A DNA stretch of 41,317 nt from Pseudomonadales bacterium (GCA_022448765.1 JAKUTI010000001.1:1-41317); one strand, 5' to 3'. Numbered from the stretch's first letter, positions 1-41,317 are shown. Notes: generated from the letters alone by a model not told the origin. Program-made: numbers and translations.

Positions 1-622
1 CGATGGCTTTTTCCTTGATCGCTTTGATGACGGGAGCCACCTGATCGGCCGATTCAATTCCGGCTTGCCAACCTGTTCCCCAGCGGGCTGTGCGTTCGAC
101 GGCTTTGGGTGAGGAGCCACCGATCCATAGGGGCAGCGGATTCTGTAGAGGTCTGGGAGCGATCGAAGCTTCCTCTAGGTGATAGCAGGTGCCCGAGAAC
201 GACACGCTTTCCTCGGACCAAAGCCGGGAAAGGATCGCTAAGCCCTCGTCCATTCTTTTCCCGCGCCCTGCTGTTGGTGTGCCGGTGGCTACGTAATCGC
301 GCGATCGGCTGCTGCCGAGGCCGAAAGCCGGCAATAACCTGCCATCTGAAAGAACGTCGATTGTTGCGCACTGCTTCGCTGTGAGCACTGGGTCGCGGAG
401 CCCGAGACTGGCGACATTCATCCCGAACTTGATTCGTTTGGTCGCGCCAGCTAATGCGGCCATCACGCTCATGCATTCCAAATTGGCTTCGGTACTAATG
501 ATTCGATCGGATTGCCAGATCGAGTCAACGCCGCCGGCATCGCAAAGGTCGACCCACTTCCAAAACCCCTTCGTGTCATCAAAATTAAAGTTTGCAATAC
601 CAATGCCGGCGCTAACTGTCAT
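1..622 (-). CDS. LLM-class (luciferase-like) flavin/F420-dependent oxidoreductase, N-terminal ~207 aa; 3' end runs off the left edge
   Basis: This frame is absent from the ORF track because it runs off the window. My reverse-strand translation from ATG 622-620 reads MTVSAGIGIANFNFDDTKGFWKWVDLCDAGGVDSIWQSDRIISTEANLECMSVMAALAGATKRIKFGMNVASLGLRDPVLTAKQCATIDVLSDGRLLPAFGLGSSRSRDYVATG...LPLWIGGSSPKAVERTARWGTGWQAG... with no stop down to nt 2. This is the usual N-terminal pattern of luciferase-like TIM-barrel oxidoreductases. The start overlaps the stop of the upstream permease gene (ATGA, 619-622). Confidence 0.8.
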   Translation of the reverse strand, partial: MTVSAGIGIANFNFDDTKGFWKWVDLCDAGGVDSIWQSDRIISTEANLECMSVMAALAGATKRIKFGMNVASLGLRDPVLTAKQCATIDVLSDGRLLPAFGLGSSRSRDYVATGTPTAGRGKRMDEGLAILSRLWSEESVSFSGTCYHLEEASIAPRPLQNPLPLWIGGSSPKAVERTARWGTGWQAGIESADQVAPVIKAIKEKAI

Positions 623-1428
623 AGCCGAAGTCCTTGTTCTTGAGGGTTTATCGCATCGCGTAGTTGGTCACCCGCGACGTTCAAAACCAATAGCGTTACC
701 GATAAAAACGTAGCGGGGAAAATGAGTTGCCATGGGGCATGCAATCGAGTGGCACCGTCGGCAATTAGGACGCCCCAGCTTGTGCGTGGCTCTTGAATAC
801 CGAGTCCTAGAAAGCTAATGAAACTTTCTGCAATGATGACACCAGGGATCGTGAGCGTCGCATAGACCAAGGCTGGGCCCATTACGTTGGGCACGACGTG
901 TCTTGTGACGATCCAAGGGGCAGACACGCCCAACGCTCTCGCGGCCTTGATATACATGGCATTCTTTACGACGAGTGTTTGTCCCCTGACGATGCGCGCA
1001 AGGTCCAACCAGGAGACCGCCCCGATCGCGATAAAGAGTAGGTAGGGATTGCGACCGAAGAAAACCACCAGCAGGATCACTAGAAAAATGAACGGTAGGC
1101 CGTACAGACCATCGACGATTCGCATCATCACCTGATCGACACGCCCGCCTGCATAGCCAGCAATCACGCCCCACGGGAGTCCTATCGCGAAACTGACAAA
1201 GGTCGCTAACATGGCGATCGTTAAACTGACTTGCCCACCGGACATCGTCCGGACGAGAAGATCGCGGCCCGAGCCGTCCGTTCCAAACCAATGCGTAAGC
1301 GAAGGCGGCGTATCAAGCGCGTCGTAATCGATGTGTTCTTGCTCCCATGGACTGAGCCAGGGTCCGAGGACCAAAACGACCGCCAGCAGCAAGATACACA
1401 CCAAGCTCGTTCGATGGCTCGCACGCAT
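619..1428 (-). CDS. ABC transporter permease, DppC/OppC type (peptide/nickel/opine family)
   Basis: Polytopic membrane protein with DppC/OppC-like blocks (GTDGSGRDLLVRTMSGGQVSL; AARALGVSAPWIVTRHVVPN). The track start at 1488 is a TTG that overlaps the upstream gene by 44 nt. ATG 1428 (MRASHRTSLVCILLL...) is the more likely start. Confidence 0.85.
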   Translation of the reverse strand: MRASHRTSLVCILLLAVVLVLGPWLSPWEQEHIDYDALDTPPSLTHWFGTDGSGRDLLVRTMSGGQVSLTIAMLATFVSFAIGLPWGVIAGYAGGRVDQVMMRIVDGLYGLPFIFLVILLVVFFGRNPYLLFIAIGAVSWLDLARIVRGQTLVVKNAMYIKAARALGVSAPWIVTRHVVPNVMGPALVYATLTIPGVIIAESFISFLGLGIQEPRTSWGVLIADGATRLHAPWQLIFPATFLSVTLLVLNVAGDQLRDAINPQEQGLRL

Positions 1429-1444
1429 TGATGACCAGCGTGGG

Positions 1445-2440
1445 TTAATCACTCGAAGCCACCATGTCGCTGCGGATCCTAGGATCAAGTTGACCGTAGA
1501 GAAGATCGACCAACAGGTTTAGCGCGAGGATAAGCACGGCATATACCAGAACTGTGCCCATCACGAGAGTGTAATCACGGTTGATCGCCCCCTGAACGAA
1601 GTAGCGACCTAGGCCTGGTAACGAAAAGACTTCTTCGACCACCATTGAACCCGCCAACAAAGCCGCCGCGGCAGGTCCACTATAAGAAAGCACGGGTACG
1701 AGCGCGCTCGGTAGTACGTGGTGAAAAACGAGACGTTGCCGAGACAAGCCCTTTGATCGTGCGGTCGTCACGTGCGGTAGGTCCAGGGCTTCCAGACAAC
1801 CGACCCGGGATAGTCGCGCGAAGGCGGCGATATAGGGAAGCGCTAAAGCAATAGTTGGCAACACGTAGTGTTTCACGCTGGTGTGCCCACCGGCAGGGAA
1901 CCAGGCCAGACCAACGGCGAAAACTAAGACCAGAACGGGGCCTACGATCAGCGGTGGGAACGCGAGGCCCAGGGTTGCTAGTCCGGAGAGAAATCGGTCT
2001 CGAAACGTGTTGTGCCGGAGCGCCGCGAACGTACCGATAGACGTACCTACCAGAAGTGCAAAGAGAAACGCCGCAATTCCGACTCCAAGACTGATCGGTA
2101 GACCCGCGGCTATAAGCTCGTTGACCGTGAAATCTTTTTGCTTAAACGACGGACCTAAATCGCCACGGGTGACCATCCGGAGATAACGCCAATACTGTGC
2201 CGGAAGCGGTTCATCCAGGTGGTAGGAAGCCAACAAGTTTTTCTCGATGGCCGGGGGCAGCCGTCGTTCGCCATCAAATGGGCCTCCGGGGGCGGCTCGG
2301 ATCAGGAAAAATGCGGCACTAACTACCACCCACAACGTGACCACGACAAAGGCAAGGCGGCGAAATAGAAATCGGGCCAAAGGGGTTATTTCCGGTGCAG
2401 GTACCGAACGCCGTGAACGTTCCGGGGATTGGTGCGCCAC
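1445..2440 (-). CDS. ABC transporter permease, DppB/OppB type
   Basis: 331-aa permease with typical blocks (ARFLFRRLAFVVVTLWVVVSAAFFLIRAAPGGPF; TARSKGLSRQRLVFHHVLPSAL). GTG 2440 overlaps the upstream binding-protein gene by 55 nt. TTG 2380 is an alternative start. Confidence 0.85.
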   Translation of the reverse strand: MAHQSPERSRRSVPAPEITPLARFLFRRLAFVVVTLWVVVSAAFFLIRAAPGGPFDGERRLPPAIEKNLLASYHLDEPLPAQYWRYLRMVTRGDLGPSFKQKDFTVNELIAAGLPISLGVGIAAFLFALLVGTSIGTFAALRHNTFRDRFLSGLATLGLAFPPLIVGPVLVLVFAVGLAWFPAGGHTSVKHYVLPTIALALPYIAAFARLSRVGCLEALDLPHVTTARSKGLSRQRLVFHHVLPSALVPVLSYSGPAAAALLAGSMVVEEVFSLPGLGRYFVQGAINRDYTLVMGTVLVYAVLILALNLLVDLLYGQLDPRIRSDMVASSD

Positions 2441-3921
2441 CCGAGGATCTGGGGGTCAACGAGGCTCCGTATCATGACCGAGTACAGCGGAATGACCGCG
2501 AAATCCCGTAACCCTTCGATCTCGGCACCCTTGAGCAGCGTTATCCTTGTTTCGAGGTCGGCAGTGCGTTTGGCTTGGCGTATGAGTCGGTCGTATTTGG
2601 GCGACACGTAACGTCCATAGTTAACGTCGCCTATATCCGACATGAGCAGTTCGAGGTAGTGCTCGGGATTGTTTTCGCCGAACCAACCTGCCTGGGCGAC
2701 CTGGAAGTTAGCTTGCCGAAGATCCGCGAAATGCACGCTTAATTCGGTATGGTGCAAGCTGGTTTGAACGCCCACCGATCGCCACATTGATGCGATTGCG
2801 ATTTGGACTCGTTTGTTCTCATCGCCGGTAATGTATCGAAGCGTTAGTTTCAGTGGGTTGTTTTGAGTGAAGCCGGCGGCGGTTAGTAGGTCGCGGGCTA
2901 ATGCTATGTCAGGAAGTTCGGTGGTTGCGTGCGGATAATTTCCTACCATGGAGGGGACAAGTCCGTAGCTCACGAGTTCGCCACTTTTCAGAACCTTCTC
3001 AGTGAGAATACGTCGGTCAATTGCGAGCGCGAGTGCTTTTCGAACGCGTAGGTCATCGAACGGCGGTTCCGTTACGTTAAATACCAGGTACATAACCGAA
3101 AGCAGAGGAGAAACACGAACGTGGTCGGCCATGTGCTGCCTCAACCACCTAAGTTCGCCGGGAGGGAAGTCTAGGATTACGTCGAGTTCACCGGCCCGAT
3201 ACCGGTTAAGTGCGGTCGTAGCGTTTTGAATGGGGACGTAACGAACCGTTGGCAGGGTCACGTTGGACGCGTCGTGGAAGTATTGATTCTTGACCAGTTC
3301 GACGAACCCTTGGGGTCGCCACCCTGCTAGTACAAATGCGCCGTTGGTGACCATGTTTCCCGGTTTCACCCAATCGTCACCGTGCGTTGCAATCGCGTGG
3401 GACGGTACCGGATAAGCGGTTGGGTAAAGCAAACGCTCAGCAAAAAAGGGAAACGGTTTTTCCAGTTCAATTTTCAAGCGATCTCTTGTGACGGCTGAAA
3501 CGCCCAGCGAATCTAGCGCCGCGGTACCAGAATTTATCGCTTCAGCGTTCTTGATTGGGTACATAAAAAACGCGAGGCTTGAGGCCGTCTCGGGGTTCAC
3601 AAGACGTCGGTATGAAAAGACGAAGTCGGCCGCGGTGACCGGTTCGCCGTCGCTCCATCGAGCGTTGGGTCGCAGATCGAATGTCCAGGTTAAACCGTCG
3701 GGAGAAACTTCCCATGAAAGTGCCGCACCTGGAACAATGTTGCCGGCGGCATCCATCGTCGTCAGTCCTAGGTACAAGTCATTGAGGATGGTTTCCTCAA
3801 GCCGCAAATTGTATCGATGGGGGTCTAGGGTCGCTGGTTCGCCCGTGTTCCCGATACGAACGACATCGGTCAGGCCGTTGACGCAATACCACAGGGCGAA
3901 TAAGGGCAAAAAGACGCGCAT
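2386..3921 (-). CDS. ABC transporter substrate-binding protein, family 5 (DppA/OppA/NikA-like)
   Basis: About 510 aa, with size and sequence blocks typical of family-5 periplasmic binding proteins. ATG 3921 gives a signal-like N-terminus, MRVFLPLFALWYCVNG; the track start at 4008 is an upstream GTG. It is the first gene of a binding protein-permease-permease series. Confidence 0.85.
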   Translation of the reverse strand: MRVFLPLFALWYCVNGLTDVVRIGNTGEPATLDPHRYNLRLEETILNDLYLGLTTMDAAGNIVPGAALSWEVSPDGLTWTFDLRPNARWSDGEPVTAADFVFSYRRLVNPETASSLAFFMYPIKNAEAINSGTAALDSLGVSAVTRDRLKIELEKPFPFFAERLLYPTAYPVPSHAIATHGDDWVKPGNMVTNGAFVLAGWRPQGFVELVKNQYFHDASNVTLPTVRYVPIQNATTALNRYRAGELDVILDFPPGELRWLRQHMADHVRVSPLLSVMYLVFNVTEPPFDDLRVRKALALAIDRRILTEKVLKSGELVSYGLVPSMVGNYPHATTELPDIALARDLLTAAGFTQNNPLKLTLRYITGDENKRVQIAIASMWRSVGVQTSLHHTELSVHFADLRQANFQVAQAGWFGENNPEHYLELLMSDIGDVNYGRYVSPKYDRLIRQAKRTADLETRITLLKGAEIEGLRDFAVIPLYSVMIRSLVDPQILGWRTNPRNVHGVRYLHRK

Positions 3922-3966
3922 TGGCGATACGATACGCAATGGTCGTTCGGCAAGCAAAACGGCACA

Positions 3967-5064
3967 ATGCGGACCCGAGGAGCTGGATTGAGTACCGTCT
4001 TGCCACACAAAAGGCTACTGGTTGTCGGCGCTCGTGGGTTGGTGGGTCAGGGAGTCCTGTCGGCGTTTGACGGGGACGCCGACTGGTCGGTGGTCGCTTT
4101 GTCGCGCCGCTCTTTGGATTTTCCTACCGATGCGACGCACGTGTCGGTAGATTTAACGGATCGAATCGAGACGTTCGAGATGTTGGGTTTTTTGGGCGCT
4201 TTTACCCATGTCGTCTATGCCGCCTTATACGAGCAAGAGGACTTGGTCGCGGGTTGGCGTGACACACGTCAAATCGAAGTAAATGTAGGGATGCTTCGAA
4301 ATTTGCTTGACGCAGTAGAACCGTCCGAACATTTAACGCTATTGCAAGGGACCAAGGCGTATGGCGCGCACTTGGGACCGATGTTGAATCCTGGGAAGGA
4401 ATGGCACGATCGCCCTCGGGGTCCGAATTTCTATTGGCCACAAGAGGATTTGGTTCGAGAGCGGGCTAATGCGGGGGGATGGCGGTATACCGTGCTGCGG
4501 CCACAGATCGTGTGTGGCTTAGCGCTGGGAAGCCCGATGAACATGACGCTGGCTATTGGCGTATTTGCGGCGATCTCGAAAGCCATGGGGGAACCTTTGC
4601 GTTTTCCTGGCGGTCCAGCGTTTGTGACGCAGGCGACCGACGCGCGCTTGCTTGGCCGTGCGGTTCGTTGGTTCGGGGCTCAGTCCGGCGACGGTAACGA
4701 GACCTACAACATCACCAACGGCGACGAACTAGTTTGGCGATCGGTGTGGACGTCAATCGCCGATTCTTTCGAGATGGAAGTTGGCGATGATTGCCCGATG
4801 TCGCTGGCCGAAGAGATGCCTAAGTTATCGCCGGTCTGGAATGAACTAGTTCGGCGCTTCGAATTGATGCCTTACTCGATGGACGCGCTTGTTGGAAATT
4901 CCTGGCAGTTCGCGGACGCGATTTTTGGACTGAAGGGAGGACAGAACACGCTCCTTTCAACGATTAAGGCACGAAAACACGGTTTCGCGGAATGCATCGA
5001 CTCGGAAGACATGTTTCGAAATCAGTTCGCCGACCTGCAAAACGCACGGATACTACCGACTTGA
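3967..5064 (+). CDS. Extended SDR-family NAD(P)-dependent oxidoreductase, PRISE-like (progesterone 5-beta-reductase / iridoid synthase-like)
   Basis: Rossmann motif VVGARGLVGQ near the N-terminus. QGTKAYGAHLGP and PNFYWPQEDLV match the GxKxYG and NFYY..ED signatures I recall for the PRISE branch. A TTG at 3988 preceded by GAGGAG is a possible alternative start. Confidence 0.75.
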   Translation: MRTRGAGLSTVLPHKRLLVVGARGLVGQGVLSAFDGDADWSVVALSRRSLDFPTDATHVSVDLTDRIETFEMLGFLGAFTHVVYAALYEQEDLVAGWRDTRQIEVNVGMLRNLLDAVEPSEHLTLLQGTKAYGAHLGPMLNPGKEWHDRPRGPNFYWPQEDLVRERANAGGWRYTVLRPQIVCGLALGSPMNMTLAIGVFAAISKAMGEPLRFPGGPAFVTQATDARLLGRAVRWFGAQSGDGNETYNITNGDELVWRSVWTSIADSFEMEVGDDCPMSLAEEMPKLSPVWNELVRRFELMPYSMDALVGNSWQFADAIFGLKGGQNTLLSTIKARKHGFAECIDSEDMFRNQFADLQNARILPT

Positions 5065-6053
5065 CTTTGTTGGTTGCAGATATTGGTGGTACCCGGGCGC
5101 GTTTTGCGGTGTATGAGCAAGGTCGGGCGTTGCATTTTCGGGAATTTGCCACCGCCGAATTTGATGGAGTGAAAGCTGCAACCGTCGTGACTCGGGTGCT
5201 GGAGGCATGGGCGGTAACGAACGTTGCCGCCATTTGCTTCGCCGTTGCCGGGCCGGTAATTGATGGTAAAGCGTCCATGACGAATACAGATCTCAGCTTC
5301 GACGAACGTGAGATTTCAAACGAGTTGGACGTGCCGGTATTAGTGATTAACGATCTCGTCGCACTTGGTCACGCATTCAATCTCGACGACTCCTCAGTTT
5401 TGAAACCCATAGGGGAATCAGGCGCGATTCGTTCAAATGAAACGAGAGCGATTGCTTGTGCTGGTACTGGGCTCGGTATGGCCATTCTTCCATCCCTCAA
5501 GAACGGTCGGAGCGTAGTGCCCTCAGAAGGAGGTCATGTTCGAATAGCGACCGTTGATGCGTACGAACGTGAGCTGGTGGATGCGGCCGAGCAAGAACTT
5601 GGTCTGAAGACGGTTACGTGGGAACACTTCTTGTCCGGTCCTGGACTCGTCAACCTATACCGTGCCGTCGCGGCGTTGTGGGGAACGAAACCCGATTTAC
5701 TCGGACCGAAAGAGATTAGCGCGCTTGGGTCGTCCGTCAGTGATCCGGTGTGTCATCGAACCCTGGAAACTTTCTGCGGGTTCTTTGGTACGGCGTGTGG
5801 CTCGCTCGCGCTGACGGCCCACGCGCTCGGAGGCATATACGTTGGGGGAACCGTTGTGGCGGCTGTAGCGCCGATGCTAGACGAGAGTCGCTTTCGTCGT
5901 CGGTTTGTCAACGTAGGCATCCAGGCCGACATTCTTCAATCCGTTCCGACCGTGCTGTTTAACCAAGACTCGCTCGGGGTTCAGGGAGCCGCTAACTATG
6001 CGACGGTCGCACTTTCTTCGGACGGTCAAACGGGTCCTGGTTTCAGACCTTAA
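5061..6053 (+). CDS. glk: Glucokinase
   Basis: N-terminal LLVADIGGTRARFAV matches the Glk ATP-binding motif (E. coli LVGDVGGTNARLAL). Length is about 330 aa from TTG 5061, which overlaps the upstream stop (TTGA). The track start at 4992 would add 23 non-conserved residues inside the SDR gene. Confidence 0.85.
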   Translation: MTLLVADIGGTRARFAVYEQGRALHFREFATAEFDGVKAATVVTRVLEAWAVTNVAAICFAVAGPVIDGKASMTNTDLSFDEREISNELDVPVLVINDLVALGHAFNLDDSSVLKPIGESGAIRSNETRAIACAGTGLGMAILPSLKNGRSVVPSEGGHVRIATVDAYERELVDAAEQELGLKTVTWEHFLSGPGLVNLYRAVAALWGTKPDLLGPKEISALGSSVSDPVCHRTLETFCGFFGTACGSLALTAHALGGIYVGGTVVAAVAPMLDESRFRRRFVNVGIQADILQSVPTVLFNQDSLGVQGAANYATVALSSDGQTGPGFRP

Positions 6054-7222
6054 GAGCGGTCGTACAAGTAGTCCCTTGTCGTTGGCACCGACATATTGTT
6101 AATGCCCAGTTGAAGTTGGTAGACGACTAAGCTTGATACTTCGAAGGCGGTTTGGCACGCAAGCAAATAAAATTCCCAGATTCGGCAAAACCTTTCGCCT
6201 TTTTCACGCGCAAATTCGGACCGGACCGTCTGAAATCGATGATTCCATTCTTTCAACGTCAACGCGTAGTGTTGCCGCCAGACTTCGATATCGGCGAACA
6301 CGAGCGGGCTCCGCTCGACCGCGGTGCTGATCTCGGAGATTGCTGGGATGTAGCCGCCCGGAAAAATGTGTCGGCGGATCCATGGGTTGGTCGCGACGGG
6401 CCGATCCGTATGCCCGATGGTATGAATCATCGCGACGCCGTCCCCTGAGAGTAGCTTGGCAACCTTGTTGAAATAACCGTCGAAGTTTCTTAAACCGACA
6501 TGCTCGAACATGCCGACAGACACGACGGCATCGTATTTCCCATGGTGGTTTCGGTAATCTTCAAGACGAAATTGAACCTGGTTATCTAACCCGCGCCGAA
6601 CGGCCTCATCGTTGGCCACAGCGAGTTGTTCGTTGGACAAGGTAAGGCCGGTGACTTGGACGTCTTCCTTTTCTGCTAGGTAGAGTCCGAGACTCCCCCA
6701 GCCGGAGCCTATATCAAGGACTTTCTGGCCGGGCTTGAGACACAATTTTTTTCGAATGTGATCGCACTTCGCGGACTGGGCCTCCTCAAGGGTTTGTTCC
6801 GGAGAACGAAAATAGGCACACGAGTAGTGCATGTCTTGATCCAAGAATGCACGAAAAAGCGATGCGTCGAGGTCGTAATGATGACTGACGTTCCGTAAGC
6901 TCGCGCCTAGATTGTTCCAGGACTGTAAGATTGCTGCGTAGGCTGACGTGGCCCCTCGCCGAACGAATCCATCCTCAAAATTCGTTTTCAGAATGGCGAG
7001 AAGTTCAGCGAGCTTTCCATCTTCGACATCCCAGCCCCCATCTATATACGTTTCGCCAAGGTTTAGGAGTGGGTTACGTACGATTTTGGATAGCACCCGC
7101 GCGTCGTTGATCTTCCACACGACGGATGCTTGGCCATTTCCGTAGACTTGTTCGTCACCGTTGGGGTGCACGAGTTTGAACGCCCCGTGCTTGATGTTGT
7201 CACGAATAAACTTGTCGTACAT
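6050..7222 (-). CDS. cfa: Cyclopropane-fatty-acyl-phospholipid synthase family SAM-dependent methyltransferase
   Basis: 390 aa with SAM motif VLDIGSGWGSLGLYLAE and family blocks HYDLDASLFRAFLDQDMHYSCAYF and IFPGGYIPAISE. Its stop overlaps the glk stop (TTAA, convergent genes). Confidence 0.9.
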   Translation of the reverse strand: MYDKFIRDNIKHGAFKLVHPNGDEQVYGNGQASVVWKINDARVLSKIVRNPLLNLGETYIDGGWDVEDGKLAELLAILKTNFEDGFVRRGATSAYAAILQSWNNLGASLRNVSHHYDLDASLFRAFLDQDMHYSCAYFRSPEQTLEEAQSAKCDHIRKKLCLKPGQKVLDIGSGWGSLGLYLAEKEDVQVTGLTLSNEQLAVANDEAVRRGLDNQVQFRLEDYRNHHGKYDAVVSVGMFEHVGLRNFDGYFNKVAKLLSGDGVAMIHTIGHTDRPVATNPWIRRHIFPGGYIPAISEISTAVERSPLVFADIEVWRQHYALTLKEWNHRFQTVRSEFAREKGERFCRIWEFYLLACQTAFEVSSLVVYQLQLGINNMSVPTTRDYLYDRS

Positions 7223-7277
7223 CCGCGTGGTCTTTTACGTTGTCCATGATTCGCATCGTGTCGTGAGCACGTGTACG

Positions 7278-7306
7278 TTAATAAGAATATCCTATCCTTG
7301 TCGCAA
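7278..7306 (-). promoter_or_regulatory. Candidate sigma70-type promoter for cfa (TTGCGA-N17-TATTAA on the minus strand)
   Basis: Reverse complement of 7301-7306 is TTGCGA and of 7278-7283 is TATTAA. Each matches the consensus at 4/6, with a 17-nt spacer, about 55 nt upstream of the cfa ATG. Pattern match by eye only. Confidence 0.25.
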
Positions 7307-7320
7307 CTGGTTCGCGACAA
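7298..7320. promoter_or_regulatory. Perfect 7-bp inverted repeat TTGTCGC-N9-GCGACAA in the cfa / LLM divergent intergenic region (possible operator)
   Basis: Read directly from the sequence: ttgtcgc aactggttc gcgacaa. It overlaps the candidate -35 of the cfa promoter. Confidence 0.35.
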
Positions 7321-7398
7321 ATTGTGGGTTCGTTCACGAAGACAATGTCGATCCCAAGCAATTCGATTGGTGGACTTTGGCAACATAGGTTTGTACGA

Positions 7399-8445
7399 AT
7401 GAGAGTGAGTATCGGGGTGGGGGGCGCGTCGTCAGGGCGAGAGCGTGACTTTGATCGTCAAGTCGACTACGTGGTGGAAGCGGAAAAGTTGGGCGTTGAC
7501 GCCGTTTGGACGGCGGAGGCCTGGGGGCAGGATGCTGTCACCCCACTCGCTTACCTTGCGGCAAAAACACATCGCATCAAGCTTGGTACCGGGATTATGC
7601 AGATTAGCGCAAGGACCCCGTCAATGACGGCCATGACGGCATTGACAATGGCCGCGCTTTCTAACGATCGCTTTTTGCTCGGGCTTGGTGTGTCGGGGCC
7701 GCAGGTAGTTGAGGGTCTACAAGGCCGTCCGTTTCAGGGACCACTGATGCGTTTGCGCGAAACAATAGACATCATTCGTCTCGCGTTCGCGGGGGAAAAA
7801 CTAGCGTACCAAGGCAAACACCATACGCTGCCTCTTCCGGGCGGCGAGGGTAAAGCGCTGCGGTTATCGCAGCCTGGCAACCAAGCCATACCCATCTACC
7901 TTGCCACGCTTGGACCACGTGCCTTGGAGTTGACGGGTGAACTGGCTGACGGTTGGTTAGGGACTTCTTTTACGCCGGCCAATGCCGGCGCGCATCTGGA
8001 CTTCATTAGACAAGGTGCAGAAGCCCATGGGCGTACACTCGGCGATATTGATATTCAAGTTGGAGGTACGGTGGCGTTTGAGCCCGACATGGACGACGTA
8101 ATGGGTCCCTTGAAAGCTGGCATGGCGTTTACGCTAGGTGCGATGGGGTCAGCTAAAACAAATTTTTACAATGACGCGTACAAGCGCGGCGGATGGGAAG
8201 CGTCGGCAGAAGAGGTGCAACGATTATGGGTGTCGGGTCGACGCGACGAAGCCATTGCAAAGGTACCTGAGGAAATGGTTATACAGTCGAACTTGGTGGG
8301 CGATAAAGAGGCGATTCGAGAGAGGCTCTCGGCGTACAAAAGTGCAGGTGTGTCGACCCTGAGGGTTCAACCGGCTGGCAAGGATTTAGATGCCCGGCTC
8401 GAAACGTTGGGTAGCACGCTAGAACTAATCCGAGACCTCGATTGA
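7399..8445 (+). CDS. LLM-class F420/flavin-dependent oxidoreductase
   Basis: MRVSIGVGG...LGVDAVWTAEAWGQDAVTPLAYLAAKTHRIKLGTGIMQISARTP... is a typical luciferase-like TIM barrel. ATG 7399 was chosen over track start 7324 because family members begin at the MRxxIG strand. Confidence 0.85.
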   Translation: MRVSIGVGGASSGRERDFDRQVDYVVEAEKLGVDAVWTAEAWGQDAVTPLAYLAAKTHRIKLGTGIMQISARTPSMTAMTALTMAALSNDRFLLGLGVSGPQVVEGLQGRPFQGPLMRLRETIDIIRLAFAGEKLAYQGKHHTLPLPGGEGKALRLSQPGNQAIPIYLATLGPRALELTGELADGWLGTSFTPANAGAHLDFIRQGAEAHGRTLGDIDIQVGGTVAFEPDMDDVMGPLKAGMAFTLGAMGSAKTNFYNDAYKRGGWEASAEEVQRLWVSGRRDEAIAKVPEEMVIQSNLVGDKEAIRERLSAYKSAGVSTLRVQPAGKDLDARLETLGSTLELIRDLD

Positions 8446-8460
8446 TAGCCGGCTAAGCGC

Positions 8461-8778
8461 ATGCAAGATAAAGCAAGAATCCAATTGACCTACGGACTCT
8501 ATTTGGGAGTGGTTACTGCTATTTTTGGACTCTTTCTCGCGTATACGCAAGGGAATCGAGAAAACGCCTTCGTCATCTCTCACCGTCGTTTCCAGATCAG
8601 GACTTTCTGGATCGGTTGCTTGTATTTAGGGTTGGCTGCACTTTTAGTCCGGATGCTTCCGGGCGGCATATACTTGTTAATTCTCCCGACCGTCTGGTGG
8701 GTCATCCGTTGTGTTAAGGGAATACGGGATACGGTTAACAACGTATTGGTTCAAAATGAAGAGACGTGGCTTTTCTAA
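8461..8778 (+). CDS. Small integral membrane protein, unknown function
   Basis: 105 aa with three hydrophobic helices (YGLYLGVVTAIFGLFLAY; FWIGCLYLGLAALLV; GIYLLILPTVWWVI). No family recognised. Visibly more AT-rich than its neighbours. Confidence 0.55.
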   Translation: MQDKARIQLTYGLYLGVVTAIFGLFLAYTQGNRENAFVISHRRFQIRTFWIGCLYLGLAALLVRMLPGGIYLLILPTVWWVIRCVKGIRDTVNNVLVQNEETWLF

Positions 8779-8812
8779 CCTAACCCCGTAACCCGGCGAA
8801 TAGATTGGAATT

Positions 8813-9595
8813 TCAGGTCTGCGATCGACCTCGCTCGAGGATGCTCCGCCGTCGGGCTGCAATTTTTTCGGTGTTCACGTGGCTCAAGGAGTGGGATTGA
8901 TTCGCGATTGCCTCGACCTCGAGGCCTTCGGCTAGGGTCGTATGCCACCCTTGGTCTATGATTTGGAGCATCGCTTCGCGCGTTGGTCGGTCGGTACTGA
9001 GAATATCCTGAGCCAGCCCGCGAGCGGTGGGGAGGAGGTCGGCGGGATCCACGATGCGATTGATGAGTCCCCAGTCGTATGCCGTCTGCGCGTCAAGAAA
9101 ATTACCGGTCAGAGAAAGCTCTTTAGCGCGGTTAATGCCCACTATCCGAGGCAGTCTTTGTGAAAGCCCCCAACCTGGTACGACGCCCACTCTGGCATGG
9201 GTATCCGCGAATCGGGCGTTGGTGGAGGCGATGAGAATATCGCACATCAAAGCGAGTTCGAAACCGCCCGTAATGGCAAATCCATTAATGGCCCCGATGA
9301 GGGGAACTTTCAGTGAGTCGACGGCATCGCTAAGTTGGGTCACGGACGTATCCGTGGTCTTATGATCCGAGCTCGTTTCGCCACCTAACTCTTTCAGGTC
9401 GAGGCCCGCTGTGAACGCGCGTCCTGCACCGGTCAGAATAACAATTTCGCAGGAAACGTCGTCGGCGAGGTTCTGGAAGGTGTCGATCAGCTCTCCGCGA
9501 AGTTCAAAAGAAAGCGCATTCATGACTTCGGGTCGATTCAGCGTGACCTCCGCGATGGCACCATCACGGGCGCAAAGCACCAGATCAGCTGTCAC
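8813..9595 (-). CDS. Enoyl-CoA hydratase/isomerase (crotonase) family protein
   Basis: Crotonase blocks VILTGAGRAFTAGLDLKE and GAINGFAITGGFELALMCD. The GTG start overlaps the stop of the upstream hydrolase gene (GTGA). Confidence 0.9.
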   Translation of the reverse strand: MTADLVLCARDGAIAEVTLNRPEVMNALSFELRGELIDTFQNLADDVSCEIVILTGAGRAFTAGLDLKELGGETSSDHKTTDTSVTQLSDAVDSLKVPLIGAINGFAITGGFELALMCDILIASTNARFADTHARVGVVPGWGLSQRLPRIVGINRAKELSLTGNFLDAQTAYDWGLINRIVDPADLLPTARGLAQDILSTDRPTREAMLQIIDQGWHTTLAEGLEVEAIANQSHSLSHVNTEKIAARRRSILERGRSQT

Positions 9596-10485
9596 CGAAG
9601 TACTTCGACCGATGCCATGTGCTCGACCATTATTCCGGCTATTTCGGTAATGATGGGTTCGGAAAGGTCATGACCGAGCCTAGGGATGATTTCCAGATGC
9701 CCGTTCCGGACGCTGTTAACAATGTCCTCGCTTGCGGACGCGTCTATCAAGGGATCTTCATCACCGTGAACGGCAAGTACGGGCATTGTTAGGTCGGCTA
9801 GCAATTCTGATCGATCGGGAGCCGTGAGGATGGCGGCCATGTGCCTTGCAGAACCAGCGGGTCGATGGGCTCGAGAGTGTGCGCTTTCGATGAACCGAGC
9901 AATTCCGTATTCGGAGGACGGGTAGTGGGGGCCAGCGTTGGTGTTGGCGGCATGAATGGATGACGCGAGTGCGTCTTCGCCGTTACTCGCTTGAAGCGAA
10001 GCAGCCATCGCGGCAATGACGCTGTCTGAAGGTTTCGGCAGGCTCGGATTACTCGTTGTTGCCATTAAAGACGTGAGCGTGAACACTCGATGGGGATGTT
10101 TGATAGCACAGCACTGAGCGATCATTCCGCCCATCGAACAGCCGATGATGTGAGCGCCGGATTGTCCCAGATGGTCGAGCAAGTCGATCACGTCGTCGGC
10201 CATGTCGCCAAGCGTATAAGGCGGTCGGACAGATGAAGGGTCGGACAGTGCTGAAAATAGTTCTTCGATGCTCGGTATCTTGGCATCGACCTCGTAGGAG
10301 AGTCCGACATCTCGGTGGTCAAATACGATAGTCCGATATCCGGCGTTGACCAATGCATCGATGAGCGTGTCGGGCCATTCGACAAGCTGACAGCCGACGC
10401 CGTGGATGAGCAGGACAGGCGGATTGGCCCTGGCGCCTTGTTGTTGGAAGTAAATCTCCCCGGACCGAGCGCTAAATAACGGCAT
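9592..10485 (-). CDS. Alpha/beta-fold hydrolase
   Basis: HGVG oxyanion region, nucleophile elbow GCSMGG (GxSxG) and a C-terminal GHDLSEP histidine region. 297 aa. Confidence 0.85.
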   Translation of the reverse strand: MPLFSARSGEIYFQQQGARANPPVLLIHGVGCQLVEWPDTLIDALVNAGYRTIVFDHRDVGLSYEVDAKIPSIEELFSALSDPSSVRPPYTLGDMADDVIDLLDHLGQSGAHIIGCSMGGMIAQCCAIKHPHRVFTLTSLMATTSNPSLPKPSDSVIAAMAASLQASNGEDALASSIHAANTNAGPHYPSSEYGIARFIESAHSRAHRPAGSARHMAAILTAPDRSELLADLTMPVLAVHGDEDPLIDASASEDIVNSVRNGHLEIIPRLGHDLSEPIITEIAGIMVEHMASVEVLR

Positions 10486-10662
10486 TCGGATACTTCGACA
10501 GCAAAGGAAAATTGTATCGTGACCGAAACGCGCTTTACAGATTTATCGGCTTGGCCCGTCAGCGATGGAGGTCCTGTGACGGTCCGTATACGCGCGAAGC
10601 AAGGATTGCCTTAGACGAGTGGCAGTGGACAATTCTCCAGAGATCCTCGTTAATGTAGGGCC

Positions 10663-11508
10663 ATGAAACGAATCGCGTTTTTGCTTGCGACGTTGGTCCT
10701 CAATGGATGCGCGAGCATTGTTTCTTCAGTCACGGACACTCTCGCTGATGATCTATCACGTGCGATACTCAATAACGATGATCTCGCGACGGTCAAGGAG
10801 GGTGTCCCTGCTTTTTTGATCGTTCTTGATGCGCTACTCGCCTCCAGCCCGGATAATCCAAATCTGTTGACGGCGGCCGCGAGATTGAATGCTTCGTACG
10901 CGACGGGTTTTGTGGTCGATCAAGCCCGGCAAACCCGGCTAACCAACAAGTCGATGGAGCTCTCACAACGCGCCGCTTGTCGCCTTATCGCTTGGACGTG
11001 CAATGCACGCACAATGCCATTCGAGGAACTGGAAGCCCGATTGCTTAGCTCGAAACCAACGGATGTACCCGCCATGTACGCATACGCCAGTAGTTGGGCG
11101 GGCTGGATTCAGGCCCACAGCGATGATTGGGCTGCGATCGCCGAATTGGCCCGAGTCAAAGCACTGATGGAAAAAGTTGTTGAACTTGATGCCGGTTACG
11201 ATGACGGTGCAGCGGTCATGTATCTTGGTGTGTTTGAGACGTTGCTTCCGCCGGCCATGGGCGGACGGCCGGAAGTTGGTCGCAGACATTTTGAAAGGGC
11301 GATTGAAATCAGCGGCGGCCGCTATCTCATGGCAAAGGTCTTGTACGCTGAGAAATACGCGCGGCTTGTTTTTGATCGCGAGTTGCACGATACGCTCCTG
11401 ACCGAAGTGTCCGTCGCGGACCCATATGACGAAGCCTTGACGCTGATTAATTTGGTTGCGCAGGATCAGGCAGCCGCGTTGCTTGAGAGTGCTGATGAGT
11501 ATTTCTAG
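10663..11508 (+). CDS. TRAP transporter TatT (T-component) family lipoprotein, TPR-like
   Basis: Lipoprotein signal with lipobox LNGC (MKRIAFLLATLVLNGCAS). The body is helical and repeat-like, ending AALLESADEYF. It matches my recollection of the TatT family and sits directly upstream of DctP/Q/M-type genes. Confidence 0.75.
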   Translation: MKRIAFLLATLVLNGCASIVSSVTDTLADDLSRAILNNDDLATVKEGVPAFLIVLDALLASSPDNPNLLTAAARLNASYATGFVVDQARQTRLTNKSMELSQRAACRLIAWTCNARTMPFEELEARLLSSKPTDVPAMYAYASSWAGWIQAHSDDWAAIAELARVKALMEKVVELDAGYDDGAAVMYLGVFETLLPPAMGGRPEVGRRHFERAIEISGGRYLMAKVLYAEKYARLVFDRELHDTLLTEVSVADPYDEALTLINLVAQDQAAALLESADEYF

Positions 11509-12484
11509 AACTCTATTACTGCTGTGTATGGTGTTTGTCGCCCACATCGCTGGTGGCGCGACGAACTTTAAGATCGCGACGATTTCTCCCGATGGGTCGT
11601 CGTGGATGAAGTTACTCCGGGAAGGAGGGCGTTCGGTCGAACGAGCAACCGAAGGACGCGTGAAATTTAAGTTCTATCCTGGCGGTGTCAAGGGCGATGA
11701 TCAGACCGTGCTGAAATTGATGCGGGTTGGACAACTCCATGGAGGGATTGTCACAACGGGCGTGTTCAACCGGATATACCCTGACGTGCAAGTCTACAAC
11801 TTGCCTATGCATTTCCGTACGCCAGAAGAGATTGATCGCGTTCGCGCGGTACTGGATCCAGAATTAATGCGGGGTCTGGAGGACGCTGGCTTTGTTTGTT
11901 TTGGCATCGCCGAGGTTGGGATGGCGTACGCGATGGGTAAGAAGCGGGCAACCAGTGTTGCGGGAGCGCGGCGATTGAAGGTATGGACACCTCAGGGCGA
12001 TGAAGCCGCCATGCGGACATTGGTTGCCTTTGGAATTACGCCCATACCGTCATCGATTGCCAATGTCTTGACGGGTCTCCAGACGGGTCTTTTTGACACC
12101 ATCACCTCGCCACCTGTGGCCGCGGTGGCTCTTCAATGGCACACGCAACTCAAGTACCTGCTCGATCTACCGCTCATGTACGTGTATGGCTTGTTTGTGG
12201 TTTCTGCAAGCCAGTTCGAACGATTAAGTGACGCTGATCAGATGAGTTTGCGATCGATCATGGCGGATACCGTCAGGCAAGCGGACCGAAAAAATCGCGC
12301 CGACGATATCGCGACGTTCAACGTACTGCTGGATCAGGGCATTGAGCTCCTAACGCCATCGGACGACGAACGTCGTGAATGGCGACGCGTTGGAGCGGAG
12401 GCGGCGGAAGAATGGATCGATCGAGGTATTGTTAGCCGCGGTCTTTATCAGCGATTCCAATCGGCACTTAAGGCACAGAGATAA
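11495..12484 (+). CDS. TRAP transporter substrate-binding protein, DctP type (TatP(T)-like)
   Basis: It aligns by eye with H. influenzae SiaP: RRLKVWTPQGDEAAMRTLVAFGITPIPSSIANVLTGLQTGLFDTITSP versus [46 protein letters not shown]. ATG 11495 gives the signal peptide MSISRTLLLLCMVFVAHIAGGA and overlaps the TatT gene end by 14 nt. Confidence 0.85.
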   Translation: MSISRTLLLLCMVFVAHIAGGATNFKIATISPDGSSWMKLLREGGRSVERATEGRVKFKFYPGGVKGDDQTVLKLMRVGQLHGGIVTTGVFNRIYPDVQVYNLPMHFRTPEEIDRVRAVLDPELMRGLEDAGFVCFGIAEVGMAYAMGKKRATSVAGARRLKVWTPQGDEAAMRTLVAFGITPIPSSIANVLTGLQTGLFDTITSPPVAAVALQWHTQLKYLLDLPLMYVYGLFVVSASQFERLSDADQMSLRSIMADTVRQADRKNRADDIATFNVLLDQGIELLTPSDDERREWRRVGAEAAEEWIDRGIVSRGLYQRFQSALKAQR

Positions 12485-12500
12485 CGATTTGCTAGTGCGT

Positions 12501-12956
12501 ATGCAGCGTTGGCTCACCCAGCTGGAAACGTATTTGCTGTGTGCACTTTTCCTCGTCATGTTAGGTGTGGCTTTCTACCAAGTGATCGCCCGAAATGTGC
12601 TTGGCGGCGGTTTACTTTGGGGTGACGAATTGGTCCGTAATGCTGTGTTATGGGTAACGATGCTTGGCGCGACCTCGGCAGCTGGAGCGAACGGTCACAT
12701 ATGCATTGACATCGTTGCTCGGTTTGCGAACGAGGGGGTTCGCGCCGTGATCGGCCGTTTGACGAGCCTCTTTACGTCGATCATCTGTTTGACCCTCGGA
12801 TGGTTTTCCATCGCCGTGGTTTACGGAGATTATGTGTACCAGACGCCCGGATTCGGGCCCGTTCCGGCTTGGATCTGCGAGCTGATTATCCCGGTTACTG
12901 CGTTTGTGATGGGATTGCGGTATTTGGTGCGAACCGTGCAGCGGGAACGCACGTGA
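12501..12956 (+). CDS. TRAP transporter small permease (DctQ type)
   Basis: 151 aa with 4 hydrophobic helices (YLLCALFLVMLGVAFYQVIARNVL; WGDELVRNAVLWVTMLGA). ATG 12501 lies 16 nt after the binding-protein stop. Confidence 0.85.
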   Translation: MQRWLTQLETYLLCALFLVMLGVAFYQVIARNVLGGGLLWGDELVRNAVLWVTMLGATSAAGANGHICIDIVARFANEGVRAVIGRLTSLFTSIICLTLGWFSIAVVYGDYVYQTPGFGPVPAWICELIIPVTAFVMGLRYLVRTVQRERT

Positions 12957-14224
12957 TCTGGGCGGGTATATTTGCCGTGATTGCGCTAGCACTCCTCGGC
13001 GCGCCTCTTTTTGCTGTGGTCCTGTCGGCCGCGATGCTGGGTTTTCTTGCAACTGACGTCAATTTATCGGTCGTTGCGATCGAGATATATCGGATTACGG
13101 ACACTCCGTTGTTGGTGGCGTTGCCGCTCTTCACGTTTGCCGGATACATGATGGCGGAGGCAAACACGTCAGAACGGCTTATGGCACTGACCCGTGCGCT
13201 CTTTGGATGGATGCCGGCTGGTCTGGCAATTGTCGGATTCGTCGCTTGCGCGCTATTTACGGCCCTCACCGGAGCATCGGGCGTGACCATTGTTGCATTG
13301 GGAACGCTTCTCCTTCCTATGCTGAAGGAAGCGGGCTACAGCGAAAGATATGGTCTTGGACTCGTGACCACCTCGGGAAGCCTTGGCCTGCTCATCGTTC
13401 CGTCGGTACCTCTTATTCTATACGGCATCGTGGCCCAGCAGCTCGATGTGGGCGAACCATTTACCATCCAGCAACTCTTTTTGGCGGGATTGTTACCAGT
13501 AGTTTTGATGGTGTCGGCACTGTCGGCATGGACCATGTGGCGCCACGGTGGCGCAAAACGAACGCCGTTCCGCCCGCACGAGGTCTGGACAAGCCTGCTC
13601 GAGGCCAAGTGGGAGGTGGCGCTCCCCTTTGTCGTGCTGGGCGGCGTTTACTCGGGGATTTTCGCGATATCTGAGGTGGCTGCGCTAGCCGCATTGTACG
13701 TTCTGGTGATCGAAGTGTTCGTTTACCGTGATGTCGCGCTCAACAAGACCCCGACGATCATCCGTGATGCCATGGTCATGGTGGGTAGCATCATACTCAT
13801 CTTAGGATGTGCGTTGGCATTCACGAATTTCTTGGTCGACACCGAAGTCCCGCAACGACTATTTGAAGTGATTCAAGAACACATCTCTAGTCGTTTGATG
13901 TTTCTGATCCTCCTTAACGTGTTGCTGCTTCTCCTTGGGGCGTTACTTGACATATTTTCGGCCATCGTAATCATGGTCCCATTGATTCTACCCGTGGCCA
14001 TAGGGTACGGAATCCATCCGTTGCACCTCGGCATTATTTTTCTTGCGAATTTACAGATCGGCTATTTCACGCCACCGATAGGCATGAATTTGTTTATTGC
14101 GAGTTATCGGTTTAATCGACCAGTGATTGAGCTTTATGCTGCTTGTCTACCTTTCATGGCCGTCCTACTTCTTGCGCTGCTTCTGATTACGTATATTCCG
14201 GTACTCTCTCTATGGTTCCTGTAA
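12953..14224 (+). CDS. TRAP transporter large permease (DctM type)
   Basis: 423 aa from GTG 12953, which overlaps the DctQ stop (GTGA). Polytopic, with DctM-like blocks LPLFTFAGYMMAEANTSERLM, FTALTGASGVTIVALGTLLLPML and IGYFTPPIGMNLFIAS. Confidence 0.9.
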   Translation: MIWAGIFAVIALALLGAPLFAVVLSAAMLGFLATDVNLSVVAIEIYRITDTPLLVALPLFTFAGYMMAEANTSERLMALTRALFGWMPAGLAIVGFVACALFTALTGASGVTIVALGTLLLPMLKEAGYSERYGLGLVTTSGSLGLLIVPSVPLILYGIVAQQLDVGEPFTIQQLFLAGLLPVVLMVSALSAWTMWRHGGAKRTPFRPHEVWTSLLEAKWEVALPFVVLGGVYSGIFAISEVAALAALYVLVIEVFVYRDVALNKTPTIIRDAMVMVGSIILILGCALAFTNFLVDTEVPQRLFEVIQEHISSRLMFLILLNVLLLLLGALLDIFSAIVIMVPLILPVAIGYGIHPLHLGIIFLANLQIGYFTPPIGMNLFIASYRFNRPVIELYAACLPFMAVLLLALLLITYIPVLSLWFL

Positions 14225-14238
14225 GCTGACTCGCTCGC

Positions 14239-14820
14239 TTGGTGAAGTCGATGTTTCGAATCGTATTGACAGTGTTGGCGTTCGAACTTGCGGTCGGTAG
14301 TGAACCCGAGGAGGTGGTGGCCGACTTTCACCACAAGCTTTTATCTTCGATGAAATCGAGTGCCCCATTCGCTGAACGATACGCTGTTCTCGATCATGCA
14401 GTCGGCGAGGCGTTTGACGTTCTGACCATCACACGGGTCAGCCTGGGCAAATCCTGGCGAGCGCAATCAGCGGAAGAACGCCTCGGTTTTCGTGCTTTGT
14501 TGCGCGAACTGATCGTCGCGACCTACACCAGCCGATTCTCAAGCTTTAACGGGCAGCGCTTTGAGACAGTCGAAGCAACGGAGGTCCGGGAGGGCCGGTG
14601 GGTGGTGAAGACTCATCTTGTGAAGAATGACGGGGGTATCGTTCGACTCGATTACTATTTTAGGGACGGTCTTATTTTCAATGTCGTTGCAGATGGTGTG
14701 AGTGATTTGTCTTTGCGCCGTTCCGACTACGCTTCCATTATCGGATCGGAGGGTCTTGACGGGCTAAGAAGGAGTATTCGAGACAGCATCGAGGAATACC
14801 GGTCTTCTGATGCGCCGTAG
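14239..14820 (+). CDS. MlaC/Ttg2D-family (HpnM-like) periplasmic lipid-binding protein
   Basis: Signal-peptide-like N-terminus (MFRIVLTVLAFELAVG). Family pattern ITRVSLGKSWRAQSAEERLGFRALLRELIVATYTSRFSSFNGQRFE. The start could be TTG 14239, GTG 14242 or ATG 14251. There is only a 14-nt gap after the DctM stop. Confidence 0.75.
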   Translation: MVKSMFRIVLTVLAFELAVGSEPEEVVADFHHKLLSSMKSSAPFAERYAVLDHAVGEAFDVLTITRVSLGKSWRAQSAEERLGFRALLRELIVATYTSRFSSFNGQRFETVEATEVREGRWVVKTHLVKNDGGIVRLDYYFRDGLIFNVVADGVSDLSLRRSDYASIIGSEGLDGLRRSIRDSIEEYRSSDAP

Positions 14821-15538
14821 CGTGGGTTTTCCGGCGGTTTTCGTCGCGCTCGCGTCGGGTTGCGCTCTTGGTCCGGGACCCGAATACGCCGTCTATGACC
14901 CCGTAGAGTCGATTAACCGACGCTCGTACGAGATCTCCGAAGGGCTGGATCGCGTTATATTGCGGCCGTTGGCGGTCGGATACCGCAAGGTCATGCCAAC
15001 CTTCGCGGAGGCAGCGGTCGAAAATGTTTTTGGCAACCTTCGCTCGACAGAGAGCGCTTTGTCGGGGTTTCTTCAGGGAGAGCCGGAACGCGGATTTCGG
15101 GACACAGGCCGGTTTATCGTCAACAGTACGCTTGGTGTTGGCGGCTTGCTGGATATCGCGACTGTGATGGGATTGGAACCTCAGCAGGAGGATCTAGGGC
15201 AAGTCCTGGCATCATGGGGTTACACGCGTTCGCGCTATCTTTACGTGCCCGTATTGGGACCGACGACGGTACGTGACCTGCCTCACCTTATTGTACGAGC
15301 GGGATTGCCTCGATTAGCCATGCACGAAAGCTACAATGGCTGGGCAGGTACCATTGACATGGCCAGCGCTCGTGCGGAAGTTCTTCTTGCGACGGATGTC
15401 CGAGACGAGGCTTCTCTTGACCCCTACACGTTCACCCGAGAAGCCTTTTACCAGCGTAGGCGGGATGCCGTTTTCAATGGCGAACCACCGGTTGAGGCTG
15501 GATTCGATCTTCTATTAGAGGAATTCGACGAGGAGTAA
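14810..15538 (+). CDS. MlaA/VacJ-family outer-membrane lipoprotein
   Basis: Lipobox ALASGCA. Conserved core INRRSYEISEGLDRVILRPLAVGYRKVMP...VENVFGNLRS...NSTLGVGGLLDIA...EDLGQVLASWGY...YLYVPVLGPTTVRD. Overlaps the upstream gene by 11 nt. Confidence 0.85.
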   Translation: MRRSVGFPAVFVALASGCALGPGPEYAVYDPVESINRRSYEISEGLDRVILRPLAVGYRKVMPTFAEAAVENVFGNLRSTESALSGFLQGEPERGFRDTGRFIVNSTLGVGGLLDIATVMGLEPQQEDLGQVLASWGYTRSRYLYVPVLGPTTVRDLPHLIVRAGLPRLAMHESYNGWAGTIDMASARAEVLLATDVRDEASLDPYTFTREAFYQRRRDAVFNGEPPVEAGFDLLLEEFDEE

Positions 15539-15544
15539 CAGACG

Positions 15545-18121
15545 TTGGACCGAATTCTTGCGCGATGGGTCGGCATGGTCGCGTCATGGCCGCTGAGCAC
15601 GCTGCTCGTTATCGCCGTAATAACCACGTTGCTTGGCCAAGTATCCATTACTCGATTCGAGATGAATTCAAATCTGAGCGATCTCATCCGTCAGGACGCG
15701 CCCTGGCGAGACGATTTTGATTCGTTCAGATCTCGGTTCCCGCAACTGGTTGATACGGCGGTCGTGGTCGTCAGCGGGACCTCAATGCAAGGGGTAGAGA
15801 ACACCTCCAAAGCCATCCATCGGCGGCTTATGGCGCGTCCCGACATGTTCTCCGACGTGTACTCGCCCATGACGGATCCTTTTTTTCGAGACAACGCGTT
15901 CCTAATGATGGATTTTGATGCGTTGGAGTCGATGGTTGATCGATTGGCCGAAGCTCAACCCATGCTGACGCGCGTCGCTGAAGACCCCAGTCTGCGGTCC
16001 GTATTTTCCTTGGTCCGCGACGGTCTTGAAAATCAGGCAGAGACCGGTTTCGACCGGGTCCTACGGATCTTGGCAGATTCGGCAGAGTCCTTGCTTGCCG
16101 GCGATAACACGCCAGTGCGTTGGGCTGACGAGTTCTTTGATAGCGGCGAGAAGCGAATCGTCGGTGTGATTATTTTGCGCGGTAAAGTCGATTATTCCGA
16201 TGCGCTGCCGAACGCGTTCATCATGCAAAATCTCAGAGCCGAAATAGCGGCCAGTGCGATCCCTGACGATATCGACGTTGCGGTCACGGGAGAAATAGCG
16301 CTGTCTCATGAGGAAATCAAAGCGGCCCAAGACGGTGTACGTATCGCCGGTTTTATTTCCCTAGGCGTGTTACTCCTGGTTTTAGGCGTAGGCATTCGTT
16401 CGGTCCGTATTATCGGCGCGACGTTCGCCATGATCGGGATTGGCATTATCTGGACGACGGGATACGCGCTGCTCACGGTGGGCGAATTTAACACCATGTC
16501 GATTATTTTCTTGGTCATGTTCTTCGGACTTGGAGTCAGCTCGGCAGTTCACTTCTCGCTCCGTTTTCGTGAGGCAATGCATCGGGAGCACTTGGCCGTA
16601 AAACCAGCCCTTGAACGTGCTGGTGCAACCGTAGGTCGGGCGATCTTGTTGTGCGCCGTAACCACCGCGATTGGATTTATGGGGTTCGCGCCCACCGACT
16701 ATAAAGGGCTCGGCGATCTGGGGATCATTTCTGCTGGAGGCATGATCGTTGCCTTCATGCTCACCTTCACATTGTTGCCAGCAGTCTTTGTCTTGGTCGG
16801 AATGCCTGGACGAGCCCCAGATACGCAAGGTGCGAGCGGGGACCTCGTCATGAAATGGCTATCTGAACGGCGAACCCCAATCCTTGCCGGGATTTCTCTC
16901 ATGACAATCGCTGCGGCCGGCGTCGGAACAAGGATGTACTTTGATTACAGCGTGCTCGCGTTGCGCGATCCCGACTCAGAATCGATGCGCACACTCGCGC
17001 TCCTACAAGAAGAAGAAATCGTCACGGACTACACCCTCTCAATCCTCACACAAGACGAAGAAGAAACGCGGAACCTTAATCGCCTTGTCGACCTACCGAC
17101 GGTTGGAAAAGTCACGACGCCATTTGATTACGTGCCAAAAGAACAAGACGATAAGCTCTTCCTGCTCGACGATGCGCAAGATTTCTTGTTTAGTGCGCTT
17201 GAACCTGGAATCAGTTTCGCGCCGCCCACTTCTTTGGAACTAGCAGACGGCTTTGCCTTGTTTAAGAAGGCTCTTCGAGAGAATTCGTTTACGGATGGTG
17301 ATTTGGAACAAGCTCGCGCTCGCCTGTTAGGGGCGGTTGCACGAATCGAACCGCTCCGGTTAGAGGAATGGCAATCGATGGTGATTAGCGGTTTAGTCCA
17401 GGAACTCCATTGGCTGCGTCGGGCGATCCGGGCTGACGAGATACAATTCGATGACTTACCCGCGAGTTTGCGAACAAGGCTCGTGAGCACGGACGGAGAC
17501 TACCTGTCCACGGCGATACCGGCACTCGACATCAGCGATGTCACAGAATTGTCGAGCTTTATCGAGGAGGTTCGCGCCGAGGTGCCGTTTGCCACGGGCC
17601 GACCCGTATTGGAATGGGGCGTCGGGAACGTGGTGGTCAATTCCTTCCTTTGGGCCTTGGTCTTTGCCGTTGTTGGCATCGGCACGGTACTTACCGTTTT
17701 TCTGCGGCGTGCGCTGACGCCGGTATTGGTCTTGATCCCGCTTGCGCTAACGGCCTTATTCACCGTTGCCGTCGCAGTATTGATCAATATGCCGTTGAAT
17801 ATGGCGAATATTCTCGTGATCCCGCTGATATTCGGTCTAGGGGTGGACAACGGGATCCATGTTGTCGAACGCTTTCGTCGGAGCGGTGCCGTTACGGAAT
17901 TGATGCATTCTAGTACGCCTCGTGCGGTCGTTCTGAGCACGCTTACCACCATCGGCACGTTTGCTGCGTTGACGATTTCACCTCATCAGGGAACGGCTTC
18001 GATCGGGTATTTATTGACGTTGGCCGTGTCGCTGTTGCTGTTGTTTACCCTATTTATCCTCCCGTTGTTGCTCACGTTTCAGGCGGGTGCAGCATCTGAT
18101 GAGACTTCGGCCACGCCTTAA
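15545..18121 (+). CDS. RND-superfamily transporter, MMPL/HpnN-like (858 aa)
   Basis: Two repeats of TM, large periplasmic loop, then a 5-TM bundle. The TM4-like segment reads GLGVSSAVHF (16526-16555) and the TM10-like segment reads FGLGVDNGIH (17831-17860). The TTG start lies 6 nt after the MlaA-like stop. Confidence 0.85.
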   Translation: MDRILARWVGMVASWPLSTLLVIAVITTLLGQVSITRFEMNSNLSDLIRQDAPWRDDFDSFRSRFPQLVDTAVVVVSGTSMQGVENTSKAIHRRLMARPDMFSDVYSPMTDPFFRDNAFLMMDFDALESMVDRLAEAQPMLTRVAEDPSLRSVFSLVRDGLENQAETGFDRVLRILADSAESLLAGDNTPVRWADEFFDSGEKRIVGVIILRGKVDYSDALPNAFIMQNLRAEIAASAIPDDIDVAVTGEIALSHEEIKAAQDGVRIAGFISLGVLLLVLGVGIRSVRIIGATFAMIGIGIIWTTGYALLTVGEFNTMSIIFLVMFFGLGVSSAVHFSLRFREAMHREHLAVKPALERAGATVGRAILLCAVTTAIGFMGFAPTDYKGLGDLGIISAGGMIVAFMLTFTLLPAVFVLVGMPGRAPDTQGASGDLVMKWLSERRTPILAGISLMTIAAAGVGTRMYFDYSVLALRDPDSESMRTLALLQEEEIVTDYTLSILTQDEEETRNLNRLVDLPTVGKVTTPFDYVPKEQDDKLFLLDDAQDFLFSALEPGISFAPPTSLELADGFALFKKALRENSFTDGDLEQARARLLGAVARIEPLRLEEWQSMVISGLVQELHWLRRAIRADEIQFDDLPASLRTRLVSTDGDYLSTAIPALDISDVTELSSFIEEVRAEVPFATGRPVLEWGVGNVVVNSFLWALVFAVVGIGTVLTVFLRRALTPVLVLIPLALTALFTVAVAVLINMPLNMANILVIPLIFGLGVDNGIHVVERFRRSGAVTELMHSSTPRAVVLSTLTTIGTFAALTISPHQGTASIGYLLTLAVSLLLLFTLFILPLLLTFQAGAASDETSATP

Positions 18122-18169
18122 TCGATGGGCGTTGAAGAAGCCGCGTAATTTGTCGAGGAGTTTAGACGG

Positions 18170-18574
18170 GTGAATGTTGAGCTCGAAATACTTGTTGAGA
18201 GAGCTGGTTTGTACGACGTTACTGAGCAAGTCAGCGAGATCGTATCGGGAAGCGGGATCAACGAGGGACTTGTGACGGTATTCATACAACACACGTCCGC
18301 TAGCCTCGTCATACAAGAGAACGCAGATCCGAGTGTTCTCGCTGACTTGCAAGCGTGGATGGACCGATCGGTTCCTCAAGACTCGCAGCTATATGCGCAC
18401 CGGGCCGAGGGTCCAGATGACATGCCCGCGCACATCCGAGCTGCGATCACGGCCTCACATGTCACCATTCCAGTGATGGATGGCCGCATGGCACTCGGTA
18501 CATGGCAGGGAATTTTCCTTTGGGAGCATCGACGTGGTCCAAAAGAACGGTGCGTGATCGTCAGCGTGCATTAA
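18170..18574 (+). CDS. yjbQ: YjbQ/UPF0047-family protein (secondary thiamine-phosphate synthase-type)
   Basis: 134 aa with VTVFIQHTSASLVIQENADPSV, GPDDMPAHIRAAITASHVTIPV and GRMALGTWQGIFLWEHR, which are characteristic of YjbQ. Confidence 0.85.
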   Translation: MNVELEILVERAGLYDVTEQVSEIVSGSGINEGLVTVFIQHTSASLVIQENADPSVLADLQAWMDRSVPQDSQLYAHRAEGPDDMPAHIRAAITASHVTIPVMDGRMALGTWQGIFLWEHRRGPKERCVIVSVH

Positions 18575-18581
18575 ACCCTTG

Positions 18582-18977
18582 TCAGCGGTCGCGAAACTCG
18601 CTCATCCATTTGCGGTGGCCGTCCGGGTCGAGAATCATCGACGCAAAGTAGGTGAGTAGATCCCTGTGAGACTTCGTTAGCTTGGCTTTATCCATAGCGG
18701 TTTCGCCGGGGCGGCTCGCAATGAATCGAAACGACTCAGTAATGGCTTCGGGTTCGCCGAGAATAGTAAAGGCTACTTCGTTGATGACACTGTGTGCCGT
18801 TTCGAGGTCGGTTTCGGTCAGTTGCGCCTCTTCGGGATCCATGACTAGGTTGGCCCAGAACGTTGTCAAGTACAGACGGTAAGTCTCTTTGTCCACAAAC
18901 GTGTCGGTGACGGCAGATCGTTTTTCGATCTGCGACATGATGGGCTCGAGTGTCTCAGTAATTTTGCTACGGTTCAT
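18582..18977 (-). CDS. Hypothetical acidic, probably all-helical cytoplasmic protein
   Basis: 131-aa ORF with coding-like composition and no signal peptide or TM segment. I recognise no motif. It lies between the convergent yjbQ and the divergent acyl-CoA dehydrogenase genes. Confidence 0.5.
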   Translation of the reverse strand: MNRSKITETLEPIMSQIEKRSAVTDTFVDKETYRLYLTTFWANLVMDPEEAQLTETDLETAHSVINEVAFTILGEPEAITESFRFIASRPGETAMDKAKLTKSHRDLLTYFASMILDPDGHRKWMSEFRDR

Positions 18978-19139
18978 CGTGCGAATGTTCGATTGGTGCT
19001 GGGACGTCGCAAAGAATGATCTCTTGGGGATCCAGTTAGGCCGGAATCATAACGTCCCCTCGGATTGCAATGCCATGGTCGAGCCTATAGGTTCGATAGT
19101 TCAGGCGGTTCTTCCGGCCAAGGGCCTTCGAGTACGAAC

Positions 19140-20279
19140 ATGTTTTCAGGACTTAATTTCGAACCCGCTCAATTACCGACGGAAGCGGAAGCACTACGTA
19201 CAGGTGTCCGAGAATTTATTGCTCGCGAAATTCCCTCCGACTATCTGCCTAACTCGGACTTTAACGAGGGCCATGTTGCGGCGTTTTCGCGCAAGCTTGG
19301 TGAGCAAGGCTGGATTGGGATGACTTGGCCCAAGCAATACGGTGGTGCGGACCGTAGTTTTTTTGAACGATACGTCGTCACCGAAGAACTGCTCGCAGCT
19401 GGAGCCCCGGTAAGCGCCCACTGGATCGCCGATCGTCAGAGCGGCCCGTTGCTTCTGCGGTACGGAACCGAGGCGCAGAAACGAAAATATTTACCTCCCA
19501 TCACCCGTGGGGAATCTTATTTTTCGATTGGCATGAGCGAGCCAAATTCCGGATCGGACCTAGCATCCGTGCAAACGAGAGCGAGCGAGGTGGACGGCGG
19601 ATGGGTGGTTAATGGAACGAAATTGTGGTCGACGGACGCACATCGCAACCACTACATGGTTGCGTTGGTCCGTACCGGACCGCCTGGCGAAAGTCGCCAC
19701 GAAGGTTTATCGCAGTTTCTCGTCGATTTGCATGGCGATGGCGTCACGGTTAGACCGATCAAGAATATCGCCGGTGGAGAGGACTTTAACGAGGTTGTCT
19801 TTGAGGATTGTTTTGTGACTGCGGAGCATCTTGTCGGCACGGTTGGCAACGGCTGGGAGCAGGTGACGAGTGAGCTAGGCTACGAGAGGAGCGGCCCAGA
19901 GCGATTCCTTTCGGCGTTCCGTGTATTCGTTGAATTTGTCCGCCACGTAGATTCCAACCCATCCGACGAAGACTCAGCCCACATTGGGCGGTTGGCGAGT
20001 CACATCATGACGTTACGTCAGATGTCGATTTCGGTAGCCGCCATGTTGCAAGCGGGAAAAAATCCGGCGACCGAGGCTGCCCTCGTGAAGTCCCTCGGCA
20101 ACGATTTTGAAAAAGCACTGCCAGAATTGATTCGTCTTGCAACACCACGTCTTGGGCCGAAACACCCACTGCGGTGCAGTCTAGAACAGACCCTATTGCA
20201 CTCACCTTCCTTTACGATTCGAGGGGGTACTCGTGAGATCTTACGCGGGGTTATCGCCCGCGGCCTGGGTCTTCGATGA
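19140..20279 (+). CDS. Acyl-CoA dehydrogenase (large/alpha-type subunit of a probable heteromeric pair)
   Basis: ACAD blocks YFSIGMSEPNSGSDLASV, GTKLWSTDAH and C-terminal FTIRGGTREILRGVIARGLGL. ATG 19140 was chosen; track start 19065 adds a Gly/Ser-rich non-conserved extension. Confidence 0.85.
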   Translation: MFSGLNFEPAQLPTEAEALRTGVREFIAREIPSDYLPNSDFNEGHVAAFSRKLGEQGWIGMTWPKQYGGADRSFFERYVVTEELLAAGAPVSAHWIADRQSGPLLLRYGTEAQKRKYLPPITRGESYFSIGMSEPNSGSDLASVQTRASEVDGGWVVNGTKLWSTDAHRNHYMVALVRTGPPGESRHEGLSQFLVDLHGDGVTVRPIKNIAGGEDFNEVVFEDCFVTAEHLVGTVGNGWEQVTSELGYERSGPERFLSAFRVFVEFVRHVDSNPSDEDSAHIGRLASHIMTLRQMSISVAAMLQAGKNPATEAALVKSLGNDFEKALPELIRLATPRLGPKHPLRCSLEQTLLHSPSFTIRGGTREILRGVIARGLGLR

Positions 20280-21211
20280 TGCACGACCTGATATTGGATA
20301 CGGCGGAACGGGTGTTTACCGATCATTGCAATAAGGCAGTACGCGACAAGGCTGAATCGGGACCCGGGGAGGATCAGAAAGCTCTGTTTCCAGAAGATCT
20401 GTGGGCCGTCGTAAAAGAAGCCGGTTTACACCAAGTCGGGGGCAAGGATTCCGGCAGCACACTGGCTGATGTGTTTCGCGTGATCCGATTGGCGGGAAAA
20501 TTTGCCCTACCAATGCCGTTCGCTGAAATCCTTGTGAGCAATCGTTTTTTTCAAGGCGAGGGGTTAACCACAGTGGCCGAGGGTCTGGTCGCTCCTTGGG
20601 CCCGTCGCGCTGCGCGTGTCATTACGGATGATGGACAACTGGTGGCTGAATTCGATGTCGTGCAAGGTTCGAATCTTGCTGGCGAGCCGAGGGACGAGAT
20701 CGTTTTCGAAGAATTCGAATCGATCGAGTTACCGCCGAATTTTCGGGCGATTATGGCGATGACCAGAGTCTCATCGATGTGCGGGGGACTCGAAAAATTG
20801 CTTGAGTTAACCATCGACTACGTTGGTGAGCGGAAACAATTTGGCCGTCCCATTTCGGGGTTTCAGGCCGTTCAACATAACGTTGCTCGGATGGCGGGTG
20901 AAGTCGCCGCGTCGATCCGTGCTAGCGATGCTGCCATAGAAGCGATGGACACGAACCGGTTCGTTCTGCAAGTAGCGGCGGCCAAAGCGCGAGTTGGTGA
21001 AGCGGCTGGGATTGTCGCTGAAATTGCGCATCAGGCTCACGGCGCGATGGGCTTCACGCATGAGCATGAACTGCATCAATACACTCGTCGACTGTGGGCT
21101 TGGCGAGACGAGTACGGTCATGAGACCGAGTGGCAGCAACTAATAGGTCGCCAGGTTGCAGCGGTGGGAGCGGAACGCGCATGGGCGTTAATTTCTGACT
21201 GTGCAAGCTAG
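20276..21211 (+). CDS. Acyl-CoA dehydrogenase family protein, shortened (beta-type subunit candidate)
   Basis: 311 aa. The ACAD C-terminal helical domain is recognisable (YVGERKQFGRPISGFQAVQHNVARMAGEV; IAHQAHGAMGFTHEHELHQYTRRLWAWR), but the N-terminal and middle parts are reduced. The ATG overlaps the upstream stop (ATGA). Confidence 0.8.
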   Translation: MMHDLILDTAERVFTDHCNKAVRDKAESGPGEDQKALFPEDLWAVVKEAGLHQVGGKDSGSTLADVFRVIRLAGKFALPMPFAEILVSNRFFQGEGLTTVAEGLVAPWARRAARVITDDGQLVAEFDVVQGSNLAGEPRDEIVFEEFESIELPPNFRAIMAMTRVSSMCGGLEKLLELTIDYVGERKQFGRPISGFQAVQHNVARMAGEVAASIRASDAAIEAMDTNRFVLQVAAAKARVGEAAGIVAEIAHQAHGAMGFTHEHELHQYTRRLWAWRDEYGHETEWQQLIGRQVAAVGAERAWALISDCAS

Positions 21212-21316
21212 TCAGAGAATGCCGCGATTGCTAGCCGAAGAGCCTGGGCGAGCCGATCAACGGGATTTGATTATTGCTCTAAATGCGAGCTTTGGGGAAA
21301 GGTTTTTGGGTTGGAA

Positions 21317-23230
21317 CTATGCGGGAGAGGGTTCCCCTACTTCGTCTCCATCGTCGGAGAGTCTCGAAGACCAATCCCGAGTCGCCTCTTGGAGGCTTTG
21401 TTGGTAATAGAGCTTGGCGTAATGGCCGCCACGCGCGATGAGTTCGGCGTGATCGCCAATCTCTGAAATTTGTCCATCGATGAGAACGACTATCCGATCT
21501 GCATTCCGAATCGTCGACAACCGATGCGCGACGACGAAACTGATGCGGCCCGTTAAGACCCGGCTGAGGCTGCGTTGGATCTTAGCCTCGGTGACCGTGT
21601 CGACTGAGCTGGTTGCTTCGTCCATCACTAATATCTGCGGGTCCGCAAGAATCGCCCGCGCGAACGAGACGAGCTGTTTTTGGCCCGCGGATAACATATC
21701 GCCGTCTTCTCCGACGTCGGTCCGGTAGCCGCTCTCGAGCGCATTGATGAAGTGGTGGGCACCAACGGTTTCCGCCGCTCGGATCACGTCGTTATCGGAA
21801 GCAGTTAAACGGCCATAGCGAATGTTTTCTAGGACGGTTCCTCGAAAGACGTGCGCATTCTGGAGTACGACGCCGAGGTTGGACTGGAGCCAGTGAAGAC
21901 TGCGATTGCGGTAATCGATACTGTCGATGAAAACGTGTCCTGATGTCGGTTGGTAAAAGCGGCAGATGAGGTTAACGAGCGTGCTTTTCCCGCTACCGGT
22001 AGGGCCGACGATGGCGATGGTTTCACCTTTACGCGCAGTCAGGTTGATGTCGCGGAGGACGGGGACCGCGGTGTCGTAGGCGAAGTTGACGTTTACTAGC
22101 TCGACTTCGTGAATATCCACGGACCCACCGTCTGGAGCTCGGGTTTCGCGTTGAGGTGTAGACCGATGGATACGCACGGCGTTGGATACAGAATCTGAGT
22201 CTTTAATCTCGGGTTCAGCATCAATGAGACTTAAGACTCTTTCGGCCGACGCTTGTGCCATCTGCATTTCTGCGAACCAGTACCCCATTACCTCCACAGG
22301 GTCGAAGAAATGTCGAGCCAACATCATGAAAGCCACTAACGTCCCGGCCTCGACAATGCCAACCATCATGTCCGATCCGCCGACCGCGAGTGTGAGTCCA
22401 ACCGCCAGGCTGCTCATTATTAGAATGATTGGAATATAAATTGCCGACAGGGTGAGGTTTCGGACAGATGCGATGTACATGTCACCTGTCAGGTGGCGAA
22501 ATTCGCTTGCATTGGGCGCTTCTTTCGAGAACGTTTTGCTAGTGAGAACTCCCATAACGCCCTGCGTATATGCGCCTGTGATCCTCGAATTGGTACGGCG
22601 TACGGCACGCGCACTCCCGAGAATGGTTCGTTGGAATTTTATCGACACCCAAGCAAGGAAAGGGACGATGGCCAACACCAGCAGTGCTAATTTCCAGTTC
22701 ATCACAAGCATCGCAACGGTCATACCGAGCATGACCGCGCTACCCCAAATGAGATCGAGTAACCCCCACGCCAGAATATTCGTCAGGCGTTCACAGTCGG
22801 ATGTCATACGTGCCATTAACCAGCCGACGGGTCGATAGTCGAAAAATGAAAACGACAAATTCTGCAAGTTCGCGAATGCCGCTTTGCGGATGTCGTAACT
22901 CGCGTAGACGCGAATTTTCGACGTCATCCATATAAAACTACCAATGGAAACGGCCATCGCGAAACAGGTTCCGAGATAAATCATGGCCCAAAAAAACAGA
23001 TCGGCTTCTTGACCGTTTGCTTCGACATCGTCGATTAACCACTTGGTAATAAGGGGATACGCCATCTCCATAAGCGCAGTCACGCTTCCGGCGACCACCA
23101 TCACCCATAATTCGGCCTTGTAGGGGAGCGTAAAGGTGAACAAACGTCGCCAGAGACTGATTTGCATCGTGGCACTGGATCGTAGTTCGTCGAAGCCATC
23201 GTCATAATTCTCGTCGTCGTAGTTATCCAC
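21317..23230 (-). CDS. ABC exporter, fused TMD-NBD half-transporter (consensus-site subunit)
   Basis: Walker A GPTGSGKST, non-canonical signature LSAGQKQL, Walker B ILVMDEATSSVD with the catalytic Glu, H-loop VVAHRL. N-terminal 6-TM exporter domain. Confidence 0.9.
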   Translation of the reverse strand: MDNYDDENYDDGFDELRSSATMQISLWRRLFTFTLPYKAELWVMVVAGSVTALMEMAYPLITKWLIDDVEANGQEADLFFWAMIYLGTCFAMAVSIGSFIWMTSKIRVYASYDIRKAAFANLQNLSFSFFDYRPVGWLMARMTSDCERLTNILAWGLLDLIWGSAVMLGMTVAMLVMNWKLALLVLAIVPFLAWVSIKFQRTILGSARAVRRTNSRITGAYTQGVMGVLTSKTFSKEAPNASEFRHLTGDMYIASVRNLTLSAIYIPIILIMSSLAVGLTLAVGGSDMMVGIVEAGTLVAFMMLARHFFDPVEVMGYWFAEMQMAQASAERVLSLIDAEPEIKDSDSVSNAVRIHRSTPQRETRAPDGGSVDIHEVELVNVNFAYDTAVPVLRDINLTARKGETIAIVGPTGSGKSTLVNLICRFYQPTSGHVFIDSIDYRNRSLHWLQSNLGVVLQNAHVFRGTVLENIRYGRLTASDNDVIRAAETVGAHHFINALESGYRTDVGEDGDMLSAGQKQLVSFARAILADPQILVMDEATSSVDTVTEAKIQRSLSRVLTGRISFVVAHRLSTIRNADRIVVLIDGQISEIGDHAELIARGGHYAKLYYQQSLQEATRDWSSRLSDDGDEVGEPSPA

Positions 23231-25058
23231 GGTTCAACCCCTCGAGATCGTTGCGAATCGACTCGTCGAGGGCACCCTGAATTTCGCATAGACGGCGATA
23301 CGGACCTTGCTCTTCGGCAAGTTGTTGATGGGATCCCTGCTGGACGATGCAGCCGTCGTCCATGACAAGGATACGATCGGCGTTTCGCACCGTGGTCAGC
23401 CGATGAGCAACGATGAGCGTCGTCCGCCGGCCACGACGCTGTTCCAGTGCCGTTAAGATGCGGTGCTCGGTATCCGTATCGACAGCGGATAGTGAATCAT
23501 CGAGTACGAGTATGGGTGGATCTTTGAGTAGGGCTCGCGCCAAGGCGACGCGTTGTCGCTGACCACCCGATAGCGTTACGCCGCGTTCGCCGACCATGGT
23601 GTCGTAGCCGTTGGGAAAGTTGGATATCGATTCGTGCAACGACGCGTCTTGCGCGGCTTGCAGTAAATCCTCATACGGCGCAGCGGGCCGTCCGACGCGG
23701 AGGTTTGAATCAATCGTCTGGGCATAGAGGAATGGATCTTGGAGTACCACCCCGATTTGGGCGCGAATCCAGTCGCGGTCCGTCTCGTTTATCTCTAAAT
23801 CGTCGATCTCTACTTGTCCTTTTTGGTAGGGATAGAAACGTAGCAGCACACGGATAAACGTCGTCTTGCCGCATCCGGGCGGGCCCACCAGGGCGACCGT
23901 TTCGCCAGGAGCGACCGATAACGACATGTTCCGAAGAATGTCCTGTCCGTTGGGATAACTAAAATCTAGGTTCCTAACGGTAATAGCGCCGCGCCCTCGT
24001 CCTGTCGCGGGTGTTGGCTCGACACTTTCCTCGGGCGATTTAAGAATATGGTCAACGCGTCCGAGTGCCACAATAGCTTTGCCAGAGTCCGTAAGGACGC
24101 GCCCGAGGTGGCGAATCGGCCAAATGACCATCGAGACTTGGCTGATAAAGACGAACAGTTCACCGACGGTTAGTGAACCTTCGACGAGGAAGACGCCACC
24201 GGCGATCAGTACAATCCCAATCTGGCAAGTCGCAATAAAGTCGCTGGCACACCAGTAGATGGCCATGACCTTATTTAACCGGTAGTAGTTGTCGCGGAAT
24301 GCTCTATTGCGTTCGCCAAATCGATCGCGTTCGAAGTCATGGCGAGCAAAAGCCCGGACGACTCGGATACCGGTGAGATTTTCTTTTAGCACCGCTGTTA
24401 AAACGCCTTCCGATGCATCGGTGATTTCAAACAGCGTCTTGATTCGACTGAAGAACACGAAGGCACCCACACCCAGCAAGGGCATGAGACATATCGACAA
24501 CCATGCGAGTCGGTAATCACGCCAAAAGAGGATGGGCAACATGGCAAATAAGAGCAGCACGGCCCGACCGATTTCGACGACGTGGGCTTGGAGAAAGACG
24601 CGGATGGTTTCAACGTCTGAAGTGCAGCGCTGGACTAAATCGCCACTGTCGGCGGCGTCAAAAAAATCTGCCGGCAGTCGGTGGAGGTGTCCGAAAAGTT
24701 CATCCCGCAGTCGTTGTGCCAAGGCTTCAGAAGCGATCGCCGCCCAGCGGCTTTTGAGAAAACTAAATACCCCTGCGAGGAGGGTTAGGACGACTCCGGC
24801 AGCAGCCGACAGCCATAGATACCATGCAAACGAGTCTGATCCACTCAGCTCGCGGGTGAGCGAAACGAGGACATTGGTACCGAGGCTGAAATCCCGATAG
24901 ACGACGACATCAAGCGCATACATGCCGACCAACGGGGCAGCAATGGCGAAGACACTCGTCAGTCCCATAGCGACTAGAGCGAAGGAGTAGCGAGTGCGTT
25001 GTCCTTGGGTAATGACCCAGAGGCTATTGTGCCTGGTCTTACTCACGGTGTTATTCAC
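23223..25058 (-). CDS. ABC exporter, fused TMD-NBD half-transporter (degenerate-site subunit)
   Basis: Walker A GPPGCGKTT, canonical signature LSGGQRQR, Walker B ILVLDDSLSAVD (Asp in place of the catalytic Glu), H-loop IVAHRL. 8-nt overlap with the downstream ABC gene. Confidence 0.9.
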   Translation of the reverse strand: MNNTVSKTRHNSLWVITQGQRTRYSFALVAMGLTSVFAIAAPLVGMYALDVVVYRDFSLGTNVLVSLTRELSGSDSFAWYLWLSAAAGVVLTLLAGVFSFLKSRWAAIASEALAQRLRDELFGHLHRLPADFFDAADSGDLVQRCTSDVETIRVFLQAHVVEIGRAVLLLFAMLPILFWRDYRLAWLSICLMPLLGVGAFVFFSRIKTLFEITDASEGVLTAVLKENLTGIRVVRAFARHDFERDRFGERNRAFRDNYYRLNKVMAIYWCASDFIATCQIGIVLIAGGVFLVEGSLTVGELFVFISQVSMVIWPIRHLGRVLTDSGKAIVALGRVDHILKSPEESVEPTPATGRGRGAITVRNLDFSYPNGQDILRNMSLSVAPGETVALVGPPGCGKTTFIRVLLRFYPYQKGQVEIDDLEINETDRDWIRAQIGVVLQDPFLYAQTIDSNLRVGRPAAPYEDLLQAAQDASLHESISNFPNGYDTMVGERGVTLSGGQRQRVALARALLKDPPILVLDDSLSAVDTDTEHRILTALEQRRGRRTTLIVAHRLTTVRNADRILVMDDGCIVQQGSHQQLAEEQGPYRRLCEIQGALDESIRNDLEGLNRG

Positions 25059-25105
25059 GCTATCCTGATATCCGTCCTGGAGTATTCCCGGTTACTTCAG
25101 AAATT

Positions 25106-26215
25106 CTAAGAACCGGCGTCGACGTATTCGGTTTCGACTATCTTGAAGCTCAGCGGCGACGACTGTTCCAATGCGGCCATTGTCTCATCTGAAAGGCGGA
25201 GATGCGTGGCATCCGCTCTCACTTGATTCCAGGTTGGATCCACCGCCATCCACCAACCGTCAATAGCAATTTCGTTCCACGCGTGTTTAGCGAAAACGCG
25301 GTTGTTCGCGTCGTAGGCTAGACCCACGACGGTTCGAGCAGGAAGATTAGAGGCACGGGCCAGCGTGGTAAAAAGTTCGGCAAATTCGGAACAATCTCCG
25401 CTTCGTCGTTCGATCGTGTCCAAGACGCTCCGAACGTCTTCAAGGTCTTCGTAGACGAGATAGTTGTGAACGAAGCGTGTCAAAGCCTCCATTTGTTTGA
25501 GCGGTGTTGTGGTCGTTTGAGTTGCAGCGTTGGCCAGGTTCTTGATCGATTGGTGCGAAACGGGGTGTCTCAGCGTTTCTCGCAGATAAGTCGTTGGTGT
25601 GATGGGGTCGACTTTAGCGTGTGACACGCTCTCTCCGACGAGCAAGATCCCGCCGCCCCGGAGCGATACGCCAGATGGTTGTAATACCAGCCGAGATAGT
25701 TTTGAGGGGTTGCGAAGTGGTTCCGGGAGGGCAATCGAAAACTCTGGCTGTCTTGGAAAGCTAGCCCGTCGACGCCAACCCGATAGCACCTCTTCACTGG
25801 TCACACGTTCGAGAAAAAAATGTTGGTCCTTCATCGTTTTGGCAGTCAATGCATGATCGAGTTGAATTTCCGTGAAACCGAGCTCGTTGACTGAACGAAC
25901 GACGTATCCCTCAGCATTCTTATCGAATACGGACCAGGTTTTGGTACCAATATCCAATCTTTCGAAATCGATGTGCTTGGCCTCATGCGACTGCTCTGGT
26001 TGCGGTGCGTCGTTCATTAACCACATCTCAATATTGAGGTAATCGGCCAATCCATATTCAGAGGACAGTGGTAGCTGTGTCCCGGTCGGAGCGACCGCAT
26101 AAAGCGTGCCGCGGTCTCTTAAAACGCTCGCTTCGAGGACTTCGTTGTCAGCTCGGCCGCGGCGTTGAGTATGGCGCGCTCGAATTAGCTGATACGGAGG
26201 TTCAGTCGCAAACAC
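25106..26215 (-). CDS. Transglutaminase-like (Cys-His-Asp) domain protein
   Basis: The C-terminal core carries RSGDCSEFAELF (Cys), AKHAWNEIAIDG (His) and WMAVDPTW (Asp). The annotated start is a GTG, and there is no signal peptide in this frame. Confidence 0.8.
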   Translation of the reverse strand: MFATEPPYQLIRARHTQRRGRADNEVLEASVLRDRGTLYAVAPTGTQLPLSSEYGLADYLNIEMWLMNDAPQPEQSHEAKHIDFERLDIGTKTWSVFDKNAEGYVVRSVNELGFTEIQLDHALTAKTMKDQHFFLERVTSEEVLSGWRRRASFPRQPEFSIALPEPLRNPSKLSRLVLQPSGVSLRGGGILLVGESVSHAKVDPITPTTYLRETLRHPVSHQSIKNLANAATQTTTTPLKQMEALTRFVHNYLVYEDLEDVRSVLDTIERRSGDCSEFAELFTTLARASNLPARTVVGLAYDANNRVFAKHAWNEIAIDGWWMAVDPTWNQVRADATHLRLSDETMAALEQSSPLSFKIVETEYVDAGS

Positions 26216-26226
26216 CCGGGTCTCGC

Positions 26227-26490
26227 TTATCCTGGTCTCGGAGGACTATCTAAACGGAACTGCATCTCGGTCGCGATCCGAATCGTGCGATCAACATGAA
26301 CCTCGGTTCGGTACTGTCCGACGGGTTGTTGGTTTAGCGATACGCGGTACCAATGCTCGCCCTCCATTTGATGGAGCATGTCCATGATCGACAGGCGTGT
26401 GTTGTGTTGATGAAGCCACGGGAGGGCCACCAAAATGAGTGTGGCTAGGCACACCAGGCCCCATCGAACTCTCGTTTGTGTGACGCTCAT
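26227..26490 (-). CDS. Small signal-anchor protein; probably the detached N-terminus of the transglutaminase-like protein
   Basis: 87 aa with the hydrophobic anchor WGLVCLATLILVALPWL. It ends 11 nt upstream of the next ORF, in a different frame. The downstream frame is open back to a TAG at about 26248, so the two frames overlap. Confidence 0.5.
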   Translation of the reverse strand: MSVTQTRVRWGLVCLATLILVALPWLHQHNTRLSIMDMLHQMEGEHWYRVSLNQQPVGQYRTEVHVDRTIRIATEMQFRLDSPPRPG

Positions 26491-26653
26491 CCCCTTTCGG
26501 CCGTTTACTGCGACATGCCTTGAAGTTTACGGGGTGGCATGTTGATTTGCCTGCCCACAATCGAGGGCTGGCACCATGGGGCCGCAAGAACTATGTTCTG
26601 CGATGCGGGTGAGTGTGTTAAGACCGTTGATTCTCGATGCAGTAAAATAAGCC

Positions 26654-28318
26654 ATGGCTGCTGACCTGCGTGACTTCATACGTAACCGTATACGTCGAGA
26701 CCTTGATGAAGGCACGCTCGAGCATGGCGTGGTGACGCGGTTTCCTCCCGAGCCGAACGGCCACCTGCATATTGGTCATGCTAAGTCGATCTGTCTCAAT
26801 TTTGGAGTTGCCGAGGAATTCGGTGGCAAGACCTACCTCCGATTTGACGACACCAATCCGAGCAAAGAGAGTCACGAATTCGTTGAGTCTATCCAGAAGG
26901 ACGTGAATTGGCTTGGATTTGATTGGGGTGAGAATCTGACATTCGCCTCGGACTACTTCGACCAACTCTTTGCGTTTGCGAAGCAACTGATTGTTGATGG
27001 CAAGGCGTTTGTATGCAGCCAATCCGCAGACGAGATGAGGCAAAGTCGAGGTACCCTAACCGAGCCCGGTACCGATAGTCCTTTTCGCGATCGAACGGTC
27101 GCGGAAAATGTTGAACTGTTTGAGCGAATGCGCGCGGGCGCATTCGATGATGGTGATCATGTGTTGCGCGCACGAATCGACATGGCCTCGCCCAACATCA
27201 ACCTGCGCGACCCGGTGCTATATCGAATCATGCACAAACATCACCATCGCACGGGCGATCGTTGGTGTATTTATCCCATGTATGACTTCACCCATTGCAT
27301 CTGTGACGCCCTTGAGGGCATTTCTCACTCGCTATGTACGCTGGAATTTGAAGATCATCGGCCGTTATACGATTGGGTCTCAGATAACATCAACATCGAT
27401 TTTCATCCCCCCCAGATTGAGTTTTCTCGGCTAGGTCTTGAATACAACGTGATGTCGAAGCGCGCTCTGGCACGTTTGGTTGGTGAAGGAAAAGTTGATG
27501 GATGGAGCGATCCTCGATTGCCGACGCTTGCAGGACTGCGTCGGCGAGGAGTGCCCGCCGGCGCTATTCGAGAATTTTGTCAGCGTATCGGGGTCACGAA
27601 ACAAGAAAACCTCGTGGAAGTGGAGTTACTCGAGTTTTGTATCCGCCAGGAGTTAGAAGGGCGTGCGCCTCGAGCGATGGCGGTGCTGGAACCGTTGCGC
27701 GTGTTGGTCACGAATTTTGTAGGTGAAGACGAGGTGCTCAACGCCCCGTGGCACCCTCAATATCCCGAAATGGGCACGCGAGAGTTGTTGTTTGGCCGCG
27801 AGCTTTTTATTGAGAGGTCGGACTTTAGTGACGACCCACCGAAAAAATTCAAACGGCTTTCGCCTGGAGCGATGATTCGGCTTCGTTATGCATACATCAT
27901 TCGCTGCGACGAGGTCGAAAGGAATGAGTCGGGAGATATACAAGCCATTCGAGCGACTTACTTTCCCGATTCGCGAAGTGGCAACGATAGCAGTGGCCTG
28001 AAACCGAAAGGCGTCATTCATTACGTTGCGGCCTCGAACGCGCTTAGAGTCGAGGTTAGATCCTTTGGCCACCTCTTCCGTACGCCGGATCCGAAAGACA
28101 TGGCCCAAGATTTTAATGCCGACTCGGTTACCTCGACCGACGGCGTTGTTGAGCGAGCGATCGTTGAAACGCCGGACCCCCACGTTCAGTTCGAACGTAC
28201 GGGTTATTTCTACCGTGAATCGTCGGGCAATGGATCATTGGATGGTCACGGTGTAGAAGACGCATTGGTTTTTAATCAAACGGTGTCGTTACGCGACAGT
28301 TGGAAACCAGGACCATGA
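26654..28318 (+). CDS. glnS: Glutamine--tRNA ligase
   Basis: HIGH motif [20 protein letters not shown] (E. coli GlnRS: [20 protein letters not shown]), KMSKS-type VMSKR, 554 aa. Confidence 0.95.
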   Translation: [554 protein letters not shown]

Positions 28319-28348
28319 ACGTTTGGAAAGGCGGTCGAATGAACGAAG

Positions 28349-29554
28349 ATGCGGCAGGCTGTAGTTAAGGTGACGGACGGGCCACTCACTCACTTGCGCG
28401 TACTCGAACTTGGCACCCTAATCGCTGGGCCGTTTTGCGGTCAATTGTTTGGCGATATGGGGGCCGACGTCATCAAGATTGAGCCACCGGGCGTCGGCGA
28501 TCCCATGCGTTCATGGGGCAGGGGACTCCCCGTTTGGTGGCCCGTGATCGCGCGAAACAAACGCTGCGTTACGCTGAATCTTCGAGTTGCCGCGGGACAG
28601 GATTTGCTCAAGCGATTGCTACAGGAGTCCGACGTTCTGATCGAGAATTTTCGTCCCGGTACGATGGAGAAGTGGGGCCTCGACTATGACGTCTTATCTG
28701 CTATTAACCCAGGGCTTGTCATGGTTCGTGTTTCGGGGTTTGGTCAATCCGGGCCATATTCATCCAGGGCAGGGTATGGATCCATCGGTGAAGCCATGGG
28801 AGGTATCCGCTATCTCGCCGGTGATCCGGATCGCCCGCCAAGTCGAGTCGGCTTATCGATTGGAGACTCCCTGGCCGCCACTTTTGCGTGCGTTGGTGCG
28901 CTCGCCGCATTGCACGAAAGAGATCGAACCGGCCGAGGTCAAGTGGTTGACTCGGCGATCTACGAAGCCGTGCTCGCCGTGATGGAATCAACGATCCCCG
29001 AATATACAGAAGGTGGCGAGATTCGAGAAAGGAGTGGCGCCATATTGCCGAAAACTGCGCCGTCCAATGTCTATCCCAGTGCCGACGGAGACTCCATCGT
29101 GATGGGGGCCAATCAAGATTCGGTGTTTACGCGCCTCGCCGAAGCAATGGGCGATCCGTTGTTGGCAGAACATCCCGATTACGCGGACCATGTCTCCCGT
29201 GGAGAACACCAAGAAGAGCTCGATGAACTGATTGCGCGTTGGACGATCACGCTTGATGCCGACACATTGCTCCAACGGCTGGAATCCCACGGCGTTCCTG
29301 CGGGTCGGATCTATCGTGCGCCCGAGATGCTTGCAGACCCCCATTTTCAAGCGCGTGAATCCATCGTCGACGTCGATCACCCGGCGTTCAAGAACCTAAA
29401 AATGCAGAACGTTTTCCCGAAACTTTCTCGATCGCAGGGAAAAATTAGATGGCCAGGTCCTAAACTTGGCGCTCACAATGAGGAGATTTACCGCGGTCTC
29501 CTGGGAATTTCTGAGGAGGTTTTGCAAGACTTTATCCACGATGGCGTCGTGTGA
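28349..29554 (+). CDS. Family III CoA-transferase (CaiB/BaiF/Frc type)
   Basis: N-terminal LRVLELGTLIAGPFCGQLFGDMGADVIKIEPP..GD..R block and about 400-aa length, both typical of the family. Confidence 0.85.
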   Translation: MRQAVVKVTDGPLTHLRVLELGTLIAGPFCGQLFGDMGADVIKIEPPGVGDPMRSWGRGLPVWWPVIARNKRCVTLNLRVAAGQDLLKRLLQESDVLIENFRPGTMEKWGLDYDVLSAINPGLVMVRVSGFGQSGPYSSRAGYGSIGEAMGGIRYLAGDPDRPPSRVGLSIGDSLAATFACVGALAALHERDRTGRGQVVDSAIYEAVLAVMESTIPEYTEGGEIRERSGAILPKTAPSNVYPSADGDSIVMGANQDSVFTRLAEAMGDPLLAEHPDYADHVSRGEHQEELDELIARWTITLDADTLLQRLESHGVPAGRIYRAPEMLADPHFQARESIVDVDHPAFKNLKMQNVFPKLSRSQGKIRWPGPKLGAHNEEIYRGLLGISEEVLQDFIHDGVV

Positions 29555-30474
29555 AAATACCGGGCCTGGCGGACGTCGCGGTAGCGTCCCAGCGTCTCCA
29601 CGGGCACATTCACCGAACACCCGTGATGACGTCAACGTCGTTAAACGAGACCGTCGGAGCGGAATTATTCTTTAAGTGTGAAAACTTCCAACGGACCGGA
29701 TCGTTCAAACTGCGCGGCGCGATGAACACGACCCTGCAGCTTTCAGACGACGTCCAAACGGTGGTGACACATTCTTCGGGCAATCACGGGGCGGCGCTGG
29801 CTCTGGCCGCGAGGAATTGCGAAAAAAAGGCCGTGGTCGTTGTACCAAAAGGCGCGAGGCCGGAGAAGCGACGAGCGATTGAGCGACTGGGGGCCGAGAT
29901 CGTTGACTGTGAGGAAGCTTTGGTGGACCGCGAAACTGTTCTGGCCCAGGTTATGGCGTCACAGCCTGACGCTGCGTTTGTTCCCCCTTATGACCACAGG
30001 GATATCATCGCTGGTCAAGGTACCGCCGCCTTCGAGTTGGTTGAAGAAGTAGGCGACCTCGAGCAATTGTGGGTGCCTGTTGGAGGCGGCGGTCTTGCGG
30101 CTGGAACAACGATTGTCGCCAATGGCCAACTGGACGTCGTCTGTGCTGAACCCGAGTTGGCAAGGGATGCGCACGATTCATTAACAACGGGGGAACTGCA
30201 ACCGGCGATGCCCCCTCGCACGGTAGCGGATGGGCTGCGGACGGCGCTTGGAAAGCTAAACTTCGAAATTCTCAGGCGGAGTAAGGTCGCGGTGGTTTTG
30301 GTAGACGACGAAGCGATTCTGACCGCGATGAGATTGATCTGGAATCGACTCAAGATTGTTGTGGAACCGTCAGCCGCTGTTTGCTTAGCCGCGATGCTAC
30401 TTGATACGAAGCGAGTCGCTGCGCGTGCCGGCGTCATTCTGAGCGGGGGTAATGTCTCGCCGCCTCACAACTAG
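29551..30474 (+). CDS. PLP-dependent threonine/serine dehydratase - serine racemase family enzyme
   Basis: PLP-lysine motif ENFQRTGSFKLRGA, HSSGNHGAALA and glycine loop VPVGGGGLAAG. The GTG start overlaps the upstream stop (GTGA). Confidence 0.85.
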   Translation: MKIPGLADVAVASQRLHGHIHRTPVMTSTSLNETVGAELFFKCENFQRTGSFKLRGAMNTTLQLSDDVQTVVTHSSGNHGAALALAARNCEKKAVVVVPKGARPEKRRAIERLGAEIVDCEEALVDRETVLAQVMASQPDAAFVPPYDHRDIIAGQGTAAFELVEEVGDLEQLWVPVGGGGLAAGTTIVANGQLDVVCAEPELARDAHDSLTTGELQPAMPPRTVADGLRTALGKLNFEILRRSKVAVVLVDDEAILTAMRLIWNRLKIVVEPSAAVCLAAMLLDTKRVAARAGVILSGGNVSPPHN

Positions 30475-30493
30475 CCAGCGGCGAGATGGGGCT

Positions 30494-31996
30494 TCAGGGG
30501 CTTTTTCGTGTGTTAACACCGTCAAGCGGGTAGATCGGCCGACGTACACGTTCAAAACGGATTTCCGAGTAGTCCGATGTGCACACCCCAAGGCCCGCGC
30601 ATTCGACGATTTCCCGTGCGATCTCGCGAAAGCCTACCCGGTAGTGGATGCGACTTTTGAGTAATAGAAACCGTCGTGTCGTCGGTTCGATGCCGACGCA
30701 GCGGAAACAGCCGGGGTCCACAGGCTCGAAGTGACGCGAAACGACCATGATGTCGACGGTTCCCGTTGACAACACGGCGGTCTTGCCCATGTCGGTCATC
30801 AACCCCCTCCCCATCGCAATAGTGGTGGGGAAACGACCGTCGGAAATCAACCGCACGTGGCCTTGTACTTCCACCGGTTGGCTAATTCTTGATAGCGCAG
30901 GCATGGGCAATTTGCCGCCCAACGATAGTGTCACGGTATTACCGACGCCCGCGTCGATCATGGCGTTGACTGCTTCTGGATCGTAAATCGCGCATACCGC
31001 CACGTCATCAAGTTTCTGACGCAAGACTTCCTTGAGTACGTCGGTGGTGTCCATGGTTCCACCCGATGCTGTGTTGTCGTAATGATCAAGTAAAACTACC
31101 GGTCCCTTGGCCTGCTGGGTGCTCCCGAGCTGCTTCGCTTTTGCGACCGAAAAATCTAGTGGCTCGACCGTATAGACGAACGCGGACCGTTCGTTCCAGG
31201 CGTTCTCCAACAACTCGTCGCGGAGTCGTTCAGCGAGTTCCATGTCGCCATCAGTCGCGACTACAACAGATAGGCCCGCTTCAGGAATATCGGCGTGTGG
31301 GAAGCCGGTGAAGAGACTAACCGCTAGCGCGCCTTCCTTTTCCATTTCCTGAGCTCTCAGCTGGAGTTCTCGATTTGGGAAATCGTCCGTTCCTTGGCGC
31401 ATGACGTGAGGCAGCATGGGGTTGTTTCCCCAAGTCAAGGTGGGACTCACCTGTTTTTCGACGGTGGCGATTAGGGTGCGCGCCGCACGCTCGGCGGTTT
31501 CAAACATGTCGACATGGGGGTAGGTGTGATAGCCGGTAACGATCGTCGCTAAATCGACCATGTCTGGAAAGATATTGGCGTGCATGTCCAGAGAAACCGC
31601 GATGGGGAGGTCGGGGGCGATGGCGCGGATCCTTCGCAATAGCTCGCCCTCGCCGTCATCGTGGCTACGAGTCACCATCGCGCCGTGTAGGTCCAGCATC
31701 AAGACGTCGCAGTGACTCACCGCCCCAAGTATTTGCGCTGCAATGTATTCGTACGCATCGTCCTCAACGGGACCGGAAGGTGCCGCACCCGCCGCGATTG
31801 GGATATGGATGTCGGAGTTGAGTTCTTCAGCAACGGCGAGGTAGCCCCCGATGCAACTCGCGGTATTTTGATAAACATTGATGGCATCTTCGCCATGAAG
31901 CGGATGCCTGCGGCCTCCCGAAAACCTTGCCAAGTCGGTAACGACGGGTGAGAAGGTATTGGTTTCATGGCTCATCTGAGCGATGACAATTCGCAT
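30494..31996 (-). CDS. M81-family metallopeptidase (MlrC / microcystinase C-like)
   Basis: N-terminus MRIVIAQMSHETNTFSP and about 500-aa length are typical of the MlrC family. Confidence 0.8.
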   Translation of the reverse strand: MRIVIAQMSHETNTFSPVVTDLARFSGGRRHPLHGEDAINVYQNTASCIGGYLAVAEELNSDIHIPIAAGAAPSGPVEDDAYEYIAAQILGAVSHCDVLMLDLHGAMVTRSHDDGEGELLRRIRAIAPDLPIAVSLDMHANIFPDMVDLATIVTGYHTYPHVDMFETAERAARTLIATVEKQVSPTLTWGNNPMLPHVMRQGTDDFPNRELQLRAQEMEKEGALAVSLFTGFPHADIPEAGLSVVVATDGDMELAERLRDELLENAWNERSAFVYTVEPLDFSVAKAKQLGSTQQAKGPVVLLDHYDNTASGGTMDTTDVLKEVLRQKLDDVAVCAIYDPEAVNAMIDAGVGNTVTLSLGGKLPMPALSRISQPVEVQGHVRLISDGRFPTTIAMGRGLMTDMGKTAVLSTGTVDIMVVSRHFEPVDPGCFRCVGIEPTTRRFLLLKSRIHYRVGFREIAREIVECAGLGVCTSDYSEIRFERVRRPIYPLDGVNTRKSP

Positions 31997-32053
31997 AGCG
32001 CCATCCCCGCTGCCGGATCAGGCGACAATTTACGCTATGGTAGGCTCGGCTGC

Positions 32054-33628
32054 ATGGAAGCGCCGTCGGCTAATACGACTTTCTTTGGCCACCCGCGTGG
32101 ACTGGTAGTCCTATTTTTTGCGGAAATGTGGGAGCGGTTCAGTTTCTACGGCATGCGTGCCCTGCTGGTCCTTTATCTGACGCAGCACTTCTTGTTTGAA
32201 GATGGTATTGCGGCGTCGATCTACGCCTCCTACGGATCTTTGGTTTATCTCACGCCGGTCATAGGTGGGTTGGTTGCTGATCGTTACCTGGGATTTCGAA
32301 AGTCAGTGATATTTGGCGCAGGCTTGTTGGTTTGTGGGCATTTTCTGATGGCGTTTGAGGGCGAGCCGGCTCAGGTGGTGGGTGGTGCGGTTGTGCGTGA
32401 TGAGTCAGCGCTTTCGGCAATGTATTTAGCGCTTGCGTTCATTATCGTAGGCGTCGGCTTCCTTAAACCATCTATCTCGAACATCGTGGGCGAGCTCTAC
32501 CAACAAAACGAAAGGCGTCGGGATCAGGGATTTACGCTCTTTTACATGGGGATCAATCTCGGAGCATTGTCGGCAATGCTCATATGTGGGTGGTTGGGGC
32601 AACATGAGGATTACGGTTGGTCCTACGGATTCGGATTGGCGGGGATCGGCATGCTTGCTGGTCTCATCACGTTTGTAAGGGGCCAACGCTGGTTGAGTGA
32701 CATCGGGGCTCCCGCGCGGCCTATGTTGCTTAACAGCCGCTTCATGGGCGTCCGTCGGGAAACTATCATTTATTCGGTAGGCGTCATCATCGTCGTGTCG
32801 GCGTGGGGACTTATGCAGTCCCGCGATATCGTCGGCGCGGCGCTAGGTGTTGCGTCCATCGGCGCCGTCGTGGGTATCCTTAGTTATGCGCTGGTGGGTT
32901 GCTCTCGAATCGAACGGCATCGATTGTTCGTTGTCGTCTTCTTGACCATGGTCTCCGTTATTTTCTGGACGTTCTTCGAGCAGGCGGGTACAAGTTTGAC
33001 CCTGTTCACCGACCGCAATGTCGCCAAGAACGTTTTCGGTTTCGAGATGCAAGCGTCCCAAATGGGGTTTTTGAACCCGTTGTTCATAATCTTGCTCGCG
33101 CCGTTGTTCTTTATTGCATGGGAACTGTTGGGTCGGCGGGGCTGGGAGCCATCGACACCAATGAAATTTGGACTCGGCGTATTACAAGCAGGATTGGGAT
33201 TTGCTGTTCTCGTTTACGGCGCTAATTTCGCCGATACAGCGGGTCAAGTAGCGGTAATTTGGCTCGTGCTTGCGTACCTGTTGCATACCACGGGGGAACT
33301 TTGTTTATCCCCCGTGGGATTATCGATGGTGACCCGCCTGTCGGTACCGAAAATCATGGGTCTTATGATGGGCGTTTGGTTCCTGTCGTCGGCTGCGGCG
33401 CATTACTTGGCTGGCATGATCGCGGGCATGGCAGCGGTGGATTCGGTGCCTGGCGGCTCGATTGACGCGGTTGCATCGCTACCGATTTACACGGAGACTT
33501 TTCGGTCCCTCGCCTATGTAGGTATCGCGTTAGGTATAGCCGTGATGGGCTCGGCGCCGCTAGTGCGACGCTATATGCACGAGTCTCAGTCAGACTTGGT
33601 GGAGGTAGAATCGCGTCCCACACAGTAG
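32054..33628 (+). CDS. POT/PTR2-family proton-dependent oligopeptide transporter
   Basis: Signature GHPRGLVVLFFAEMWERFSFYGMRALLVLYL (ExxERFxYY) and many TM helices. ATG 32054 was chosen; track start 31967 would overlap the divergent M81 gene. Confidence 0.9.
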   Translation: MEAPSANTTFFGHPRGLVVLFFAEMWERFSFYGMRALLVLYLTQHFLFEDGIAASIYASYGSLVYLTPVIGGLVADRYLGFRKSVIFGAGLLVCGHFLMAFEGEPAQVVGGAVVRDESALSAMYLALAFIIVGVGFLKPSISNIVGELYQQNERRRDQGFTLFYMGINLGALSAMLICGWLGQHEDYGWSYGFGLAGIGMLAGLITFVRGQRWLSDIGAPARPMLLNSRFMGVRRETIIYSVGVIIVVSAWGLMQSRDIVGAALGVASIGAVVGILSYALVGCSRIERHRLFVVVFLTMVSVIFWTFFEQAGTSLTLFTDRNVAKNVFGFEMQASQMGFLNPLFIILLAPLFFIAWELLGRRGWEPSTPMKFGLGVLQAGLGFAVLVYGANFADTAGQVAVIWLVLAYLLHTTGELCLSPVGLSMVTRLSVPKIMGLMMGVWFLSSAAAHYLAGMIAGMAAVDSVPGGSIDAVASLPIYTETFRSLAYVGIALGIAVMGSAPLVRRYMHESQSDLVEVESRPTQ

Positions 33629-34366
33629 GACCTCGTCATCCGAGACGTAAGCGCCTCGCTGCCTCGCGCGATCGAGAATTTGATCCTTATTTGCAACGGC
33701 GAGATCCAATCCAGAAAGGCCCGGACCCCGCCCGTCGATTGACTCGACAAATCGCAGCGTAACGTTGTTCAGGCGGATCGAAAGTTCGCTACCGGTTCGA
33801 TCGACAGGCAGACCAGAAACTTTTCCCCACAGATCCGCTAGTTCAACCGGATCGGGTCCTTGAAGTTCAACGCCGAGGTAATCCACCGTCACCGATTGGT
33901 CGACCTTGTCTTCCCACTTGAGACCTCCAGATGGTTGCCAGTTACCGTTGAAATCGTCGTGTTGGTCCCAGTCGATTTCAAAGAACGCGGCCTGCATGTC
34001 GCCAGGATGAATCTGGCATATGTACCAGGTGCCCCTATTGCTTTCGTGGGCGATTCGAATATTGTTATCGAGCGCGCGTTGACGTACCGCCTGCTGCGTC
34101 GTTTTGTTTCCCGCCTGACAGATGACCATATAACCACCGTCTCCACCCCGCCGATTTAAGTATCGTCCGCCCGCCGTTCCTTCTTCGACAGGCGCGACGA
34201 CTTCAAGAAAATTACGTCCAACACACATCAGCGTGTTCTCAAGACCAAACGTGCGGACGCCTGGATCGATAAAGCAGCTATTGATCCCTAGAACGTCAGT
34301 TAGATCATCGATCACTGGGTCGAGTTCCCTCGCAACAAGACAAATTTGACGTAGTTGAATGGTCAT
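33590..34366 (-). CDS. VOC/glyoxalase-like domain protein
   Basis: 258 aa with a glyoxalase-like N-terminal module (ICLVARELDPVIDDLTDVLG...FLEVVAP). Its 3' end overlaps the 3' end of the convergent POT gene by 39 nt. Confidence 0.65.
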   Translation of the reverse strand: MTIQLRQICLVARELDPVIDDLTDVLGINSCFIDPGVRTFGLENTLMCVGRNFLEVVAPVEEGTAGGRYLNRRGGDGGYMVICQAGNKTTQQAVRQRALDNNIRIAHESNRGTWYICQIHPGDMQAAFFEIDWDQHDDFNGNWQPSGGLKWEDKVDQSVTVDYLGVELQGPDPVELADLWGKVSGLPVDRTGSELSIRLNNVTLRFVESIDGRGPGLSGLDLAVANKDQILDRARQRGAYVSDDEVLLCGTRFYLHQV

Positions 34367-34399
34367 GGATGGATCCTCCCCTTCCGCCTATGATCAAGC

Positions 34400-35065
34400 T
34401 TGAAGTTGAGCTTGGCTAGTTTTTTGAAGATCGAAATATTTTCCGATGTGATTTGTCCTTGGTGTTTTATCGGTAAACGACGGCTGGACGCAGTAATCGA
34501 GCAAGGTGGTGTGGGTGAGATTGAGCTTGAGTGGAGACCTTATCAGCTTTATCCGAATCTTCCGTCCAGTGGTATGGCCCGAGTCGATTTTCTGCGGGCC
34601 CGCTATGGTGAGTCGGCGGACGCTAGTCGTACACCTGAGCGTATTCGGTTAGAAGCCGAAGAGGTTGGCATTACGTTCGATTATGCAGCGGTTGATCGAG
34701 TTCCCAACACCCTATCGGCGCATAGGTTGCTGGCGATGTCGAGCGAATTGGGCTGCCAACACGAGCTCGCAGAAACGTTATTCCAAGCGTATTTTTGCGA
34801 CGGATCCGATGTCGGGAATGTCGACACGCTCGTCAATTGTGCCGTCGCTGTCGGTATGAATGGTGGGGCTGTGAAGTCGTTTCTCGACAGCGATGAGGGA
34901 GTGGACAGGACGTTGAGAGAGATCGCGGGTACGTATGATCTAGGTGTTGTTGGAGTGCCTTGTTATCGGTTGGGGGAGACCTTTTTGTTGCCAGGCGCGC
35001 AGACACCGGATGTGATGATCCAATTCATTGACCGAGCGAGAAATCGCCTAGCGGAAACAGAATAG
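34400..35065 (+). CDS. DsbA-family thiol oxidoreductase (FrnE / 2-hydroxychromene-2-carboxylate isomerase-like)
   Basis: Thioredoxin-fold CPWC site in IEIFSDVICPWCFIGKRRL. TTG 34424 (giving MKIEIF...) is a plausible alternative start. Confidence 0.85.
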   Translation: MKLSLASFLKIEIFSDVICPWCFIGKRRLDAVIEQGGVGEIELEWRPYQLYPNLPSSGMARVDFLRARYGESADASRTPERIRLEAEEVGITFDYAAVDRVPNTLSAHRLLAMSSELGCQHELAETLFQAYFCDGSDVGNVDTLVNCAVAVGMNGGAVKSFLDSDEGVDRTLREIAGTYDLGVVGVPCYRLGETFLLPGAQTPDVMIQFIDRARNRLAETE

Positions 35066-35147
35066 TAGTCGGGACAGATCGTAAACAGAGGATCCTCACC
35101 AACCACGGGGTCCTTTATGCCTATCGAACTGCGGATTTGGTTGGCGG

Positions 35148-36698
35148 TTAGGGTCGATAAGAAAAAGAAGGGCTTTCCGCGCGAGACGCTCTTCTCGCGA
35201 GATTCGCCCAACGACAAAGAACCGGACGGGTATCTCGGGGGTCGATGATCTCTTCGATCTCAAAATGCTCGGCACTGCGAAAGGGCGAACGGACGCGGTT
35301 CAGGCGGTCCCGTATCTTTGCGAGGTGAGCGTCATAGTCGGCTGCCTCGGCTAATTCTGCTTTGTAAGCCACCTCTATACCGCCTTCAATAGGTAAGGAA
35401 CCCCAATCCCCCGATGGCCAGGCGACACGAATATGATGCGCGCCGGGTTTGTGGTTTGCGCCTCCAGCAACGCCGAATGCTTTACGGACAATGACGCAAC
35501 AGAAAGGTACGTTGCTCTGACCAAGTGCGGCCAATGCAGACGATCCGAACCGAATTGTTGCCTCTTCTTCACTCTTTTTGCCAATAAGGAAACCGGGGCA
35601 GTCCTCAAGATGGACGATAGGTAAGTGGAAGGTTGATGCAAGATCAAGAAGTCGGGTGAGTTTCCGACACGCATCCGCCGTCCACGCACCCCCATAAATT
35701 GCTGGATTTTCGGCGAATAGAGCGACGGGGATACCGTCCAGACGCGCTAAGCCCGTGATAATCGAGCGGCCCCATTTTTCGCCTATTTCAAAGAAAGACG
35801 CCTCGTCAACGACTGCCGAGATCAATTCGCGCATCTTGTAGATCTTCCTAGGGTCTTTAGGAACTAAATCAATGAGAGCATCGTGTCGCCGTTCTGGATC
35901 GTCCGCGCTTTCTACCCGTGGTGGGAGCTCGTCGTTCGCCGTTGGTAAATACGATAGGAAATACCTAGCGCGATCGAATGCTTCGGCTTCTGTGGCGACT
36001 TCGTCGTCGATGGCACCGTTTCGGGTGTGGATTCGAGCGTGACCGAGCTCTTCTTTGGTCACCTCGCCAAGCTTTGCCCAGTCGACGAGTGCTGGTCCTG
36101 CAATCATCATCTGTGCGGTATCTCGGACGATGACCGAGTAGTGCGATGTCGCGACACGGGCTGCCCCGATTCCCGCAACGGACCCCAAAGCGAGCGAAAC
36201 GGAAGGGGCGACTGCTAAGTGATTTACGACAGTCTCCCAACCGCGCAGCTCCGGGATGTATGTGCGCCCGGCCATTTCGATGGTTTTTACTGAACCGCCG
36301 CCGCCCATCCCGTCCACGAGGCGCACATGAGGGAGCCGTAAATCTAAGGCGAGGCCCTCCGCGCGTGCCCGTTTAGCTCCAATGGACGCGTCCGCCGAGC
36401 CCCCTCGGACGGTAAAGTCGTCGCCGGATAGCACCACAGGACGTCCCCCGATATCGGCGGTACCTAGGACGAAGTTGGACGGCGTGAACTCTGCAAGGTT
36501 GCCAGCATCATCGTATTTCCCGACTCCGGCAAGCGTGCCGATTTCGTGAAACGAGTCCGGATCGCAGATTGCCGCGATACGCTCTCGAATAGTGAGCTTA
36601 CCGAATTCGTGTTGACGGGCGACCTTGTCCTGGCCGCCCATCTTCAATGCTAGCTGTTCGCGTTGACGGAGTTCCTTTATCTCGTCTTCCCAGGACAT
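35148..36698 (-). CDS. Acyl-CoA carboxylase carboxyltransferase (beta) subunit family protein
   Basis: 516 aa with carboxyltransferase blocks RQHEFGKLTIRERIAAICDPDSFHEIG, VVLSGDDFTVRGGS and IVRKAFGVAGGA. Confidence 0.85.
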   Translation of the reverse strand: MSWEDEIKELRQREQLALKMGGQDKVARQHEFGKLTIRERIAAICDPDSFHEIGTLAGVGKYDDAGNLAEFTPSNFVLGTADIGGRPVVLSGDDFTVRGGSADASIGAKRARAEGLALDLRLPHVRLVDGMGGGGSVKTIEMAGRTYIPELRGWETVVNHLAVAPSVSLALGSVAGIGAARVATSHYSVIVRDTAQMMIAGPALVDWAKLGEVTKEELGHARIHTRNGAIDDEVATEAEAFDRARYFLSYLPTANDELPPRVESADDPERRHDALIDLVPKDPRKIYKMRELISAVVDEASFFEIGEKWGRSIITGLARLDGIPVALFAENPAIYGGAWTADACRKLTRLLDLASTFHLPIVHLEDCPGFLIGKKSEEEATIRFGSSALAALGQSNVPFCCVIVRKAFGVAGGANHKPGAHHIRVAWPSGDWGSLPIEGGIEVAYKAELAEAADYDAHLAKIRDRLNRVRSPFRSAEHFEIEEIIDPRDTRPVLCRWANLARRASRAESPSFSYRP

Positions 36699-36700
36699 CC

Positions 36701-37003
36701 TTAACCGATGCGCGTTCCCGTGAATGAAGCGTTCCCGAAGGAACCGAGTTTCACGTCACCGGAAAGGCTGTCGCCGTCAACGGTTGCCGAAAATTCCAAC
36801 GTAATTGGCATCGGGTTCGTGATATCCGCTTTCCACGACACGCTATCGCCATCGACGGCGCCGTCTTTAAGTTCCAGTGTTCCTTGTTGCCCCGCCATCG
36901 TTCCAGTCAGCGTATCCCCGTCGGTAGCGAGGGTTATCGTTGCTTTTTGTTGGCCCATTGGCGTGTTCATGGTTGTTTCCCACTGGCCGTCAGCACTACT
37001 CAT
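36701..37003 (-). CDS. Small Gly/Thr/Asp-rich, probably all-beta protein of unknown function
   Basis: 100 aa from ATG 37003, which is preceded by GAAGGAGA with about 6-nt spacing; track start 37018 is an upstream TTG. The stop lies 2 nt before the carboxyltransferase ATG (TAAGGATG). The pattern reads DGDTLTGTMAGQQGTLELKDGAVDGDSVSW...FSATVDGDSLSGDVKLGSFGNASFTG. Confidence 0.65.
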   Translation of the reverse strand: MSSADGQWETTMNTPMGQQKATITLATDGDTLTGTMAGQQGTLELKDGAVDGDSVSWKADITNPMPITLEFSATVDGDSLSGDVKLGSFGNASFTGTRIG

Positions 37004-37100
37004 GCGATTCTCCTTCAAGTGTATTCTTCGCCCGCTTGAGTATGCCTCTCAGTTCTCGCTGAGGTAAAGTGCGAAACACCCATCAATGTGGTGACCGGAT

Positions 37101-37766
37101 GTGATCGGAACCCTTAACGAGGGCCCACTACATCAGGCGTTAAAAGCGCTGTACGCGCGTCCCGGTTCTCGTGAGGAAGTCAGTATCGATGGCTTCGTCG
37201 CTGATGTTGTCGACGGTAATCAAATCATTGAGATCCAAACGCGGGGGTTCGGCGCGTTAAAGAAGAAGTTGCCCGTATTTCTTTCGGCCCACCCGCTAAA
37301 GTTAGTCCACCCGATCGCCCGTAAACGCACCATCGTAAAGGTTCAAAATGACGCCGAGAGCCGCCGCGTCTCGCCAAAACATGGATCACTCTTTGACATA
37401 TTCTCAGAGCTCGTCTACGTCCCGAAAGTGCTGAATGACCCCAACTTTGAGATTGATGTGGTCTTGATCGAGGAAGAGGAACGTCGGGAATATGATGGTC
37501 GTCGGGGTCGCAGAAAGGGGGGATGGGTCACGACAGGTCGGAGTCTCGTTCGGGTGCTGGAGGTTGTGACTGTCGGTTCCATGGAAGATCTGTTTTCCCG
37601 AATGGCTGGCGAATTAGGCCGTACGTTCACGTCTGCAGATCTTGCAGATGCGATGGAGCGGCCCAGATCGGTAGGACAGAAGGCGGCATATTGCTTTCGG
37701 GTGACGGGTCTTACGAGGGTTAGTGACAAAAACGGTAACGAACTGGTCTACGAAAAATCCGAGTGA
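37101..37766 (+). CDS. Conserved hypothetical protein with a PD-(D/E)XK-nuclease-like N-terminal motif and a wHTH-like C-terminus
   Basis: 221 aa from a GTG start. GFVADVVDGNQIIEIQTRGFGALKKKL resembles a D...E-x-(K/Q) restriction-endonuclease-fold core. The C-terminal FTSADLADAMERPRSVGQKAAYCFRVTGL looks helix-turn-helix-like. The functional call is tentative. Confidence 0.5.
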   Translation: MIGTLNEGPLHQALKALYARPGSREEVSIDGFVADVVDGNQIIEIQTRGFGALKKKLPVFLSAHPLKLVHPIARKRTIVKVQNDAESRRVSPKHGSLFDIFSELVYVPKVLNDPNFEIDVVLIEEEERREYDGRRGRRKGGWVTTGRSLVRVLEVVTVGSMEDLFSRMAGELGRTFTSADLADAMERPRSVGQKAAYCFRVTGLTRVSDKNGNELVYEKSE

Positions 37767-37887
37767 ACCTTGGTCAGTGACAATTTAGCAGGGACCTGCC
37801 TAGTTTCTTTTATCAAAAGGAACATCGACATTCCTGCGCCACTCCGTAAACTCCGCACGCACAAAACATGGTGCGAGAAGTGTCTCG

Positions 37888-39576
37888 ATGTCTGGATCCA
37901 GGTGGCTTTATTTGCCAGTGATAATCGTGATGGCGATTCTGGTTGATTGGAGCGCTGAAGGCCCGCTAACCCGCTTGGTACTTGGTACCTCGACATTACG
38001 TGTTAACACGGTTCCAGATGGCGCGAGCGTTTTTCTTGATGCAGAGCTTATCGGAACCACACCGCTTCGCCACGAGTTGCGTCCGGGGAATACGGTGTTG
38101 AAATTGGAACACCCGTTCCACCCGAATCACGTTGAGCGGCTCGAACTTCTTCGAGGCAAAACGAAAATGCTCGGTATCGCGTTAGAGCCAGCTTTCGGCA
38201 ATCTCGAGATCATCACCAACCCCAAGGCGGCTCAGGTGATTCTCAATGGCGAAGAATTGGACGGGCGAACACCCATTAAACTTAGGGATCTTCCGACGGG
38301 TATCCATGACGTCGGTGTCTTCATATACGGTCGCGAGCCGATCACGGAAACCATAACCGTGACGCCGAACGCGAATATATCCCGCACATACGAACTTGTC
38401 CGCGAACCGATGGGATCCTTGACGATCGACACAGTGCCTACCAACGCGGCGGTTCGACTGGTCGAGGTCAAACAACCATACGAACCACAGATGTTGTTGC
38501 CGATCGGCAGTTACGAGATCGAAGTATCCCATCCAGGCTATACCCCCCAGTCATTGCGGATGGTGGTTCGGCAGCAGGCGAACACGCGTCGAATTCGGCT
38601 CGAAAGAGAGTATGGGCGATTAAATTTATCCATCGCACCAGGGGAAGCGGTAGTGACGATCCGCTATGACGCGGGTAGCGGGGTTCGAAGTTTTGAGTAT
38701 TTTGACCGCATGCAGGTGCCTACTGGGAATGTCGTAATACGTGCAAAAGCGCTTGGTTATCGTAACTACGAAAGGAACTTGAAGATGTCGATGGCCGGGT
38801 TGAATCACAACATCGACATGAAAAAATTCCAGATCACCCCCGGTCGCGAATTCCGAGACGAGTTGCGCGGCGGCGGCGATGGCCCGTTGTTGAAAATCTT
38901 GAGTGCTGGGAGTTTTGTCATGGGTGCGGCGGGGGGCTATCCAGACGAGCGGCCACCGCGCACGGTGACGGTGACACAACCGTTTGCGATCGGCGTCTAT
39001 GAACTAACTCGAAGGGAATACAATCGATTCGAAAGCCTCGGGCCAGAAGACAATGTTCCCGCGACGAATTTGAGTTGGGGTCAAGTCGACGGCTACTTAA
39101 GGTGGTTGAGTCGCGAGACGTCCTACACCTATCGATTACCCAGTGAGGCTGAGTGGGAGTACGCTGCGCGTGCCGGGACGACGACCCCGTATTATTTCGG
39201 TTCCGACCCCGGTCGACTGTGCGAATACGAGAACGTCGGAGATCAAGCGATGCGTACCCAATTCCAGAAAGACACCGTCGCTTCCTGCAATGACGGTGTG
39301 ATTCGGCTCGCGCCCGTCGGTAACTTCAAACCCAACCCATTTGGCTTGTTCGACATGTTAGGCAACGTACACGAGTGGGTTGCTGATTGCTGGCATCGAA
39401 ACCATGAAGGCGCGCCATCAACTGCGAAGGCTCGGACCAGCATCTGCAATACGCCAGGACACGTCGTGCGCGGCGGCGACTGGTTTGCTGCACCCGCTGA
39501 TGCGCGGGTCAGTTTTCGAAATGTTGGGACGAAGGCAAGCGATTCTTTGGGATTCAGGGTCGTGCGTGAGCTCTAA
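37888..39576 (+). CDS. Membrane-anchored protein with four PEGA-like repeats and a C-terminal FGE/SUMF1-type (formylglycine-generating-enzyme-like) domain
   Basis: N-terminal anchor WLYLPVIIVMAILV. There are four ~70-aa repeats (LRVNTVPDGASVFLDAELIGTTP; LEIITNPKAAQVILNGEELDGRTP; LTIDTVPTNAAVRLV; LNLSIAPGEAVVTIRY). The FGE-type blocks are YRLPSEAEWEYAARAG, FGLFDMLGNVHEWVADCW, VVRGGDW and LGFRVV. Confidence 0.8.
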   Translation: MSGSRWLYLPVIIVMAILVDWSAEGPLTRLVLGTSTLRVNTVPDGASVFLDAELIGTTPLRHELRPGNTVLKLEHPFHPNHVERLELLRGKTKMLGIALEPAFGNLEIITNPKAAQVILNGEELDGRTPIKLRDLPTGIHDVGVFIYGREPITETITVTPNANISRTYELVREPMGSLTIDTVPTNAAVRLVEVKQPYEPQMLLPIGSYEIEVSHPGYTPQSLRMVVRQQANTRRIRLEREYGRLNLSIAPGEAVVTIRYDAGSGVRSFEYFDRMQVPTGNVVIRAKALGYRNYERNLKMSMAGLNHNIDMKKFQITPGREFRDELRGGGDGPLLKILSAGSFVMGAAGGYPDERPPRTVTVTQPFAIGVYELTRREYNRFESLGPEDNVPATNLSWGQVDGYLRWLSRETSYTYRLPSEAEWEYAARAGTTTPYYFGSDPGRLCEYENVGDQAMRTQFQKDTVASCNDGVIRLAPVGNFKPNPFGLFDMLGNVHEWVADCWHRNHEGAPSTAKARTSICNTPGHVVRGGDWFAAPADARVSFRNVGTKASDSLGFRVVREL

Positions 39577-39613
39577 CGTAAACAAATAGTTTGCTGAAGC
39601 TTGTGGCAGACTG

Positions 39614-40783
39614 TTGGTCGCAGGATTTGCGGTTGAGAGTTGCTTGCTTGAAGTAGCGGTGGTGGGTTGTGGGATGATCGGTTCTGCGGCCATGAAATAT
39701 TTAGCCCGCGCTGGTGTCGACGTGATGGGATTTTCGTCCCGAGAACCCGCTTCATTCGCCGACCACAACGGCGTGTTTGCCTCGCACTACGACGCTGGTC
39801 GTATTACCCGCACGCTCGATCCCAACAGGGAATGGGCTCGTATGGCGCAAGCATCGGTGGACCGATACGTTGAGTTAGAGCGCGAGTCGGGAATCGACTT
39901 TTATGATCCTGCTGGTTTTGTCGTGTTCGGTCCTCCCGGTTCAAAATATGTCGATCGCGTACGAGATACCGCGAACGAATTGGCAACGGTTTCGCGAAGC
40001 GCTCGGCCCGGGGACTTCAGCGGCATTGATTTTGGATCGAACACCGACATTGAAGCTCAAGATAAGGATGCAGGAGTCATAAATCCGCGCGAGCTTGTTA
40101 GAGCGCAATTGATTCTGGCTGAACGGGAAGGTGCGAAGGTTCGGTACGAGGAAGTGAGTCGGATTGAGCAACACGCTGGTAGTGGGGTTTCCATCGAGAC
40201 CATCGAAGGTAATAGCTTCGACGTCCAACGCGTGTTGATCGCCGCTGGTGGATTTAGTGAACCCGCGTTGACGGGAGCACGCTTGCGACTCGACGTCCAG
40301 GGTAGGGTAGTCTTCTTGGTGGAAGCAGATGAAGACATTGCGTCTGCCATGCCGGCGCTCATTGCAGATGACGCGGCGGGACTGGCCCTTTCCGAGTTCT
40401 ACGTGCTTCCGCCCGTGCTTTATCCGGACGGTAAACGCTACCTGAAGATTGGAACGGCGGAATATGACCATCCGTTGAGATCTCCGGCGGACAAAATTTC
40501 CTGGTTTTGGGGAGAAGGGGATGTGCGTGAGGATATCCGAGCGCTTCAACAAACTATCGAAGCCTTGGTACCGAGTATTCGTAACAGCGCCACGCAGCAA
40601 CTGCGCTGTGTGATTACTTACACCGCCACGGGCTACCCATACCTCGACTGGTTGAATGATCGAACGGCGCTCGCTGTCGGAGGCTGCGGTCAAGCCGCCA
40701 AATCTTCTGATGAGATAGGTAGGTTAGCAGCGCGTCTTTTTGCCGGTGACGAGCGACGGTATCCTGCGATTACGACGAATTAG
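39614..40783 (+). CDS. FAD-dependent oxidoreductase (DAO/sarcosine-oxidase-like family)
   Basis: Dinucleotide-binding motif VAVVGCGMIGSAAMKYLARAG near the N-terminus; about 380 aa. The exact start is uncertain (TTG 39614 or a downstream alternative). Confidence 0.8.
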   Translation: MVAGFAVESCLLEVAVVGCGMIGSAAMKYLARAGVDVMGFSSREPASFADHNGVFASHYDAGRITRTLDPNREWARMAQASVDRYVELERESGIDFYDPAGFVVFGPPGSKYVDRVRDTANELATVSRSARPGDFSGIDFGSNTDIEAQDKDAGVINPRELVRAQLILAEREGAKVRYEEVSRIEQHAGSGVSIETIEGNSFDVQRVLIAAGGFSEPALTGARLRLDVQGRVVFLVEADEDIASAMPALIADDAAGLALSEFYVLPPVLYPDGKRYLKIGTAEYDHPLRSPADKISWFWGEGDVREDIRALQQTIEALVPSIRNSATQQLRCVITYTATGYPYLDWLNDRTALAVGGCGQAAKSSDEIGRLAARLFAGDERRYPAITTN

Positions 40784-40810
40784 GAGGCGGAGGGGAGACG
40801 GTGCAGTGGG

Positions 40811-41317
40811 TTAGAGTTCTGGGATTGCGAGCTTCACGACGTCCGAAAGGGTTTCGACCAACGAAAGCTCCATTTCGCCGCGGATGACTTCAGGCAGCTT
40901 CTGCAATTCAGATTCGTTTTCTTTTGGAAGAATTACGTGGCGGATGCCGGAACGATGCGCGGCAAGAATTTTCTCGCGAATCCCCCCAACAGGGAGGACG
41001 AGCCCAGAAAGTGTCAGCTCACCCGTCATCGCAATGTCGTCACGTACCTGCTTTTCGCTGTATGCCGAGGCTAACGCAGTTGCCATTGTTATCCCCGCTG
41101 AGGGGCCGTCTTTGGGGACAGCGCCCGCGGGAACATGGACGTGAACACCAGAATCTTCAATCTTTGATCTATCGATATTGAGTGCATCGGCTTCGGTCCA
41201 GATGCACGAACGCGCGGCTTTTACCGATTCCTGCATCACTTGGCCGATGTGACCGGTGATGGTCACTTTCTCGTCCTTGTGAGTCAATGAAGCCTCGACG
41301 TAGAGGACGTCACCACC
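40811..41317 (-). CDS. lon: Lon protease, C-terminal S16 proteolytic domain (5' part of the gene lies beyond the right edge)
   Basis: Catalytic-serine block VPKDGPSAGITMATAL and lysine block GGIREKILAAHRSGI. My translation shows the frame stays open to nt 41317 (GGDVLYVEASLTHKDEKVTITG...). Confidence 0.9.
   Translation of the reverse strand, partial: GGDVLYVEASLTHKDEKVTITGHIGQVMQESVKAARSCIWTEADALNIDRSKIEDSGVHVHVPAGAVPKDGPSAGITMATALASAYSEKQVRDDIAMTGELTLSGLVLPVGGIREKILAAHRSGIRHVILPKENESELQKLPEVIRGEMELSLVETLSDVVKLAIPEL

Follow-up and report, generated by a model that had tools for sequence, protein, structure and literature searches.

TatT-associated TRAP (TPAT) systems bind long-chain fatty acids (PMC11713862); one system of this type is TatT/TatP(T)/TatQM of Treponema pallidum. 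TatT proteins are found in hydrocarbon degraders and in marine habitats that are poor in nutrients (PMC11713862, PMC5812351). In the DctP-type binding proteins of TRAP systems the carboxylate is normally gripped by an arginine at the SiaP-R147 position, a residue that 96.8% of DctP proteins share (PMC5812351). Two further systems are relevant here. HpnM, HpnS and HpnN have been proposed as a hopanoid shuttle in Burkholderia multivorans, with HpnS being MlaA-like (PMC12324291; bioRxiv 10.1101/2025.07.29.667474), and in the BstABC sterol transporter of Methylococcus capsulatus an HpnN-like RND protein goes together with one of the TatT family (eLife 2024, PMC10942540). Here, we describe a locus from an uncultured marine gammaproteobacterium in which a TatT-type TRAP operon is directly followed by genes of the MlaC, MlaA and HpnN-like RND families.

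The locus consists of seven plus-strand open reading frames at 10663-18121 of a 41,317-nt stretch of DNA (the window), all at the coordinates of the original prediction. They are listed here together with the intergenic region before them and the gene after them:

10486..10662, no strand: divergent intergenic region of 177 nt between an alpha/beta-hydrolase gene (minus strand) and tatT
10663..11508, plus strand: tatT, TAtT lipoprotein (PF16811, 230 bits, 3.7e-68, profile positions 1-263 of 263)
11495..12484, plus strand: DctP-family periplasmic binding protein (Pfam DctP, 99 bits; NF037995 TRAP_S1, 257 bits)
12501..12956, plus strand: DctQ, small TRAP membrane subunit (PF04290, 85 bits, 4.4e-24)
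12953..14224, plus strand: DctM, large TRAP membrane subunit (Pfam, 261 bits; TIGR00786, 340 bits, cut-off 268)
14239..14820 (or from ATG 14251), plus strand: HpnM-like protein, MlaC family, putative periplasmic lipid carrier (PF05494, 102 bits, 4.9e-29)
14810..15538, plus strand: MlaA/VacJ-family (HpnS-like) lipoprotein, predicted outer membrane (PF04333, 191 bits, 1.7e-56)
15545..18121, plus strand: HpnN-like RND protein (MMPL/HAE3-type), predicted inner membrane (Pfam MMPL, 72 bits)
18170..18574, plus strand: UPF0047/YjbQ-family gene (PF01894, 4.1e-43)

The seven genes are tightly packed, with a 14-nt overlap between tatT and dctP, a 16-nt gap to dctQ, a GTGA overlap that sets the GTG start of dctM over the stop of dctQ, a 14-nt gap to the hpnM-like gene, an 11-nt overlap with the mlaA-like gene and a 6-nt gap to the RND gene. 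Two starts are conceivable for the hpnM-like gene: a Shine-Dalgarno sequence is missing before TTG 14239, whereas GGTGAAG precedes ATG 14251, and with the latter start the gap after dctM becomes 26 nt, all other junctions being 16 nt or less. Co-direction and all six junction sizes were thus reproduced, and we infer from the sequence that the seven genes are co-transcribed. The accompanying claim that the junctions leave no room for internal promoters was too strong, as promoters can lie inside coding sequence; a consensus promoter and terminator scan of the block gave no site count above shuffle expectation. The divergent region at 10486..10662 is the sole non-coding stretch of a length fit for an intergenic promoter region of the block, and neither a sigma-70 consensus match nor an Rfam family match was found in it. 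GC content is even across the junction of the two halves, which counts against a recent insertion. The co-directional YjbQ gene begins 48 nt after the RND stop, with a GTG start and a GAGGAG ribosome-binding site. Because this gap is short, holds such a site and showed no terminator-like hairpin, YjbQ may be an eighth co-transcribed gene.

All seven family assignments exceed the Pfam cut-offs, which confirms the calls first made, including the placement of the 14239-15538 products in the MlaC and MlaA families. The expected lipoboxes are also present, LNGC in TatT and ASGC in the MlaA-like protein, each with alanine at +2. An aspartate at +2 decides the Lol-dependent sorting of lipoproteins; because both proteins are without it, both are predicted to be sorted to the outer membrane, and the other localisations given here are likewise predicted. 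The TatT lipobox cysteine was seen in 18 of 18 orthologue N-termini inspected from a set of 51. Foldseek matched the AF2 model of TatT (pLDDT 89) best to 8g52, the palmitate-bound TatT of Enhygromyxa salina (TM 0.78), other matches being Tp0956 of T. pallidum (3u64, TM 0.75) and BstC (TM 0.53). The DctP-type protein carries a Sec-type signal peptide, with no lipobox cysteine in the window's copy or in the orthologue N-termini inspected, and by sequence TatP(T) ranks 37th, no closer to it than ordinary DctP proteins. At the position of the canonical carboxylate-binding arginine it has Trp164: in alignments its KVW falls on the K[IL]R motif of DctP proteins from the PDB and on SiaP R147, and the tryptophan is invariant in 52/52 and 71/71 relatives. 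Given that TatT is closest in structure to a palmitate-bound TatT and that an invariant tryptophan replaces the carboxylate-binding arginine, the ligand is, by analogy, probably hydrophobic, like a long-chain fatty acid.

The triad that follows the TRAP genes falls below the curated NCBIfam cut-offs. The best model is HpnM (TIGR03481) for the MlaC-family protein, at 140 bits against a cut-off of 160, and HpnN (TIGR03480) for the RND protein, at 697 bits against 752 (751.85). Scores were lower still relative to the cut-offs for the MlaC equivalog (26 bits, cut-off 195), the MlaA equivalog (93 bits, cut-off 375), NF052374 (RND, 499 bits, cut-off 1100) and the BstA model (RND, 161 bits, cut-off 1400). 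Known structures were matched by the HpnM-like protein (PDB MlaC structures, E about 1e-5), the MlaA-like protein (MlaA structures 5nuq and 8i8r, E 1e-22) and the RND protein, which aligns end to end to the HpnN structures 6wu0 and 5khn (E 1e-88, residues 4-843) at an identity, read from the structure alignment, of about 30%. A crude hydropathy scan of the RND protein fits the anticipated 12 transmembrane (TM) helices with two large periplasmic loops, of ~235 aa. Its TM4 proton-relay aspartate, which we take to be D344 in Burkholderia HpnN numbering, is a serine in the window's lineage, with Asp768 of TM10 retained; the TM4 motif reads GLGVSS in the window, L001-L005 and L040, and G[LI][GSA][VI]D in all other loci.

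No hopanoid biosynthesis genes (shc, hpn including hpnH) or isoprenoid genes were found in the 41-kb window, and no shc, hpn or isoprenoid genes in six annotated related loci (L080-L083, L041, L078). The window holds no sterol genes and the cluster no MCE, MlaE or MlaF genes; ABC genes are limited in the window to half-transporter exporters (21317-25058) and a peptide-type importer (619-4008). Since the HpnN and HpnM scores lie under the NCBIfam cut-offs and hopanoid genes are missing from the window, 'HpnN-type' is a resemblance only. The wider proposal of a lipid or hydrophobic-ligand role fits the structural matches of TatT, the loss of the carboxylate-binding arginine and the homology of the RND protein to HpnN.

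The gene order was expected to recur in related genomes, and it does: counted from the RND gene among species representatives of uncultured Pseudomonadales, it is kept in 50 of 65 assessable genomes, and beyond the lineage of the window the RND proteins are 44-54% identical to its own. All block carriers are uncultured MAGs or SAGs. The 50 full loci have a block of 7.3-8.3 kb, no gene-sized insertion within it and a dctM-hpnM gap with a median of 20 nt and a maximum of 158 nt; dctQ and dctM overlap by 4 nt in most and by 1 or 16 nt in a few, with an 86-nt gap in L043. The flanks of the same loci vary by up to 7.8 kb downstream and 3.1 kb upstream, with kilobase insertions at the outer borders in 30/39 cases downstream and 25/46 upstream. 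An MlaA-family gene is present in 57 of the 65 assessable RND loci, the triad lies directly after the TatT-TRAP operon in 51 of the 65, and the tatT-dctP-dctQ-dctM arrangement is kept in all 51 TRAP-bearing genome loci as well as in the TatT-anchored loci. Pairwise identities correlate as strongly between the modules (TatT-RND, r = 0.915; DctM-RND, 0.87) as within them (DctM-TatT, 0.88; MlaA-RND, 0.87), and both halves hence appear to be co-inherited.

The two halves are also found without each other. Among 45 assessable loci anchored on TatT, 27 have the TRAP genes but no RND triad, often in the same place on the chromosome, and in 15 of these 27 YjbQ directly follows dctM in the same context. 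In the DctM tree such TRAP-only loci are scattered, and the nearest TRAP relatives of the window's lineage are among them. Conversely, 14 of the 65 assessable RND loci are without TRAP genes, bearing MFS and Rieske genes upstream in their place. On the evidence of these genomes the coupling is facultative, and either module can be lost. The idea that the TRAP and RND halves form one unit is thus upheld as regards synteny and co-inheritance, and has to be given up as regards an obligate link.

We consider the locus best explained, with a probability of about 0.5, as a composite operon of two self-sufficient, ion-gradient-driven lipid-handling modules that would be co-transcribed, co-inherited and facultative. 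The first module (tatT-dctP-dctQ-dctM) would be a TPR-protein-associated TRAP importer, in which TatT, as a lipoprotein anchored in the outer membrane, would capture a hydrophobic ligand that probably resembles a long-chain fatty acid and pass it to the soluble DctP-type binding protein; from there the ligand would reach DctQM and enter the cytoplasm by cation-coupled import. The second (hpnM-like, mlaA-like, RND) would be an Mla-like inter-membrane shuttle with a proton-driven RND protein in the place of MlaFEDB: handling of the lipid at the inner membrane would fall to the RND protein and its transit through the periplasm to the MlaC-like protein, and the MlaA-like lipoprotein would serve as the outer-membrane station. 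Most likely both modules act on the same or metabolically linked lipids: one would shift lipid from membrane to membrane, and the other would take a hydrophobic moiety up into the cell. We infer the ligand class, the transport direction and the hand-off between the modules, and a single physical trans-envelope machine of all seven proteins is at most a candidate. The TRAP-RND pairing in about 50 related species would then mean a real but optional partnership of two described lipid-handling modules.

It is possible, though in our view rather unlikely, that two unrelated transport operons, a TRAP importer for a hydrophobic nutrient and an RND/MlaC/MlaA module for envelope maintenance, simply abut and are inherited vertically with no functional link. 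The separate occurrence of each half, often at the very same site, would be expected under this reading, and so would the collinearity of the wider neighbourhood in the clade (glucokinase, ECH, cfa, YjbQ and an acyl-CoA dehydrogenase (ACAD) pair), from which the synteny of the block may partly be inertia. The triad also has other recurrent partners. Of the 50 full loci, 28 have an LtaS/OpgB-like gene after the RND gene (the window has no such gene), and together with the MFS and Rieske genes of the TRAP-less loci this means that the closest functional partner of the triad may be something other than the TRAP system. However, chance abutment sits poorly with 50 species-level genomes that have no insertion between dctM and hpnM while the outer borders gained kilobase insertions, with the co-direction of all genes and their overlapping or nearly overlapping stops and starts, and with the position of the triad directly after the TRAP operon in most assessable loci.

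A single uptake chain from the outer membrane to the cytoplasm for exogenous hydrophobic acids appears distinctly unlikely. Here, the MlaA-like protein would extract acids that had partitioned into the outer membrane, the MlaC-like protein and TatT would hand them to the binding protein, and DctQM would import them, to be broken down by beta-oxidation through the ECH and ACAD enzymes encoded nearby. At the inner membrane, the RND protein would act as an extractor or a safety valve. As originally noted, cfa, a crotonase and acyl-CoA dehydrogenases, two in number, lie near the block in the window. In favour of the chain, 46 of the 50 full loci have ECH upstream of tatT, YjbQ and a heteromeric-type ACAD pair lie downstream in most loci, with or without the RND triad, and the alpha/beta hydrolase is transcribed divergently from tatT. 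The chain also agrees with the fatty-acid binding and the marine or hydrocarbon-degrading settings of TatT proteins (PMC11713862, PMC5812351) and with the retrograde direction of the Mla pathway in E. coli (PMC6424457). However, RND pumps are not known as importers and the direction proposed for lipid movement by HpnN is outwards (PMC12324291, PMC11713862), the binding protein is without the arginine that normally grips a carboxylate, and synteny by itself may account for the catabolic genes nearby. Uptake does not need the triad, since the catabolic neighbours are unchanged in TRAP-only relatives.

The weakest reading, which we regard as very unlikely, is that the right half is a genuine HpnN/HpnM/HpnS exporter of endogenous hopanoids, with the TRAP genes incidental or recycling hopanoid-derived material: although HpnN and HpnM are the best NCBIfam models, JGI names some homologues 'HpnN-like' and the triad matches the proposed pathway (PMC12324291), every curated cut-off is missed, identity to solved HpnN is low, and hopanoid and isoprenoid genes are missing from the window and the six annotated loci. 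The marine Pseudomonadales group of the window is not known to make hopanoids, which also counts against this reading.

Among known systems, the Mla system (MlaA-MlaC-MlaFEDB) likewise has an MlaA-family lipoprotein and an MlaC-family carrier side by side and the same logic of inter-membrane lipid shuttling, and the block belongs with it at the level of Pfam families but not of the MlaA and MlaC equivalogs. The block is without MlaD (MCE), MlaE, MlaF and MlaB, and its inner-membrane partner, in place of the ATP-driven MlaFEDB (MCE and ABC), would by analogy be an RND protein using the proton gradient.

The HpnN-HpnM-HpnS module shares all three families with the triad, and in both an MlaA-family lipoprotein adjoins hpnM and hpnN. 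The three proteins of the block's triad all fall under the NCBIfam cut-offs for HpnN, HpnM and MlaA, however, and hopanoid genes nearby and the TM4 aspartate are missing. Burkholderia HpnN lacks the second GLGVD aspartate in TM10, whereas the block's RND protein has it and has lost that of TM4 in its lineage. The block's triad is fused to a TRAP operon, and the text of the Burkholderia study makes no mention of TRAP or TatT (PMC12324291).

BstABC is the only characterised precedent for TatT together with an HpnN-like RND protein, and its single operon likewise encodes, beside the RND protein, a periplasmic lipoprotein of the TatT family and a periplasmic binding protein. Its binding protein is PhnD-type and that of the block DctP-type, it has no DctQM, MlaC-like or MlaA-like genes, and the block stands outside it by the BstA model (161 against 1400) and by the lack of sterol genes nearby. 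In structure, the modelled TatT of the block resembles the fatty-acid TatTs more closely than BstC (TM 0.78 against 0.53).

The TRAP half is closest to the TPAT systems of T. pallidum and E. salina, in which tatT likewise comes first, followed by DctP-type and DctQ/DctM genes. A hydrophobic ligand is expected there, and the TatT fold is common to both (8g52 and 3u64, TM 0.75-0.78). The block's TatT has this family fold and is encoded in one operon with DctP-type, DctQ and DctM proteins, and the tryptophan at 164 would suit the binding protein to a hydrophobic ligand rather than an arginine-gripped carboxylate. T. pallidum TatP(T) is a lipoprotein whereas the block's binding protein is soluble, and T. 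pallidum has, according to a review, a single dctQM homologue (tatQM) whereas DctQ and DctM are separate genes here. The block also differs in the three further lipid-transport genes appended in the same operon. The original remark that no characterised system is known to combine all these modules needs qualifying, since HpnM/HpnS/HpnN has been proposed as a module and since TatT-family and HpnN-like RND proteins are already united in BstABC (PMC12324291, PMC10942540). The locus brings known modules together in a new way, and it is probably an operon for lipid trafficking whose two halves are facultative partners.

Seven consecutive plus-strand open reading frames occupy window positions 10663-18121, and their junctions, recomputed from the originally proposed starts, are a 14-nt overlap, a 16-nt gap, a 4-nt overlap, a 14-nt gap, an 11-nt overlap and a 6-nt gap, confirming the seven-gene co-directional block of the original prediction. 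Pfam placed all seven products in the families already named for them, each above the gathering score.

The seven-gene block and the gene that follows it
10663-18121, + strand: whole block, with the seven genes in the order below
tatT, + strand: TAtT (PF16811), 230 bits, full length
dctP-like gene (binding protein), + strand: Pfam DctP, above cut-off
dctQ, + strand: Pfam DctQ, above cut-off
dctM, + strand: Pfam DctM, above cut-off
hpnM-like gene, + strand: Pfam MlaC, 4.9e-29
mlaA-like gene, + strand: Pfam MlaA, 1.7e-56
RND gene, + strand: Pfam MMPL, above cut-off
18170-18574, + strand: UPF0047/YjbQ gene, 48 nt past the RND stop, with a GAGGAG ribosome-binding site

The starts of the binding protein (ATG 11495) and the RND protein (TTG 15545) are backed by orthologue N-termini. 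The hpnM-like start is ambiguous (14239-14253), with TTG 14239 lacking a Shine-Dalgarno sequence and ATG 14251 preceded by GGTGAAG, so that the dctM-hpnM gap is either 14 or 26 nt. Because YjbQ is co-directional, has a strong ribosome-binding site and is separated from the RND gene by a short gap in which no terminator-like hairpin was found, it may be the eighth gene of the transcription unit. A scan of 10300-18700 for consensus promoters and terminators gave counts at or below shuffle expectation, which neither proves nor disproves internal signals. A sigma-70-like site in the 3' part of dctM (13947-13974; TTGACA, 16-nt spacer, AATCAT; 10/12 matches), approximately 265 nt upstream of the hpnM-like gene, may well be due to chance, and we do not count it as evidence of an internal promoter given that the site total is below shuffle expectation. 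GC content is flat along the block, and a recent horizontal insertion was rejected as there is no break at the dctM/hpnM junction. An Rfam scan of the whole window at the gathering threshold returned no RNA family.

Among the NCBIfam models, DctM exceeds the TIGR00786 cut-off and the binding protein is assigned to TRAP_S1 (257 bits). The best model for the MlaC-like protein is HpnM (TIGR03481; 140 bits, below the cut-off of 160), with 26 bits on the MlaC equivalog, and that for the RND protein is HpnN (TIGR03480; 697 bits, below the cut-off of 752); on the HpnN equivalog the RND protein obtains 499 bits (cut-off 1100), and on the model of the sterol transporter BstA 161 bits (cut-off 1400). 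Its residues 4-843 align to the Burkholderia HpnN structures 6wu0 and 5khn (E 1e-88), the MlaA-like protein matches MlaA structures (E 1e-22) and the MlaC-like protein matches MlaC structures weakly (E 1e-5). TatT matches the Enhygromyxa salina TatT 8g52 (E 6e-14) and Treponema pallidum Tp0956 (E 5e-5) in sequence, both of which bind long-chain fatty acids (PMC11713862). Foldseek ranked its AlphaFold2 model (pLDDT 89, pTM 0.83) against the same two structures at TM 0.78 and 0.75, and against the sterol-binding BstC (7t1s) at TM 0.53. As modelled, the protein is hence a TatT of the TRAP-associated kind that resembles the fatty-acid binders more closely than it does BstC. A BstABC-type sterol system was rejected on model scores, binding-protein family and fold ranking.

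Under the Lol sorting rule, a residue other than Asp after the lipobox Cys leads to outer-membrane anchoring. In the window, both lipoproteins, TatT and the MlaA-like protein, have a non-Asp residue there, and so do the orthologues whose N-termini were inspected, which predicts that they are anchored in the outer membrane. The binding protein and the HpnM-like protein have ordinary signal peptides.

To survey recurrence from the RND side, a profile built from 22 homologues was scanned against one genome per GTDB species. All 79 resulting loci are in MAGs and SAGs of uncultured Gammaproteobacteria/Pseudomonadales, including Ca. Azotimanducaceae, Ca. Azophilus and the K189A clade. A marine-type DctQ-DctM-HpnM-MlaA-RND cluster in a MAG labelled Klebsiella pneumoniae (L066, CAMDVY010000042.1) probably reflects a binning or labelling error. 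The window proteins were run by tblastn against the 79 loci, 65 of which had enough upstream sequence to be assessed. All seven genes were found on the same strand and in the same order in 50/65 loci, 44 of them outside the window's own lineage at an RND identity of 44-54%. Elsewhere the MlaA-like gene alone was missing (1/65), HpnM-MlaA-RND stood without TRAP genes (7/65), or there was HpnM-RND only (6/65; RND approximately 41% identical) or a lone RND gene (1/65). In the 50 full loci, dctM and hpnM lie a median of 20 nt and at most 158 nt apart, and the distance from tatT start to RND end is 7.3-8.3 kb in every one. The flanks vary, with an RND-YjbQ distance of 51-7781 nt (>1 kb in 30/39 loci) and a distance of 177-3068 nt between the upstream crotonase (ECH)/hydrolase genes and tatT (>1 kb in 25/46 loci). 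This indicates that, in the full loci, rearrangements collect at the borders of the block and never within it.

Pairwise-identity matrices correlate as strongly between the TRAP genes and the RND triad (TatT-RND r = 0.915, DctM-RND 0.87) as within each set (DctM-TatT 0.88, MlaA-RND 0.87). The window lineage is no outlier on the DctM-RND identity regression (mean residual +0.019, sd 0.038), on which ground independent acquisition by this lineage was rejected. The join between the TRAP genes and the triad is old and vertically inherited.

The coupling is nevertheless facultative. Among 45 assessable loci anchored on TatT, obtained from a metagenome scan and two genome look-ups, the triad is present in 18 (7 of these near-identical to the window) and absent in 27. 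In 15 of the 27 triad-less loci, dctM is followed directly by YjbQ and the ACAD pair, within the same ECH ... YjbQ-ACAD context. TRAP-only loci are dispersed among triad-bearing clades in a DctM neighbour-joining tree, and the nearest TRAP relatives of the window lineage (L082, L091, L083, L099, L105, L117) are TRAP-only wherever assessable; the contig of another near relative, L090, ends too soon after dctM to be classified. Given this scatter and the co-inheritance of the two halves, repeated loss of the triad fits best. The original interpretation, a trans-envelope lipid-trafficking module, therefore stands in part: its halves are syntenic in related genomes, with order conserved and inheritance shared, but they are separable and their partnership is optional. 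That two operons merely abut would agree with this separability and less readily with the constant span of the block, and we consider it rather unlikely.

In DctP-family proteins, the carboxylate of the substrate is held in a salt bridge by an arginine (R147 in SiaP), which is conserved in 96.8% of members (PMC5812351). In the binding protein of the block, Trp164 in the motif KVW[TV]P stands in its place, and the K[IL]R of the five best PDB DctP proteins aligns to this motif. Alignment to a SiaP sequence whose length and R127/R147/N187 positions match the published numbering likewise places Trp164 at R147 and shows N187 to be replaced as well. The Trp is invariant in the orthologues of the genome loci (52/52) and in TatT-linked metagenome binding proteins (71/71), with or without the RND triad after them, and is hence a marker of the whole TatT-linked subfamily, not of the fused operon. 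T. pallidum TatP(T), at rank 37, resembles it in sequence no more than ordinary DctP proteins do. The invariant Arg-to-Trp change makes this a recognisable TRAP binding-protein subfamily, which probably does not bind carboxylates in the usual way.

The RND protein also carries a lineage-specific substitution. Its TM4 reads GLGVSS in the window lineage (window 16520-16540, residues 326-337; loci L001-L005 and L040) and G[LI][GSA][VI]D[FY], mostly GLGVDF, in 72 other homologues. The GLGVSS motif aligns with the Asp position of Burkholderia HpnN GLGVDF, which we take to be D344, and the TM10 Asp (GLGVDN) is retained. The reverse is seen in two K189A-clade loci (L048, L049), with GLGAAS in TM10 and the TM4 Asp present; either way, a single Asp of the symmetric pair remains.

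The reading we favour, at a probability of roughly 50%, is a composite operon, co-transcribed, whose two autonomous lipid-handling modules would act on the same or linked lipids; a shared substrate is the natural hypothesis given that the modules are genetically joined. The TRAP genes would import a hydrophobic ligand, passed from outer-membrane TatT to the soluble Arg-less binding protein and on to DctQM. The triad would be an RND-powered analogue of Mla, with the HpnM-like carrier and MlaA-like lipoprotein as its conduit for moving lipid between the inner and outer membranes.

The gene content around the block is ordinary metabolism: a peptide ABC importer, glucokinase, cfa, an F420-type LLM oxidoreductase, crotonase, an alpha/beta hydrolase, a PimC/IpdE2-like two-subunit ACAD pair, two ABC half-transporters, GlnRS and a CoA-transferase. 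A single uptake chain that supplies the beta-oxidation-type genes next to the block would suit this proximity, but much of the neighbourhood is collinear in relatives, so that the tie between metabolic genes and transporter may be mere inheritance; we regard such a chain as improbable. The ACAD genes (19065-21211), kept downstream of the transporter in most loci, overlap by 4 nt, and the second (311 aa) matches the C-terminal ACAD domain only, with IpdE2 and PimD as best models; their sequences suggest a two-subunit ACAD of the kind acting on bulky or dicarboxylic acyl-CoAs. The LLM-class oxidoreductase (7324-8445) scores 334.3 on the F420-dependent model TIGR03559 (cut-off 335), and F420_ligase and F420_oxidored genes lie nearby in a related genome (L081:1-897). 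Use of cofactor F420 would be unusual in a gammaproteobacterium.

It is likewise improbable that all seven products make up a single ATP-independent path for lipid through the envelope, in which the MlaA-like station and MlaC-like carrier would serve both the RND protein and the TRAP importer, with lipid reaching the latter through TatT and the Arg-less binding protein. Were this true, an Mla-type shuttle would for the first time be seen to feed a TRAP transporter, and an oligotrophic marine bacterium could take up or recycle membrane lipids on ion gradients alone. That the triad is a true hopanoid exporter, as its best-scoring HpnM and HpnN models might suggest, is very unlikely, with both scores below cut-off and hopanoid, sterol and isoprenoid genes not found in the 41-kb window.

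Other partners of the RND gene were seen in related loci. A gene for a membrane protein of approximately 630 aa, with a sulfatase-superfamily domain (PF00884) and weak similarity to OpgB/MdoB phosphoglycerol transferase and LtaS, lies directly 3' of the RND gene in approximately 45 loci (for example L041:12562-14451), often overlapping its stop by 4 nt. It follows the RND gene in 28/50 full loci, in 6/7 TRAP-less HpnM-MlaA-RND loci and in the lone-RND locus, is absent from the window lineage (not found after window position 18121), and may be a pointer to the lipid chemistry served by the RND protein. In four TRAP-less HpnM-MlaA-RND loci (L031, L035, L041, L042; ~6000-8500), genes for a Bcr/CflA-type MFS protein and a Rieske oxygenase alpha subunit lie directly upstream of hpnM on the same strand; the best models for the Rieske protein are GbcA, anthranilate dioxygenase and HcaE, and its similarity to the sterol demethylase SdmA is faint.

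Returning to the composite operon, a clade of abundant, uncultured marine and sediment Pseudomonadales here genetically joins two transport systems, which bears on what TatT-TRAP systems carry and on whether HpnM and MlaA-like proteins truly serve an RND protein. Sister lineages with both modules, the TRAP genes only or the RND triad only offer a ready comparative design. Should the modules exchange lipid, Mla-type shuttling would be extended to ion-gradient-powered transporters; should they not, the locus would be an ordinary juxtaposition of two known modules. Although the partnership is optional and every carrier uncultured, the locus connects, in a concrete and testable way, two systems of lipid transport that are poorly understood.

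TatT-associated TRAP transporters were defined in T. pallidum, in which TatT docks on the binding protein, both have hydrophobic cavities, and the proposed route runs from outer-membrane TatT through the binding protein to the membrane permease (PMC5812351). TatT occurs in approximately 2% of TRAP systems, and approximately 25% of TatTs are associated with proteins that are not P, Q or M subunits (PMC11713862). For the other half, a preprint drew on microsynteny and AF3 models to propose a hopanoid pathway of HpnM (MlaC-like), HpnS (MlaA-like) and HpnN; it also cites a VacJ-like lipoprotein as listed in the TIGRFAM hopanoid genome property, and TRAP and TatT are both absent from its text (PMC12324291). 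The literature searched yielded only the Dassama-lab papers and this preprint on such combinations of families, with no description of the seven-gene operon among them, and within that literature the fusion appears undescribed. The earlier claim that no characterised system combines these modules holds to that extent, but both halves are of known kinds, and Methylococcus BstABC already unites a TatT-family protein with a PhnD-type binding protein and an HpnN-like RND protein (PMC10942540), one case of a TatT with partners beyond the P, Q and M subunits.
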